From Mytilus californianus (Eukaryota), in NCBI RefSeq assembly GCF_021869535.1, contig NW_026262712.1, positions 89,466,001 through 89,530,000 of the forward strand: a stretch of DNA of 64,000 nt. The letters are read 5' to 3'. This document shows, piece by piece, positions 1 through 64,000 of this stretch (positions are counted from its first letter, which is position 1; the number at the start of each line of letters is the position of its first letter). The notes beneath the pieces are model-generated. The model saw only the letters and a list, made by a program, of their open reading frames with translations. It was not told where the DNA came from and made no database searches. Position numbers and translations under genes: made by a program.

Positions 1-210
1 GTTTCCGTGTTCAGACCCTCCCTTTTACCACCCTCTATTTAAATACCGAAGTGTACAAAAGTGAACGATTCCATAATAATGGAATTCTTGATGTTAAGTC
101 ACATATACTAAAAACACAGAAACGTATCAATATTTACCAATCACTAGTGCACATCCAAAACACACATGAATTTAAGAGCATTACAGTGTGTGAATAATAT
201 AAGAAATTTC
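1..210 (+). mobile_element. Penelope-like retroelement remnant (end of RT domain), frameshifted
   Basis: Reads YLNTEVYKSERFHNNGILDVKSHI, then after a frameshift TETYQYLPITSAHPKHT, then FKSITVCE. This matches the FLDxxVYK...LDVKTHxKPTETFQY...SxHP...GE pattern of Penelope-type RTs. Confidence 0.7.
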
Positions 211-1051
211 TACTTCTACCACTAAGTGACCACCGTCATTTGGTTGACTATCCTGTCACTGTTTGGTGTGCGCTTGCATACTTAACAAGTCCAAAATTAA
301 TTTTAACAGAAAGGAAATAATTTGTGCTGTACATAACATTTATACATGGTGCAAATAAAAACATGGGACTTGAAATTTAATGTGCATGCAGTAGTCTCTT
401 GAACGAGTCAAGACTTTCTGCAGCGGTCACTGAAATAATAGTGACATCAATGAACTAAATAAACATTTAATTAACTTACAAGATAACTTAATTGATAGAG
501 AATACTGTAAAAAGGAAACAGTAAAAGTTGTAAAAATGTATATTAACGAACAGTCTTTATTTTAATTGTTTTATTTTCATTTGAAACAGATTTTTTTTAT
601 CTGATTTGTCAAAATGACAAGTGTACATAATGATTTTATTGTTACAAATCAAATCCCAAAGCCAACTATAACTTATTATGTAGAAACGACGGCACCATTT
701 TAAAACATCTTTATGTGAATATCTAGACACAGATGTTTGATACCATAGGTCGTTATAATTAAATCTTGACCCGATTTAACTTTTACTTGTTTATCAAAGG
801 GTACAACTGTCAACTTTGCTCAAGTCAGTAAACCCTTGCAATGCATAACATGTAGCTTTACAATAAATATACATGTTTGAAAAGGATCTACAGATTGTTT
901 ATTATCATATATCAGATATGTGAATTAGCGATCTGTGAAAATTCTTTATTGCCATGTTTTAAATATCTTAGATACACCGTATGGAGGTGCTCGTAATTGC
1001 AGGAAGCTAATACAGATAAGATGAATAGGTGTTCCGAATGAACAATAATTT

Positions 1052-1126
1052 TAGCCTGGGATCCTGGCCAACTGCTTGACAGTAGACTATCGACGAAGTA
1101 TTAGATTGGGTCAGGATGCCAGGCTT
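1052..1126. mobile_element. ~75-bp MITE with ~19-bp imperfect TIRs and 9-bp target-site duplication
   Basis: AGCCTGGGATCCTGGCCAA (1053-1071) is inverted to TTGGGTCAGGATGCCAGGCT (1106-1125). CAATAATTT flanks both sides (1043-1051 and 1127-1135). Confidence 0.65.
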
Positions 1127-1130
1127 CAAT

Positions 1131-1205
1131 AATTTAGCTTCGGAATATTCCTCCATAGACTATATTTTAATTTAGCTTCCGAATATTCCTCCATAGACTA
1201 TATTT
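1131..1205. repeat. 38-bp tandem duplication
   Basis: AATTTAGCTTC(G/C)GAATATTCCTCCATAGACTATATTT occurs twice in tandem. Confidence 0.9.
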
Positions 1206-1220
1206 CTAACTAATAAATAT

Positions 1221-1244
1221 GCGTGAACCCTCAGGGGTTCACGC
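1221..1244. other. Perfect GC-rich hairpin (10-bp stem, 4-nt loop), probably a decayed Helitron-type 3' end on the - strand
   Basis: GCGTGAACCC-TCAG-GGGTTCACGC, preceded 7 nt upstream by AACTAA (degenerate AACTAG). Confidence 0.55.
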
Positions 1245-2744
1245 AACATCCACAGGCACTGATAAGGTTTCTGACTTATGACGTGATGAAGCTAATTTTT
1301 TTTAGACCTCGATTGGTTTGTTTTCAAATTATATACGTGTACCCAGGTTGATACGTGTACCCAGATTGATTAAATAGATTTAAGTTATAAATCTGTAAAT
1401 CGTACTTCATGTCGAAAAAACAGACATATAAAAAAAAATCCTATATTTCCGAAAATCATGCATTTTCCAAAATAACAATAAAAGAATATGTCACGAAGCT
1501 TTTTTGAAACTATAGGACGCGCAAAATTCTGATATGTTATTACGATTAAACGGGAGGGAGGAGTATAATTACAAAAAATGTACGTCGGTAGAAATAACAC
1601 TATGGTGAAAAGGTTATAAGTCATAAAAATCTTTAGCAAACAATAGGATGTACAATATTCTCATATTTTATAACAGTTTATACTTGGAAGCGACCAATTA
1701 TGTCAGTAGAAATATCACTTAATGATAGAATTTACAGAAGAACTGCTTGTTTAATATTTTCAGTGAGAGAGAGAGAGAAAAAAAGGACTTACCTCACTAG
1801 TTTTCCACTTCGTTTGTGTAAAGCAACCTAAATAGATAAAATTACTTTATGATTAAAAAAAATATATAAGCTTTGAATCCTTATTTTTTATAAAAGGTTA
1901 TTAACTTTAAAAAAAATATACAAATGGTCTTATTTCAATGAAAAATTATGCAAATAAATTGCTGTTTTTACAAAAAATTACATAAGAGAAGTGAAGGTGA
2001 AGTAGTAGCTGGTTAGTACAGGTAGGCACAAAAAGATTGTCAGAATACAGACCCAATGTGTTTGATTTCCAGTTAACTAAAAATAAAATAGGAAGTATTC
2101 TTAAGAGTTTAAGGATTAATGCACAAATTATCTATTACTGTAACAGCAGTTTCCCTTAAGTATCCCATCTGCAGTAATAACTGGCGAATTTAACTGCTGT
2201 ACCAGCATAAATATTTCAGAATATTGCTGTAATGTGAAAACTGTACATTGCTTAAAGTTCGAACGTCCGATTCTTTGGAAATAAATACATTGTTTAGAGT
2301 ATTATCCATGAAAATAACGATATAAACCTTGCTTGAAAATTAGGTTACCAGAGAAATTAACAACGGTACTAAACTGCCTCCCCAAACATCTTTCCGATGC
2401 ATATATGTCTCATCACTCACTAGATTATACGTAATTTGAGATGAATTTACTGTGGAGAATACAGTGAATACTTCTGTCGTATTTCTTATTTAAACAATTT
2501 TAATTTTAATTTTCATTGCCCGTATATTTCAGTCGATTATTTTTCTGTAACAAAAACAGAAGGAAATACCATGGGGCAATTATATTAATAAAGATGCACA
2601 AACAAGCAAATAAGGACAACAGACAAAACCAGTGGAAAGAAATAGATGCAAATAGAAAACAAGAAACCAAAGAGCAAATTTATCAAAATAGACATGTAAA
2701 GGTGAACACATGGTAAAAAAACACCCAATCGGAACATAAAAAAG

Positions 2745-3062
2745 GAAATGTGGCAGACTGCCAATAAGACAACTGTCCACCAGAATTTAAATGAAGTAGA
2801 TATAAGCATTCATAGGTCACCATACGGACTTCAACAATGAGAAAAATCCATACCGTATAGTCAAATATAAATGGCCCCGACATAAAAAATTGAAATAATT
2901 CAAACGAGAAAACTTACGGTAGAATTTAGAACAAAACAATTTACGATAAACAAATATGACGGACATGAAACAACGACAACCACTGAACTACAGGTTCCTG
3001 ACTTAGGACAGGTACATAAAGAATGTGGTGGTGTTAAATATGTTTGTGAGCGCCCAACCCTT
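2745..3062. mobile_element. Interspersed repeat family A copy (core ATGTGGTATGATTGCCAATGAGACAACT)
   Basis: Diverged copy of the core plus the body ...CAACGACAACCACTGAACTACAGGTTCCTGACTTAGGACAGG. Other copies in the window are listed separately. Confidence 0.75.
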
Positions 3063-3317
3063 GTTGGCTTAACTCAAAAAATCGGTACGAAGCACAAAAT
3101 CAACTAACATAAAGATAATAGCCACATAGCATCGATATAAGAGTAATCGCATGCAATTACTGAAAGCTAGTTCAAAGCGAATTACAACTAATAAATAGGT
3201 CATTTGTCTACCAAACTAATGCATTGTGACAAATTCTTACCTAATCTTCTCTAGTCTATAGAAATTGTGATTTATTCAACAGATGTGATAAAATGCTGAA
3301 AACCAAAATCCAATTTC

Positions 3318-4340
3318 AAACTAGATAACTGACATGTCAGCATGGTCCCCTTACACACTTAAGTTGTTTGAGGAACAGAAACAATAATTAGTACTGGTGC
3401 AAAATTACAAGTTCTAGTGACATCAATTTTCGTAGACACTATGACATAGTTCAGAATGTATTCTTCATGAATATAAATTTTCGTTAAAATCCATGTTTTA
3501 AGTATTTTGGTGACCATTTTGAACATGGGAGCCGACCGATAATTTTGACACCGAAAATCTACTTGAAATAGCATATCATTCATTTACAATTTTCGATGAT
3601 ATCCTACCAAACAAATGTGTAACTTACTATACGGTATGGGTTATGCTCAATGTTGAGACCGTACTGTGGCATTCCTTTTTATTATGAAACAGAATTTTTT
3701 CTCCAACTTTGTGATTTTTAAATTAAGGGTGAGTTTTTTTCCCAAAATTTGACACAAAAAATCAACTTTGAATAGCATTTTATACCGGTATAGTAATATT
3801 CGTTGAAATCCTAGCAAAAAGATGTTTCTCAAAATTAAAAAAAAATGAAAATTTTAACTAAGTTTTTACCACAATTTTCTTTAAAATTTCTTACGCCAGT
3901 AATCAAACTGGAATATCATACAAAATCCTACATATATCATTTTTCTTTGAAATACCATCACAAAAACTATGCTTAAGCACAAATCCCACATCCACTCCAC
4001 AATTTGAACATACTGCTTTGACACCGGGAATCGACTTAGAAAGCTAATTATACCTATACATATCAATTTTCGTCGAAATCCTAGTAAAAAAGATGTTTCA
4101 AAATTTGTGGTTTTTGTTTTACAAAAACTAATTTTTTTACAACAAAATTTGTCAAAATTTAACAAAAATCTAAAAGAGACTTTCCATGAGAAGATACATT
4201 TTGTACTAACACTGTGCATACATATTAAGCAAATTAGTTGAGATCATTTTGAACTAATGTACAACCTAAAAGTGATAACGGACAAACAGACTCGCAGACA
4301 GGCAGGTAGGCAAGGTGGTAGTTATAGGGGACCTTAAACA
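3318..4340 (-). mobile_element. Non-autonomous Helitron/Helentron-type element (HINE-like) with decayed internal tandem repeats
   Basis: Left end AAACTAG, palindrome CTGACATGTCAG (3329-3340) and GGTCCCC. Right end has a GACA/GGCA microsatellite (~4280-4315) and GGGGACC (4327-4333). Internal TGACAC...AATTTTCG..GAAATCCTA units occur 3 times. A family A fragment is nested at ~3625-3670. Confidence 0.6.
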
Positions 4341-4484
4341 ATAGGGAGAGACACCAAAAATTCGATGACCAGTTTTTTCTGACATACAACACATAAACAT
4401 GTAGCGCGTCTATCAGTTTTGTAAGTACTCAGTCCCCTGAATGATTTTGGGTATTTAAAGAAAACAATACGATAGGTCATAAAG

Positions 4485-4690
4485 GTTAGAAGATACCATA
4501 GAGACAATCAAAATCAGGAACGGCACGAGGAATGGCAACATAACTGTCAGAGAAAAAGGCAAAATCAAACTACCAATCACAAAACATCACTCAGAAAACT
4601 AAGGATTGAACAGCGTAAATCACACAAACAAGAGGATAAATCAGGTGCTCCCGAAGGTTATTCAGTTCTATCTTCACTTATAGCACCAAT
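4485..4690. mobile_element. Interspersed repeat family E copy (GAAGATACCAAAGGGAC...AAAACTAAAGATTGAGCAAC type)
   Basis: Related copies at ~6120-6225 (reverse), ~45655-45745, ~48105-48305 and ~61030-61170. Confidence 0.65.
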
Positions 4691-5539
4691 ATAAAACCCA
4701 CAATAAAATTCAAGCCCAAAGATCACTATTTCAGATCAGATGGTACATTAATAAACAATAATGTTGATGATACTATCAAAGAAACCATGCATGTATGATC
4801 ATGCATATTTCAAGTACGAAAAGTACAAATGAAAATTTAGTTACTAATATAATAGATTCGCTTGCCAATAATGTCGAAACAAAAAAAAGAAAGATAGATA
4901 CTTAGATTGTTTACTTAATTCTTTTAGTTAAAAGGTTGATTCATATATACAAATAAACAACATATATTTGAAATACGTCAAACCATCAAAAAAAAAAGAC
5001 ACGTCAACAAATTATAAACAAGGAGCATATTTTTTTTATCTATTTGTAGTGCAATAAGTATGGTACAATTGTAGAGCTTAGAGGTTGTGGTACACTAGTA
5101 GCAAATATTATATAGACAACAAAACATTATAACAGATTGTGGTTATGCAGTTATTACTTCGTTGAAAGATTCTAAAATTAATAACAAACACTGAGCTGCC
5201 ATAGTATTATATTGTTTCAGTAACAAATGGCAACACTTGTATTGTTTCAAAAAGATACACATTTGTACATTTCACATACTTTCGAATATAAGTTCATTTT
5301 TATACACTATATAAACATCAAATCTGGTGTAATGTATTAGTGTATATCTTTTAGGTTTTTGTCAACAAAAAGAAACAATACAAAATGCATGCTTCAAAGA
5401 TCGTCGCATGTTGTAAGTTGTCTTTACCTCATGTATCAATGTCATCTCGAGTCGTTAGTTGATTAAATTCAGTGAGTAAATTTACAACGTTTTCTCGAGG
5501 TCTTCTTAAACTACTTCGAAAAGTAAAAGCATCTAAGAT

Positions 5540-5569
5540 ATGGCATCTGCAAACAGAGTAACTTTTAAG
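5540..5569 (+). CDS. Candidate first coding exon MASANRVTFK (gene assignment uncertain; possibly the Hv gene)
   Basis: Strong start context (aagatATGG) and strong donor AAG|GTAAGA at 5570. Phase 0 matches the open phase-0 acceptor at 50084. There is no homology evidence. Confidence 0.35.
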
Positions 5570-6662
5570 GTAAGAATATTTCAACTATCAGTATGTTATA
5601 TCCTTCCCATAAAATTTATGAATTCCGCATAAGATAACGTTTCCTCCATAAGAAATGAAGACTGATACTAGTACAATGTAATTTTATCAGTCATACATGT
5701 ACAATGTACATGCTAATCAGTCCCAATCGTTAACAGATATGAATATTCGAATTTATACTTTTTTGTGTCTGCAACAATTAAATTTATTTCCACCACTTAC
5801 CATCCAAGATTTATACGACCAACGTGTAGAGGAATCCGGGAACGCGAAATTACAACAATTCTTAACAAATACAAAATTTACTAATTCCTTTTAGTGATTC
5901 TTTTTATATTTTTCATTTTTGGGGTGTATTATTATTTTAGGTGTTAATTGTGCCAATAGCTTGTTATGTAGATATATTTCACTCATAACAGTGTTATCAA
6001 AGTATTGCATTGTCGATATAAAATTGTTTTCGTTGCCATTTCTTATATTTTCATCACTGAATTATATAAGTATTACCAGATTTGTGGTACAAATCTTCAG
6101 TTTTCTGTGTAGTGCTAAGTGAATTGAATTTTGTCCGTTCGACCTTTGTTTGCCCTTTCTTCTTGTGGTCATTAGGTTGTCTCTGTAGCCTCAAATTTTA
6201 GTTTTTTCATTACCACCTTTATAGCACATCCCCCTTTTTAAGTACTTAAAATAGACACGACACTCTTTGATCTGCACTCTCAAAGTAAAAATTTGTACAG
6301 TAAGTGGTAAATATGCAATAAAATGTGTCAGATCTGTCGTATTAGTCCGTGTTCTGTTTTGAATATTGATAGGGGTAAGAACAGGTCAGTTTTAATTTCA
6401 AATATAATATTTTTATTGAAGTTGTATAATGTCAAACTGAAGTATAAAATGTGACGAAAATAACTCAGCATTGAGGTCTCCTTCAAGGACATGTCATAAT
6501 CTTATATTAACCATTCTTACCAAAGATAAGGTTACTGATAAGATAGTTCACTTTATATACGACTGTATTCGTTAAGATTTTGGAAAATAGAGTCAAGTTT
6601 ATAAGATCACACCCTCAACTATACCTGAAAAAAGGTAAGGGACAATAATACTGATACCATAC

Positions 6663-6766
6663 TTTCGCTGCATTGAAGGCCCATTGGTGGCTTTCGGCTG
6701 TTGTCTGCTCTTTGGTCAAGTTGTTGTCTCTTTGACATATTCCCCATTTCCATTCTCAATTTTATT
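6663..6766. mobile_element. Interspersed repeat family D copy (partial)
   Basis: TTCGGCTGTTGTCTGCTCTTTGGTC...TTGACATATTCCCCATTTCCATTCTCAATTTTATT, nearly identical to 11530-11629. Confidence 0.85.
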
Positions 6767-7078
6767 TCAAGGCTGTCACTATCAGAGTCATTTTCAGGGA
6801 GGGGGTCCATGGGTCATCCTGGATTTTTTTAGCCAAATTTTTAATGACAATAACTCACACAAAAGTCTTGTGTCATTTTAGTTCCATCTTTGAATATGTG
6901 TTATGCCTAGACTCACAAGGCTTGGTTAACAATATATAAACTTGAAGAACATATTATCATTTTGAAATTAACTGTATTAAAATGTTAAATCCATTTTTTA
7001 CATGATCATGATTTTTTCGATTTCTAAAAGTTAATTAAGATAAATTGGGCTGACTATAAAAGACATATGATATTTTTA

Positions 7079-8150
7079 CTGGAAATTTGGGGATATGAAA
7101 ATAAGATGAATATTGAGAAGATACATTTACAGTTCTGCAAAAAAATTCTGGGGGTTAGGTCATCGACCGCAAATTTCATGGTCTATGGTGAAGTTGGCCG
7201 ATTTCCTATCGAAATTAGTATAAAGATGAAAATGATTTGTTTCTGGTACAAACTTGTAACAAATGTTGATAAACTGTCTGGAAAACTCTACAAGCTTATG
7301 TTTAATTTATTTGAAAATGGAAATAATTTTTTTAAGTGGATTAATTATGTTAAATCTATTTTTGATGAAACTAGTAACAGTGAAATCTGGCATGTACAAG
7401 GAAACGTTAATTTGATTTTTTTTTTAAATTAACGTTAAACAAAGACTCCATGACCAGTTTATACAAAAATGGTTTTCGGATATCGATAACTCATCAAGGG
7501 GGAAGTTCTATTCAAAATTTAAGACTAACTTCTGTATGGAACCCTATCTAATTAGACTTAGAAAATTTAGTAGACTCTATATTTGCAAACTTAGCACTTG
7601 CAATATCAAATTTCCTATCGAAACGGGGAGATGGAATATAATTCCAGAAATTGAAAGAAAATGTTAGCTTTGTAAGACTGGTCTTGGAGATGAGTATCAT
7701 TACATAGCGCTTTATAACAATGCTGATGTTATTGAAGTAAGAAATGCATATATTCCTAATTACTACAGAATCAACCCAAATATCAACAAACTTTATGGAA
7801 TGTTGAAATATTGCAACTTAAATGTATTAACTAACCTTTCTATTTTCATTCGAAAGGTTGAAAAACTACTGCTTTCTCTATAAATCATCACATATGAATA
7901 TTTATATATGTTACACTTTTTGTTACTATCCATTATCATTTTATTGTGTTCATGTAATCACTTGGTTATTTAAACTTTACAGATTGCACGGACTTTTTGC
8001 GATCTGGTCAATAGATGTAGTATACATTTAGTTTTGTTTTATTTTATGTATTCTACTCATTTCGCTTCTATGTTATTTGTAAATTTATGTGTATTTGTCG
8101 CTCCTGTTACGCAGGAAATCTGCGTCTGAGTGTATTTTGAATAAACAGCA
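7079..8150 (+). mobile_element. Decayed 3' end of a non-LTR retrotransposon (RTE-X/Proto2-like C-terminus), pseudogenised
   Basis: EIWGYEN..IEKIHLQFCKKILGVRSSTANFMVYGEVGRFP, a frameshift in the T-run at ~7420, then VKQRLHDQFIQKWF...FPIETGRWNIIPEIERKC*LCKTGLGDEYHY (zinc-knuckle motif with an internal TAG). Stop at ~7883, AATAAA at 8140. Confidence 0.85.
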
Positions 8151-8489
8151 AAACTGAATGAAAAAGGTAGAGCAGAATTTTGTTGTTGAAGTTAAAAGAA
8201 TACTGATCTATTTTTATACAAAAAATCCGCAACACTTACTCTCCTATTTTCATTAACACTTTCATTGCATATGTTTGTTATTTAGTTAAATAAATAACAA
8301 TTGTTTTGATGAGTGTTAAATAACCAGAATAAAAAGGAGTAGCAACAGCTGAGTTTTGTATACAAATAGGTCGGTGCTGTTATTCAACACAAACAAATTA
8401 TTTTACTCAATAATTTTAAAGTTCAACAACGTAGATAGATTTCTGATTTTGTTATTTCTTGTGAGTTTCGTCCATTTACATGAATATAA

Positions 8490-8661
8490 ATGAATAATTT
8501 AATTTTGGATGTAACACGTCTTCTGATTGGCTGAAAGTGTTTTGTCTAAAAAATGTGGTGCACACTTTTAAATAACCCGCTACGCGGGTTATTCAGTGTG
8601 CGCTACATTTTTGATGTTATTTCTTCATAGATAGAAAAAATATTACAGTCATTCCTTAAAT
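8490..8661. mobile_element. Small palindrome-centred non-autonomous element
   Basis: AATAACCCGC-TAC-GCGGGTTATT (8571-8593) inside longer imperfect arms (AAAAATGTGGTGCACACT / AGTGTGCGCTACATTTTT). TTCTGATTGG on the left, ...CAGTCATTCCTTAAAT on the right. Confidence 0.6.
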
Positions 8662-8929
8662 GATCATTTGCACTTGGGACTCTTCAGTAAGCAGTACAGA
8701 TGGTTTAAAAATGGGTCACACACCTAGTTACATATTGCAGTTTAATGGCAGTTTTCTAGTAAATTAATATTTGGGTCTGTCAGGGAAAACAATATTAACT
8801 TCTAATAGAAATAAAAATCTCAAATTGCCCTTTAACTGTCTTATGTTATGCTAAATCATACCTTATGTCGACAATAATTGGGAGATCCTAAATAATGCCT
8901 CATGCATATAATTAACAGTTCATATGTGC

Positions 8930-9029
8930 ATGTGGGAGGGAACCCCCCATTTTTTTTACGATCAATGCTTTTGAATGGGGACATATGGTTGGAACCCCCC
9001 TTTTTATAAATTAGCTGGATCCGCCCCTG
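8930..9029. mobile_element. Partial MITE of the CAGGGGCGGATCCAG family (right TIR only)
   Basis: Shares GACGATCAATGC.TTTGAATGGGGACATAT.GTTGGAA with the full copy at 35178-35303 and ends CTGGATCCGCCCCTG. Confidence 0.75.
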
Positions 9030-9552
9030 CAGTTTGTGACAAAAATGCATGGAGAACCGGCAAAAAAGTCTTGTCCATTAGTTCTATTAGATGTAGGTGG
9101 TTGTGGTGAAAATATTCAGTACAAATTAAAGCTAGTAGGAACAGTAATCACCCCACATGCACAATTCCATGGCTAAACATTTAGAGTGAATGCTTACATT
9201 TGTAATACGTCCCTCTTTTTGACACTTGAACACGTATTGAACAGAATGTCACCATTGTTTGGTAAATAGGTGAAACAGTCTAGTCAAGATTTGTCTTATC
9301 ATCTCACTGTGTTTTTCTTATTTTGGGGAAATTTAGGTTGACAAAAGATTTTTTATTGCTTTTGTTTAATTGATAAAATATGAATCTGGACAATAAGAGC
9401 TTGTCATATTATATAGACACCCGTTTATTGTTGGACTGTATATTGCCCCTAGATGTTCTTTGGTTATTTTCGTTGTTGGGTTTCTCTCTCATCGAGATAT
9501 ATCCCACATGTCCTTGTATTCATAAACATAGATTACTGTAGAATGGTTTATA

Positions 9553-9932
9553 TTTATTATATGAGCTCGTATATTTTGCAGTTGAGTCCATTTTATAAAT
9601 AACACATATCTGAGAGGGTGATAGAGCAGATTGTTACCCCGAGAAAACATTGTCAACTGAGGCGAAGCCAAGGTTGACAATGTATTTTCGAGGGGTAACA
9701 ATCTGCTCTATCACCCTCTCAGATATGTGTTATTTAATTTATTATATTGAATGTTCTTTTATTACTGTCTATTAAATTTCAAATTCAAAGCCGTCTTGTA
9801 CATAACAATCATCCGTATTTATTAAAGCGCACACTTGAGCAAGCGTCTCCGTGAAGGGTAATAGAGTAGAGTAAATTGTCTACCTCGTATTAACCAATCA
9901 AAATCTGGCATTTTGACATGAAGTATAATAAA
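9553..9932. mobile_element. ~380-bp element built around a 141-bp palindrome
   Basis: 45-bp perfect inverted arms at 9596-9640 and 9692-9736, with centre GAGGCGAAGCCAAG. Terminal TTTATTATA...TATAATAAA and subterminal AACCAATCA. Confidence 0.75.
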
Positions 9933-10611
9933 AAAAAGTTGTCCTGTGGAATATATATTGTACCCTAAGATATTTCAATATTTCATGACTATGTATCATT
10001 ATATTTTGTCCCCATCTATGAAAAAATGTCCAGGAGAGGACAAATTTTCATATGAAATGTTGTTTATATATGGATAATATCTGATAGATAGATAGATAAT
10101 AATTGAGTTTTGTCTCGTTAAAGGGAGGTTATCCAAAGTTATATTCTGTACATACTGAGACAATAGTTGATGGAAGTTTGTCATGCAATTTTGTCTCATG
10201 AAAGAGAGGTTATAAAAAGTAATATTGTGGACGATGATATAATTGAAGTGTTTTATTTCATTGATAATCACAAACATATATGATTAGGTAGTGTCATTAT
10301 ACATTACTTATATCTATACAATATAATATGGTTTAATTAACATATTTTACTCTAATCCTTTATAAATGCAAATTTGAAATAGCTTATAAATGATAAAATA
10401 TATGTTCGTTTGATATATAAATAAAATAATTGCCTTACAAAATATTTTTAGTAAATACAAAAATGTGCATGTTTCATACGAGTGTACTGTAGATGAAAAT
10501 TTTTTGATGCATCATATCTCTGTAATACACATACTTTTCAAGAACAATATTTCCAAGATTCAAGAAACACTCTCACAATTCAATGGCATAAGATTCCCCA
10601 GGGTATGCATA

Positions 10612-10950
10612 CTTGTCATGGACAGAAATTCACAGTGAAATATTGTCAGGGACAGAAATTCACAGTGAAGTATTTTCATGGACAGTATTTCCCTGTGAAA
10701 TATTGTCATGGACAGAAATTCACAGTGAAATTTTGTCAGGGACAGTATTTCACTGTGAAATATTGTCATGGACAGAAATTCTCAGTGAAATATTTCCATG
10801 GACAGTATTTCACAGTGAAATATTTTAATGGACAGTATTTCACAGTGAAATATTTTCATGGACACTATTTTCCTGTGAAATATTGTCTTGGACAGAAATG
10901 CAGTTGTCAGGGACAGTATTTCACTAGGAAATATTGTCATAGACAGAAAT
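10612..10950. repeat. Diverged 30-bp minisatellite, ~11-12 units
   Basis: Consensus ~GACAG(A/T)A(A/T)TTCACAGTGAAATATT(G/T)TCATG. One unit is internally deleted at ~10890-10911. Confidence 0.95.
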
Positions 10951-11454
10951 TCAGGGTAGACAATATTTCACGGAGGAAATTATTTGATGTATTTAAAAAT
11001 CCACTTGTATTTGTGTATTTTTAAAGAAAAAAATATGTGTGTCGAACACTGGATGAAAATAAATTTGGTTTGACAATTTTTTACCAAATGCTTTTTTTTA
11101 ACCTATTTTATATGCATATATATTTGAAAATTGAATTAGATAAGTTTTTTTTCAAAGCTGTTCTCTTTCACTGCAAATTGAAACACTTTTCATATTGACA
11201 AGATAAAATATTGGGGACTAATAATGCCCTTAGAATGCTTTCTGGGCCTACATGTACCCTTTCTCAGTTGAAATGTCTAACACTGTTTTGTTATTTCTAA
11301 ATTATTTTCTTGGAAATGTAAATAATTTGAAAAATTGCATTGTAAGGGCTCTTTCGTCTACATTTCTTGTCGGATTTTTTATGAACTTCCTTTGTTAGTC
11401 TTGTATGTTTTTATAATTTTAGTTCATTTATATGTTTTGGAGTTTAGTGTGACG

Positions 11455-11629
11455 TCCATTTTCACTGAACTAGTACACAATTTTATTTAGGGGCCAGCTG
11501 AGGACCACCTCCGGGTGTGGGATTTTCTCGCTGCGTTGAAGACCCATTGATGGCCTTCGGCTGTTGTCTGCTCTTTGGTCGGGTTGTTGTCTCTTTGACA
11601 TATTCCCCATTTCCATTCTCAATTTTATT
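11455..11629. mobile_element. Interspersed repeat family D copy (long)
   Basis: TGAACTAGTACAC...GGGGCCAGCTGAGGACCACCTCCGGGTGTGGGATTTTCTCGCTG...CTCAATTTTATT. Homologous to 6663-6766 and 32862-33029. Confidence 0.85.
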
Positions 11630-12249
11630 CATATCAATTGTTTATTTGAGTAATGGATTGGATGAGATCGAAAATCAGCTCTGATCAACTATATTTACAT
11701 GAGTAATGCCCCATGCAAATGTAAAATAAACTGAAAATGAAAGCTCTCACGCATACATTTGTTGTTGGAGTATCAAAGTTCCATAATTCGTATTACGAGC
11801 AATAATTTTTAAATATAAACGATCTTTTTACTTGAAATGGAAAATATATCCATTGCACAAAAAAAATGCATGTAAGTCCTGCGACAGGGGACATTGGAAT
11901 ACTGTTCTTCTGTGATTTTGGTCTTTATGTTTTCATTCTATATTGCCGTTAACTTTAACAATTTAAAGAGAAATTAAACACATTCGAGGGAAGGTTCGCT
12001 CAATTCACCATTTTGATGTGCCTTTTTGCTTATTTCTCCATTAATCTAGAACGGTTGTAGAAACTATTATATCTCACAATCCAAAACATTTATATGTGTA
12101 TGTATATTCTTCAATATCATAAAAATAACAAATAAATAAACAGAAATTCTAACTTTTCTCTGTCTGTTGATGGTCCGTCACCGTACCGGACATCATATAC
12201 TATAAATTGAGTCCAAACATTTTTTGCCGGGGTAGTTTAGACACAGTGT

Positions 12250-12350
12250 ACTAGTTCTAAAATATAATAAACCACTAGTCTTTATAAATGTGTTGCTTCC
12301 GAAGTGCATTACTGGATTTTCCTTCATCAGGAACGTTCAAACCTAAACAG
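12250..12350. repeat. Interspersed repeat, 2 copies in window
   Basis: ACTAGTTCTAAAA...AGTCTTTATAAATGTG.TGC.TCCG.AG...TTTTCCTT.A.CAGGAA.G.TCAAACC is also at ~30867-30968. Confidence 0.65.
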
Positions 12351-12875
12351 TTTAAAGTCAGGGATGTATATAAATACATGTACGTAGAAACGCTAGGGTA
12401 GGAGCTATATAGTCAAAAGGGACCTAAAAAGAAATAGCCATCTAAAGTCAACAATATTGATCGTTAAAATTAAACTTCTTGTCAATGCCAATGTACCAGA
12501 TAACAAATTAATTCAAAAATCAAACCAAGGCAGCTCCAAAACAAACTTCTTATCGCTCGTTTACTAATGTCTACTATATCCGTCAAAAGCTAATACGGTT
12601 GTGTCATTACATGATATGTGGGACCCTATCAATATTAATGTTGACATAACTCTTATTTAACCTCTTATGCATAGTGAGCCATTCAGTTCTAATTTATAAT
12701 TCAATTTTTAAAAGATCTAAAGAGTTTTCTCGACCGTTATTGATATACGAGTTTTCTAAAGGTTCATGATCACAGTACAGTAATGAAAGGATGTTTTAAT
12801 CTGTCTGAGAATTTACATGGACAACTCATTTCAATGTCTATTATTGTATGTATTGCATGTTAAGATATTTTGTAA

Positions 12876-13145
12876 TAAGGCGTCGATTATTTAGTTGGAT
12901 TATTATTTTGGAGGGGATTTTTTTCAAACTGGATTTTTTTGTTTTTTGCAGACGGAATATTATTTTATGCGGCCGACAAATTAACCGAGATTTTGTACAC
13001 AAATATTTCCTGCATTTTGTGGTGCAGAATATTCAATATATTGTCTTTGGCAAGATTATTGTTTTCGGTCCTTACCAGACCAGGATATTCATTTTCCAAA
13101 TCCTCATGTCCCCTTCCTCCAGAAAATCAAAGGGTCAGTCCCTTA
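12876..13145. mobile_element. Degenerate MITE (TAAGGG..ACCATTTGATTTT-type TIR)
   Basis: Right end AAAATCAAAGGGTCAGTCCCTTA. A related left end AAGGGGACGACCATTTGTTTCTTGGGG is at ~29232-29260. Confidence 0.4.
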
Positions 13146-13947
13146 TTGTTAGGTCGGAAACTAACATGAAAAGCTTCGTTGTTTTTGCAGCACAAATTTC
13201 AGGTAGTATCTTAAAAATTCTTTCCTTTAACACATTCACGTTTTACATCCATCTCTAGACGTGTGACTTTATCATGTGAAAAAGGGTAATTTCATTGTTT
13301 AAGCACAAAAAAATACATATTCAATTTTGCCAGTCGGCAATACTTATTATGCGTTTGCTAATTAAGTTGTCTACGAAAAAAATCAGTATAATTAAGTCTA
13401 TTCATTCAAATTGTCGTGCTAGTATTCTACTATCCTTTAGAATGATCTTATGAATGCCCAGGTATAAATAAAACTATAAGTTCTATTTCCATATTAATGA
13501 AAATATACATCATACTAAGAAACATTATATTATTTAAAATGGAGTGTAATAATGCCATCATTATAGCTCTTTATGAACATCCCAATAATTATTCCCTCGA
13601 TCTGATATTGTACAGCTGTCTCGTGCTGCTTGGCGTCTGCTATAAATTGATCCAAGACTGTATCATTACTAAATATAGTTATCACGAGAAATGTCAAATT
13701 ATATCTTCTATAAATATATTTACAGTTTTGTTAAAAGCGTTTACATGTTTGTATATCTAATGATATTTTATTTTGCTAATTTTAGCTCTCTTGAGAATTT
13801 TTCAAAGAGTTATTACATTGTTTTGAACAAATACGTTAAAAATGATATAGTTGGTTTTTTTTAATCCTTGACTTTTGTGCATTTTTCAATATCAAATGTT
13901 CAACAGCGCCACCTTGTTTAAATACTTACTAGATATTTTAGTCTAAC

Positions 13948-14215
13948 CCGCTGCATTTGTCCTAAGTCAGGAACCTGATGTTCAGTGGTTGTCGTGTGTT
14001 GATGTGGTTCATAAATGTTTCTCGTTTCTCCTTTTTTATATAGATTAGACCGTTGGTTTTACACTAGTCATTTTTGGGGCTCTTTATAGCTTGCTGTTCG
14101 GTGTGAGCCAAGGCTCCGTGTTGAAGGCCATACTTTGACCTATAATGGTTTACTTTTACAAATTGTGACTAGGATGAAGAGTTGTCTCATTGGCACTCAT
14201 ACCACATCTTATTTA
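13948..14215. mobile_element. Family A copy (variant subtype, opposite orientation to 2745)
   Basis: GTCCTAAGTCAGGAACCTGATGTTCAGTGGTTGTCG...GAGTTGTCTCATTGGCACTCATACCACATCTT. Its distal part is the reverse complement of 19975-20120. Confidence 0.85.
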
Positions 14216-15874
14216 TATCTATACAATAAAAAAAATACAGGAGATGTGTTATGATTGCCAATGCGAAAACTTTCCACCTGTGACCAAATGACTGTAACAA
14301 GAGAAAAAATAAGTGTTTCTACTTTTCTTGCCTCCAATATTGCCTTCATTTTTTTCTACAGAAAAGTTATTGCATGTTGTAGTCATATTAACCATTTCAT
14401 AACGCCTACATTTCGATAATTCCATTCAAATACAGAAAGATCTTTTGCTATAGATTATATATTAAAAAATACATAATCATTGATACCCGATATTTTTAAG
14501 GATATCATGAAGATTTGTTCTTTTTTTCACTATTTGACATTTGGACCGTATCGTTTGTGATAAGTAAACTAATGATATATCAATAGGCATATCACAGTGG
14601 CATTACGTACAACAAAGAAATTGTTCGATACACCGTTGCGTGAGAATGTCTTCGTCTGATATATAAAAATCTAAATTTCTCATTAATATCGACAGCCATA
14701 CGTACTCGATTGATCTTAAAATAAAGATAAAAATAACACTTTATATATTTGGTGCATTCGAATTTATTGGTAAAAAGGTCATACATATACTACGCTAGGG
14801 ATTTAGACATATCTTCGTTCATTTGCGAAAATAGTAACGTAGACTCACGACTACTTGTACGTGTTAGACTTCTCTGTTACTGCCAAATATATGTGATGAT
14901 ATTAATACTCTAGTAGTTCTAACGATCTTATTTCGCAAACTATATTAACAACCATGATAAATAAATATATCAATATAATAATACATAAATATATGCAAAG
15001 AAAGAAAAACAATCTAGTAACAAGTCATTTAAACAATGTCACTAACAAGCAATGGTTTCCATTATAATATGTAATTATTTTAATACAGCTTTGTTTTGTA
15101 AGTGCTCATACATGTAGCATATACTATTTATTGATTCAATATCGTTAATCAATTCAATAGATATCATATGTAGGTTTTTTTTCAAAAATAAAAATGAAAA
15201 GGTTTTTGTGTTTAGGGAGTGATCCGGTATCATTTATTTTATTCAATCCCCTTAAATAATCAAAGTTACAGTAAATGATTTGCTTTATTCCATGTTGATT
15301 TAATTTGAATTTTACGAGATATGGGTAAACATTCCTCTATTAATTTCACAGGAGGTTATTCTCTTTCCGTAGATATCTATTGATATTCCTAAAATGAATT
15401 ACCAGCATTTGACATTTTCCTCTTTTGAATTTTGTCAGATTAATCTGCCAAATCTTGAGTAATTTGTCTGAGTGTTCAATACTTCATGTAAACAGACCTG
15501 AATGAGAAATACGGAACTACCCTTTGGTGGAGATGAATTATTGTAGAGAGCTTATATTATGATATGGATTTAAGTTCATGCCTGTTATTCAACAGATCGT
15601 AGTTCATTTAAGGTAAGGTGCCACTAATCTTACATAATCGCATGTACTAAAGTCCTATGCGCTAACTTTACGGTATACAAGTAAATATTAAAGTCATTTT
15701 TAATTTGAAATATACATTTTATTTAAACTTATTGAATTTCTCTCATTCATACCCGGATTTTGTTAATAAATTTAGTGAACGCTCTTAAACTAAGGTTGCA
15801 AGTCCCCCGTGCGAATATAATGTTAAAACAGTTTTGACGCTTTAGCATACATCACAGTTTCCAAATTGCAGCGA

Positions 15875-16465
15875 GTACCCAAATTGCACCCATTTACCAA
15901 AAATAGCAACGGCAATCTTACAAGTTTTCTTAGAGACTAAACAATTTATATTTTTATGATTTGACATTATGCACGTCTTTCAACATTTCTTAATATATTC
16001 AAATATACACAAAACGTTCACAGTATATATCAATAGATGAAGTTTGCACTGAAAAAGTTAAATACACGGGAACGTCGCCATGCGACATCCACAAAAAGTC
16101 AACTTTTGAGCAATTAAAATCTTTTACAGGCATCAATTTCTTAGATAGTAAGCATGGACTGTTTTCAAACTGTTTTAAATTAATGGGAAATAATTCAAAA
16201 CATTAGTTATTCTATTCTTAGATATGAATTTAAGCATGGATGCAATTTGGGTTCTCCTCATTACAGAATCATATGGATCGTTTGGAGGTCGGTTCAAACC
16301 CATTTTTATATGATTCAAAATGGATTCAAAAATAATGTGGTGGAACTATATAGTAAATAAGGATACATCTACAAAATAAACACAGAATGGAAACTTGTGT
16401 CTGGATCATAAATAAACGTAGCCTATGTGAAAAAAAACCTGTCAAAATAGGTGCAATTTGGGTAC
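15875..16465. mobile_element. Putative TIR element (~600 bp) bounded by a 16-bp perfect inverted repeat
   Basis: GTACCCAAATTGCACC (15875-15890) and GGTGCAATTTGGGTAC (16450-16465). Further partial copies of the motif at ~15861 and ~16242. Confidence 0.55.
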
Positions 16466-17276
16466 CCTCACGTCGCTTAGACCCTTCATCATTTTGACCC
16501 CTATCGTATTGGTACTTTGTAGTTTTGCTGTTCGATACGTTTACTGTATTTCTCTTTTCAAGCTTTTGTTTTACAACATACCTTGTAATTTGAGAAACAC
16601 CTGTTTTGCGCACTCAAATATATATATTTTATTTTGTCACGTCTACTGGTAGACGGACAGTCTCTGGTGTTAGCCAAATCTTCGAATCTATCATGATAAA
16701 CACGAAAATGTGATTTTAGATTTTAATGTTTAAATTTAAGAATTATGTAAATGAACTAAAACCAAGGTCGCAGTTCCCTTATGCAAAGATGAGATTACAT
16801 ATTTTTATTTTTTTTTCTGCCTACGGCCTTTTTTTTATTTTGCCGCTGAAAATGAATAAAATCAAGAATAATGATTAAGACGAGATTTACAACAATGTGA
16901 CGTCATAAATCAGAATTTGCGTATATTTTACGAAGGAAAAGACTGATTTTTTTGCTATGTCCATCCATATCATGGTATTTCTTTGAAGATTAATCGTCAA
17001 CAGCCAAATAAATTTAGGCAAGCTTTCTTCTGGCTCATTACATAATCTCACAAAATAATAAGTTGTTATTTTAGCATATCTATACTTTTCTTATCAAGCT
17101 AGTTTATTCAAAAGATGAAACAAAACAAGGAAAATTCAAGAAATTCTACAAAACAAACTAATTACGCAATTTTATGTTGTCAAGGTAACTCATTTTCTGA
17201 ATTTCTTTTACCTTAGATTTAATTTTATGTTACATGGATGTATTCCTCTGATTTCTTTTTATAATGGAATTTAATA

Positions 17277-18096
17277 AACTAGTGACACAGATTAATGTCT
17301 TGATCGTCTGTAATTTTCAATGTTGAAATTAAAATAGCAATACTTTCACATGTAAATTAAGCAAAATATTCAAAGTCAATGAGTTATGACTAAAGGTACA
17401 GGGCCAGATAATTTCCGTAGAAATAAGATATGCAAACATTGATACAACTGCATACCAAATATCTTTCAATTTGACTTATCATAAGTGGTTCCCCTTAAAA
17501 TGACCTAACCAAAAATTATATTACCATGCAAAAGTTTCAAAGTCAGTGCACCATGACTGAGGAGGACGGGCCAAAAACTATCCATAGAAATGAGATGTAC
17601 TACTATACTTATACAACTGCATACCAAATTTATTGACTAAACATAAGTGATTCTCCTTAAACTGACCTAATCACACATTTTAACATGTAAACTGTGAAAA
17701 CGTTTCAAAGTCGATAGACAATGACTGAGGGGGACAGTGCCAAACAATTTACTTGGGAATGAGATGTGCCAATGCATATTCTACTGCAAAACAAAATATC
17801 CTTAAATTGTCATAAGTGGTTCCATTTAAACTGACCTAATCATGCACAAACTTTGAAATGTAAACTATGTAAAAGTTTCAAAGGCAATAGACCTTGACTG
17901 AGGGAACAGGGCCAAATAATTTCCATTGGAATGAAATGTTCCAATACTAATACAACTGCATACCAAATATTATTGACTTATCATAACTGGTTCTCCATAT
18001 ACTGACTTAATCACAAATTTTAACAAATTTTTGACACCGCCGCCGGAAACAGCATACCTCCGTCTCGCTTTTTGACTCGACAAGGCGAGACAAAAA
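17277..18096 (-). mobile_element. HINE-like Helentron derivative carrying 4 tandem ~165-175-bp repeats
   Basis: Left end AACTAG. Units start at ~17362, 17530, 17697 and 17871 (AAAGTTTCAAAGTC...TGACTGAGG...GGGCCAAA...CAACTGCATACCAAAT...AAACTGACCTAATCA). Then a GCC microsatellite and the hairpin GTCTCGC...GCGAGAC-AAAAA. Confidence 0.8.
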
Positions 18097-18536
18097 CTGG
18101 TATGCAATTTGTATCGTTCTCATGGGTTTAGCCCTGGTAGATGGATTGGTACATCCATGGAACACAGGATTTGTCATTTGTGTAACTTGAATGACAATAA
18201 GTAATAAATACCACTACTTTTTTGTATGTAACGACGTTAATGTAACATCTCTTAGAATACAGTATACATTCCAACATATACACGCTATCCACCTGTTTAT
18301 AAAATGTATGGACTATTCTCTTTATGAAATATTAAGGTCTTAAAGTATATTGCTACATTTTTGAGGAATTGAGAAAAAAATATTGCAAATTAATATATGT
18401 ACTGTTAGTTCATAGTTAATTTAATGATACATAATTATTAATTTTAGCTGCCATTTCCAATTGAATATATGTATTGAATTCCTCTTGTAACACTATAGGT
18501 GTCTGAAAGTTTACAATAAATAATTTAAACCTGAGC

Positions 18537-18785
18537 TTGTTACACCACTGTCCCGTGTTAGGGGGAGGGTTGGGCGTTCGCAAACATGTTTAACCCCGCA
18601 ACATTCTGTATGTGCCTAGTATACCAAGTCATCTGTAATTCAGTGGTTGTCGTTTGTTGCTGTATATCATATTTGTTTTTCGTTTATTGTTTTGTACATA
18701 AATCAGGCCTTAGTTGCTTACTTTTACGTCATTTGGTCTCTGGTGGAGAGTTGTCTCATTGGCAATCATACAACATCTTATTACT
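18537..18785. mobile_element. Family A copy (internally deleted)
   Basis: ...CTGTAATTCAGTGGTTGTCGTTTGTTG...GGAGAGTTGTCTCATTGGCAATCATACAACATCTT. Confidence 0.8.
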
Positions 18786-19974
18786 TTAATATGCTATACC
18801 AGATCAAGAAAAAAGTATTCATGAAAAATCAAACACAAAATTTAAGTTCGACGTAAAAAATGAGTTATCTAAGGTTAATGTCATATACAGATTTTATATT
18901 TTATTAGATTACAAAATTTTTTATACGAATGTTTTCAGCTGATATTCATAGATACCAAAACATAAATGCCCCAGTTCAAAATAAGGCAAATTTAAGATCA
19001 CGTATTATAACTTTTAATTTGTAATTAATTTTGAATAAAATATTGGCCTTATTGCTCCTCTTAAGTTGAATTCCTTAAGATAAAGGTTGATACTATTCAG
19101 TGTGTCTGATTTATTCAGGCTTTTTCGGTTTTGATGCACCAAAACTTTTCAATAGCGCTACTTACGAAAGGCATTTAAGAATTATGTCACGTTTTTTTTA
19201 TAACAGTAAATGTATAATTCTTTCCTAAATTATTTTTTAAAACCTACAGGGTTTTTCATTTCGCTTTGCTTGAATGTTTGCCGACATTTGCTTTCTGTGT
19301 GTTCCATGATCCATGAAAAGTTGATTTTTTTTTAGATATTTATTAATAATTATCAACAATAAACATATCAGATTAAAACATGCGCTGTACCAGCTTTGAT
19401 AGTAAATAAATGTCCCGATAATTTTCAAACACGATTTGCTTAATTTCAGCATTTCAATTATGTTGTTTTGTTGAATGAATTACATCACCACACAAGTTTG
19501 AGGTGTTGTATACAAAAAGCAATGTTTCTTTTGAGTTTTACATAAAATTATTAGACATTAATGCACCCATATTCCTAATATTAACTTTTAATTCATCATT
19601 ATTATTTGAGGCAATTGGAACAGAAATTTATGTCTCGAAAATAACGGATGTTTAAAGTATGAAAGAAGCTGAAAAAATGTATTACATAATCCTCCACATT
19701 ATCCCCGTGAGTACTTCACGCCTGACAAATCTAGTTTGTTAGCGAAAATAGCATGACATTAAATAAAGTTTGCACAAATATTTTCATGTCGCCTCAAGGT
19801 TGACATCATTTGTATGTTTTTATCAGCATGTATAACCAACGGTTATTTATAAGGTTTCTTATAATCAACATTTGAAAGTGATTAAAATTTTGATTTTTGT
19901 TGCTGTAGATTCTAAGCTTTATGATTTGACCAAAAGTATATTAACTTGCATTGCAAGTATTTTAACATAATATA

Positions 19975-20120
19975 GATATAAGAAGATGTGGTATGAGTGC
20001 CAATGAGACAACTCACCAATCCCAGTCACAATTTATAAAAGTAAACCATTATAGGTCAAAGTACGGTCTTCAACACGGAGCCTTGGCTCACACCGCACAG
20101 CAAGCTATAAAGGGCCCCAA
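19975..20120. mobile_element. Family A copy (variant subtype)
   Basis: AGAAGATGTGGTATGAGTGCCAATGAGACAACT...CAACACGGAGCCTTGGCTCACACCG. Reverse complement of ~14075-14215. Confidence 0.85.
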
Positions 20121-21774
20121 CACCAGCCTTTTATCTTTTCTCTTATATTTTGCGTTTTGAAATTGCATTGCTTGCAAAGAACAATTTTACATTTTCACTT
20201 CTTTGCTTGTAGTCTCATTAGATCTTTTGAATATTTCACAACTGGAAATAATTAATTTAGCCATCAACATTTCCTTGATTGCAATAACGCATATTGCATA
20301 AATTTAAAAGCATAAGGTTATAATGCATGCCTTTTACTTTCTTTTTTTTTCAGTGGGTTGTGTATGTTTGATTTAATTACACACTTGAGATACTTTTTCG
20401 TTTTTCTATAAATGTTGTTTCTTTTTCGGTATTTAATTTGGTTGATCTCAAAATACAGTATTATAATTGATGACGCAAAATATATGCCACTACCAAGGTT
20501 GTTAGAAGTGAATCAAGACACCGCTCACTTGATCTCTCTTATTGTAATTATTCTGAAACTGAGATTTTTCTGAGGGGAAGTTGATCGTATTATTTGGCTG
20601 TTCTTTTATTTTAAGACCCTTTTGGTCTGTATGCTCTCAAACATTTAAAATTTTTGACCTTTCAAACTATTGGTGACGAGTTTAACCGATGAACATTATT
20701 CTAGAAACACTTATTGTGTGCACGGCAATCAAAGAAGCTCTTGCGATTCACGAATATTTCATTTTCGTTTTTCATCAAAAATTGGTTGTTCTGCACATTT
20801 TCTCATTGTCTGATTTTACTACAGACATTTCTATACCTCGCATCGTTCAGCTACCAGTATTACCAGTTTTGTCATATTAAATAGGTGGCGGTTGCTGCTG
20901 ATTATGACGTTTGAATAGCGCGACGGTTGGTGACCCTATGTTTAGGAGTTTTTGAGATTCCAATTGCATTGTCTAATTGTACCCCACTTAAGACGTAGGT
21001 GTAAAAAAATACCTTCCCAAATCATATTGCTGCGTGAAGTAATTGGGTAATGTATTGTCGAAGTTGTAATTTTATGGGATTATTACGCGACTTAAAATAA
21101 TTTTACATTTGAAAGTCTTGCGTTATTGATAAAGGCAAATATTTGATCTGATTGAAATGCACCAGTAAGTAATTCACTATTTGAAACATGACGTCACACC
21201 AAACAATATAAGTAAAAAGAATGAAAATACTCCTAAATAATCTAATCGATATTAAAAACTTGTTTACAAGTTTTACGTCCACCACCTGGTTAAGGCGCAG
21301 TTAAAGTTAAAGATTTCAAATTTTCAATTTTGAGAATGCTTGTTATTGAGCCATTGTTGTATATTTGTATATATATAACAGTAAAGTGTGAATTTACATG
21401 TTTGTCTAACCTTTGATCATCGAATGATTGTCATAATTAGATAGGGTCATTTGACGCTTGATGTATGCTTGTGCACTCTCCATGAATAAACTAAAATTCA
21501 ACTGGAATGACAATGGTGTTTTCTATTGAAGTGTAAAGTTCAAGCTCGTAAACATCTTGTAATCTTCAATTTTCTCATATTTCTGACTTTATGAAAATGA
21601 AACCATCCCCCTCTGTACTTATTGGGCTGAATTAATTCAATCTAAACTTTCTGACCTTAGGAGGAAGATTTACCAAGTGACATTTAATCAACAATGATTT
21701 GGAAAAGCTAATTTCTCCATTTCACTTCACTCTTAAAATTGCCAATATTGTTACGAAAGAAGTGAAATAACAAA

Positions 21775-22005
21775 AATATCGAACTTCAATGAAAATGCAA
21801 ACGGAAAGTACCTTATCAAATGGCAAAATCAAAAGCTCATACACATCAAACGAATGGAAAACAACTGTCATATTCCTGACTTGGTAAAGCATTCACTTAT
21901 GTAGAAAATGGTGAATTAAACCCGGTTTTATAGCTAGCTAAACAACTTACTTGTATGACAGTCACATAGAATTTCATTATATTGACAACAATGTGTGACC
22001 AGACA
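21775..22005. mobile_element. Interspersed repeat family C copy
   Basis: AAACGGAAAGTACCTTATCAAATGGCAAAATCAAAAGCTC...AAACAACTGTCATATT. The reverse complement is at ~44100-44200. Confidence 0.7.
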
Positions 22006-22194
22006 TTCCCCTCACTTTATAATACAATAGCTCTCAAGCAAACTCATTTATCATAATACTGATAATAACTGAAATTGATTTCATAGTTTCGTCACTATTT
22101 TTAAATTTTGTTTTTAAAATTTTCATAAATGAACACTAAAGTTTGGCTTTGGAATAGAATATTTGAACTTCTGCCATCTAGCAGTAAAACTTTT

Positions 22195-22480
22195 TCTTAA
22201 GTGGCGTCCGTTTTTCGGGATGGATAAATACGCAGCCACGACCGATCGGAATGGGGACATTAAATCCGATGCTTCGTGTAGGGTGACGGTGCCACGGTTA
22301 AAGAGCCCTTGCAACAACTCTCTGAGGGATGCGTATATGCATTCTGTTGCAATGCAAAACTTCTACCCCTATCAAGTATACCATCATTTTCAAATAGTAG
22401 TCATATTTCCCGCCATTTATAACGGTCGCCCTGCTTTGCAGAACCTACATATTGATAAATCTCGTCCTGAAACATATAAT
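22195..22480 (+). mobile_element. SINE-like repeat (resembles Nin/Deu-core SINEs)
   Basis: GC-richer patch GGGGACATTAAATCCGATGC...CACGGTTAAAGAGCCCTTGCAACAAC...CTGTTGCAA...GCAGAACCT...CTCGTCCTGAA. A collinear reverse copy is at 45235-45545. The superfamily is assigned from memory only. Confidence 0.6.
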
Positions 22481-22599
22481 GAACACGACTGTGCTTGTGA
22501 TACTATATGCGATCATACAAATGTACACGAGTGTACTTGTGATATTATGTGAAAACAAACGACAGCACTTGTGATATTACATAATATCAAACGATATAA

Positions 22600-22695
22600 A
22601 AATAAGGAGATGTGGTATGATTGCCAATGAGACAACAATCCACCCAAGTTCAAATGAAGTGGATGTAAGCAATAATAGGCAATGGAACGGACAAT
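22600..22695. mobile_element. Family A fragment
   Basis: AAGGAGATGTGGTATGATTGCCAATGAGACAAC...AAGTTCAAATGAAGTGGATGTAAGC. Confidence 0.8.
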
Positions 22696-25600
22696 ACAGT
22701 ATACGGATAATTAATCATAATGATAATGATCATAATTACGCGTGTTACCTGTATGAATGATTGTATGCATATATAGGTCGTTTTGGTATTTTCGTCTTCA
22801 CCCGTTGTTTTCCCTTCCAAATAGTGACTGAATAAAAATTCGGCTCATCCAACTTTTTGTACTCCTTGTTAGAAATGGGGAAATTTACAAAATGTAGCAA
22901 AAGAAAAAAAATCCGCATTTAAACGTTATCAAGTTTTTTATTGCCTACTTGTACATTGATTCATTTCTTAAAATATCGTAATAAATTTCTCAAGACTGAT
23001 TGAAGAACTATTTATTCTATCCTTTGACTTATAAAGTTGAGCTGTTAAAGCTTGCATGTTGTAACTGAAATAAATGGGGGTAATGCTTGAGGCAGTTATC
23101 AATTGGCTTTTAATACTGACAATCCATTAGAGAAACTTCAGTTCCACAGATTCACATATAATATGATTAATAATGATAGTGAAGTATTTGATTGGACCAT
23201 TTATTAATCGTTAATATACTTTTATAGTATAATTTCATATGGGCAGTTACATTTCGACATTATATTGAGTGATTTTGTTCCCCCACCCCATGAAAGCTTT
23301 TTTTTTTGTCTTAACAAACAATTTTTATACTTTTTGCGTTAACGTTTGTCTTACCTAATTAATACAAAAATAGTCTAAGCATATCAAGTTTAGTTTAAAC
23401 ATATTTTATTTGTATAAACACAAATTGAATAAGACACAAGTCAAACAGATTTATGAAGTCTCCTCTATTTAACATATTTAAAAATACAATATATAAGAAC
23501 ATGCAGACATTACATTTGTATAAACTGGACAAAAAATTCAGTGGCACAAAAAAATTATAGAACACAATAAACAACAAGGAAATAAATTAATAAGAAAACA
23601 AACAAACAAACAAAAAAAAAAACAACTGAACTTAGATGATGATGTGTGTGTGGTCATGTTTTAAATACTATCTAAACAATAAGGAATCTATTCGCATATT
23701 TAGTTAATTTAGTTCAGACATGATAATAGATCAATACAATACGGTGTCGATCTATTTTGCTGTTGTTTTATGAAAAACAATGCATGCTTCATCAATCTAA
23801 AAAGAATGGGAAAATAATTCGCAGTTCTGAAGCAACTTATTCCCTCCAAATAAAATATTTCCTTGAATTCATATTAAGTTACAGTATTTCACAGAGAATT
23901 AACTTTCAAATCAGAAAGAAATCAGAGGAAAATGGGTTTTTTGGTTCAGAACCATGGCAACATGGTAATGACTTTTCTCTGTGAATAAAGAAAGGGTTCG
24001 TGAATTTGTTGATACACTGGCTTTTAATCAGTAAAATGCTGTTTATTTCTTGAAGTAATACTTTCAGTGTTCAATGGTAAATGGGTTTCAAATTTGAGTT
24101 AATTTTATCTTATTAGTTGCACTTGGAGCTTTGATTTCTATTGATTTGCTATGTCAATTTTTTACGTTATCGTTACATATTCGGGGTTAATCATCAGTCA
24201 ATCAATAAATATGTTATACGCGATGACATGCATGATACATGCTGGGGAGGATACATGTATATCAACCTAAAATGTAATAAACAATCGATTAATCAATCAA
24301 CTAAAATAAACTGAAAGTATTCGTAATATATTAAATAAATTTATATAACTAAACAATATGAATTATTTTTAATAATCCCTAAAAGCAAACCCAACAGTTT
24401 ATATCTGTCAGTTTTAAAAAAAAATGCTTAAAGGTGCATGTATCGTTATTGAAGCACTACCACATGAAGTGAGCGTTAACAGAAATCATTGAAAATTCTT
24501 TATTTGTCTTCATTTGTCCCGTTCTGTTTATGACATCCTTGGCATCAAAGCTTTGAGACGCCCTTTTTTTTACGTTATCGTGTATTTTCAGAAGTCGATC
24601 TTTACTCGTTCATTAAGTTTATTTTGCCAGAAATGCATACTGCCCTTGATCTAAATTATTCGATTTATTATAGAGCGCCTTTTTGGATGTTCTAATAACC
24701 CAACAAAATTGGTTTTTACAAGTACAAGAAGATTTATTTTCCAATTAATTGTCTTAAAAGGCATTAAGATTTGACATGACAATTACATCAATAATTGGAT
24801 AACTTTTTTTTAATTTTTAAATTAATAAGTATTCCAGAAAATGATGTACAATTTTATCACTAGGCTAAACGTAGGTCAGCTAAATAACTGAATAAATCTC
24901 TGGGTGTCCATCTAAAGTAAGCAAAAACAGACCTATATATTCATGACAGGAAGAGTTCTGCATACTCTTCGTATTTCATATACTGATAAATTATGATTAC
25001 TTTACCAATAAAACATCAGTAGTCTATTATCATATACGATTGATGTTATAGATGATAACAGTTATCATTATTATTTACCAAATTGATTTTAATCCATGCT
25101 TTAAATACACAAACTGACATGCCTGTAGCGCCAGGTGTTAACTACGTTAATATTGATGAATCTTTATTCAATATTTTATTCTCTTTTGCAAAAAGTAAAT
25201 ATTAGCGAGTATTTTTTTAAAGTTGATTTCAGTTTAATATTGTTTCAATAAACGATGTAATCATTACAAGTCGCTCAAGAAGATTTCTGTGACCAGGTTA
25301 TATGCTTTTTGCATTTTAATGCAAATTCCAGACTTAATCGGGCACCTGCTTGGTGAAAAGGAGTAATAGACGATAACTGGTCTTCTCGTTAAAAATACTA
25401 CTTCAACTCTTGTGTTCGTTACACCCCAAGCGTCATCCTACCTGCGAAGTGAAAATTTAATAGGTTTTACAACTTTATTAAAATGTGTTTTATTTACTAA
25501 AATGAAATTTTAGAGGATATTTAGATTTTGTGGGCGGGAACACATGAGGACTTAAACATTTAAATATGGATCGAAAATATATCATGTTTAATGGTTTACG

Positions 25601-26074
25601 TGGTTTACTAAGCTTTCTACAGTTTTGAAACATATATGATTACTTGGATCCTTTAAAAAAAGATTGTACATTAGGTGAGTACATAGTTTTATATCATTGC
25701 ATGTAAAGTCTTTTACAAATTATCTAGAGACTCGGGGCAAATCGAACTGGTTCCATCAATTTTTAGTGTTGACACACAGTCTTCGTTAAAAGGACATTGT
25801 TTACTAATATGTTATTATACAAGTAAATTTGTTATGTAAATAGCAAATAAATCCAATAAATAAACATGTAAATTGTACATGGTTCGTCATTAATAAGTAG
25901 GAATACAAGTTCTGTGTGTATACATAAATTCCCAATTGGTCATTGGTTACGTTAAGAAGATGATATATGTCTTATGTTATTAGTGTAAAGTTACTCACGA
26001 GGAGGGTGATACGGGTTTCAATTTCGCTCCTTTTGCGATCTATGCTGTACCATTACCTTGTGTGTGTTGAGGTT

Positions 26075-26098
26075 GGGTGGGTGGGGGTGGGGGTGGGG
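26075..26098 (+). other. Potential G-quadruplex (five G-tracts, 1-nt loops)
   Basis: GGGTGGGTGGGGGTGGGGGTGGGG. Confidence 0.6.
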
Positions 26099-27802
26099 TT
26101 CTTTACAGTTTCTGTACAAATGTTGGACTTTAGCAATTTCCATTCACTAAGATATGGCCTATTGATTTGTTTTTGGTTATTATGGTATATGATTGGTAAT
26201 TTTTATATTTCTAAACTATGCACGAGGGTATTCTATTGCATATATTTCATTAATTAACTATTATGGGTTGATGTCTGTAATGGGAACACGGACAATTATG
26301 AATATCTTGAGAATCGAAGAAAATCTTTCATAAATTCAAATAAGAGTTCGTATGAAATAGTTTTCCGCCGTCTCAAATTGGTCAAATGGTTATCTTATAC
26401 TTACACACTAGGAATGTTGCATACAGAAGGAAATCTACAGGGGCCAATTTCACAAAAATAATCTTAATATCGAGGATCATCTTAAGATCATCTTATCTGC
26501 TGAGAGTGTATTGGATAGCCCTTAATATCCAATTTGCACACGGTGCTAAAGGGTATTCTTATCATTCCTGTAGTTCTCTATCTTGATTTTTATCTTATCG
26601 ACTGGGTACCTCAAACACTAATCTAAGTATACTCTGAGCATGTTTTAAGTATATCAAATTTTTTTATACTTATTATTAAGACGAAATTCTAAGACTTGTC
26701 ATGAGTACCATTATCGTCCTGTTCGTCCAGAAAAATTCACATACATGTACATGTATTTCTTCTTGTCTTCATGTATGACAAAGAAACCGAAATGAGTAAT
26801 ATTCAAAAAGGTTTAGGAGTCTGCCTAGACATCAGGTTTAAGTGTAATATACCAATTCCATGTCTAGTTTGAGTCTCGAGTTCGAACTTTGTGGTCAAGT
26901 TAAAGATCAGACCTGGCCTTTTGAAATTGATATAATACTATTTTTTCAGATATCAAACGTCGATTTCAAACTTAAAATATCTTCCGCCTATTTTTATATA
27001 GTTGGGTTGCTGTATAATTGTTGTTAATTCTGTATTTTCTATGATTCATATAGATATGTAATCGGATTTATTTTATTTAAATAAACGTTATATTAAAACA
27101 GATGATCGTTTGTTGACCTCTAAATTTGTTTAGGTGTATCGTTGGTCTGCTTTTTCAATGAACTTTTATTCTTTATCAGCTTTTATTTATATACAATTTT
27201 TTTTTTACAAAACGTTGCAAGCATTGATAGGTTCCGTCTTGAATTTGTGAGTGAAACATGCAATAACCATGTTAATATTTGAAGGGAGTCGTTGTTTATG
27301 TACGTAGACAATCACTGTGGTCCAGTATCTTAATTGATACTCACTTTAACGTTATGTGTGCGAGTTAGAAAACACGTAAATTCGACCACAATTCATGTAT
27401 CAAAATCGCTTGAAAACGCATTTTACTTCTTTGTTACTACATGTATTGTGATACCATAGATCTTGAACTACATGTTTTAAAACTAAGCCAAACAATATCA
27501 AGTTTGATCCAAAGTTATCACAACTTTAGCTTCAAAAACGTAAAAGAACCACTTGAATAAATACAATTACCACAACAATATGTTTTCAATATACTGTAGA
27601 TGTTGTGAAATATCAGCCGCTCGATTAAAAAGAAATTATATGTTGAATATGGAATATTTATATGTTGGTTGGGTGTTTTTGAATATTTAGTAAAATAAAA
27701 TGAAGTGACTATTAATTTGTAACTTCTAGTCCATTTGAAATTGTGCTAATTTTTACAGATAAAGCAATGCATATGCGATAATTATGATATTTAGTAAAAA
27801 CC

Positions 27803-27815
27803 GTTGCTAGGAAAC
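27803..27815. promoter_or_regulatory. RFX X-box-like motif
   Basis: GTTGCTAGGAAAC resembles the GTTNCC/T-(N)-RGNAAC consensus. Motif match only. Confidence 0.25.
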
Positions 27816-29728
27816 CGGAATATAATAAAATCATTATTTGTTCAAGATACTATACAAAGGCCATCACTGATATAAATATAAACTTATTTAAAGTGGGGGA
27901 CAAAAAGGTCCCTTATCATACCTTGTCCTTTATAATTTGCAATAATGCATAAAAATATGTAAATCGCTAAATGACTAGATGCCAGTAAGTTTATTTTCAA
28001 AGCTTACAATGGGACATTAGCTGCCCACCGAATTGATCCAAACTCCCAAATTTGATTTAATACATACCAAAGGTTACTAAAACGCTATTCAGAACTACAA
28101 AATGTGCATGGAATACAAAACACAATGTCTGCAATCGATATAAAGTATCAACTGTTCATGTGTATTCCTCATTGGACACCATCGACATGACCCACGAATA
28201 TTGTCGATGGGCATGCGACCCCGTTACAATTATAATGTAAACAAAAAGGTAATAATGAATAACAAATAGCCAGGTAAGCACGTGCAACCGTATAAGGTTT
28301 TTTTTAGTTCTGTTTGTTCTCCTTTTATAGGTAAAAACATATGCGCTAAATGTAAATCGTTTATATACATATAACCTGTTTTAAGACTTATTTTATGCGA
28401 GTTGAATCAATCAACGAAATGTGTCTAGCTGTTGCTGCCTTTCCTAATTTCACTTTTCAGATTACATTCCTTTCAACCACGTGCTTGGCTCATGCGCAAC
28501 CCATCTCCATCAAAGGTTAAATAGAGCTTATACTTACATTTTAACGAAAGGTACGAACGAACGTAAAGGGGAGCATGTATAACATTCCCACAATAACACT
28601 GGCAGTCTTATGTGTTATCCGGTAAAACCGCATTCTCTTCCCAATCAAAGGTATATCTTTAAAAATATAAGCATATCGCAAATAAAACGCGCATTAATTT
28701 TAATATATGAAAATAAAGAAAAAATAGTTTAAAAAAAAACTTAGGTCCATTACGTTGCTTATATTAATTACGATTACACACATTAGCGCGGTAATTGTTC
28801 ATGCATGCTTTTTAAATGTTTAAATTTTTAACATTTTAATGAAATTCTTGAAGTATGATACTCAATAATGAACGACACAATTCGTAATTATTTTTATTTA
28901 TCAATGACTTTGTCATTATCAAATTGTCAACGTTGATCATCAATATGTGCCAGACAAGGATGCAACAATGTATGGAAAAAAAACAAACAAACTGAAAGAC
29001 GGAAAAAATCGCGATTTTTTGTGAAGTTGTGTTTATTAATTTAAAGGTCAAATGTTAACAAAAAACGAGTTAACACGTGAAATCCCGTGTCGATTCCAAT
29101 AAACACACACACACACACCCTCACAAACAGATTTGATTTAGATATTAAGGACAAATGTCAACGATACAACAGCCAACCAAAACATGGATGATCATCACCA
29201 CCAACCTAAATAGAGTTCAATCATATTAAGGCAAGGGGACGACCATTTGTTTCTTGGGGCAGAGGGGGAGGATGATTTTGAAAATGAGTAACTTGCATTG
29301 ACCTTATAAGAACTGAAAGATAAATGATTTCGCATAAGACAGAATGAAAATGAATGTTCTGCAACATGAAATGCAGGATAAATGAGGATACAAATGTGTA
29401 CAAAATTAACAAAATAAACATGCATAGCAATATATGAAAATAAACGATCAATCCGGAAAGAATCCTCAAGAAAATGCATGAACAATATTGCACTACATAT
29501 ATTCTTAATTTCAATACTGATGATTTAACTTTAAACACGCTTAGAAGCAAACGCAATTACGCGCTGAAAATAAGATTCCGTAGGTAAACTTAATGGCTAG
29601 TGTGTATATACTCAACACAAGGCGACAAGCGGTATTACCCATTAATGGGGGAGTGTTCGAGGAATCTCCATAAAAGTTATTAAACGAGACCCATAACATT
29701 TTGGGGTCATTTTTCAATTTCGTTTTTT

Positions 29729-29750
29729 GGGGGTTGGGGTGGGGTGGGGG
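29729..29750 (+). other. Potential G-quadruplex
   Basis: GGGGGTTGGGGTGGGGTGGGGG. Confidence 0.6.
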
Positions 29751-30437
29751 TTGCAAAAAATGAATTTATTATAAATTAGGAAGTAAAGTTTTGGGTTTTT
29801 TGGGGGCGGGAAATATACTTGCCTAGTATTTTCTTACGTTAATTATTGCAAAGATGTATTTTTAATTTATTTTGTTTTAGGGAAAAGGGGGAGGGGTGAG
29901 CTCAACCTTTTATTGTAATGGTATTTTTCTTCTTCTAACGAGGTCTTTGTTTAGCAAATGTTGGTGAGTTATCGCCTTCCTGTGGTGGTATATTTTTACC
30001 TCGTATGTTTCGAATATTCGTATGTCCAACGAAAATTCAAGTTTGACCTGTGTCGTTGCATGCAGTATAATGGTCTCTGTAAGGCAAACATTGAGATAAA
30101 ACGCCAGCTAAGTCCCATGACAACCTTGATTATGATTACATAGATATGTCATATTTTGAACAGTAAAAATAGAGGATCCCTCAACCGGGTCTTACGTATG
30201 ATTCGTCAACCGCCTGTACATTTCGTCAAATTGTCAGAAAGCTCTTATACAACGCCGCTTTAATAAATGTTTGAAACCAAAAACAAAAAACAAAAAAATC
30301 ACATTTTACGTTTTTTCTAAATCATAGCTAATGCCAATTTAAACTACACAAATGTACTTAAAATTCAAACACTTTTAAAAATTCATCAAGTTTCCAATTA
30401 TGAACCTTGGAGTGGAACAAATTAAAAACATACATTT

Positions 30438-30482
30438 TGAGAGTTGTCTCATTGGCACTCATACCACATCTTCTTATATCTA
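30438..30482. mobile_element. Family A terminal fragment
   Basis: GAGAGTTGTCTCATTGGCACTCATACCACATCTTCTTATATCTA. Confidence 0.85.
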
Positions 30483-32861
30483 ACGACTGTAAACCTATCT
30501 GCATATCAGAAAATATCCTACGTGCACCAAGGAAACGTATATATCAGAAAACTTTTCCATGATTTTTAAAATGCAGCAACTTTTTAACTGCAGTGATAAT
30601 CAGTTTTCACGATCTCACTATACATTGTCAATCTAATATTATTAAACAACAAGACACATGTTGGCTAAACGTAAATGTCAAAGAAACGTGACTAATTCGT
30701 TCAGCTGAATCCTCAATGACATTAATCCCACAAAGACGAAACAAATTGTTCGTATTGAAAGCTAAACGAAGATCAGGGCATTATTTAGATTGAAAACAAA
30801 TTACGCAACTTTCAAGGAACTAATCTATTTAGTCTAACATTTATTGAATATGCAATCAGAATATAACTAGTTCTAAAAATGAAAATAACACCTAGTCTAT
30901 AGTCTTTATAAATGTGGTGCGTCCGGAGCACATTTCTAAGTTTTCCTTTAACAGGAATGCTCAAACCCATTACAACAACAAAAAAACGAAAGCCAAAGAT
31001 ACTTGTATCCCTCTTGAGGAGCTATCTGACCAAAATATAAAAGAAGGTGTGTTCACGCATAGCCAAACCTACTCTTCACAGTTTACTAGATTTTGCAAAT
31101 AAAGTCACATTAAAATGAAATAACACATTGAAACATAGTTTGTATATAAAGACATTTGTTATTAAAACCTGCCTTCCTTAAATTGTCTTTCGATCGATCG
31201 TGAGTTTGTAAGTAACAGCTGAAGCTTCATTTTCACGACATTTATAATGAAGACCATAGTTTATTACACTATTACGCAACGCAACGCAAAAAAAAAAAAA
31301 GAAATCAAAGAAAATTAAATAAAATTTATTTACGGACCCTGTCAATTTTTGTCAATCTCCATTATCAACATAAAACAACCAGTTTTCCTATAAAAATGTC
31401 AACTGAGACATTAATTGCAAAAGAAATGCAACATAATTCAATTGAACTTCAGAAAACTGTTGTCGTGTCAAATGACGTGGACTGCCTGTCGGTTTATTTG
31501 CTCAAGTTTGACACATTATTTTATAATTTTGCAGACGTTCAATTTCTATACAACAATTTGATAGTGAAATAAAAATCGCTAATATAAATTGGAATAAGAA
31601 TTTAAAATCTTGTATATACCTTTCTGCACTGTATTAAAGTTGAAAGTTGAAGGACTTATTGAGCTTGAAAGGCAACGTGATTACGTGTGGTTTGGGTTCG
31701 TTCAATACACAACATGCATTTATATAAATCATTTGGTAAATTTTAATTAATCTACTCCGAAGTTTTATAACTACTCTGTCATGTGCGAAAACAATGTGAA
31801 AATATCTGCAGGCATGTTTGAGTTTAACCTGTTGAAGTTTGAGGATACCATAAAGAAATTAAATGCGAAAAAGGTTAGTTTGAACGTCTATTTTTTTCGC
31901 ATTTATGCTTAGTATATTTCACTTATTTTGCTTGTTGATTGTTTTATATTTTTCCGGGGGTCTAAATTGGTGAATCGAAGTGCCTCAACTTTATTAATTT
32001 TGCTTTCTCATATTGCATGAAACCAGATATATTTACCTTTGAGAGCTCAGTGCTTAGGAGTAGATTTTTCCTATCGCTATAGACAGAATTAATAAATATA
32101 CTTATTAATACGTTTACAACACAATTTTCTTGTACCTGTGCAAATCTGAAAATCAGAATATGGAGAGAAGAGTCGATTGAAATTCCGAGTAAAATAGGAC
32201 CAATATATTTTGAATCCGTGTATGATTATGTGTTTATTTGATTATTTAATTGCCTCCAATGTTGATTTTGTTATCCTTATCGTATAACGTTTACAACTGA
32301 CACCGTTGGCAGGTTGAACATTGATACAATAGATATAAATTCTTAATCAAATATTTGCTCATTTGTATCACTGTTAATTGCTTACATGTACGCAGTTTCA
32401 GGATCCAAACAAACGAACTCTCATATTAGATCATATTTAATTGAAAACTCTGGAGTAAAAATGCCCAAACTGAAGTAGTGTCTGATTTGTGTAAATCAAA
32501 AGAATACATGCAATTCGTTTAAGCGGTAAGTCGAAATTGTAGTATGGTCAATTTCCATTGTATCTATTTCTCTTTCAGGGTCAAAATCAAAATGTTGTTG
32601 AAACTTACGGAGCTCGATTATTAAAGAGACTAAATAATATTATATATGAATTTTTCAATGCTTTTACGTTTCGATCCGTAGGTAACAAGGGATAAACATT
32701 GTTGTGATACGTACGTAACAAGGGATAAACATTGATGTGGACAACTTTGATACAATATTGCAATTGTATGTTTTTGTAAAATTTTGCATCGAAAGACACT
32801 ATTTGCCAAAATAAAATGTAATTAGATATCCTGTTTATATCATGCTTTACCATACAATAGG

Positions 32862-33029
32862 GTCTGAACTAGTATACATTATTGTTTAGGGACCAGCTGA
32901 AGCCCGCTTTCGGGTGCGGGATTTTCTCGCTGTGCTGAAGACTAATTGGTGGCCTTGGTCTTTTGTATGCTCTTTGGTCTGGTTGTTGTCTCTTTGACAC
33001 ATTCCCCGTTTCTGTTCTTCAATTTTATT
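32862..33029. mobile_element. Family D copy (diverged)
   Basis: TGAACTAGTATAC...GGGACCAGCTGAAGCCCGCTTTCGGGTGCGGGATTTTCTCGCTG...TCAATTTTATT. Confidence 0.85.
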
Positions 33030-34324
33030 TTTTTTTTGCTATTTACAATTACATTTATGGCAACATGGTGTAAATATTATTTTAAGAATATGTCTGAAAA
33101 AGGAAGAGTACAACACATACTGCGATGCAGTCGATAAAAGAATGAAGAAAATGTGTGTTCAGTCACAGTGGTAATTAATGCGCAGAATTATTTCATCACA
33201 ATGGAAATCATTGTATCGCCAAACAAATTGGACATATTTATAAAAAAACAAAGCAAATCCCTTACGATAATGATTGTAATGAAATTTCCAAACGGCGCGG
33301 TATATGATTATTCATTATTATGTGGAAGATATATGTGAATTATAAACGAAAACAAAATACAAATTGTAGATATACAATTATAAAGTTGATTCAGTAACAA
33401 ATGTGCTATGATTTGTGAAATACAGGTACATTGTATGTGTACATGCTTACATTTAAATCATCAGTAAAGTGTAAGTTCGGTGCAGAAAATATAAACCGCA
33501 ATTTAGTACATGCCTGTCAATCATAATTATCATGATACGAGTTTAAATAACCTAATCTTCATTATATATGAATGAAGCATACAGTGTTGACATGTATTAA
33601 TCATCTTTAAAGATGATGTAGTATTTTACAAGGTAATTGAAAGCTAAAGAAAACAAATACTGTATGTTCATATTGTTTGCCAAATATACATGTACATAAG
33701 TTAAACTATAATATTGTTAAAATTTCGTACTGTCCTTGCTGAGAAAATAAAATAAGTACATTGTAGTTATATCTAAACAATTATTTAATTTTGGTTTTAT
33801 GGCCCCACCCTCCTCAGACATCGAGGTTCTGGATCCGCCCCTGTACTAATGTCAAGTGAAGTATGTTGCCCTAAAAATAGTCCGTTTGATTCAACCTCGA
33901 AGACACAAATATCCCCATGAAAATGATTCGTACAATCTTAAAGAAAGCAGGAAATAAAATAAAGGACTAAAGGATGTTCGCTCATCTGTTTCAACAAGCT
34001 TTTTAAAAGACTGTTATAGATTGATATTATATAGATAGCGGAACTTAAAAAGACATACAAAAATGAAAGGACTGTTTCCTTGTTTTTGAGATATAAGCCA
34101 TTGAATATTTCGCATACATTTAATATTGACACCTTTTTGTTAGTCGGCAATTTTTTTTATGGCACAACATGGATAAAACTAGAGCATTCCGAATATCTGA
34201 TATAAAGGTCAAAAACAAAAGTAGCGAACATCTTTAAACTTAGCTTAACATATAACCACAGGTTGGTGCATATTATTGATTTAGTTTGATCACCACCGCA
34301 TCAGCACACATGAGTTACAATATA

Positions 34325-34465
34325 AAAAATAAGTAAATGTGGTATGATTGCCAATGAGACAACTATCCACCAAAGTTCAAGTGATGTGGTGCAAGCATTT
34401 ATAGGCAACCGTACGGCCGTCGACAATGAGAAATCCCCAACCCGTATCGTCGGCTATAAAAGGCT
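34325..34465. mobile_element. Family A copy
   Basis: AAATGTGGTATGATTGCCAATGAGACAACTATCCACCAAAGTTCAA...CGTACGGCCGTCGACAATGAG. Confidence 0.85.
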
Positions 34466-35177
34466 ATTTATAATGTCATTTATATATCGATTATCATCCC
34501 TAAATGTTCACTTCTCCTTTTTTCTTTCCTTTTTGAATCAAAATCAATATAATATTTATTATTTGGACATATGTGTGCAACATTGTACATATGATTACAT
34601 GTGTACCTGCATTTAAAATGATGTAAACATTAACAGAAAGAAACGGATGTTTTTCCCGTGAGGTTGCTATATAATGGTCGTAAATAAATTATATATATAG
34701 TTTAACAGGGATATACTGGTCATTATGATAGATTGTTATATCAATGCAACTCTTTGGAGGAAACATATTTAATCAATCATTTTCAATGCACACACATGTA
34801 GAAACAAATGCAAGATGTACACTTTAAATCATATACATATGAAAACAGAGCTAAGAAGCAGAAAAATATTTTCGGGTATCACAATTTATGGGCAGTTGGT
34901 TGTTTAGTTATTTGAAATGGAGAAAGTGCATGAGTAGAACAAATGTGATTAACAATGTTAGAAGGGTGTCAATAAGATAATGCAAAGAAAATTTACATTA
35001 AACAAAAACATAGATATAACATAAATAGAAGATATCTACAATCTGCGTATGACTGTGTGTGTGTGTGTGTCCATAATTTCTAAGAGACAAACCTCACGTC
35101 GGTGACAAGTTTACATTGTGAAACAATAATGTATCAAAGAACAATCATTCTTCAAATTGATTACGCAGTATAGTTAT

Positions 35178-35303
35178 CAGTGGCGGATCCAGTCTTTTTG
35201 ACGATCAATGCATTTGAATGGGGACATATAGTTGGAATCCCCCTTTTATCCTGGGTTCGGAACCCCCCCCCCCCTCTTTTATAAATGGCTGGATCCGCCC
35301 CTG
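35178..35303. mobile_element. Complete 126-bp MITE with 15-bp TIRs and 5-bp flanking duplication
   Basis: CAGTGGCGGATCCAG...CTGGATCCGCCCCTG (1 mismatch), with GTTAT on both sides (35173-35177 and 35304-35308). Confidence 0.85.
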
Positions 35304-35864
35304 GTTATATACATTCACATTTTTCTAATTCAGACTAAGGGAATTCTATTGCATAATTATTTTTTTAGGTTAATCGCAATTCATATTGACTTAAAAGTGT
35401 TGGACGTTGGCTGGTTGTCTTACTGATAATCATACACATCTTATTTTCACGCAAAATGACGTGGAAAAACCATTATATATTTTTAAGACTATGCGGTTGT
35501 TTTTTTGACACATTATATAAAAGTCAAATATTAAGTAACCGTGAAGCGTAGGTCCGGAGTTGACTTGTTTTCAGATTTATTATTACGCAGAATAACCGAT
35601 GATATCTTAACATTTAACACTGTAAAACATTCTGAATTTCTTTATTTCAACAGCGATAGTATTTCTTTAATCGTTCAATTACAGAAATTTCTTAACCCAT
35701 TTTACTCTTTTGCAGAGAAAAAAAATGTTAAAAGTTTGGATAATCGATTATCAGGAGGAACAAGCTACATTAATTGGAAATAAATTCGACATTTAATGCC
35801 TCATCGTACGTTCTACACTTTCTGATTAAAATATAATGTTCTGAATTAGTAAAAACTATCTAGC

Positions 35865-36190
35865 TGAGAGGGGTCTCGCTGTAGCGCGCTTGTCTCGAAT
35901 CAGGAGGTCATGGGTTTAATCCCCGGTCGGATCAAGGCAAAGACTTGTATGTGCCGCGTTTCTGCTTAAACACATGGCATTTAGAAGTTAGAACCAAAGA
36001 CTGATCGCCTTTGAGTCAGAAATTTGTGTCAGGATAGGATGTCAGTCTACAGACTGATACCTTGTGACGTAGTACACTACAATCTAATTCAGTAAAGTTC
36101 AAATTAGGGTTCATTTTCAAATCACATTGACATGTTCTTGTTCTGATTATGCATGTAATAGTCGCCACTGGACGTTAAACAGCCATCCAT
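35865..36190 (+). mobile_element. Decayed tRNA-derived SINE (MetaSINE/MESC-like body)
   Basis: tRNA-like head (TAGCGCGCTTG...GGAGGTCATGGGTTTAATCCCCGGTCGGATCAA, B-box-like), body GCAAAGAC...AGAACCAAAGACTGATCGCC..GAGTCAG, and tail GGACGTTAAACAG. Confidence 0.6.
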
Positions 36191-37037
36191 TATCGTGGAA
36201 TTTTGAACTATTTGGCCGATGCATCTGTTTTATTCGATAAAAATAATTTTCCTTGAACCCTGTTTGTCAGTTTACTGTAAACATTGTGTATTTTAGAAAT
36301 TTGGATAGTTCTTCTTTCTTAAAAGATTTATGAACCGAAACCCCCATTATTGTATTTGTTGGCATTTTGACCTTGTATTTGTATTTACCAGTGAGATCTA
36401 TATGTTATGACCTGTGAAAAGATTATAGCCTTGTTAAACAAGAATGGAGGCATTGACTTCTAGGGATAAAGGACAATCATTCAAAGGAATAAATGAAAAA
36501 TAAAAATGTTACTTAACAACATATTATTGTAGAAAATGATCACACTGACTGTGTAAGACGTTACATACTAATGATAACATAATCAAACACTATAGCAGTT
36601 GATGTAACTGTAGTTCTGTGCCTTTCATTAGTTAAAACCTTGGATAAAGTTCTTTTATATACATAAAAAAAAAAAGATCGAACATGCATAAAAATTGTTT
36701 CACATTATTGTCATGTTGGTGCCTTTTACAGCTGATTATACGGCATGAAGTTTGTTCATTGTTGAAGGCCGCATGGTATCCCATAATTTCCTAAATTTCT
36801 GTCATTTCGACTATTTATTTTTTATGACTTTCATAAATCGAGAAAGGTTATAATTTTTAATTCAATAATTCAGATCATTATAATATTAAATAACACATTA
36901 CAATATTGAGCTTTTTGGATGTTTTTATATTTCATAATTCCTTAATATATTTGTGGAATTCCTATACATGTTCCAATGTTAGACGATAACATTGCCATAG
37001 TTACATGACGAGAAGGTCGTAAAGGTCAACCTGCTGA

Positions 37038-37119
37038 TGTCTTCAGTTGGAATGAACCTAAAAGCATGTCAATTGAAATGTCTTGAATTGGAATGAAACT
37101 AAAAGCTTGTCGATTGAAG
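37038..37119. repeat. 41-bp diverged tandem duplication
   Basis: TGTCTT...TTGGAATGAA.CTAAAAGC.TGTC.ATTGAA occurs twice. Confidence 0.85.
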
Positions 37120-37329
37120 TTTCCAATACGCTAAATGTATTGCAGTTAACTCAATAAATATCTCCTACATGTCATACAATATCATATCAATTATTTACTT
37201 GAATTGATAGAAAATTCCATGGAATATTAATGTATTTGTTTATCATAAAATAATACAAAATGATTGATCAAGTACCTGAATTGACACTGAACTTGAATAA
37301 TAAAAGATGATAAATTAAACGAGGTCACA

Positions 37330-38385
37330 AATTAGGTCTTTCCACTTTCCACTTTTCGTGGAAAGACCTTTTGCTTTTGTTCTGATTATTTTTTTTTTCT
37401 TCTGCCGTCTGAGATGCTTTTTTGTTTTACAACATATCGAAAGGATTTTTGGCCAATAATGTCGCACAGTGATGGGAATTTCAAAACTCACCCTGTGTAA
37501 CCAAACACTTATTCGTATAGGAGTTATCTCCCCGCGTCCCCTTTTTCTTGTTATCTTTATTTCTCTGAAACCGTAAAAGATTTCAACAAACTGTTTTCAC
37601 CAAATTGTTTGTCTACTCTTAAGAATGTTTTGGTCAAGTTTAACTGATGTGATCGGATGACATCTTATGGAGTTATTTTCCTTTGAAAATTTAACATAGG
37701 TGATATGTTGAATAAATTCATACATTATAAGTCATAGAGGCCTAAAATCTTTTGATATGAAGACCTTGGTCCATTTGGAGGAAATTGATTTCAAGGTCAA
37801 AGGTCAAGGTCATGTTCTAAATTTTGAAATTTGCTTGTTATCTTTAATCAAAAGAAACCGTAACAGTTAATGATATGATGTGTTTGCCAAATAATTGTTT
37901 AGGATAGGGCGCAACTTCAACCCATTTAAGTCGAAGTGTTTTGGTCAACCCTTATAGGAGTTTTCTCCCCTTGTGTATTTGAAATCAGTATTACTCCACA
38001 ACCATACAAGTGAATGACCTGGGTTCTGTCGATTTGAGATCACTGACCTATGACCTTGAAATTGGGGTCAAGGTCAAAGGTCAATTTGACGTTCTAGATT
38101 TTGACCTTTGCTAAAAATCCTAACTGGTTCATTATAAAACAATTAAGTCTTCTGCATTTGGTTGTAGACATTTCACCATTTATCAGGAAATGACCGTATT
38201 TTAACCGGAAGTAGCCTATTTCAGACTAGTCCTATGAAAAAGTACCTAGAATTCTTATTTTTTCAATATCAGTTTGAAGTAACAAATTACATGAACCAGG
38301 AGTGACATTTTCCAACACCGTTTTTTAAATTTCATTTTTTATTATCGAGGTGGAAAGACCTTCAATTGTTCTCTGATTATTCTAG
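37330..38385 (+). mobile_element. HINE-like Helentron derivative
   Basis: 5' hairpin AGGTCTTTCCAC...GTGGAAAGACCT (37334-37369). The same GTGGAAAGACCT recurs as the 3' sub-terminal repeat (38350-38361) and the element ends in CTAG (38382-38385). Internal repeats of GGAGTT(A/T)TCTCCC and clusters of AGGTCA. Confidence 0.8.
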
Positions 38386-38564
38386 AATCTCTTGAAAACC
38401 AGAATTGAATGTTTAAAATATTTAAGGATTTGAAAGCTATACTAATTGCACTTTGACACAATGGAATCTAATTAATTATTTTTTTTGTCCGAAATTTTGT
38501 TTAACATTTATATTAATATGTTTACTGAATCTTTTGATTTTTATTGTGAGAATAATTATATTAT

Positions 38565-38665
38565 AATAGAAACGGGACCAATTTTAATGCACCAGATGCG
38601 CATTTCGACAATTAATGTCTCTTCAGTGATGCTCGAGGTCAATTCAAACTATTTGAATATCCAAA
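38565..38665. repeat. Fragment of a common bivalve interspersed repeat
   Basis: GCACCAGATGCGCATTTCGACAATTAATGTCTCTTCAGTGATGCTCGAGG. Recognised from memory; no full second copy in the window. Confidence 0.45.
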
Positions 38666-39931
38666 CTGTGTGATCATAATCAACAAACTGTATAAATAAT
38701 TAATTGTAAACGATGCAACCGAGTTCACCATCTGTTGGTGTTCGCGTTTGTGAACTGTTGCTTGTGTAATCATCTTTTTTTCTCTTGATCATGACATTGT
38801 CTGATTTTCTTAACTCATGTTTGTTGTGCCCTTGGTATTGTCTTCCCTTTTTTTAAGCGTTAAGATAATCTTACTGGTTCATATATGGCGAAAGTCTAAA
38901 GTAAAGGCAATCAATTTCAATTGCAAATGTATGACAACGCTTTTACATATATATCTGTTTGATTTTATGGAAAAGACACTTGAAGCTGAAACTGTTATAC
39001 AATAATTCTGGTATGAATTCCGTCTCAGACAATTGAAAACAAAATAAAACCTAGAGAATACACGTTCTCCTCTGAGTTAATTTGTGATTCTATTTTATCC
39101 CAAACTATACATATTTTGTTGAAATTACTTAAGTATTTGACGTTTCCTATAAAACGCAGATCAATCGTACATCATTGTGTTGGTTCCCTCCTAATTAATA
39201 ATCAAATTAAAAGAACTACCGTATATGTCCATTTCAAAGTGTAACCTCGAATTTTGCAAACAACAAGATCGGTATCCACATTTAATGGAAACAATCCCAT
39301 TCTCTAAACGAAAAGATTTAAAAGATTTTTCCATTAGAAGCGATTGTTACATAAAAGAAAATCACATTCGTACCGTGTTACTGTTGTTTCAATGACGGAA
39401 TGTATTTTTCCCAAAGGAATACATTTGTGATAATTCAATAAAAGGTTTAAATAGACATTTAATTTTTAACATCAAATTACTAAAGACCAATTCTAGTAAG
39501 GAAAAAAACCTTATCAAATGTGGTTCAATTTTCTTAATATGACATAATATTTTAGTTCATTTAATAGCAATGTATTATAGTTCAAACAGTAACAATAATT
39601 AATTCATATACTGTTGATCTAAATTCAAAAAGTTAATTAGTTCAACAAATTTTATAGGAAACGGTCTATCAATAAAGGAATTCTTTGAAATAAGTTGGAA
39701 ACCAAATCATCAACTTTGTCTTTTTTAAATTTGTCAAATGTAACAATTTGCATCTGCGTATCATGTTTTTCTCAAGAAGTTCTTCATTCCATGTTCCCCA
39801 GATAATAATATTATTTGTATGAAACTTGGTACATACCCGGTATATGACACACATTCCTTGATCAACCAAAAATGTTTTCCCTAGAACCTATTTTTTCAAT
39901 ATTTTACTAGTCATAAGTGTTTTACTACGTT

Positions 39932-40169
39932 TATTGCCATGGTGGATTAATAAAGAATATGTATTGCCATGGTGGATTAATAAAGAATATGTATTGTCAT
40001 GGTGGATTAATAAAGAATATGTATTGCCATGGTGGATTAATAAAGAATATGTATTGCCATGGTGGATTAATAAAGAATATGTATTGCCATGGTGGATTAA
40101 TAAAGAATATGTATTGCCATGGTGGATTAATAAAGAATATGTATTGCCATGGTGGATTAATAAAGAATA
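39932..40169. repeat. Near-perfect 30-bp minisatellite, 7.9 units
   Basis: TATTGCCATGGTGGATTAATAAAGAATATG repeated, with a single C>T at 39997. Confidence 0.98.
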
Positions 40170-41429
40170 ATTGGATTTTGTATGTGTAACCGTAACGTGT
40201 AATTCTTGTTTTATCTTTCATTCATATGATACCAAATTTTTCTGTTATAAATGAATTAAATGATGCAATAAATGGCAGGTAATATTAGTGCATTGAATTT
40301 CTATCAAAAACCCAAACTTTTATTAAATGTTTTTGTTGTTGCATTTCTTGTGACTTCATGGAAGAAATTTTACATTCAAAAAGGATTTATGAAGACAGAC
40401 AACCTCTTTTGCTCAAACTCTAACACATATCTTGCTGTCTTCATAAAACAGTCAAACATTTTAACTGTATTATGCTTAATACTGTTATACACCGACGGGT
40501 GCCTTTTTGTGACGAAAAAGAAAAAAAAAGCTAACCAGCCATACAAATGTCTCTTTCGAAATATGACCTTTCAATTTGCATCCTTTATCAATAGACTCTT
40601 TTTTAAAGTCTTATTTGTATAAAAAAATTCCTAAATCAAAATCAACAAAGCAAGAAAATTCAGTCATAATTGAAATATGGCTTATCAAAATCTCAAAAAT
40701 AGCGAATCACTTATAAATAACAATCACCTATGTAAATATAAACCATTTAATAAAAGAAAACTAAAAATAATAAAAAAAGTGAAAATGATAAATTTCATAT
40801 TTCGTTTTGATGTGATGAAAAATTTCTTGCTTCCTGAACCTGAATCATCCAATTACAAACCATGATCGTTTATGAGTGGTAAATCGTAGGTTTTAATCAT
40901 ATAGGATTTTTTAAAATCATATTACTGAAATAACTTCAAAATTCAAACGCATTATTGCATCCTCTAATAAAATTACTTTCCATTTCAAATGACTTGTTAT
41001 AGAATTAATAACCCAGACATTCTGAATGCAAATATCATTCTAGCTCATGTTGAAACAACATTTGTAGCCAGACAAAAATAATTGCATATAGATTTATTTA
41101 ATGAAAAACATTACAAATTATAATCAGTACGCCTTTTGCTGTCATAACATGAAAACAACTTTTGACAATCATTTCACTTATGGTGCGTGGGAGATATTTA
41201 CTGTAAAGCTTATGAGCGATGTCAAGATCAATGTTATCATTTGGAGCTCTTCCATTTGACATTAAGATACCTTTTTTGAAATTTTCGTTGAAAAATTTTA
41301 GATACTAAAAGCCCATCATGCAGGCAAAATTGACCTCAAGTTGATTTGGCTTCCCTTAAGTCATATAGCTTTACAAGTGTTCAGGTATTTATACATTCTT
41401 GGCATTCTATTTTTTAACGTTACCGTTGA

Positions 41430-43254
41430 AAGAAAATCAAACATCAGAAAACAGAAAGCAATGGAGTTGCACCACTTTGCAGTGAAGGTATAGTACACAC
41501 ACACCCTGTAGACCAAGCAACCATTCTAAACAAGCAATTCCAATCTGCCTTTTCCACCAAGGACACATATAATGAATACGAATTTAAATCCAGATGCAAT
41601 ATGCCAGGCCAATATCCCTCAGCAGAGGAACTCAACATCACAGAAAATGGTATACTCAAACTTCTGACAAAAATAAATCCAAATAAAGCAGCTGGACCAG
41701 ATAATATAAAACCTAAACTACTCAACGAACTGGCCACAGAAATAGCCCCAATCCTTACAATCATTTTCAAAACATCAATAGAAACTGGGGATGTACCACC
41801 TGACTGGAGAAATGCGAACGTAACACCAGTATACAAGAAAGGAGAAAGATATAAAGCAGAAAACTATAGACCAATCTCTCTAACTTGTATTTGCTGCAAA
41901 CTAATAGAGCATATAGTTACAAGCCATATCATGAAACATGCTGATCAACATCAAATCCTCTATCCGTTACAACATGGTTTCCGTAGTAAACGCTCGTGCG
42001 AAACCCAACTAATCGAATTCGTGGATGACATCACTAAAAATATGAGTGCAGGTAAACAGACAGATGTTCTCATAATGGATTTCTCAAAGGCATTTGACAA
42101 AGTCAGTCATAGTCTCCTGGTACACAAACTAGAACATTACGGTATCAGTGGTAAAATCAATAGATGGATTGCCAGCTTCTTATCCCATCGAACGCAAGCA
42201 GTAGTAGTGGATGGAGAGAGCTCATCACATATTGATGTAGAATCTGGAGTTCCTCAAGGCTCTGTACTTGGTCCTGCATTATTCTTGTTTTACATCAACG
42301 ACATGCCAGATGGGGTCAAATCCACTGTCCGCCTATTTGCTGATGACACAATAGCATATCTTACCATCTCATCTGACAAAGACTCAAACGACCTCCAAAA
42401 CGACCTGGACAAACTGGGAACGTGGGAAGTCAAATGGAAAATGCCCTTCCATCCGGACAAATGTAACGTTCTTACCATCAGCCGCAAAAACAACACCATT
42501 CCAACATCGTACACATTGCATGGCCACAAACTTGAACCTGTCAAAAGTGCTAAATACCTTGGTTGCACCTTCACATCTGAACTGAAGTGGAATGATCATA
42601 TCAATAACATATGTAACAAAGCCAATAGGACAATAGGCTTACTTAAGAGAAATCTAAACATAGGAGCAACTTCAGTCAAAGAAAATGCATACAAAAGCCT
42701 CGCAAGACCAGTAATAGAGTATACAAGTCCAGTATGGGACCCATACTTTAAAACCGAAATAGATCGTCTAGAAATGGTCCAGAGACGAGCAGCAAGATAT
42801 GTTTCCAACAAACACCATAACCATTCAAGTGTCAGCAAAATGATTGAGCACCTAGAATGGCCATCTCTGGAAAAAAGGCGAAAAGACGCTAGACTAACTA
42901 TGCTCTATAAAATAGAAAACAACAAAGTGGCCGTAACTAAGGAAGGTCGTCTTATGCAACCAACACGACTGTCGAGGAACATGCACTACAAAAGTTTCCA
43001 AATTCCAGCATCCAGAAGTGATTACAGGAAATACTCATTTTTCCCGAGAACGATCAGGGATTGGAACGCTCTCCCTCCTGGGGTAGCATCAGCATCGTCA
43101 GTCGAGGCCTTTAAAGCCTCTCTGACAAAGCTGAACTAAATTATCAAATTGGGGGGTGGGGGAGGGGGTCTGTATGCGCACCTAAGTCATGGCATAATAA
43201 TCGGCTCGTTGATTGTGGCCATTATCAGGCAGAAGAAGCAGAAGCAGAAGAAAA
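41430..43254 (+). mobile_element. 5'-truncated CR1-group LINE, young insertion
   Basis: Stop-free frame 41430-43139 with the RT domain, then a G-rich 3' UTR with an imperfect hairpin and a (CAGAAG/AAG)n tail to ~43254. No APE endonuclease or ORF1 is present. Possible AAGAAAA duplication at 41430-41436 and 43248-43254. Confidence 0.92.
41601..43139 (+). CDS. Non-LTR reverse transcriptase ORF2 (N-truncated; frame open from 41430, ~570 codons)
   Basis: KAAGPD, ENYRPISLT, QHGFRSKRSC, MDFSKAFDKV, SGVPQGSVLGP, LFADD, KYLG and C-terminal YSFFPRTIRDWNALP. Confidence 0.95.
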   Translation: MPGQYPSAEELNITENGILKLLTKINPNKAAGPDNIKPKLLNELATEIAPILTIIFKTSIETGDVPPDWRNANVTPVYKKGERYKAENYRPISLTCICCKLIEHIVTSHIMKHADQHQILYPLQHGFRSKRSCETQLIEFVDDITKNMSAGKQTDVLIMDFSKAFDKVSHSLLVHKLEHYGISGKINRWIASFLSHRTQAVVVDGESSSHIDVESGVPQGSVLGPALFLFYINDMPDGVKSTVRLFADDTIAYLTISSDKDSNDLQNDLDKLGTWEVKWKMPFHPDKCNVLTISRKNNTIPTSYTLHGHKLEPVKSAKYLGCTFTSELKWNDHINNICNKANRTIGLLKRNLNIGATSVKENAYKSLARPVIEYTSPVWDPYFKTEIDRLEMVQRRAARYVSNKHHNHSSVSKMIEHLEWPSLEKRRKDARLTMLYKIENNKVAVTKEGRLMQPTRLSRNMHYKSFQIPASRSDYRKYSFFPRTIRDWNALPPGVASASSVEAFKASLTKLN

Positions 43255-43625
43255 GCATGTCGGATGCAACACATTTACAAATTTTAATTCCTTTTTCAGC
43301 ACTGGGTCGATACCGCTCCTGTTGGACAGCTAGTCCTCGGGTGTATCATTAGCTCAATAGCCAGTACTGCATCTTCACTGACTTGATTCATAGCATGCTT
43401 AAATTCACAGTTGACACATTTAGAAATTATAAGAACTAAGGTTCAATCTCCCTTTGGTAAAGTTGACGTTAGGCAGAATTGTCTATTCTTTGGTCATACA
43501 GCAAGTATTATTTATAAATCATGGCTTTCAAATTTTTGGGGTTGGTCGTTCGTCGTGAAGGGAAATCCAAAAAAGCGCTTATGATGCAACACATTTTAAA
43601 TTGTTATTTTCATTTTCTGCTCTAC
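43255..43625. repeat. Older interspersed repeat with a repeated GATGCAACACATTT module, interrupted by the LINE
   Basis: AAAAGCATGTCGGATGCAACACATTT (~43251-43275) recurs as AAAAGCGCTTATGATGCAACACATTT (~43572-43597). Confidence 0.55.
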
Positions 43626-44249
43626 TGTCGGTCTTCCTTTCAGATTTTGAAGAATTTTGTGTGTATTTGTGTAATTAGTATTAATTTTGTTTAACATTCT
43701 TCTAAATATGATTATAACGGAAGACTATTAGGTTTTGAAGACTTAAATAGTTAGAATATTTTTGTGTGCATATTTGATTTTTATTTCGTGCATATCATTA
43801 GATGATTTTCAATCGTTTAGATTGACTGATTATTTAGAAAACCTTTCCGGGATTGTCAGAACTTACGTTGTTTCAATTATTGCAAAACAGTTGTTAATGT
43901 TCATTCCTGGGCACTATTATAATTGAGTTTATAGCAAAGACCATACGTGACACTTTCGAAAAAAATGATTTTCCTTTGGAATCGTTTATTTATTCAAACT
44001 AAATCTCATTAGAACAATCCTTTGATAATTCTTTGCACTGGTCTATTGCTTGATGCTGTCTTAAGATAACACAAGGATATGTACTATGATTCTCTATGAG
44101 TCAAATATGACAGTTGTTTTCCCTTCGTTTGAGTTTTTGATTTTGCTATTTGATAAGGGACTTTCCGTTTTGAATTTTCCTCGGAGTTCGGTATTTTTGT
44201 TGTTTTTCTTTTTATCCACCATAGATAAAATAACGTAGATGTTAGCAAC

Positions 44250-44480
44250 TATAGATCACAGTACGTCCTTCAACAATTCGCAAAGCCATACCATATAGTA
44301 AACTGTGACAAACCCCGACATGACAAAATGTAAAACAATTCAAACGAGAAATCAACGGCCTGAATTATGTACCAAAAGAAAACGAAAAACAAATATGGTA
44401 TACAGCACCAAACACTCACTAAATTATAAGCTTTCAACTTGGGACATGCACATACAGAATATGGCATACAAAATGTGTGC
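44250..44480. mobile_element. Family A copy (diverged)
   Basis: ATAGATCACAGTACGTCCTTCAACAA...AAACAATTCAAACGAGAAATCAACGGC...ACTTGGGACATGCACATACAG. Confidence 0.75.
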
Positions 44481-45234
44481 AAGCTAATACGGTGGTGTTA
44501 CATCACCACATAAGATTTAACTATAAAAAATAGTTGAAATTGGCTGGACTCATCGAATCGATACAAACTACAAAAACAACTAACAAAAACTATAAATAAG
44601 TTTATTCAAATGACCGACCAGTTTACATGGATCGTATCTAAATTTACGGGCTCTAAAACAACATCACTGTAAAAATTTGGATCTAATGTCCGGTTTGTAA
44701 TCAGCTTTTTGCAGACACAGCCAAACTTCCAACCCAATTCTTTGTTTCTATAAAAGAATTTAGTAAGAATCCAACTTTCGTGTATGCTTTGCTTATTTCG
44801 TTAACAGATTATATGGAAGACTTTCAATGTATTTTGTTCAAAGATTTGCGTTTAAGGTTTCTTTAGTAAGGTCTGATTAATATAATAGATCTAGCACATT
44901 AGGAATTGTGTTTTTTTTCTTTTTTTAAACTATTTATGTATCATTAGTAAATCGTCGATTTAGAACTTAAAACATCAATTTTGTTTTATCGTTACCGGCC
45001 TTAAAAGACTGAACAATAAATAAGCGCGTCCTGTTCAGCTTTCGGTAAATTTTTAAACGTATTCATTTAAATGCTGTTTAGGCACTTCGCAAGTGGTCAA
45101 TTAAGATATGGTTTGTCTGTTTTCCTAGTGTTCAATTGATGTTATTATTGAAAAACAATAAATACTGAATTGTCCAGAAAGCGAATTAACATAAATGTAC
45201 TGACTTCATAATTGTTGTCTGCTTTACGTCCACT

Positions 45235-45545
45235 GGGAAATATTCCAGGTATGTTCAGGACGAGGACACATTTACAAATAATACACGAGGAAGGTTCTGC
45301 AGTAAGGGGTCGATCGGGATAATGGATGGAAAATTTGAAATACCACTGAAAAATGAAAGGATACTGGATAGAGAAATAAATTTAGTTTTGCAACAGGCCA
45401 TATGCGGACCCCGCAAAATGTTGTTGCAATGGTTCTTAACGTGAAGAGAATTGATTGTTCTCTCTACACTGGGCACCGGATTTAACTGGACGTTGCTACA
45501 AATTTACACACTGCTCAGTCAAACGGATGTCCAAATTCGGCAAGG
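45235..45545 (-). mobile_element. Second copy of the Nin/Deu-like SINE
   Basis: The reverse complement reads CACGTTAAGAACCATTGCAACAAC...GGCCTGTTGCAAAAC...GCAGAACCT...CTCGTCCTGAACATACC, collinear with 22296-22480. Confidence 0.65.
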
Positions 45546-46439
45546 GCTTTACTGTCGGTAAGAAAAAGACCAAGGGATGACCATATTTCTGTACCCCATA
45601 TTAAGGCAAGCAAAATGCCTGAGCAGGATTAAATTTTTAATGAATGTGGCAGAAGATAACAAGGGGATATTCAAAACTCAAAAGTCGAAGCGAAACTAAA
45701 AACTCAAAGGCAAAAGACGAAAAACGGCCAAAAGACAAACACATTCTACTGTGATTACTTAGATCTACATTGTTCAAGGTTCCTTTGTCATGGTAATACT
45801 ACTTAGTATACTATACTTATACTTCAATTCATATCACGCGTAAATCACTGTCTGATATTTGATTTAATAACACACAGTTATGCAAGTCAAATGCAAAAAT
45901 AAAATTTTTAATATACATTACTTGACACGTAAGTGTGATTTCATTGTACATGTAATTAATAATCATTTTGATTGTCACCACAAATGTTCTTTGACTATTG
46001 TATGTTGTACACGTGAATTGTATTGTTCAAACGTACTTTATTCATATTGCTTTACCAACAGAACGTTTTATTCGAGTTCTCGATATTTTGATCTGTGTGT
46101 TCCAACTGCATATTGGAAACTAGACGGCATTAACATCCTCCTGTCACAGCTGAATATTGACAAAAGGTAAATATTGAATGTTTTATTTTCTTAAAGTAAA
46201 TGTATATCTATCTGACAGTTTTGCTTATGATACTCTGTATATATCACTAAAACTAGTTGACAAGTTTAAAAATACGCAATTTTATCATGGAAGTTTCGTA
46301 ACATATTTCAATTCATGGTAAGTGACAAATTATTTGTTTAATTAAATATCTTTATTGTCATATAAACATAATTAGTTTGTGACAAAAACAATACAGAAAA
46401 CAAAAATAATATAGCAAAGAAATAACAATTCTATATGAA

Positions 46440-47230
46440 ATGAACACATGGAAAAAAATTATAAGACTTCTGCCCTCAGTTCTAATGACTTATATAAAGG
46501 AGCCAATATTTTTAACATGTTCCATGGTAGAGGGGTTTAGCATTTCTTTTACTTTTTGTTCTTGGGTAAGAGACATAAAATTATGAGTTGGTAAACAATT
46601 TTCAAATAGATTATCCCTTAGGTTTTTGGTAATTTTACTTTCAAGGAGGAAGTGTTTTTCATCCCCCAGCAAGTGGCACAGTTTACATATTCTATCCTTT
46701 CTAGGAATTTTGTAATATCGACCCTTTTCTATTTCTAAATAAAGGTCACTAATTCTCAACTGAGTGAAGCATTTTCTTATAGAAAAGTCATTGGAAGCTC
46801 AATAAAATTCCCTATCTAAGTTAAGTTTTAAATTTTTATAAAGTAACAGTTAACTATTTTCATCATCACAATTTATTCTATTTTCAAAAATATTGTTATA
46901 TTTTTCTTTAAATTCATTTTTAATCAAGAGCTTTATTTAGTTTATTTCTTTCATGTCCCTACAATCATTAACTTTATCTAAAAGGTCTGGGTTTGGTGAA
47001 ATATTCATGGCATACGTATACCAAGAATAAGTACCATGCGAGTCCAGCAGTTTTGACAATATAAATGCTTCTTTAAGTAAAAAATTTTTATTTTCAGAAT
47101 TCAGTCCTAGATTAAACGAGCATTGGCTTGGGAACATATATATTACATATATAGATATACTGTTCCCAGATTGGTTGTATAACATTTTCAGTTATATACC
47201 AATAGGTAAAAACTGATATTAAGTGATTGA
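46440..47230 (-). mobile_element. Decayed 3' end of a non-LTR retrotransposon (same class as 7079-8150)
   Basis: ...LRISDLYLEIEKGRYYKIPRKDRICKLCHLLGDEKHFLLES..., with upstream SWYTY and stops and frameshifts. Confidence 0.8.
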
Positions 47231-47304
47231 TTTCAAAATTGTTCCATAATTTGAAATGCGAGGTTGATATAATATTCCAAGTTATTTTCCTAAATACTTA
47301 TGTA

Positions 47305-47334
47305 AACTAGAACACACCCGCGACATCCGCGGGT
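47305..47334 (-). mobile_element. Helitron-type 3' terminus (hairpin + CTAG)
   Basis: The - strand reads ACCCGCGG-ATGT-CGCGGGT GTGTT CTAG TTT. The body probably extends rightwards, but its other end was not found. Confidence 0.65.
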
Positions 47335-50083
47335 CCATGACTGAATTAAAGTACCTATGCCTTTTTTTTTTGCCTGGATGAAATAGTTTCGTTTATTCGA
47401 TTATGATAAAACTTCTTTTTTTTTCTGTTATATTTTAGAATACGGAGAAGTTTAAACGCAGTCTCTTCAAATCAACAACAAAGAACAGCTCTCTATACTC
47501 ATCCCAAACGTCTCCATCATTAGGGCAGAACGGTTTGGTGAGAGAAACAATGGATTCATATCCACAGACTTATATTTTGCAATTCAGTGCACAAAAATCT
47601 ATTCTTATAATACCAATGATGGAACTGCTTTGATGTCAGTAGTTGAGTTGTAAAATAACACACGATTCTCCGGTACACCGAAATGAAACCGATTGATTCG
47701 AGCCATTTGTTACTTTCACGACTTATTACTGCATTTATAGAGAGAGTCGTTGTAATTGCTACTATAATACTACTTTCAAATTCGTGCATTTTCCAGTACA
47801 TGTTCTATGTCTCAATACTTATGTTATTACGTTACAGTAAGAACCGATGGCTCAACGGCGGCATTTACACCAAATGACCTCGGGTCAACTGGTGTAACCC
47901 ATTTATAAAAAAAAAAAAAACTCGACATTGGTCTATTTTCTATGAAGATCATTAGTTTGTGTAACAATACTCCTCTAGGTGTTAAGTGATGTTAGGTTTT
48001 ATATGTGTAGTTATATTCAATGGTCATGCGCAATGACGTGCGAGAATAAAGGAACTGTCATAGGTAAACATATTCCTTTGATGCAAAAGGTCAAATGTAA
48101 AAGAGAGGCGAAAGATACCAAAGAGACATTCCAACTTATAAGTCGAAAACTAACTGATAACGCCATGACAAAAAAAAACCCAACCCGAACAACAGTATAG
48201 AAAAACACAATATAGAAATTGAAGACTGAGCAACACGACTAAAACCGAAAGCAAGAGCAACACTAACCCCTTTTAAGCAAAACTAGGGATGATTTCTGGT
48301 GCTTAAATTCTCACAAAGACACAAAGAGTTGTTGGAAAAGTTTTGATCTTCATAGAACGTGACGTTCTCCTACATTGTAGTTTTGAACATCGCGTGATAC
48401 ACCCAATTCTAGTCGCACGTGACTTCGTATTTTTCAATAACATCCACTAGGATGCCCCCTCAACTTCGGTCTTACCGTCGGACGGGAGAAGCGAGAGAAG
48501 TCTAAATGACCATCATTATTGGAGCACTCTTGTCAAAAATGGGGTTTCTAATGCAATAGGTTTTCAGTATACATATCTTATGAAAATATTTTAATAGTAG
48601 TAAAATAAATATGTATTATATATTAATTATAGTTACTTGTTTGCTTGGTATATTATAATTGTTTTAAACCGGTATCAAACATATTGTATTACTTTTCAAA
48701 TTAACAGTAATACAGTTTTCTCGAAGGCTATATTTTAAGAAAATATTGTTGCTAAGATGTTATTAAAGTTTTTGAAAATTGAACTTCTCGTTTGGTTGAT
48801 ATTCACTTGAATTGTATTTTGACGTTCTGATATAAGCTCTGCTTTGTTTTGAAAACCCATACATTAAAATTGGAAAATAATGTGGAGTTGTCAATTTTTA
48901 TATACAAATATATATCAAATAAAAGGGGTATTGTCAGCCATCGGAGTAGATAGAACCATCAGTGTCGTTATTTTGTTTTTAGACCAAAGCTTTGAATAAA
49001 AAATTTACCTTTTCTTTTACATTTAACAATCTCATCTACATAACCTTGTGTCTTTTTATGAATTTTATTCTTATGATGTTTTGTGATATTACGTAAATCC
49101 GTCAGTCGATGTTAGATGATACTATTTTTTTAGAATGGTATTATTTCAGTCATGAGATAATATCAGATGGGTAATACAATTTTTTCTGATACTGCATGGC
49201 ATCAATATTGCACTTTTAATACTGTATGTCATAGGTTACAAGCATTGGCGTCATAATTATAAGCCAACCGTCTTGACGTATTACCTAGGGTATACACCAT
49301 TCATGTGCCGTAATAAATAATGCTTTGCTAAATTCCAAATACTTGCAAAGCAAACATCACTGCAAAATTCCCATGAAATACAAAGTACGTGTTTTAAGTT
49401 TTTCAAATTATAATAGAAATTCATGGCGCTGATATAGTATGATTTTGTCCATATACATTTTTTTGTGCTGAATGTTAAGTGGCAAATTAATAACTATTTA
49501 TTGATTGAAGTATAACAAGTTAGTATTAAATGATTATTGTATAATTGATACACAACTAGGATAATATCCTCCAGGCGTGTAATTGCCATGCGAAAAATCT
49601 TGTTAAAATTCCTCACTATTTGTATTTTCACAGTCATTAGCTGAACCAATTTGTTCTCCGAACATTTTAACACGTCCATCTGACATTATTATGTATGTAG
49701 CATTTGTCAACGTGTGTTCTTTAGTGTCAGTAGCATAATTTACATCTTACAAATTGAAACAAACATTGTAAAACATGCATGATGGGAACGGACTATATAA
49801 TAAAAACATGAAAACAAACATCATTTCCGTTCTTAAATCTGTTTTGTATGGGACTCGAACACATACTTTCTATCTCGGGAAGACGGATGCAGCATATAAA
49901 AAAAGTTTTTATTGTGTTTAAAAGTTAACAATGAAGTATGCTTCGTTTATGGCCATTCCAACCAATATGGTTAAAAGACTGTTTCATACCAAAACAGTAC
50001 GTAATCTGAATATACATGCATATAAATTCACATTTTCAGATTTAAATAATTTTTTGACGATATTTACATTTTATTTTGATTAG

Positions 50084-50233
50084 GAAACGATAATGGAAAA
50101 AGAGAGTCTGTCTTCAACAACACATTACACTCGGAAGAAATCGTTCCCTTTTCAACACGAACATGGATTACATGCAGGGATGTATAGTGCTCATGGCTCT
50201 AGAAGACCATCAGTGGCTTACAGGGCCGTTAAA
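50084..50233 (+). CDS. HVCN1-like: Hv exon: N-terminus (ETI)MEKESLSSTTHYTRKKSFPFQHEHGLHAGMYSAHGSRRPSVAYRAVK
   Basis: ttttattttgattag acceptor, ATG at 50093 in strong context, AAA|GTAAGT donor, phase 0 into the next exon. No direct homology support. Confidence 0.75.
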
Positions 50234-52089
50234 GTAAGTATATATTAGTGTAGATATTTAACAGACGACACTATCATAGATAATGATAAACATCACGTGG
50301 TTCGTTTTTTCTCATTTCTTCATAGGTAAAAATTGATTTTGACGTCAATTTTTTGTTTGCCGTCGACTGATTTTGCTATTGTGACGTAATGACTAAAGGT
50401 GACCATGCCTGGTGATATCAAACAAAATGAATTGTTTGCAGAGCATTTTTAACGAATCTCAAAGTTTTCCTGCATATCAGTTTAATCATTATGAAACATA
50501 TTGCGCCACCATATATTTTTGTTCTCTCGAAAGTAAGATTTTAAATATTCAAAACGGTCAACCAGCTTCGCCTTTTGAAAATTGAAAGTAACTGTCTCAA
50601 ATTATACTTAATTTCAGAAAAAAACCTGTGTGTTTTTTAAAATATTTTTGGCAGTTCATCGGTTTAAACCTATTTTTTCTAGGTCATAATTCCCTTTAAA
50701 TGTTTGAATGAGAGAAAAAAAAAGATGTTATAGGACTGATCATTTGCTTAAAATTATGATTTCACGAATCTTTTCCATTTAGTAATGCATAAACTAGATA
50801 ACAAGAATCATAATTAACATTAAACCTATTAACTCTGCAGTTGGTATAGTCTTTTGGAACACCTGTTGTTGTTGAATATTCTTTTGTTAATTAAACAAGC
50901 AATAATCATAATTGTCATAGAGCTGCGTAATTATCAGACTGTACTTCATCATCAGTCATTGACGTATGATGAACAAGGTTCCAGTAATGTTTTAGAAAAA
51001 AATAGCCTTTGTGAATCATCGTTAAACAACACATTAAAATATACTTTTTGAAGTTTTCAATATCTTAACCTTGACTTCGACAATTAGACAACAATATTTC
51101 AAGTGAAAATGGCTTCGTAATTATAATTAGCCAATTAACAAGCTTGTTAAGCATTCCCTGAAAGAAATGGTATGTTGTCCGTTTGTCCATTTGAACCAGA
51201 AGCAAGGTATTAATGTTTTTTTGCACATACAAATATACATAGCATACATTAAGTTGAAGGTAACACCTTTACTTTTATGTAATTCTTTGTAATAATGCCA
51301 ATGTACCCTTGTAATTGGTCTTAAGCTTTATTTAATGTTTTGTTTTCTTTTGCTGAACCTTGAGATCTTAAAGGATTGAAGAAAAGCATTTCCGGTTACG
51401 CTGAATAACTCCACATGTTGTAACAAATATCAGATCATAAAACGCAATAACATTTGAAGTTTTCCTTCTTCTTAGAAAAGGTACATACTCCATTTCAAAA
51501 CAATTTTCCAAACTATCATAGAACTCGTACTTTCGTTTCTCTTGAGAAGTTTTTAAACTGACGTGATTTAATACAAGAAATAAATCAAGCAAATGAAAGT
51601 GGAATATTACGTAATTGTATTCCATCTTCTTTTAAAGTCGAACGCTTGTAAAAGTTGCTCTCAATTTCAACTCTTCTGGTAGAAAACTTCCTCTTAATGT
51701 TACTTGTCTTCTAAATTATGATTTTATATAACAAAAAGGTGCACTTGATTGATATCTTTATGCTTTTGTAGTGTGTTTCGTCTTTTATACTTACATAAAA
51801 CATTTCAAATTATTAATTGATATTGCTGGTACAATTTTCATCAAGCTTTTTGTTATTATCATATTATATAATAAGTTGGAGATACAGAAGTAAATATATA
51901 AGTAACAATTTTCCATGTACAAAAAATACATATTTGTTTTGTGGTGAAAGTGAACTTTCTTTCAATACATTTACATAGACGATATTTGTTTGTTCTTAAT
52001 TTGGACAAATATATTCGAGATAATATGATTTTCATGAAAATATGCTTCATGTGAGTATATTTTAAATTTTCCTAAAGTAATACTGACAC

Positions 52090-52370
52090 ACTGTCCCAAG
52101 TCAGGAGCCTGTAATTCAGTGGTTGTCGTTTGTTTCTATGTATCATATTTGTTTTCGTTCATTATTTTGTACATAAATTATGCCGTTTGTTTTCTCGTTT
52201 GAATTGTTTTACATTTGTCATTTCGGGGCCTTTTATAGCTTACTATGCGGTATGGGTTTTGCTCATTGTTGAAGGTCGTACGGTGACCTATAGTTGTTAA
52301 TTTCTGTGTCATCTGGTCTCTTGTGGAGAGTTGTCTCGCTGGCAATTATGCCACATCTTCTTATTTTTAT
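52090..52370. mobile_element. Family A copy (near complete) in Hv intron
   Basis: GTCCCAAGTCAGGAGCCTGTAATTCAGTGGTTGTCG...GGAGAGTTGTCTCGCTGGCAATTATGCCACATCTTCTT. Confidence 0.85.
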
Positions 52371-53037
52371 ATGTACATACAATCATTTCCGATATCCACA
52401 TGTTTTTGTTGTTGTTTCTTTTCTCCTTATTTTTTTATTTTTGTAGTTAATTACATTCTTGTGAGTTTACAAACTTTGTTTACCGTAGCAACTTCCTTAA
52501 CGATTTTTCCTTTTCCGTTTATTTTTTGCTTGATTAAGCTTATATTGTCTCAAGAAATAATTGTCATCACTTGAAATCAGATGTCCGTCCGTCCGTCAGT
52601 CATTATTTTTTTTCTCGTTGAAATAAGAATAAAGGACCCGTGTGGTCAACGTTTCCGTACACAAAATTTTATGAAGAACACATCAGTTTAGATAAATCTT
52701 CTCATTCGTTTGATAAAAACAACTAGAATAAAGTTTGTTTTAAAAAGAAATTAACAACTTTAGCAGAACGGAATGAGGTAAACTGGTCTGCCCCATTTTA
52801 TTTTGAATGATATATGTGTATGATAATTATGCACAATACATGCGCAGTGGACGGAAGAGGAAAGGGACAGGGACTATTCTGGAAATGTATCATTATGGGC
52901 ATTTTGTGTTAATTGCAAATCTCTGGTTTTCTCTGTTAAATAGTATTGACATCATATTTTAGATTTGACCTCTAGAGTTACTTTTGTGTCATTGGGATGT
53001 TGTCGGATTGACATATCTCAACTTTTATAGTATATAT

Positions 53038-53285
53038 TTTATTTGCCCCCTACCGGCGAAGTTGAAGGGGACTGTAAGTTTGCATGCCGTCTGTCCTTTA
53101 ATCCGTCTTTATTTTTTTTTCAAATGTTGGACAAGGAAATTTCTCGATATTATCATTTTCGACAGTTTTTCTGTTACGCCTGAAACAATTGATTAGTTTT
53201 TTAGTATATAGTCATGCCAAAGAGCGTACAGAATAAATTTTAGTTTCTAACGGGTAGAACGATCTTTGCGGAAGTTGTGACCCAT
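53038..53285 (+). mobile_element. Truncated HINE-like element (5' part)
   Basis: CCCCT-accggcgaagttga-AGGGG hairpin followed by a degenerate CGTC/CTGTC microsatellite. An isolated (CGTC)n is also at ~52583-52602. Confidence 0.45.
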
Positions 53286-53349
53286 GAAATAAAAATATCC
53301 TTTTCTGTACTCAATCCGTAAGCCTGAAAAATTCTTTCCCGATTTGAAT

Positions 53350-53530
53350 GAGGGTCCGGTGCCCAGTGGTCCAAGTAGTTCATCCATCTGCAATGGTCAC
53401 ACGACTGTCAACTCTAAGGTTTTTGAATTCGAACCCGGCTCATGGCGAGATTTGTTCGACTCCAATCTTAACTGACAAGAATTGATTGCATAATTTCTTG
53501 CCAAAGATCGCGGTGGTAGTACTTTATGCT
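53350..53530 (+). mobile_element. Decayed tRNA-derived SINE (5' part)
   Basis: A-box-like GGTGCCCAGTGGTCCAAG and B-box-like GAATTCGAACCC, followed by CTCGACTCCAATCTTAACTGAC. No cloverleaf. Confidence 0.55.
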
Positions 53531-53628
53531 CCATGTCATATATTTACCGTAGACAAAATACTTAAAACAAAAATTGTGTAATATATTTTATCATCATTAG
53601 AACTGTAGTGATATTAATGTGTTTACAG

Positions 53629-53747
53629 GCTGTGGAAAATGTCGCTAGACGAATGTCCACACCTGATTTCTCAATTGAAAGAATTGAGCAAAACTTAGAG
53701 GAAGAACTTGAGAGAGAATCAAAAGAACCAGAAAAACTTGGAGACAT
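53629..53747 (+). CDS. HVCN1-like: Hv exon: AVENVARRMSTPDFSIERIEQNLEEELERESKEPEKLGD(I)
   Basis: tttacag acceptor, AT|GTAAGA donor, purine-rich coding composition. Phase 2 matches the S1 exon. Confidence 0.85.
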
Positions 53748-55418
53748 GTAAGATTACATATCTATATCAAGAACTGTCAGAGTATATTTATAATAGAAAA
53801 AGAAACCCCTTTCTGTGGTCATTGGAATTATATTTACTAAGACGAAAAAATATTTCAATAACATGACAATGTAGTTACATATACAAAACACAGATGTCGA
53901 ATTCAGGATAGAACAGAAATTTAAACCATATAAACTCGTACTTATTTGCGTGTATTTACTTTTTATACTTATTTTTTTCCTTTTTTATATTTCTGCTTAC
54001 TTATTCTTCTAATAAATGAAGTTTTGGCAGTCAATATAACACTATGACACTGACAGCAGCAATTACAGGCGAGAAACAGGGTTCCACGGAACCCTTTACA
54101 AATTTTGTTTATGATATAAACGTATTTATCGTACCGATTTTAGTGCGCCAAAAAGATAAACATTGAAAATTTTTACTTTTTAAATTGATATCGCGCACAA
54201 TTTGTGTGTAATAAGCGTATGCATGATCTTAAAATCCTCTGCCAATATATTAATGGACATTTTGCATTAAAAAGATGCGTTCTCCCAGTTTGATGTGAAT
54301 CCATTGCCAATATATTTCATGATCATACTTGTATGAATTGATTGCACAAGTAAAGTAAAAATGGACTCTTATGTAATGTTATTTTTTCTATTTAAAAAGC
54401 CAAATGGATAAAAAAAATATCCTATTATCTAATTTACCAAATGTAAATTAAGCCAAAAAAGTGCTTCGCACACTTTAAATTAGTCTAGTTATACTTCGAT
54501 TTTGCTTCTATAGAAATATAACTGTTTCCTTTCTCAAGGTTGTAGACTAACAGCTAATAGACATATCTATTATATCCATATGATGCTGCATATTCCTTTT
54601 ATATGTATATGACTGCAAAGAAAATTTAATGGTACAAATGTTTATTTTACTTTTAAAAATTGTAAAAGGCATTAATCATTTTGTCTGAAATAATCAATTT
54701 CCATTCTATAACAAAATAAACAAGGAAAAACACTTAAACAATTTTACACTAAAATTACAGATTACACAGATTTTAATTGAATCAAATTTTAAATATGGAA
54801 TAAAGGAATTTCTTATACCAAAGAACATGGAAATTAAAAATACAATAAAAGTTTTGTTGTTCCCTCCAGGTCTGTTCGATTTTAAAGCTCTCCAAACTTT
54901 TTTTATTATTTGATATTCTAAACGCTTTGTCTCGAATGCACATGATAAAAGTTATTTTAGGAACACGTGTTTTTTTCACGGACATCAGTATCACGCTTTT
55001 TTCTTCAGTTTTTCAGATATATTTTTATAACGATAATAAAACTTAACATGCGATGAATTAAAACGGCAATAACCAAACTGCTTAACTAAATCTTGCATGT
55101 ATATAATTTGCATGTCTTTCGTGCAAAACTTTCATAGAGGTTGAAATTATGACCTGAATCGTAGTAAGAAATACAATAGACATGTATAGTCTGTAGAAGA
55201 AAAAAAGGAGTATACCGAATTTGTAAAACAAAACGAATAAGGAAAAAGTGACATTAAAATACGAAGTAAGTTTAAGACAACACAAATAATATGCCTCATT
55301 TCTAAAGTAACAGAAAACAAAATCAAGTCTGAATGATTTAATAAAGAAACAACTTAGCGTCTCGTATGACTGATTAAAAAACATAATTTTTTAACACTAC
55401 AAACTTTTCTTGTTACAG

Positions 55419-55543
55419 TTTACGAAGGTCTGGTGAGAAACTCCTACATAGTAAAAAAGTTCTGTTTTTGATCGTGCTTTTAAACATCATCGATTGTGGA
55501 TTGGTTCTTGGTGAATTAATTTTAGATATACACTTTATAAAAG
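55419..55543 (+). CDS. HVCN1-like: Hv exon, S0-S1: LRRSGEKLLHSKKVLFLIVLLNIIDCGLVLGELILDIHFIK(D)
   Basis: D112, V116, E119 and D123 equivalents are conserved. cttttcttgttacag acceptor, non-canonical AAG|GCAAGT donor. Confidence 0.92.
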
Positions 55544-57041
55544 GCAAGTATTAGATAATGTAACATCTAACATACCTTATAAATCTGAAAACTGAATAAC
55601 GTTGGATATAAAAGGATTGCCTTCAAATTTTCAAAAATAACTAGTTCAGGGTATTAATTCTTCGACACATGTCATGTATTAAACATGTATTCATTGTAAC
55701 ATATAAATATGGAGAACACCAATTCAAATGTGTTTCTTAGATATGAAACAGTTTACTGAAGGTTACGAGAATTTCGGGGTAAACATAAATCTTATTTTAT
55801 CAATAAAATGTAGTATTACTGATGTAACGTAAACCACAATTCAATTAGAAGGAAGGCCATGCATTGTCTTTAATTAAGAATTAATTCGTTTATGTTATTG
55901 ATATTGTATTGAAAGTGTCTTTAGTATCAAAGTTTAGCAATCAATCAAAAGCGTTTTGATTTTATGCATATTTGTACAATTGTTGGATATTGTTAGGAAT
56001 ATAGAATCTTCAATATCCAATTCCACCAAGTTTCGTTAACTTTTGGTTTTTAACCCCATAGTGAAACAATTTATGTGCAATTGCTCACAACTCTTTTTTG
56101 TGTGTGTATTTTTTGCATAAGGTAATGTCCAATTGAATGTACAGTTGAATTACTACTTAAAACTCATTATATACCTGCATGGAATGTATACATTCCTTGC
56201 GCCGTAGACTGATAGGTAAAACTTGTTCTGTAATAAAGTTCAAGACATTTGCAAGCAATTGTAAGCAAACTAAATATTTTCGAAAATATATTAAGGTAAA
56301 GATCAACGTTCTAAAAGTGCAGTTATTAAATATCACCAGGGGGTTAAGGAAATAATTTGAAATGTTGATAATATTTCACAGATAATTTGCAATGCAGCAA
56401 TAGAATTATAATATATCATGATTATTCGTTAGATGATTATATTCGCAGTACAGTGTCGGAATTATTAGATTAATTTGTTATATATGAAATTGTCCGACGT
56501 TTTGTATGGAGGGTATCGTGGAAGAGTGTTCTGCAGAGAAGGCATCTTTGAAAAAATATTACCAAAAATATTTTTCGTGGTATTTATGTTTAGTACCAAT
56601 TTCACGAAAGAGATAAACGATCCGTTCACAATCATTACTAAAACAATTTTTCATGGCACCTAGTATAGTGAATAGTACCATTTTCACTATGAAACCCGAT
56701 TCATTCCTTATCTATTTTGCTCTCTATGTATTTAATCAGAGAAAGGTCATTATATTTACAAGACCTTGACCACAGTAAGCACGATGTGAAGAACAAATTA
56801 TCGAACGTATCACTGAAAATTGGCTAAATTGCTTTATTAATATATATTATTGGTAAATATGGACGGATGGTTGTCTAAAGATTGATGATTATACCTTCCT
56901 TAATCAATGTGATTGATTATACCCTCTTTAGGAAGATTATCTTTCATTGACGTTTCTAAGTCTAATCATCATCTTCTTTATTTTACGACTAAGTATGCTC
57001 AGGTGCTACAACAGTTATATGTATATTTACAAAAACATTTG

Positions 57042-58102
57042 TTTTAAGCTCACATAGTCTGAAAGGCCAGTGTGAGCTTTTGCCATCACTTGGCGTCCGT
57101 CGTCTGTGGTCAGTTAACTTTTACAAAGATCATCTCCTCTGAAACTACTAGGCTACATTTAACCTAACTTGGCCATAATCATCAATGAAGTGTCTAGTTT
57201 TAAAAATGTGTACAATGACCCTGCCTGTCGACAAACATGGTCGACATGGCTAAAAATAGAACATATGGGTAAAATGCATTTTTTTTCTATTTCCTTGAAA
57301 ACCGCTATGGATAAAGAAAATCTGACGAGGCAAAAGTGTTCAGAATGGTATGATCTACCTTCTGTATATTGACATCAAAATTGCCAGACGACTTCTATCG
57401 GAGTAATTGCCGTTAAACGACGAATTTCACCATTCATTTTTTTTTCTTGCGTATTATTTTGTAAATCTTAATAGATATACTGAAACTTTAATTAGCAAAA
57501 ATAATCAGCAAGACAAGACCTACAAATGAATCAAACGACTAAAATCGTCGGTCAACACCTTGTCGAAGTTATAATTGCCCTTTAAAGACGATGTTCCCCA
57601 ATGTTTTACATTTTAGCTTTTATCTTGAAAACTATAATAGACATGCAGAAACTTTGAAAAGCAAAAATGATCTACAAGTAAGTTAAACAACCGAAATGTT
57701 TAGTTGACTTCTCATTGAAGTTATTGCCCTTTAATGACATTTTTTTTGCATTTTTGACTATAGATAGATAGAAACTTTAAAAAGGAAAATATTCAGCTTG
57801 ACAAGATCTAAATAATAAGTCAACATGACGAAATCGTTAGTTGTCTCCTTATTAGAGTTGTTACCCTTTCATAATAATGTTTATCATTTTTTTGCCTTTA
57901 ATCTTGAAAACTATAATAGATAAATAGAAACTTTAAAAGGAAAAATGATCAGTCAGGATAAGATCTACAAAAATGTCAAAATTACTGAAATAGTCAGTTT
58001 ACTCTTAATATAGTTATTCCCCTTTAATGATGATTTTCATTAAAAAGTGGCCATTGTTGAAGATGTAGGTGAGCGTAATATGCTCTTTAGAGCCTCTAGT
58101 TT
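57042..58102 (+). mobile_element. Complete HINE-like Helentron derivative with ~4.5 internal ~140-165-bp repeats
   Basis: 5' TTTT-AGCTCAC...GTGAGCT hairpin and CGTC microsatellite. Units start G(A)GT(T/A)ATTGCCC at ~57401, 57570, 57719, 57856 and 58012. 3' GGTGAGCG, then hairpin GCTCT-TT-AGAGC and CTAG-TTT. Confidence 0.85.
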
Positions 58103-59125
58103 GCAAATGTAATACACGCAAATTTGCCAGAAAATTGCCTTAGTCATATATCTGCTCGGAAAAAATGGCCGGCTATTTCTGTCCTTGGTATAGGCCCTGG
58201 TATCATCCCTCGAACGTATGAACCCTAGGCTTGCTTCTTGTGCTGATATGGGAATCTTGGGATGGCAGCAGGGCCGACATGGAAAAGGACATGTTACGAT
58301 CTATTTATCATGTATAAAGCTAATGCTTTAAAAAGTTATCCATATATTCGAAAATATAGGAAGGAAGGTGGATGATGCAGGTTTCCTTTGACCCCTCAGA
58401 AGTGCGGAAAAATATTTCAGACTTTGAAATAATGAAATAATGATGAATAGAATGAAACAGATACGAGTAGCAATTTTGGTGCATACGTGCCTTATTTTGT
58501 TGAATGAAAAAAGCCCAAAGTGGATTAAGTTTTAATAAGTGTGAACAGGGGTAATTGTTTGGGTTTACTTTCTCTGAGCAGATTTCATAGCATGAACAAG
58601 GCATAGTGTAATTCTGTGATTAATACATATGCTAAACCCAATGTTTACACTACAAATATTTGATAAAAGTTGTTCATTTCCATACAAATATAAGTTGTCT
58701 GTGAAAAGTAAGCGAAAACAATTCAGACAGTGTATCTTTATTTATCTTCTAGGAAGTTTATTAGAAAAGCCATCTAAAGCTTAACTAGTGTTCAAAAGCA
58801 TTATAACAATTGCCAATGCAAGTAAATAATAAGATGTAACGACCTATTCATATACAACTCTTCTTCCATTGGGACGTCAAATAAGACGGTAAAGGACATT
58901 ATTTAGAACTAATATATTTTCTTTTGTTCCTATAATTAAATGTACCCATTATGATTTTGTTATTAAAGAGTTTCTGATTAAAAGCATTTCACGTCATTTT
59001 TACTATTTTATTTTTCTGACAGGTTTAAATAGAATAGTGTTTCATATATAAGAATGTATGCATTTCGGATATCACATAATTTAATTAACTTCTTGAAATA
59101 TAAACTTCCTGTTTTACAATTTCAG

Positions 59126-59433
59126 ATATGGTAAACGACTCAAAAGTTTTAATCAAAAAGTTCATGGTTATCTTACGGACCGAGTTTGCTGCAATATTTG
59201 GATTAATAGACACATTAGATGTACCTGCATATTTCAACACAGTCATAAATACAATTTCACATCCTTCAAAATATAATCGGACGTTATCAAACAAATCTAG
59301 TGATCATTTTCAACAATTTACACATCAAGATATGCCAACTTTTTTGGATACAACAGTTACAACAATAGAAGAAGATATAGCTCATGCATTTCATAAAGCT
59401 AGTATAGCAATATTAGGTTTCCTTGTTTTAATG
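59126..59433 (+). CDS. HVCN1-like: Hv exon: long S1-S2 loop and S2 (...EEDIAHAFHKASIAILGFLVLM)
   Basis: tttcag acceptor in phase 1, ATG|GTAAGC donor. FHxxSIxIL matches Hv1 FHYMSITIL. Confidence 0.92.
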
Positions 59434-59469
59434 GTAAGCATATTACAATGTGCGAATTTTGGAGCATAA

Positions 59470-59575
59470 CAAGTAAGAACGTTGCTGAGATCACTGCCCA
59501 AAAATACATATGTACGAAACGCGCGTATGGGGTTATAAAGTATAAACCTGGTATATTTGATGAGTTTTTCATACC
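59470..59575. repeat. Interspersed repeat (GACGAAACGCGCGTCTGGCG type)
   Basis: GTACGAAACGCGCGTATGGGG...CCTGGTAT.TTTGATGAGTT. A second copy is at ~60340-60455. Confidence 0.65.
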
Positions 59576-61510
59576 TACATAGCAATGTAAAATTACCAAA
59601 CTGTGGCTTAGTAAAAGTAATAAAACAAAAGTTATCGAAAGTATCTTACTGATCAATATATTTTTAGCCACTTAAAAAAAAATCCAAACCACAAATCCCA
59701 GCACATTGCTGGGTCTTGATCCACATCAATTCACTTGAACCTCTAGCTAATAATAAAAATATGACAATGCGCGTTAACATGGACGTAAGATTGATAAATC
59801 TTCAAATATCCTAAAAAAAAGTCATATATCATATATTTTTGTATGTATGAGCAATAAGCAACACGACAATTGTAACAAAAGAGCAGAACCGGAACACAAT
59901 TCCAAAGCAACTGAAATTACCCTTGTTTTGGTTTTTGGATTATGTTACTCAGTATGTAGTGTTTTGAAGACTGTAGTGTGCCTTTTTTGTTCTATTTTTA
60001 TTTTTGCCCATTGTAAATGATTTTATTCATTGACTTATGGTTTTTTGTCCCCTTTGTACTAACTTGAGAAACTTTTACATGCACATATTATTGTCATTTT
60101 TTAACAACAGACAAAAATGAGAGATGAATTATTGCATTTTTAATGAATGCTGCATACATATAATGTTATCAAAATCGAAATTGTGATTATTTAGTATTCC
60201 GAATTCTATTACAATGCAGTTTTCTCAGTAATTAAAACCTCAAAAATTTTTAATTTACATTTAAATCTAGTAACATAATTTTCAACTGTCTTTGGCAAAA
60301 CCTTTCGGAATAATGGCTCCTCTATGATTTGCAATGTAACACTTTATTTGGCCGTTTAACTTTTTTGATTCGAGCGTCTTTGATGAGTATATTCTAGGCG
60401 AAAAGCGCGTCTGGTGTACAAAATATGAGCCTAGTATCATTGATGAGTTGTTTAAGGTATATAATGTCCACATTCATTGTAGATATAATCCTTGAATACA
60501 AATAATTTAGTCGAGCAAACTACCGAAATCACCATGATTTGCATTCAAACATCTTTTGGTATAGCTAATTTCATATAAGCCTACAATGTGACAGACAAAG
60601 GATATCAATATCATGATATGTCTTCTTTTTTGACAGACATTGATCTCTTTCATCAACCTTTCTGGTTTCAACAAATATTATACTGATGTACAAACATTAA
60701 AAGTAAACGAAGACTTATTTATTACAACGGGAAACCGCCTGGCGAAATAAGATAACACTAATCAATATTTTAAATCTGTAATAACGAAATAGAAATGTTA
60801 CTTAATTGACAGTATTGTTTTATTAAACGAGTTCCATTCAGTATGCATGAACAATCTTCAATGCTACTTTTTAAAATTATTAATATCTTCGAAAAATGAT
60901 AAGAGCTGAACGTTGAACTTTGTGTTTTTTTTTCACAACTAATTTTCCTAAAGGTTTTGGTGAAAACAATTATTTCTGAATGTATCGAATGCAAGTAAGC
61001 ATCGGTATTTGATTAGATATGAATGAAAAAGATAGACGAAATATACCAAAAGGATATTCAAACTCTTAAGTCGAAAACAAATTGACAATGCCATGGCAAA
61101 AAACGAAAAACGACGAAAAGACCAACAACAGTACACAAAACACAACATAAAAAACTGAAGACAGAGCAGCTGTTACTGGTATTTATACTAAGGAGTGTGC
61201 GACAGGAGCATAAAAGGCCACTGCTGGATTGAAACGAAAGATCCTTGGTCCTCTAGCATGCATAACCATACAGATCATATTAAAGTTGCAGTGCCCATCT
61301 AAAACTAAAATAGATATTTTTTCCAAATTATGCGATAATCTTACTCATCCAAGTTGTTGGGAAAAGTAGATATGTAATTTGTATGATATTTTATGTTCGG
61401 AGAAATAGCAAAAAACACAAAGTTTGATAGAAACTAAAATTCCGTGCTGTCGATATTTTTATGTTTGGATTGATGTAAAAATAATTTCTTTATTTTCTTT
61501 ATTTTTACAG

Positions 61511-61564
61511 ACTATTTTAAAAGTATTTTGTTACGGAAAAGAAATATTCAAGAAAAAACTTCAG
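61511..61564 (+). CDS. HVCN1-like: Hv exon, S2 end and S2-S3 linker: TILKVFCYGKEIFKKKLQ
   Basis: Long polypyrimidine tract ending tttttacag, CAG|GTAAAC donor. K157, E164 and K169 equivalents are in register. Confidence 0.92.
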
Positions 61565-61999
61565 GTAAACTTTGTGAATCTAAAATGCAAGAAATATTCA
61601 AGTAAAACAAGGTACTGTGTATATATATCTCGAAATAAAGAAAACAATTTGATATACATTGTAAACTTTGAAAAGTGTTTTGTCATAAGCCGCAGTCATA
61701 TTATTTTATTTTGAAATTTCAACAAATCATCTGAAAAATCTAATAATGAAACAAGTTTAGAAATATTCGTGCCTCCAAAATGTGACGGATTGTTAATCCT
61801 ATTTGAGCCTGATTTTCATACTTATGAGTCATTTGTGATACATGAAGCTATCTACGTTTTAGGGGGAGGTCTCAGACTTAATTTGGCTATGGATTTGCAT
61901 ATTGGGTGATTTATAACAGGAAATCCTACCTTGTCGACGTACAACGTCCTACTTCTTTTGTAGTTCTTGTGAATCCCTAAGTTTCAAGTTTCAAAGAGC

Positions 62000-62450
62000 C
62001 AGTATAAGCTATTGCTAGCAATTCGGGACCATCGTCTGTCCGCCGTCATCGCCAATCATTTGTTTACTTTTACAAATATCTTCTTCTCTGAAACTACAAG
62101 GCCAAATAAAAACAATAGGGCATAGGGGCCAAATATTTTATCATTTATTATCTTGTTAACCATTCTAGATAGAGACAATATGACAAGGGAAGAAATGTTC
62201 AGAATGACGAGATCTACGCACCAGTCATATTGACCAAAACTGTCAGACGACTCCTCATACGAGTGATTGTCCTTAAATAATTTATTTTAACCATTTTTGT
62301 TTTTGCCCTTTTATCTTGAAATCTATAAAAGATATAGAGAAACTCTAAAAGAAAAATTATCTGCAAGACCATTTCTATAAATAAGCTAAATGACAGAATA
62401 TCGTCAGCGACTCAACATCGATAAAGTACTGTTGCCTAAATTATATAAAC
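62000..62450 (+). mobile_element. Truncated sibling of the 57042 HINE
   Basis: CATCGTCTGTCCGCCGTC...TTTACAAA.ATC.TC.(T/C)CTCTGAAACTAC.AGGC and TTTTATCTTGAAA.CTATAA units are shared with 57100-57960. Confidence 0.75.
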
Positions 62451-62653
62451 ATTTTTATATTCTGTATAACATAGTCTCTTAAATGCTATGTGAATACTTG
62501 ACCGTGTAAAACAACATTGTATGTATAATAGCTATATATCATTAATAACAGCTCTAAGTATTGCCTTGCACTAACGGACGAAATCATCAGGATTGGTAAA
62601 CCGTATCTATGGGTAATGCAGTATAATGATTTATAAATTAAATCTCATTTCAG

Positions 62654-62792
62654 CTATTTGATGGTGTAATTGTGATTATATCCTTCGTCCTAGATCTTGC
62701 CTTTATAAAAGGTATGATGGAATATCCACTAGAAGATGCAGTTGAAATCCTAGCATTCCTTATACCATGGAGAGTAATAAGAGTTGCCAACA
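62654..62792 (+). CDS. HVCN1-like: Hv exon, S3-S4: LFDGVIVIISFVLDLAFIKGMMEYPLEDAVEILAFLIPWRVIRVAN(S)
   Basis: D174, S181, F182, D185, W207, R208, R211 and N214 equivalents. tcatttcag acceptor, A|GTAAGT donor. Confidence 0.95.
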
Positions 62793-64000
62793 GTAAGTCA
62801 CATTATACAGAGAATTCCAAACGAACTCTCTAAATGTAAATTGTAATTTGGTTCTGAATTAAAGTTAATGGAACTTAATTTAAATATACTAACAGGAAAT
62901 GTCAGGAAGAAATAATAAATTGAAAAGAAAATTACTTTTAAATCACCAATACTTGATTTATGTTATCTAATTAACAAAGAAAAGATGTCAAAAAAAAAGA
63001 TAGAGATCACTGATAAAACAAAATAGAATAACAGAAAAAAAACTGTTGTGGTAATTTGGACAAATATGCAAAAAGCATGATTTTTTTGTAAAACAATTAT
63101 GAAATCCTGGAAAACAGCACTTTCAATGTATTTTTTTGCTAACAAATCATATTTTTAAAACTTCTAACACTCGTCGTCAATCTATTATATAAATGTTGTA
63201 TTTACATCAATTTAATGCACTAACGTTCAAATCTGTTCTCTTGGAAATCATTTTGAAAGTACTCATTACAATGTGGATAAAACAGTTACAATTTGAAGTA
63301 TTTCTTCATATTAAAATGTTTTAATCTAATAAATATGAAATTAACAGATTAAGCACATACTATCTCAAAGAGAGAAGTCTTACTTAAAACATGAGTTATT
63401 GAGAACACAATTGTTTTTTCATACAAAAAGATTTCCAAAGTGGTTTGAACAGTTTCCTCATAATTTATTGAACTTTAGATGTGTATGGCCTCTCAGTAAG
63501 TGTTTTTGTCATGTACCTTAAGAATTAAATTGCCTTCGCGATTATTGGACACGTATGATGAGTTGATTGGTCAAGAAGTCAGTCATATTGCAACAATCTG
63601 GATACCAAAAGTCAATATACAAGTATAAAAGATATAGAAAGTGGTTCCATCAACTTCTTCGTTTAGTTTTTGATAAGCATTTGACTCAAAAAAAACTAAA
63701 ATGATTAGTAAAAAGGAGAAAACAAATTGATCTACTTATGTTAAATCAACGATTTTACTTTGCCTGTTAATAGGAGCGTGATAATCTTTATAGTAATGAT
63801 CAGTAATAGTCTTTGTAATGAATTGCTATAAATTTGACATTGAAATCATTAAATATGTATACGTTCTTGGATAATAGTTGGCTTTAGGGTTCCAGATGAA
63901 GGTAATTCCGGAAAACGCGTTGGACGCACCAACTTTCTAAAGAATTACGACATAACAGGGCGTGCAGTTTATTAACTGATTGAACTTCAAATAAATAAAT

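What the first reader, a model, noticed from the sequence alone, without database searches (positions are those of the whole stretch)
50084..62792. Atypical voltage-gated proton channel hidden in short exons
Seen: only two of the six exons fall inside listed ORFs, yet they assemble with consistent phases into an S1-S4 domain with Asp in mid-S1 and WRxxRxxN in S4. Established: D112 in S1 with W207/R208/R211 defines Hv channels, and molluscs have an expanded Hv family (Hv1-Hv4). Inference: this is a bivalve Hv3-type paralogue with several concerted changes (next findings) that predict non-standard gating. It is a candidate for acid-base control in calcification, haemocytes or sperm. This is the most interesting system in the window.
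Basis: partly seen in the sequence, partly recalled or inferred. Interest (0 to 1): 0.85.

Follow-up and report, generated by a model that had tools for sequence, protein, structure and literature searches.

The report
Mussel Hv3-type proton channel gene
The six short exons are real and form the membrane core of a California mussel gene from the already described molluscan "Hv3" group of unusual voltage-gated proton channels, so this is a correct reading of a known kind of gene and not a new system.

Summary
Observation confirmed. The six + strand exons (50084-62792) splice in phase through five GT-AG introns and one GC-AG intron. Their 295-aa product occurs letter for letter as residues 35-329 of Mytilus californianus "uncharacterized protein LOC127704771" (498 aa). 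The window is identical to that assembly.

The gene is larger than the finding. One coding exon lies at 31781-31873, and three more lie beyond the window end.

The protein is an Hv3-type ("unconventional") proton channel as defined by Chaves et al. (2022/2023):
- Asp in mid-S1.
- An insert of about 80 residues in the S1-S2 loop.
- S4 motif IPWRVIRVAN (xPWRxxR, no first Arg).
- No pore or phosphatase domain.

AcHv3 from Aplysia, the only member tested functionally, is among its relatives. PDB sequence matches favour Hv1 over Ci-VSP by 8-17 orders of magnitude.

Four changes are shared by most or all members: V109N, F150L, loss of R1 and Pro at 206. Loss of E153 marks one clade of mussels, scallops and oysters. 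E171Q is found in Mytilus among its close relatives.

dN/dS against M. edulis is 0.12, so the gene is constrained. RNA support is thin. No current has been measured.

Verdict: a new member of a known kind, of moderate interest.

The parts
31781..31873 (+). Coding exon 1 of the RefSeq model (MCENNVK...NAKK, 31 aa). It has an ATG start and a GT donor, and lies 18 kb upstream of the finding.
   Evidence: tblastn of P0131. The sequence and its translation match P0131 residues 1-31.
47442..47537 (+). Counterpart of the first coding exon used in the M. edulis and M. coruscus models (MEKFK...GQNGL). Here the start codon reads ACG, so in this genome it can serve only as an untranslated or alternative 5' exon.
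   Evidence: tblastn of P0001 and P0133. Sequence: acceptor ...ttttag, ACG GAG AAG, donor GTGAGA.
50084..50233 (+). It holds an in-frame ATG at 50093.
53629..53747 (+). Coding exon 3: cytoplasmic N-terminus (AVENVARRMSTPDF...). It is conserved across bivalve orthologues.
55419..55543 (+). Coding exon 4: the S1 helix, with Asp146 (= D112 of human Hv1), Asn143 (= V109), Glu153 (= E119) and Asp157 (= D123). It ends at a GC donor (AG|GCAAGT).
   Evidence: The GC donor is conserved in M. edulis, and the paralogue has GT at the same place. The M. coruscus model uses a GT donor 33 nt upstream and loses GELILDIHFIK, which all homologues keep.
59126..59433 (+). Coding exon 5: the large extracellular S1-S2 loop (87 aa, three NxS/T sites) and the first half of S2, including His252 (= H140) and Leu262 (= F150).
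   Evidence: Transcriptome-like contigs cover this exon alone and stop at its borders.
61511..61564 (+). Coding exon 6 (18 aa): the second half of S2 and the S2-S3 linker. Met265 (= E153) is the last codon of exon 5. Gln283 (= E171) is the last codon of this exon.
62654..62792 (+). Coding exon 7: S3 (Asp286 = D174, Asp297 = D185) and S4 (I320-P321-W322-R323-V-I-R326-V-A-N329). It ends in phase 1. The C-terminal helix and acidic tail are encoded beyond the window.
   Evidence: The downstream exons were located in L001.

Best explanation
This stretch holds coding exons 2-7 of a 10-coding-exon gene, Mytilus californianus LOC127704771. The gene encodes a 498-aa member of the molluscan Hv3 ("unconventional") subfamily of voltage-gated proton channels.

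**Shown**
- The exons splice in frame.
- The protein is a four-helix voltage-sensor domain with no pore or enzyme domain.
- It has the Hv selectivity Asp in S1.
- Its S4 reads IPWRVIRVAN, with the first gating Arg replaced and a Pro before the Trp.
- It carries an insert of about 80 residues in the S1-S2 loop.
- S4 runs on as one long predicted helix into the C-terminus, followed by an acidic, disordered tail.
- It is under purifying selection.

**Inferred (about 60% likely)**
- By analogy with Aplysia AcHv3, it conducts protons selectively through the voltage-sensor domain itself.
- Its voltage dependence is very shallow, and there is a standing H+ leak, because only two gating charges remain and the Pro distorts S4.
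- The hydrophobic gasket is weakened in most of the family (V109N in 43 of 52 members, F150L in all 52).
- This pteriomorph clade has also lost the inner counter-charge E153 (Met here). In human and Ciona Hv1, neutralising E153 shifts opening by -55 to -100 mV. The channel should therefore be open at still more negative voltages.
- The acidic clusters and the basic KKRSKK stretch in the tail suggest that it works on internal membranes. This last point is weak.
For: **Gene model**
- Splice sites and phases.
- Exact identity of the model to P0131 residues 35-329.
- Window identical to GCA_021869535.1 JAKFGE010000006.1 over 42 kb.
- GC donor conserved in M. edulis, with a GT donor at the same position in the paralogue.

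**Family**
- 114 hits to the S4 exon, nearly all xPWRxxRxxN, AcHv3 among them.
- 52-member alignment with invariant D157, H252, D286, D297, P321, W322, R323, R326 and N329.
- Table of key positions.
- PDB sequence search: Hv1 1.4e-11 and 1.5e-10 against Ci-VSP 1.4e-3. With a family profile, 2.6e-19 against 0.03.
- No Pfam phosphatase or pore domain.
- AlphaFold model with pLDDT 85-95 over S1-S4.
- Structural matches to voltage-sensor domains: Ci-VSP Z 14.3, Nav and Cav Z 12-13, Hv1 chimera Z 7.8.
- The gene sits in a 12-row clade of mussels, scallops and oysters (SH-aLRT 99).

**Constraint**
- dN/dS against M. edulis: 0.12 overall, 0.04-0.05 in the membrane helices, 0.32 in the loop.

**Literature**
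- Definition of Hv3 and the AcHv3 currents: PMC10377628, PMC10911540.
- Hydrophobic-gasket double mutants leak protons when closed: PMC6754559.
- E153A/C shifts threshold by -55 to -101 mV, and E164A/E171A by -7 mV: PMC4969798.
Against: - No current has been recorded from any bivalve Hv3, so function rests on one gastropod relative in a different clade (about 27-33% identity overall).
- The loss of R1 together with E153, and E171 in Mytilus, could abolish gating or conduction altogether.
- Single V109T, V109A and F150A mutants do not leak in human Hv1, and F150L is conservative. A "broken gasket" is therefore not established.
- RNA support here is thin. Sampled raw RNA reads of organism A gave zero depth on exons 4 and 5. 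Only two short contigs from runs whose type is guessed cover exon 5.
- P0131 has no Pfam match.
- Foldseek E-values for the full-length model were weak, the best being 0.21.
- No tree with classical Hv1/2/4, TMEM266 or VSP could be built.
- The organelle localisation is inferred from sequence composition only.
Confidence: 0.82

Rival explanations
1. The protein is a voltage-sensor protein that descends from Hv channels but no longer conducts protons. It would act like TMEM266, as a sensor, a regulatory subunit or a partner of another Hv paralogue.
For: - R1 is missing, there is a Pro in S4, E153 is Met and E171 is Gln.
- The review notes that some molluscan Hv duplicates may no longer be proton channels (PMC10377628).
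- TMEM266, the closest relative of Hv1, carries no H+ current (PMC6392501).
Against: - The selectivity Asp, D185, D174, W207, R2, R3 and N214 are all kept, and they are invariant or nearly so in 52 relatives.
- The membrane helices are under strong purifying selection (dN/dS 0.04-0.05).
- AcHv3, with the same S4 motif, conducts protons.
Confidence: 0.13
2. The protein is the voltage-sensor part of a voltage-sensing phosphatase or of a pore-forming voltage-gated channel, and its other domains were missed.
For: The best structural match of the model is the Ci-VSP voltage-sensor domain (Z 14.3), followed by Nav and Cav domains.
Against: - The complete 498-aa RefSeq product has no Pfam phosphatase, PTEN-C2 or pore domain.
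- The C-terminus is a long helix followed by an acidic disordered tail.
- Sequence matches favour Hv1 by 8-17 orders of magnitude.
- No further gene was called within 10 kb downstream.
Confidence: 0.02
3. The stretch is a decaying duplicate (pseudogene) or a gene-prediction artefact that is not expressed.
For: Sampled raw RNA reads gave no depth on exons 4 and 5. The start codon of the exon at 47442 reads ACG.
Against: - The reading frame is open over all ten coding exons.
- dN/dS is 0.12, against a dS of 0.22.
- There is one orthologue per species in mussels, scallops and oysters.
- Contigs from transcriptome-sized runs stop exactly at the borders of exon 5, and the flanking introns have zero depth.
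Confidence: 0.03

Closest known systems
AcHv3 of Aplysia californica (XP_005094274; Chaves et al. 2022/2023, FEBS J, PMC10911540)
   Same: - Asp in S1.
- S4 of the form xPWRVIRVxN, without R1 and with a Pro before the Trp.
- F150L and R162G.
- A large S1-S2 loop.
- S4 continues into a C-terminal helix.
- 10 exons.
- 57% identity over the S3-S4 exon.
   Different: - AcHv3 is 980 aa, with a 299-aa loop and a 535-aa C-terminus. The mussel protein is 498 aa, with an 87-aa loop and a 170-aa C-terminus.
- AcHv3 keeps E153 and E171 and has Thr at V109. The mussel protein has Met, Gln and Asn at those positions.
- The two lie in different clades of the family tree.
- Only AcHv3 has been recorded electrically.
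Classical Hv1 (human HVCN1, PDB 5OQK; mouse chimera 3WKV)
   Same: - A four-helix voltage-sensor domain without a pore domain.
- D112, E119, D123, H140, K157, D174, S181, D185, W207, R208, R211 and N214 are all conserved.
- It is the best sequence match in the PDB.
   Different: - R205 is Ile, L206 is Pro, V109 is Asn, F150 is Leu, E153 is Met, E171 is Gln and H193 is Tyr.
- There is an insert of about 80 residues between S1 and S2.
CgHv4 and the AcHv1/AcHv2 "conventional" molluscan Hv channels (PMC10377628)
   Same: The same superfamily, in the same animals. All have Asp in S1 and Trp in S4.
   Different: Those are 200-250 aa, with a full RxWRxx(R/K) motif and short loops. None reached E <= 0.001 with the S4 exon as query.
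TMEM266 (HVRP1) and Ci-VSP
   Same: Both have an S1-S4 voltage-sensor fold. TMEM266 also has a coiled coil after S4. Ci-VSP is the best structural match.
   Different: - Ci-VSP matches only at E about 1e-3 by sequence and carries a phosphatase domain that is absent here.
- TMEM266 does not conduct protons. Its sequence could not be compared here.

Membership tests
Voltage-gated proton channels (Hv), criteria of Chaves et al. (PMC10911540, Database analysis) | Four transmembrane segments S1-S4, with no pore domain | tested here: met
   - Hydropathy peaks.
- AlphaFold helices at 133-160, 241-278, 281-303 and 309 onward, with pLDDT 85-95.
- Voltage-sensor-domain matches at Z 12-14.
- No Pfam pore or enzyme domain in the 498-aa product.
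Voltage-gated proton channels (Hv) | An acidic selectivity-filter residue (D/E) in mid-S1, equivalent to D112 | tested here: met
   Asp146 aligns with D112 of 5OQK and 3WKV. The position is D in 51 of 52 relatives and E in one.
Voltage-gated proton channels (Hv) | A conserved Trp in S4 with at least two basic residues around it | tested here: met
   W322, R323 and R326 align with W207, R208 and R211. All three are invariant in 52 relatives.
Voltage-gated proton channels (Hv) | The full classical signature RxWRxxR (three gating charges) | tested here: not met
   The R205 position is Ile and L206 is Pro (IPWRVIR). This excludes the conventional Hv1/2/4 groups. It does not exclude the Hv3 group.
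Voltage-gated proton channels (Hv) | A C-terminal coiled coil directly after S4 | tested here: inconclusive
   AlphaFold predicts one unbroken helix from 309 to 380. No coiled-coil predictor or dimer model was run.
Voltage-gated proton channels (Hv) | A proton-selective, Zn2+-sensitive conductance | not testable with these tools
   This needs patch clamp. Of the two Zn2+-binding histidines, H140 is kept and H193 is Tyr.
Hv3 ("unconventional") subfamily, PMC10377628 section 2.1.4 | S4 motif xPWRxxR: R1 lost and a Pro before the Trp | tested here: met
   The motif here is FLIPWRVIRVAN, identical to that of the scallop orthologue. Pro is present in 52 of 52 aligned members.
Hv3 ("unconventional") subfamily | [quoted passage not shown] | tested here: met
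   The loop is 87 aa with three NxS/T sites. There are about 80 extra residues relative to human Hv1. The distance from the S1 Asp to the S4 Trp is 176 residues, against 95 in human Hv1 and 168-384 across the family.
Hv3 ("unconventional") subfamily | Enlarged intracellular N- and/or C-terminal domains | tested here: met
   About 130 aa lie before S1 and 169 aa after N329. This is modest compared with the 535-aa C-terminus of AcHv3.
Hv3 ("unconventional") subfamily | Groups with AcHv3 and not with Hv1/2/4 in a rooted tree | not tested
   AcHv3 is among the hits, and the family tree places the gene in a bivalve clade. No conventional Hv sequences could be fetched as an outgroup.
Voltage-sensing phosphatase (VSP) | A PTEN-like phosphatase domain after the voltage sensor | tested here: not met
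   No Pfam match in P0131. The C-terminus is a helix followed by an acidic, disordered tail.

The most novel reading that the evidence does not exclude
The mussel, scallop and oyster clade of Hv3 channels has kept the proton-selectivity Asp but has only two S4 arginines. It has also lost the inner counter-charge E153, and Mytilus has lost E171 as well. This clade may be an essentially voltage-independent, constitutively open proton leak: a natural "always-on" Hv. It would work on internal or secretory membranes of shell-forming or other tissues, and the conserved helical S1-S2 loop might serve as an extracellular or luminal regulatory module.
Probability: 0.2. Interest if true: 0.6.

Novelty: new member of a known kind. 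Interest (0 to 1): 0.35.

Why it matters
Hv channels are the smallest voltage-gated channels, and the way they couple voltage, pH and proton conduction is still debated. Molluscs are the only animals known to hold many Hv paralogues, and only one Hv3 member (Aplysia AcHv3) has been recorded.

This mussel gene is a compact natural variant of 498 aa. It combines three things:
- the Hv3 S4, with no R1 and a Pro before the Trp;
- the gasket changes seen across the family;
- a clade-specific loss of the E153 counter-charge.

It is therefore a convenient test case for which residues cause leak and which cause shallow gating. It is also a candidate proton pathway in a calcifying animal.

Two practical points for annotation also follow:
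- The M. coruscus "HVCN1" model truncates S1 because it avoids a conserved GC-AG intron.
- RefSeq labels these genes "uncharacterized".

Tried and rejected
- **Pfam on single exons and on the whole protein**. P0131 gave no family. Only AcHv3 reaches Ion_trans.
- **Foldseek of the full-length model against the PDB**. There were no matches at E <= 0.001. The VIA second look was needed to see the voltage-sensor fold.
- **Three word-indexed homologue searches** (P0006, P0131 and a 13-sequence profile of the voltage-sensor domain). They returned only Hv3-type proteins.
- **Reads**. The 6000-base limit forced a choice, and I took exons 4-5 (55400-61399). Raw RNA reads gave no depth on the exons, so the GC-donor junction was not seen directly. 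Most laid reads belong to repeats in the introns. The junctions of exons 5-6 and 6-7 were not tested with reads.
- **A search for exon 8 inside 62793-64000**. Nothing was found. Exon 8 lies at about 64424, outside the window.
- **Tandem paralogues in the window.** I considered and rejected these: tblastn with all family members hits only this gene.
- **Literature search for a later paper on the bivalve Hv3 family**. None was found in the library. The review cites a manuscript in preparation.
Full report
**1. The observation**

I listed the stop-free stretches on the + strand and read the splice sites directly. The six exons are:

| Exon (window coordinates) | Content |
|---|---|
| 50084-50233 | cytoplasmic N-terminus, in-frame ATG at 50093 |
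| 53629-53747 | cytoplasmic N-terminus |
| 55419-55543 | S1 |
| 59126-59433 | S1-S2 loop and first half of S2 |
| 61511-61564 | second half of S2 |
| 62654-62792 | S3 and S4 |

- Each exon has a pyrimidine-rich AG acceptor. Five donors are GT.
- The donor of the S1 exon is GC, in the classic AG|GCAAGT context.
- The exon-end phases (0, 2, 1, 0, 0, 1) fit together. Translation from ATG 50093 runs open for 295 aa.

**2. What the gene is**

- I searched the 46-aa S3-S4 exon against 1.84 billion representative proteins. It gave 114 hits at E <= 0.001.
- The best hit was M. coruscus "HVCN1" (P0001, 100% identity over the exon). Aplysia AcHv3 was also found (P0029, XP_005094274, 980 aa).
- About 99 of the hits carry xPWRxxRxxN in S4.
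- A follow-up search found M. californianus "uncharacterized protein LOC127704771" (P0131, 498 aa). My 295-aa model occurs in it letter for letter, at residues 35-329.
- The genomic locus of P0131 (GCA_021869535.1, JAKFGE010000006.1) is identical to the window over the 42 kb they share.

The full gene has ten coding exons:
- Exon 1 is at 31781-31873.
- Three C-terminal exons lie at about 64424, 66393 and 67083 in window-equivalent coordinates, beyond the window end.

The first coding exon of the M. edulis and M. coruscus models corresponds to window 47442-47537. Here its start codon reads ACG.

**3. The GC-AG intron**

- The M. coruscus model uses a GT donor 33 nt upstream and so lacks GELILDIHFIK, the outer half of S1.
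- All other homologues keep that motif: scallop, oyster, Aplysia and human Hv1.
- M. edulis has the same GC donor. The M. californianus paralogue has a GT donor at exactly this position and phase.
- The GC donor is therefore the real one, and the M. coruscus model is most likely wrong at this point.

**4. RNA evidence is thin**

- I laid four runs on 55400-61399.
- Raw RNA reads gave no depth on the exons.
- Two contigs come from small runs of transcriptome size whose type is only guessed. They cover exon 5 without any differences.
  - One lies on 59155-59433. It stops exactly at the donor and has 52 further letters that are not on the stretch.
  - The other starts at 59124. Its first two letters fit the ...AG end of the GC-donor exon.
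- The introns on both sides have zero depth.
- This fits splicing at both borders of exon 5. It does not show the junctions themselves.
- Most laid reads belong to repeats in the introns.

**5. Family membership**

Sequence alignment. HMMER aligns the protein to human Hv1 (5OQK) and to the mouse chimera (3WKV).

| Conserved (human Hv1 numbering) | Changed |
|---|---|
| D112, E119, D123, H140, K157, D174, S181, D185, W207, R208, R211, N214 | V109N, F150L, E153M, E171Q, R205I, L206P, H193Y |

There is also an insert of about 80 residues between S1 and S2.

PDB ranking by sequence:

| Query | Hv1 | Ci-VSP |
|---|---|---|
| P0131 alone | 1.4e-11, 1.5e-10 | 1.4e-3 |
| Family profile | 2.6e-19 | 0.03 |

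Structure:
- The AlphaFold model has pLDDT 85-95 over the four helices.
- S1 extends outward to residue 182, and a short loop helix follows at 192-207.
- S4 runs as one helix to residue 380.
- VIA alignment gives Z 14.3 to the Ci-VSP voltage-sensor domain, 12-13 to Nav and Cav voltage-sensor domains, and 7.8 to the Hv1 chimera.
- The fold alone therefore says "voltage sensor". The sequence says "Hv".
- No phosphatase or pore domain is present.

These features match the published definition of the unconventional Hv3 group: a very large S1-S2 loop, larger intracellular parts and xPWRxxR, with up to eight members per bivalve species (PMC10377628).

**6. Family traits versus traits of this gene**

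In an alignment of 52 full-length members:

| Change | Distribution |
|---|---|
| F150L | 52 of 52 |
| R205 replaced by a hydrophobic residue | 52 of 52 |
| L206P | 52 of 52 |
| R162G | 50 of 50 |
| V109N | 43 of 52 (Cys or Thr in the rest) |
| E153 lost (M, L, I and others) | 18 of 52, kept in 34; all 12 aligned members of this gene's clade lack it, 6 others do too |
| E171Q | the two aligned Mytilus orthologues and two distant members |

A maximum-likelihood tree of the membrane core places the gene in a 12-row clade of mussels, scallops, oysters and pearl oysters (SH-aLRT 99). That clade has about one orthologue per species. It is separate from the AcHv3 clade and from a second M. californianus paralogue (LOC127706656), which lies 1.9 Mb away on the same chromosome.

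**7. Constraint**

| Region | dN/dS against M. edulis |
|---|---|
| Overall (dS 0.22) | 0.12 |
| S1 and S2-S4 | 0.04-0.05 |
| N-terminus | 0.04 |
| S1-S2 loop | 0.32 |
| C-terminus | 0.12 |

The gene is functional. Its membrane helices are tightly conserved.

**8. How it most likely works**

- AcHv3 is proton selective. It shows a standing H+ leak and about 60 mV per e-fold voltage dependence, against 4-6 mV for AcHv1 and AcHv2. Its authors attribute this to LPWRxxR and possibly to a breached hydrophobic gasket (PMC10911540).
- In human Hv1, single V109T, V109A and F150A mutants do not leak, but the V109A/F150A double mutant does (PMC6754559).
- E153A or E153C shifts the threshold by -55 to -101 mV. 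E164A/E171A shifts it by only -7 mV (PMC4969798).
- From this I infer that the mussel channel conducts protons with shallow gating and is biased further toward the open state than AcHv3. E171Q probably matters little.
- The acidic clusters and the KKRSKK stretch in the tail hint at internal membranes. That is conjecture.

**9. Verdict**

- The reading from raw sequence was accurate, down to the exon borders.
- The thing found is a member of a family described in 2022-2023, and it is already present in RefSeq as an unnamed prediction.
- What I did not find in the literature searched:
  - the clade-wide loss of E153;
  - E171Q in Mytilus;
  - the conserved GC-AG intron that misleads one published gene model.
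- The roles in calcification, haemocytes or sperm remain untested. One M. edulis larval study reports only that unspecified "voltage-gated hydrogen channel" contigs change during development (PMC6662379).

Noticed in passing
window 41601-43139 (+): A 512-aa open reading frame with a reverse-transcriptase domain (Pfam RVT_1, E 6.5e-36). It is a non-LTR retrotransposon remnant that sits in the 18-kb first intron of the channel gene, in the same orientation. It explains the GC-rich bin at 42-44 kb.
   Followed up: partly
window 57000-58100 and 61000-61170: Intron segments that attract very many RNA reads and contigs at 90-95% likeness in all four runs, with many joints and loose ends. They look like dispersed, transcribed repeats, not part of this gene's mRNA.
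   Followed up: no
window 55510-55543, compared with P0001 (M. coruscus CAC5376356.1): The deposited M. coruscus "HVCN1" protein lacks 11 residues of S1 (GELILDIHFIK). Its model takes a GT donor 33 nt upstream of the conserved GC donor, which is probably an annotation error.
   Followed up: yes
window 47442-47537 (+): This exon is homologous to the first coding exon of the M. edulis and M. coruscus models, but it reads ACG where they have ATG. The M. californianus RefSeq model starts instead in an unrelated exon at 31781. Usage of the 5' exon, or the start codon, therefore differs between Mytilus species.
   Followed up: partly
L003 (JAKFGE010000006.1, 87.53-87.57 Mb, opposite strand): A second Hv3-type gene of M. 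californianus (LOC127706656, P0054, 479 aa). It keeps E153 and has a GT donor after S1. It lies about 1.9 Mb from this gene on the same chromosome and belongs to a different clade.
   Followed up: partly
window 10605-11024 (+): A 139-aa ORF built from a repeated unit of about 10 aa (GQKFTVKY / GQYFTVKY). It is probably a translated tandem DNA repeat and not a gene.
   Followed up: no

Follow-up and report, generated by a model that had tools for sequence, protein, structure and literature searches.

Hv1 serves as a model for a voltage sensor that keeps its own pore shut, and both the hydrophobic gasket and the S2 phenylalanine are considered conserved among voltage-gated channels. Canonical Hv1/HVCN1 channels (PDB 5OQK and 3WKV), in which the four-helix sensor doubles as the pore, carry the S4 motif RxWRxxR with its first gating arginine (R1), Val109, Phe150, E153 and E171, possess a 16-residue S1–S2 loop and act as outward acid extruders. 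In human Hv1 (hHv1), V109, F150, V177 and V178 form the published hydrophobic gasket (Banh et al. 2019, PMC6754559), as a preliminary description of the locus studied here had also stated. Lowering the hydrophobicity of this ring, with R1 retained, made closed channels pass proton-selective current and sped up opening (PMC6754559). The same description had held that polar substitutions in the gasket give leak, which is true of V109D and F150D but not of the single mutants V109T, V177T and V178T; V109A and F150A alone likewise showed no leak, V178A and double or triple alanine mutants including V109A/F150A were leaky, and V109N is absent from the published table (Table 1, PMC6754559). At position 150, every substitution left-shifted activation, with a V1/2 shift that scaled with the loss of hydrophobicity, and F150L was among the mutants made (Wu et al. 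2022, PMC9646954).

Two further channels bear on the role of R1. The hHv1 mutant R205W, in which R1 alone is lost, shows a deactivated-state leak and weaker voltage dependence, and has been described as comparable to AcHV3 (PMC11853527). AcHV3 of Aplysia californica (XP_005094274/5; P0029 in our set, 980 aa, with L429/P430 as published) is proton-selective, has a voltage dependence of about 60 mV per e-fold, and shows inward current together with a standing leak (Chaves et al. 2022, PMC10911540). Its authors named a breach of the gasket as "potentially" the cause, in general terms and with no residues named, and preferred weak voltage dependence over closed-state leak as the simplest account (PMC10911540). 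AcHV3 is the only HV3 channel that has been recorded, and no recording of a member with Asn at the V109 position appeared in the literature searched.

We analyzed a window of 64,000 nucleotides from the mussel Mytilus californianus, in which all features described below lie on the forward strand. The window covers part of LOC127704771, which is a member of the published mollusc HV3 proton-channel family and encodes a product of 498 aa. The family is characterized by an acidic selectivity residue in S1, an S4 of the form xPWRxxR, a large S1–S2 loop and an enlargement of the intracellular domains, which include a coiled coil downstream of S4 (PMC10911540, PMC10377628). The gene is intact and spliced: the exons in the window join into an open frame whose translation is identical to the RefSeq protein P0147 at 298 of 298 residues. 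The first coding exon of the RefSeq model (31 residues, 31781–31873) was located by tblastn with residues 1–31 of P0147 at 100% identity. An alternative 5′ exon (47442–47537), located by tblastn with residues 2–32 of the M. coruscus model P0001 and by reading of the sequence, is the start exon of that model, and its start codon is ACG in the window. A cytoplasmic N-terminal coding exon (50084–50233; tblastn, splice sites, and within the match to P0147) and a second N-terminal exon whose last codon is split after two bases (53629–53747; tblastn, splice sites, open joined frame) precede the S1 exon (55419–55543), which encodes an Asn, the selectivity Asp, and the E119 and D123 equivalents, as placed by sequence and by a gap-free profile alignment to hHv1 S1. 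The next exon (59126–59433; tblastn, joined frame, profile alignment) encodes the S1–S2 loop of ~94 residues and most of S2, with the H140 and S143 equivalents, Phe at column 149, Leu at column 150 and Met in place of E153. An 18-codon exon (61511–61564; tblastn) encodes the linker between S2 and S3 together with the inner end of S2, with the K157 equivalent and Gln in place of E171; its first 30 bases match the loose end of a spliced contig from a sister species. The S3–S4 exon (62654–62792; sequence and profile alignment) carries the D174, I177, V178 and D185 equivalents and the S4 sequence IPWRVIRVAN, which lacks the first Arg. The C-terminal exons lie outside the window; in P0147, 169 residues follow N329 and end in an acidic Ser/Asp/Glu tail.

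The intron downstream of the S1 exon is of the GC-AG type. Its donor (gcaagt, 55544–55549) was read from the sequence and agrees with the RefSeq model P0147, and its use is documented by the spliced, RNA-derived contig of the sister species and by one RNA read, both of which connect 55543 to 59126. Of the differences listed between this contig and the window, those in the S1 exon are without exception synonymous, and the non-synonymous ones, three in number, are confined to the loop. The sequence of the window is free of N runs, an Rfam search of the repeat-rich stretch of the S1–S2 intron gave no match, and no reads mapped to the exons in the 6% of an own-species RNA run that was sampled. We rejected a pseudogene reading given the open frame, the spliced transcript and transmembrane exons that differ from those of the sister species only synonymously.

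Pfam yielded no match for P0001, P0002 and P0007 and only a sub-threshold Ion_trans match for P0014; because the family has diverged too far for Pfam, a profile built from 41 family members was compared with the PDB. This Hidden Markov Model matched hHv1 (5OQK, E = 1.1e-21) and mouse Hv1 (3WKV, E = 9.9e-19), both gap-free, and CaV3 sensors at ~1e-4. An AF2 model of the sensor domain (pLDDT 84.2, pTM 0.71) has four long helices, with N143, L262, I289/V290 and R323 (P0147 numbering) each near mid-helix. Its best VIA-align fold match was the Ci-VSP sensor (Z = 13.6), although designed helical bundles reached Z values as high as those of the sensors (12–14), so that the fold search supports a sensor fold without proving it. 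Foldseek returned nothing below E 0.1 against the PDB, owing to the inserted loop. That loop, containing N-x-S/T sequons, spans 94 residues between the D123 and H140 equivalents (D157–H252 of P0147), compared with 16 in hHv1.

The mussel protein has a four-helix sensor homologous to that of canonical Hv1 but departs from the latter at each of the sequence features listed above. Its S4 follows the pattern xPWRxxR rather than the three-Arg motif, with Ile at R205 and Pro at L206, while R2, R3, the Trp and the Asn are kept. Residues conserved in register with hHv1 comprise D112, E119, D123, H140, K157, D174, D185, W207, R208, R211 and N214. In the S1 exon, AAC (55483–55485) encodes Asn (N143) and is followed by ATC ATC and then by GAT (55492–55494), which encodes the mid-S1 Asp, D146, aligned to D112. 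In S2, CTT (59422–59424) encodes Leu (L262) at the F150 position, directly after TTC (59419–59421), the Phe of column 149. Both codons had been called in this way, and the gap-free alignment invoked for them is borne out by the family profile against hHv1 (human numbering being the 5OQK chain index + 79), through S1 and through S2–S3. In that register, Asn corresponds to V109, Asp to D112, Leu to F150 and Lys to K157, and the hHv1 spacing from H140/S143 to K157, E171 and D174 is kept exactly; when the profile was aligned to the CaV3.3 voltage sensors, the Leu again fell on their charge-transfer Phe. The S2 register was checked by profile alignment, analysis of the conserved stripe and a shared intron position. 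The mussel channel consequently lacks both the canonical S2 Phe and a wholly hydrophobic gasket: its ring reads Asn/Leu/Ile/Val, where that of hHv1 reads Val109/Phe150/Val177/Val178.

AcHV3 resembles the mussel channel in its S4 without R1, its selectivity Asp, its Leu at F150, its Ile/Val at 177/178, its large S1–S2 loop and its long C-terminus. The two differ in that AcHV3 has Thr at the V109 column (ring T44/L371/I398/V399), retains E153 and E171, is 980 aa long with a 299-residue loop, as against 498 aa and ~94 residues, and belongs to a separate gastropod clade. The hHv1 gasket mutants are altered at the same ring positions as the mussel channel but keep R1, whereas R205W, like the mussel channel, replaces R1 with a hydrophobic residue but arose as a somatic mutation in cancer, in a channel whose V/F/V/V gasket is canonical and whose S4 has no Pro.

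Comparison of the gasket columns across HV3 sequences, which had been proposed as a check, showed the altered residues throughout the family. The F150 column is Leu in all 57 members, with zero entropy although many of the sequences are less than 50% identical, and the V109 column holds Asn in 47, Thr, Cys or Ser in nine, and Val in one. Leu150 also lies on an invariant helical stripe, H140–S143–L147–L150–K157, and its placement there together with the zero-entropy column across diverged sequences puts the substitution beyond chance. The P, W, R, R and N of S4 are likewise invariant. Judged from these alignments, Asn and Leu are signatures of the family and form a constriction that evolved as an alternative to the canonical one rather than a defect private to this gene. 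The earlier view of a "naturally broken hydrophobic gasket" was therefore right that both substitutions are real, but they do not constitute a private lesion; nor is there a polar breach at F150, since F150L is not a polar change and only one of the four ring positions, that of Asn, is polar. The hydrophobic nature of Leu, and an invariance that points to selection for sealing, run counter to the explanation that we favor below.

The mussel protein clusters with orthologues from scallop and oyster, in which E153 is likewise absent, and its clade additionally lacks the inner counter-charges, with Met for E153 and Gln for E171. One Pro-less, R1-less relative keeps Phe at column 150; two further contigs of such relatives were too short to span S1 or S2. 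Given this relative, the change from Phe to Leu is an event separate from and later than the loss of R1, and it needs its own explanation.

On balance, we lean towards an intact gene of the HV3 branch that would encode a weakly voltage-dependent proton channel, in which the gasket changes contribute without being the sole cause. By analogy with AcHV3 and the human Hv1 mutants, the channel would be proton-selective, as the retention of the Asp and R2 suggests. It would depend weakly on voltage and conduct at resting and negative potentials, making inward proton flux possible. The principal cause would probably be the R1-less S4. With a polar Asn sitting a helical turn beneath the Asp, a water wire would face a lower barrier; without the aromatic Phe, the resting arginines would be less stabilized; and the absence of E153 and E171 would destabilize the down state further. 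Proton passage at rest or inwardly had been proposed from the gasket; the recorded behavior of AcHV3 agrees with such flux, but the gasket is not needed to explain it, because loss of R1 alone in R205W produces a leak said to resemble that of AcHV3. Resting or inward proton flux through the mussel channel is plausible, most probably through the combined action of the gasket, the altered S4 and the absence of E153 and E171.

It is also possible, with a smaller though real chance of being correct, that the gasket is functionally intact and that the unusual gating arises wholly from S4. Loss of R1 and the Pro would then weaken voltage sensing, R2 would meet the Asp in the resting state, the ring would still be sealed by Leu, Ile and Val, and the Asn would have another role, such as a hydrogen bond to the Asp or R2 in selectivity or stability. 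The R205W leak with its reduced voltage dependence (PMC11853527), the tightness of the V109T, V109A and F150A singles (PMC6754559), the leak of AcHV3 with merely Thr and Leu at the two positions, the preference of its authors for weak voltage dependence, and an invariant Leu, as expected of a conserved seal, all agree with this account. Against it, the V109 column is non-aliphatic (N, T, C or S) in 56 of 57 members, suggesting selection for polarity or small size; all F150 substitutions shift activation toward opening; the V109A/F150A double mutant leaks even though both singles are tight; and the Pro-less, R1-less relative with Phe makes the change to Leu a separate event.

We consider it improbable that the protein is a paralogue that does not leak, gating tightly with shifted voltage dependence or serving as a non-conducting voltage or pH sensor or regulatory subunit. 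Consistent with such a role, E153 and E171 are missing, expression seems low (one sister-species RNA run gave few reads, and the sampled part of the own-species run gave none), and, according to a review, some Hv-like sequences of molluscs may have ceased to be proton channels (PMC10377628). However, all Hv-defining residues (the S1 Asp, the Trp, two Arg and the Asn) are retained, the transmembrane exons differ from the sister species only synonymously, and AcHV3, which shares the S4 motif, conducts protons selectively. A shift of the S2 register, by which the Phe adjoining the Leu would be the charge-transfer residue and the gasket would keep an aromatic, is highly improbable and was rejected, as column 149 is variable among the 57 members (I 29, V 17, F 7, L 3, T 1) next to an invariant Leu, the spacing of hHv1 is preserved without gaps, and the intron after column 153 is found at that site also in a distant relative whose column 150 is Phe.

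Returning to the weakly voltage-dependent channel with a contributory gasket, the outcome is a refinement of the known HV3 story: the family-wide Leu and the N/T/C/S column are specific residues that may underlie the AcHV3 leak, for which an explanation is still wanting, and they could help to tell the contribution of the gasket apart from that of the missing Arg. We tentatively suggest, with considerable doubt, that PWR-type HV3 channels form a natural class of standing proton shunts that acquired a polar ring residue and gave up two others, the charge-transfer Phe and the outermost gating Arg, in steps, as the Pro-less, R1-less relative with Phe would suggest; the bivalve Asn-type members, here also devoid of E153 and E171, would then have a greater resting or inward conductance than the Thr-type AcHV3, and reverting Asn to Val and Leu to Phe would restore a tight closed state. 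If this reading is true, HV3 channels would not be voltage-gated acid extruders, and a standing proton conductance in the mussel, if present, would be relevant to the acidification of organelles or the calcification of the shell.

The preliminary description had placed an Asn codon three residues before the S1 selectivity Asp and a Leu codon at the equivalent of F150, the charge-transfer Phe of human Hv1 (hHv1). Both codons were present: AAC (55483-55485), followed by ATC, ATC and GAT (55492-55494), lies in the S1 exon (55419-55543, + strand), and CTT (59422-59424), directly preceded by TTC, lies in a single exon encoding the S1-S2 loop and most of S2 (59126-59433, +). An 18-codon exon (61511-61564, +) separates the latter from the S3-S4 exon (62654-62792, +), and two N-terminal exons were found at 50084-50233 and 53629-53747 (both +). 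There were no N runs in the window, and the C-terminal exons lie past its end.

A protein search with the 46-residue S3-S4 exon returned 114 proteins, nearly all carrying an S4 of the xPWRxxR type, and a follow-up word search retrieved P0147, an uncharacterised 498-aa Mytilus californianus RefSeq protein (LOC127704771). The spliced translation of the window was identical to P0147 at 298/298 residues, and the RefSeq model and ours were concordant, including a GC donor (AAAG/gcaagt, within 55511-55549) on the GC-AG intron 3′ of the S1 exon. In P0147 numbering, the relevant residues are N143, D146, F261, L262, M265 and K269 in S1-S2; Q283, D286, I289 and V290 from the S2-S3 linker to S3; and I320, P321, W322, R323, R326 and N329 in S4. 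The M. coruscus orthologue (CAC5376356.1, named HVCN1) is instead modelled with a splice at GT 55511, eleven codons upstream of the GC donor, and lacks 11 S1 residues, among them the E119 and D123 equivalents; the GC donor is supported over this GT by spliced RNA-derived data and by the M. californianus RefSeq model. At the 5′ side, there are two alternative coding exons: 47442-47537, the start exon in M. coruscus, has ACG in the window where ATG is expected, and 31781-31873, 18 kb further upstream, is the start exon of the M. californianus RefSeq model. A further candidate start codon is the in-frame ATG at 50093.

The spliced data consist of a 1042-nt contig from one public sister-species run, which joins 55543 to 59126 and whose loose ends match, on one side, the last bases of the exon that finishes at 53747 and, on the other, the opening 30 bases of the exon that starts at 61511, together with one raw RNA read from the same species across the same 55543/59126 joint. 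Contig and read support the splice pattern that sets the Leu-to-K157 spacing. The contig's 30-letter loose end is one A short in an A-run near 53722 (compared stretch 53714-53743), which could be an assembly slip or a sister-species indel. The differences listed between contig and window comprised two synonymous changes in the S1 exon, and one synonymous and three non-synonymous changes in the loop, the last three matching the residue states of the M. coruscus protein; the AAC and CTT codons were identical. No reads fell on the exons in the 6% of an M. californianus RNA run that was sampled. Within the S1-S2 intron, 56-nt direct repeats are present, and coverage by RNA runs and contigs was very deep over short pieces (57071-57104, 57237-57278 and 57445-57945) whose flanks in those data were unrelated. 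These pieces had no Rfam match and resemble dispersed repeats transcribed at other places. Separately, 42000-44000, inside intron 1 of the RefSeq model, is the sole 2-kb bin with raised G+C (0.39 versus about 0.31) and contains an open frame of ~100 codons on the minus strand (42904-42599).

We then examined the register to Hv1 using a profile of 41 aligned family sensor domains, run against all PDB sequences. The best matches were human Hv1 (5OQK, E = 1.1e-21; chain index + 79 gives human numbering) and the mouse chimera 3WKV (E = 9.9e-19), followed by T-type calcium channel sensors (E about 1e-4). As had been claimed, the alignment is gap-free: both Hv1 alignments run without gaps through S1 and from before H140 to past D185, pairing family Asn, Asp, Glu and Asp with V109, D112, E119 and D123 in S1, and His, Ser, Leu, Lys and Asp with H140, S143, F150, K157 and D174 in S2-S3. 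In two CaV3.3 sensors, the family Leu likewise falls on the charge-transfer Phe, three residues before the CaV3.3 Glu. Moreover, S2 positions that are invariant or nearly so line up as a helical stripe (H137, H140, S143, L147, L150, K157) that includes the Leu of column 150, while the window Phe at column 149 lies off the stripe in a variable column. A distant relative on the metagenomic contig L001 shares the intron position after column 153 and has Phe at column 150.

The preliminary description had also proposed comparing both columns across HV3 sequences. In an alignment of 57 family members, the F150 column was Leu in 57/57, and the V109 column was Asn in 47, with Thr, Cys and Ser in three each and Val in one. 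The remaining ring columns were hydrophobic (V177: Val 29, Ile 28; V178: Val 38, Ile 16, Leu 3). The R205 column was never Arg, the L206 column always Pro, and Glu was present in 34 members at E153 and 50 at E171. On a quick family tree, four changes suffice for the V109 column: Asn occurs in most bivalves, Lymnaea and Solemya; Thr in a gastropod clade (Aplysia, Haliotis, Patella); Cys in chiton, octopus and Littorina; and Ser or Val in one divergent clade. The window protein clusters at support 95 with the orthologues of scallop and oyster, in which E153 is gone as well. These results indicate that the Asn and Leu substitutions are signatures of the HV3 family. Every HV3 member aligned also has Phe directly before the D174 equivalent (column 173; Leu in human Hv1). 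The FD motif so formed is like that in S3 of sodium and calcium channels.

The L001 relative (L001:1043-1100, 1573-1647, 2190-2375, 3176-3316) lacks both R1, the first S4 Arg, and the Pro (S4 LLWRxxR), has Gln at E153, and carries two S3-S4 exons in tandem that are possibly mutually exclusive. Because this R1-less, Pro-less sequence retains Phe at column 150, it hints, as one metagenomic sequence, that the Phe-to-Leu change came together with the Pro, later than R1 loss.

AlphaFold2 predicted four long helices for the P0147 sensor domain (pLDDT 84.2, pTM 0.71) and a scallop orthologue (pLDDT 82.6), with N143, L262, I289/V290 and R323 each near mid-helix in P0147. In an unbiased search, the best structural match was the Ci-VSP sensor (Z 13.6, rmsd 3.9 over 130 residues), with designed helical bundles nearly equal in score. 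For P0147:123-341, the model over residues 36-94 (from 59126 to about 59300 in the window) prolongs the S1 helix ~25 residues past the membrane part and places a second helix inside the loop (confidence 81-89 over most residues, about 62 at the far end). The scallop model has a like architecture. The S1-S2 'loop' may form an ordered helical hairpin on the extracellular side, after which come two N-x-S/T sequons.

The HV3 family has been described, with xPWRxxR, an S1-S2 loop that is very large, intracellular domains that are also large, and as many as eight members in bivalves (PMC10377628). Aplysia AcHV3 (980 aa; L429/P430 in our retrieved sequence agree with the paper) is proton-selective, with an e-fold change per about 60 mV, a standing proton leak and sustained inward current; its authors neither named gasket residues nor reported revertants (PMC10911540). 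Its ring is T44/L371/I398/V399, whereas that of the mussel is N143/L262/I289/V290. In hHv1, the gasket comprises V109, F150, V177 and V178, and V109D, F150D, V177D, V178A/D and double or triple Ala mutants leak, while V109T, V109A, F150A, V177T and V178T do not (PMC6754559). All 19 F150 substitutions shifted activation negatively, the shift scaling with the hydrophobicity lost (PMC9646954), and in a 2025 study R205W by itself gives an AcHV3-like leak in the deactivated state (PMC11853527).

The preliminary description had called this gasket broken. The codons and their register stand, but 'broken' is too strong, since only one of four ring positions is polar. Leu at F150 is a conservative, invariant replacement, presumably under selection, that loses the aromatic ring and keeps the hydrophobic seal. 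A leak can be explained without any gasket effect. The best account is a joint one, in which the R1-less S4 would make the voltage dependence weak, the barrier would be lowered further by the polar S1 ring residue and the lost aromatic, and, in the mussel clade, neutralised E153 and E171 would destabilise the resting state. By analogy, this joint account would predict resting and inward proton flux, in agreement with the earlier inference. The C-terminal tail of P0147, acidic and Ser/Asp/Glu-rich, would fit an intracellular location, which was also suspected for AcHV3 (PMC10911540).

The mussel gene adds a new member, as yet without recordings, to a known family whose leak phenotype, like the gasket idea, is already in print. 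So far as the searchable literature shows, the new points are, at residue level, the invariant Leu with a polar S1 ring position in nearly all members, and the point that no currents have so far been recorded from the Asn-type HV3 subfamily. These residue-level ring signatures open the way to a clean mutational test.

Follow-up and report, generated by a model that had tools for sequence, protein, structure and literature searches.

A transcribed and selectively constrained Hv3-family gene of the California mussel, with a proline-bearing S4 and a candidate proton path of shallow voltage dependence

Our analysis of a 64,000-nt stretch of Mytilus californianus DNA (the window, by which we mean the whole stretch) identified a gene that is almost certainly a member of the Hv3 family of voltage-sensor proteins. 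The gene comprises 8–9 exons with an intact coding sequence for 409–464 aa, and it is live, transcribed and selectively constrained. It is an ordinary member of an already published mollusc family. By analogy with the Aplysia protein AcHv3, we propose, with a probability of roughly 0.5 to 0.6, that its product would conduct protons selectively, respond only shallowly to voltage and be open with high probability at resting potentials, so that inward current would be possible.

The S4 segment is encoded at the end of a short exon on the forward strand, and human Hv1 numbering, checked on the 5OQK alignment, is used for its residues:

62654..62792, + strand: S3-S4 exon, 139 nt, with the S4 motif at its 3′ end; D174 and D185 kept
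62762..62782, + strand: S4 signature IPWRVIR; Ile at R1 (R205), Pro at L206, followed by W207, R2 (R208) and R3 (R211)

Translation of window positions 62762-62791 on the + strand gives IPWRVIRVAN, and nothing like it is found on the translated minus strand of the same positions. The exon (LFDGVIVIISFVLDLAFIKGMMEYPLEDAVEILAFLIPWRVIRVAN) is flanked by tttcag/ at 62654 and by /gtaagt from 62793 and ends one base into the codon following Asn, with the ten codons of the motif in frame at its 3′ end. A phmmer comparison of the exon with all PDB chains returned two matches at E<1, both of them Hv1, namely 3WKV (mouse Hv1 chimera) and 5OQK (human Hv1). The segment ilaflIPWRvirvaN of the mussel exon pairs with ...LLILLRLWRVARIIN of Hv1, and in both chains the mussel ...AFLIPWRVIRVAN stands opposite ...LLRLWRVARIIN; the alignment places Ile at R205 and Pro at L206, and W207, R208, R211 and N214 are retained. 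The preliminary description of this DNA had read the motif in the same way, with Ile as the R205-equivalent, Pro as the L206-equivalent and two arginines left, and this reading is borne out by both the translation and the alignment to Hv1. IPWRVIRVAN is not a chance match, since the exon is spliced in transcripts, is 100% identical in the Mytilus coruscus orthologue and is echoed in seven paralogous stretches.

The gene model combines ORF inspection with tblastn matches of the public protein closest to it, CAC5376356.1 (P0018), the ‘HVCN1’ of M. coruscus, which is 96–100% identical exon by exon. Besides the S3-S4 exon it contains the following elements:

47445..47537, + strand: possible 5′ exon; tblastn of P0018, 93.5% identity over 31 aa
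50084..50233, + strand: upstream coding exon; tblastn of P0018; in-frame ATG at 50093 (MEKESLSS...)
53629..53747, + strand: N-terminal cytoplasmic exon; alternative start ATG at 53653, which gives the 409-aa product
55419..55543, + strand: S1 exon (LRRSGEKLLHSKKVLFLIVLLNIIDCGLVLGELILDIHFIK); D112-equivalent Asp, Asn at V109, E119 and D123; GC donor
59126..59433, + strand: long extracellular S1-S2 loop and first half of S2 (...EEDIAHAFHKASIAILGFLVLM); tblastn; Leu at the F150 and Met at the E153 position
61511..61564, + strand: second half of S2 and S2-S3 turn (TILKVFCYGKEIFKKKLQ); K157 kept, Gln at the E171 position
64422-64537, 66393-66474 and 67090-67400 (stop), + strand, in coordinates extended past the window end: three further exons; tblastn and spliced contigs (1422-1537, 3393-3474 and 4090-4400 in L004 coordinates)

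Joined from the ATG at 53653, the exons yield a 409-aa ORF without interruption. Judging from the sequence, the ATG at 50093 is likely to be the start of a 464-aa product; its exon has the splice sites ttag/ and /gtaagt and matches M. coruscus DNA at 97% identity, most of the differences being synonymous. The possible 5′ exon is the counterpart of the exon with which the M. coruscus model begins its coding sequence. However, M. californianus has ACG where that model starts with ATG (window 47442-47444; the genome has ...aatACGGAGAAG just before 47445) and the next in-frame ATG lies at 50093, so that either the two species probably have different N-termini or the first exon of the model is untranslated. 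A short isoform stopping right after S4, with the 66393 exon in the wrong phase, was rejected, as exon 64422-64537 was found and the joints were confirmed.

The intron after the S1 exon is of the GC-AG type, with the donor AAAAG/gcaagt at window 55544-55545. The GC donor is also present in M. coruscus (L028 11300-11301), and all seven paralogues have GT at this position. The public model CAC5376356.1 takes a GT within S1 instead and thereby drops 11 helix residues (GELILDIHFIK). We take the GC-AG version as the putatively correct one because the paralogues splice at this site, because M. coruscus carries the GC too and because scallop and pearl-oyster homologues have the full S1. The GT donor inside S1 was rejected on these homologues and paralogues and on the 33 nt skipped by the M. 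coruscus model, which are intact in M. coruscus DNA; the splice within S1 in CAC5376356.1 is probably a misannotation.

Evidence for expression comes from four runs placed on 6 kb spanning exons 4-8, three of them as Logan contigs and one as raw RNA (X21). Three runs, belonging to two studies of the same organism, yielded contigs with the GT..AG joints between exons 4 and 5, 5 and 6, 6 and 7, and 7 and 8, exactly at the modelled boundaries (115/1205, 1343/2973, 3088/4944 and 5025/5641 in L017 coordinates), and the RNA origin of the contigs follows from their being spliced. The S3-S4 exon occurs with 0 mismatches in spliced contigs of runs X15, X16 and X18, and its splice to the preceding exon 61511..61564 is seen in those of X16 and X18. 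In the large raw RNA run X21, 0 reads fell on exons with about 6% of the run sampled; expression of the gene may be low or tissue-restricted. Two intronic stretches, at about 62067-62097 and about 64600-64780 (L017 618-648 and 3150-3330), combine very high RNA and contig depth with numerous mismatches and with ends that are loose on either side, and look like copies of abundant transcribed repeats rather than of the Hv3 gene.

Comparison with the M. coruscus orthologue (locus L028) gave a dN/dS of 0.11 over 467 aligned codons; 18 differences are synonymous, and the 8 that are non-synonymous all lie outside the transmembrane segments. These data bear on the reading of the gene as a decaying duplicate whose odd S4 arose by drift. 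Such a pseudogene would be in keeping with the large number of paralogues, in tandem or segmental copies, on a single chromosome, with the ACG in place of the M. coruscus start codon and with the non-canonical GC donor after S1. Nevertheless, the ORF is intact over all exons, the contigs are correctly spliced, dN/dS is low, the motif is preserved across the family, from Solemya to Mytilus, and the GC donor lies in a strong AAG/gcaagt consensus that is shared with M. coruscus. We therefore regard the pseudogene reading as effectively refuted and, for practical purposes, excluded.

To place the gene among its relatives, a profile made from the eight mussel S3-S4 exons of this type was searched against 1.84 billion representative proteins, which gave 271 matches at E≤1e-3 and 148 at E≤1e-10; against Hv1 structures the profile reached 1e-41 and 3e-36. 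Among the 150 matches listed, the S4 reads LPWR in 105, VPWR in 21, IPWR in 8, MPWR in 7, LPWG in 4 and FPWR in 2, and [LVIM]PWRxxR is found in nearly all representatives of the family. One of the matches (P0096) is XP_005094274.1 of Aplysia californica, a protein of 980 aa with LPWRVIR starting at 429, in agreement with the published AcHv3 (980 aa, L429, P430; PMC10911540). A 2023 review defines ‘unconventional’ Hv proteins as those that combine xPWRxxR with a very large loop between S1 and S2 and with large intracellular parts (PMC10377628). The preliminary description had named xPWRxxR as the mark of molluscan Hv3 with a leaky member in Aplysia, correctly according to PMC10377628 and PMC10911540, and had supposed a bivalve host, as is indeed the case.

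A maximum-likelihood tree (IQ-TREE, LG+C20; 90 rows × 261 columns) was calculated with 74 full-length sequences of the xPWRxxR type. Its other 16 rows are conventional Hv1, drawn from molluscs, a brachiopod, nemerteans, an insect, a priapulid and vertebrates; it does not include the reference sequences of AcHv2 and CgHv4. The xPWRxxR proteins are split from conventional Hv1 at 100/100. A position outside the Hv3 clade had been named in advance as an outcome that would speak against the assignment; the gene lies inside the AcHv3 clade, the smallest clade that holds both of them comprising 49 rows at 100/99. Within this clade, the mussel gene forms an orthogroup with sequences of M. coruscus, Ylistrum balloti, Pinctada imbricata and Crassostrea gigas (100/99), which is enlarged by Mactra and Solemya at 97/99. 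Pfam scans of the single exons gave no match, which was not counted against the family assignment because the exons are short and the family is divergent. On full proteins, Pfam Ion_trans stayed below threshold for the orthologues P0018 and P0026 and was reached for AcHv3 and Mytilus Hv1.

Two matches from outside the molluscs concern the age of the S4 proline, which is said to be missing in Annelida and Nemertea (PMC10377628). The nemertean Tubulanus polymorphus (P0129, XP_074660947.1) and the annelid Owenia fusiformis (P0098, CAH1785627.1) both have LPWRVIR, at 397 and 341, respectively. Because of these proline-bearing motifs, the S4 proline may be older than the common ancestor of molluscs, brachiopods and phoronids.

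The modelled protein consists of S1-S4 followed by a hydrophilic tail and thus represents a pore-less voltage-sensor domain without S5-S6. In PMC10911540, Hv channels are recognised by S1-S4 without a pore domain, an acidic filter residue in S1, an S4 tryptophan with two or more basic residues near it, and a proton-selective, Zn2+-sensitive conductance; the first three of these features are present in the modelled protein. It retains D112, E119, D123, K157, D174, S181, D185, W207, R208, R211 and N214; the selectivity aspartate is the Asp of NIIDCGL, aligned to D112 (Asp in 63 and Glu in 4 of the 74 family rows), and the S4 tryptophan is accompanied by the basic residues R208 and R211. Across the 74 rows, the R205 position is hydrophobic throughout (Leu 53, Val 13, Ile 6, Met 2), the L206 position is Pro in 73, the F150 position is always Leu, Met, Ile or Val (Leu in the mussel gene), and the V109 position is mostly Asn, as it is here. 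Since these four changes are family-wide, the S4 motif and the gasket changes are best read from the alignment as synapomorphies of the whole family and not as peculiarities of the mussel gene. Likewise, Ile at R1, found in 6 of the 74 full-length representatives, is a conservative minority variant in this alignment and not a special feature.

The inner acidic residues vary more within the family. E153 is present in 55 of the 74 rows, including AcHv3, and is lost throughout the seven-row orthogroup of the mussel gene, where Met, Leu, Ile, Phe or Val takes its place (Met in the gene itself). The E171 position is Gln in Mytilus, as in 11 of the 74 rows, so that D174 is the single inner acid left among the three examined (E153, E171 and D174), and the outer acidic cluster of E119, D123 and D185 is intact. 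Outside the transmembrane core, 104 residues separate D123 from F150, about 75 more than in the 16 conventional Hv1 (24-34) and near the short end of the family range (97-596, median 146). A further 169 residues follow N214, and the total of 409–464 aa compares with 271 aa for Mytilus Hv1. Both the loop and the intracellular domains are therefore enlarged as in the Hv3 family, although the intracellular part is far smaller than that of AcHv3. The combination of RxWRxxK and small size that marks Hv4 was not found in the window gene (IPWRVIR, 409–464 aa).

For a structural view we used an AlphaFold2 model (m4b5f30f82bcf, mean pLDDT 83.8) of residues 83-344 of the scallop orthologue P0026, which also carries IPWRVIR. 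The model has four long helices, and its S4 is a DSSP-continuous helix from 12 residues ahead of the proline into the C-terminal tail. A break of S4 at the proline is thus not predicted, and DSSP continuity would be compatible with a moderate kink. A Foldseek search of the model against the PDB gave no match at E≤0.001; the best-ranked chains were voltage-sensor domains (Ci-VSP, human Hv1 and NavAb) at weak E values of 0.2-6, probably due to the long helical extensions of the model. In the region that matches window exon 59126-59433, the ends of the S1-S2 loop are confident helices that prolong S1 (H17-66) and S2 (H135-182), with an additional helix at 76-96 and disorder limited to 97-134. The model suggests that the loop may form a structured extracellular stalk, whereas the loop of AcHv3 has been described as being without obvious organisation (PMC10911540).

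The Hv3 family has been little explored, and AcHv3 is the only member ever recorded. In this protein, the first S4 arginine is absent, a proline adjoins the tryptophan, and a proton-selective leak with weak voltage dependence was observed (Chaves et al., FEBS J 2023, PMC10911540), with a slope of about 60 mV per e-fold (PMC10911540, PMC10377628). Our search of the literature found no electrophysiology or other functional study of any bivalve Hv3. AcHv3, a gastropod protein, is accordingly the sole basis of the analogy, and the mussel charge combination differs from it in that AcHv3 keeps E153 and E171.

In the mechanism that we propose, protons would pass through the protein's own voltage-sensor domain, which would be biased to the conducting state. 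One gating charge would be lost, leaving two S4 charges, and Leu at F150 together with Asn at V109 would weaken the hydrophobic gasket. In Hv1 the open state is stabilised by outer acids and the closed state by inner acids (PMC4969798). With the inner counter-charges replaced (E153 by Met, E171 by Gln) and the inner cluster down to D174, the closed state would be less stabilised, while the outer acids that favour the open state remain. Shallow gating and a conducting bias would be expected because the missing gating charge, the weak gasket and the replaced E153 and E171 act in the same protein in which the outer acids stay. H+ would then follow its gradient either way, inward included. The preliminary description had proposed much the same by analogy, with reduced gating charge, a kinked S4 and constitutive or inward conduction.

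Work on Hv1 supplies arguments in both directions. Neutralisation of R205 in human and Ciona Hv1 lowered the gating charge in most studies and by itself caused no leak (PMC4969798), and replacing R1 alone by Ala or Leu in Hv1 did not produce a leak either (PMC10911540, discussion). It is therefore worth considering that the mussel protein is a functional Hv3 channel which is clearly voltage-gated with a shifted threshold and not constitutively open, the leak of AcHv3 being specific to that protein or to the expression system. Consistent with this, R2, R3, D174, K157, D112 and W207 are kept, and of these R2 and R3 together with D174 and K157 would be enough to gate the channel; human Hv1 R205A still gates, with 0.63x the gating charge (PMC4969798) and without leak (PMC10911540); the AlphaFold2 model has S4 as an unbroken helix; and the authors of the AcHv3 study themselves lean towards shallow voltage dependence rather than a genuine leak in the closed state (PMC10911540). 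We nevertheless consider clear voltage gating unlikely, as E153 is Met in the mussel and neutral E153 mutants shift the threshold by -55 to more than -100 mV (PMC4969798), and as F150 and V109 are Leu and Asn, and gasket mutants of lower hydrophobicity are reported to leak protons through closed channels (Banh et al. 2019, as cited in PMC10911540).

The protein might also conduct no protons across the plasma membrane at all and serve instead as an organellar channel, or as a sensor or regulatory subunit that pairs with Hv paralogues via its coiled-coil-like tail. The large loop and tails, which are unlike those of conventional Hv1, the room that eight paralogues leave for subfunctionalisation and the loss of two inner counter-charges would fit such a role, yet the selectivity aspartate and its partner R2 are under purifying selection, and AcHv3, equally suspected, turned out to be selective for protons at the plasma membrane (PMC10377628). 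This possibility appears improbable, and a proton-selective path with shallow voltage dependence remains our preferred reading. The loss of E153 throughout the orthogroup raises the tentative and rather doubtful idea that this group of Mytilus, Ylistrum, Pinctada, Crassostrea, Mactra and Solemya sequences is an Hv3 subtype of its own, present across bivalves, which would act as an essentially voltage-independent and permanently open proton shunt or as a non-channel sensor. A description of an E153-less bivalve Hv3 subtype was not found in the literature searched. If true, an open proton shunt could serve, for example, in shell or epithelial acid-base transport.

The mussel genome contains a whole set of Hv3-type genes. 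In M. californianus, eight S3-S4 exons of equal length carry xPW[R/G]xxR, and all of them lie on contig C132, i.e. on one chromosome:

C132 at 58.09, 58.21, 66.08, 87.52, 87.55, 89.53 (window gene), 90.48 and 104.27 Mb: eight Hv3-type S3-S4 exons (loci L007-L014)

Besides the window gene, the motif is thus borne by seven homologous stretches of 141 nt, corresponding to the 139-nt exon and the first two intron bases. The location of all eight on one chromosome, with two close pairs among them, indicates that the Hv3 set grew by local duplication. Their number agrees with the statement that bivalve species have up to eight unconventional Hv members (‘manuscript in preparation’; PMC10377628). Elsewhere the genome has one exon of the conventional kind (RLWRVTR, C154) and one that is Hv4-like (RLWRFFK, C99, L016). 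The paralogue at L009 1501-1641 (C132:66083201-66083341) reads LPWGVIR, with Gly at R2 (R208), and this variant is kept in M. trossulus, M. edulis and M. galloprovincialis (P0002 cluster; proteins P0002, P0028, P0050 and P0140). The conventional mussel Hv1 (RLWRVTR; L015 1132-1632, C154:33397675-33398175) is 98% identical to M. edulis ‘HV1’ and has everything from the N-terminus to S4 in one exon, whereas the Hv3 paralogues spread this region over four or five.

Overall, our results leave the known picture of Hv channels unchanged. They add a validated gene model with a conserved GC-AG intron that was missed by the public M. coruscus model, RNA and selection evidence of a live gene, a count of eight paralogues on one mussel chromosome and a sub-clade that also lacks E153. 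This sub-clade represents a natural experiment on the charges and counter-charges needed by an Hv voltage sensor. Moreover, Hv3 genes are candidate acid-base transporters in calcifying animals that are sensitive to ocean acidification.

Compared with known Hv proteins, the window protein is most like AcHv3. Both have a hydrophobic R1, a proline before the S4 tryptophan, R2, R3 and N214, the selectivity aspartate in S1, Leu at F150, a residue other than Val at V109 (Asn in the window protein, Thr in AcHv3), an enlarged S1-S2 loop and a long C-terminus. However, AcHv3 has 980 aa, a 299-residue loop, a D123-to-F150 span of 312 and a 535-residue C-terminus, against 409–464 aa, a span of 104 and a 169-residue tail in the window protein, and only the transmembrane core is common to them; at R1, E153 and E171, AcHv3 has Leu and the two kept glutamates where the window protein has Ile, Met and Gln. 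Of the two, AcHv3 is the one with a functional characterisation. CgHv4 (Chaves et al., FEBS J 2023, 290:3436, as cited in PMC10377628) is likewise a bivalve Hv paralogue; as described there, Hv4 is small with short loops, keeps R1 and has Lys at R3 (RxWRxxK), and the window gene has neither of these two S4 features. Conventional Hv1, both human HVCN1 and Mytilus Hv1 (P0174/L015), shares with the window protein the four-helix voltage-sensor domain without a pore domain and the residues D112, E119, D123, K157, D174, D185, W207, R208, R211 and N214, but differs from it in RLWRxxR, F150, V109, E153, E171 and a span of 24-34 residues, and is separated from it by the 100/100 branch.
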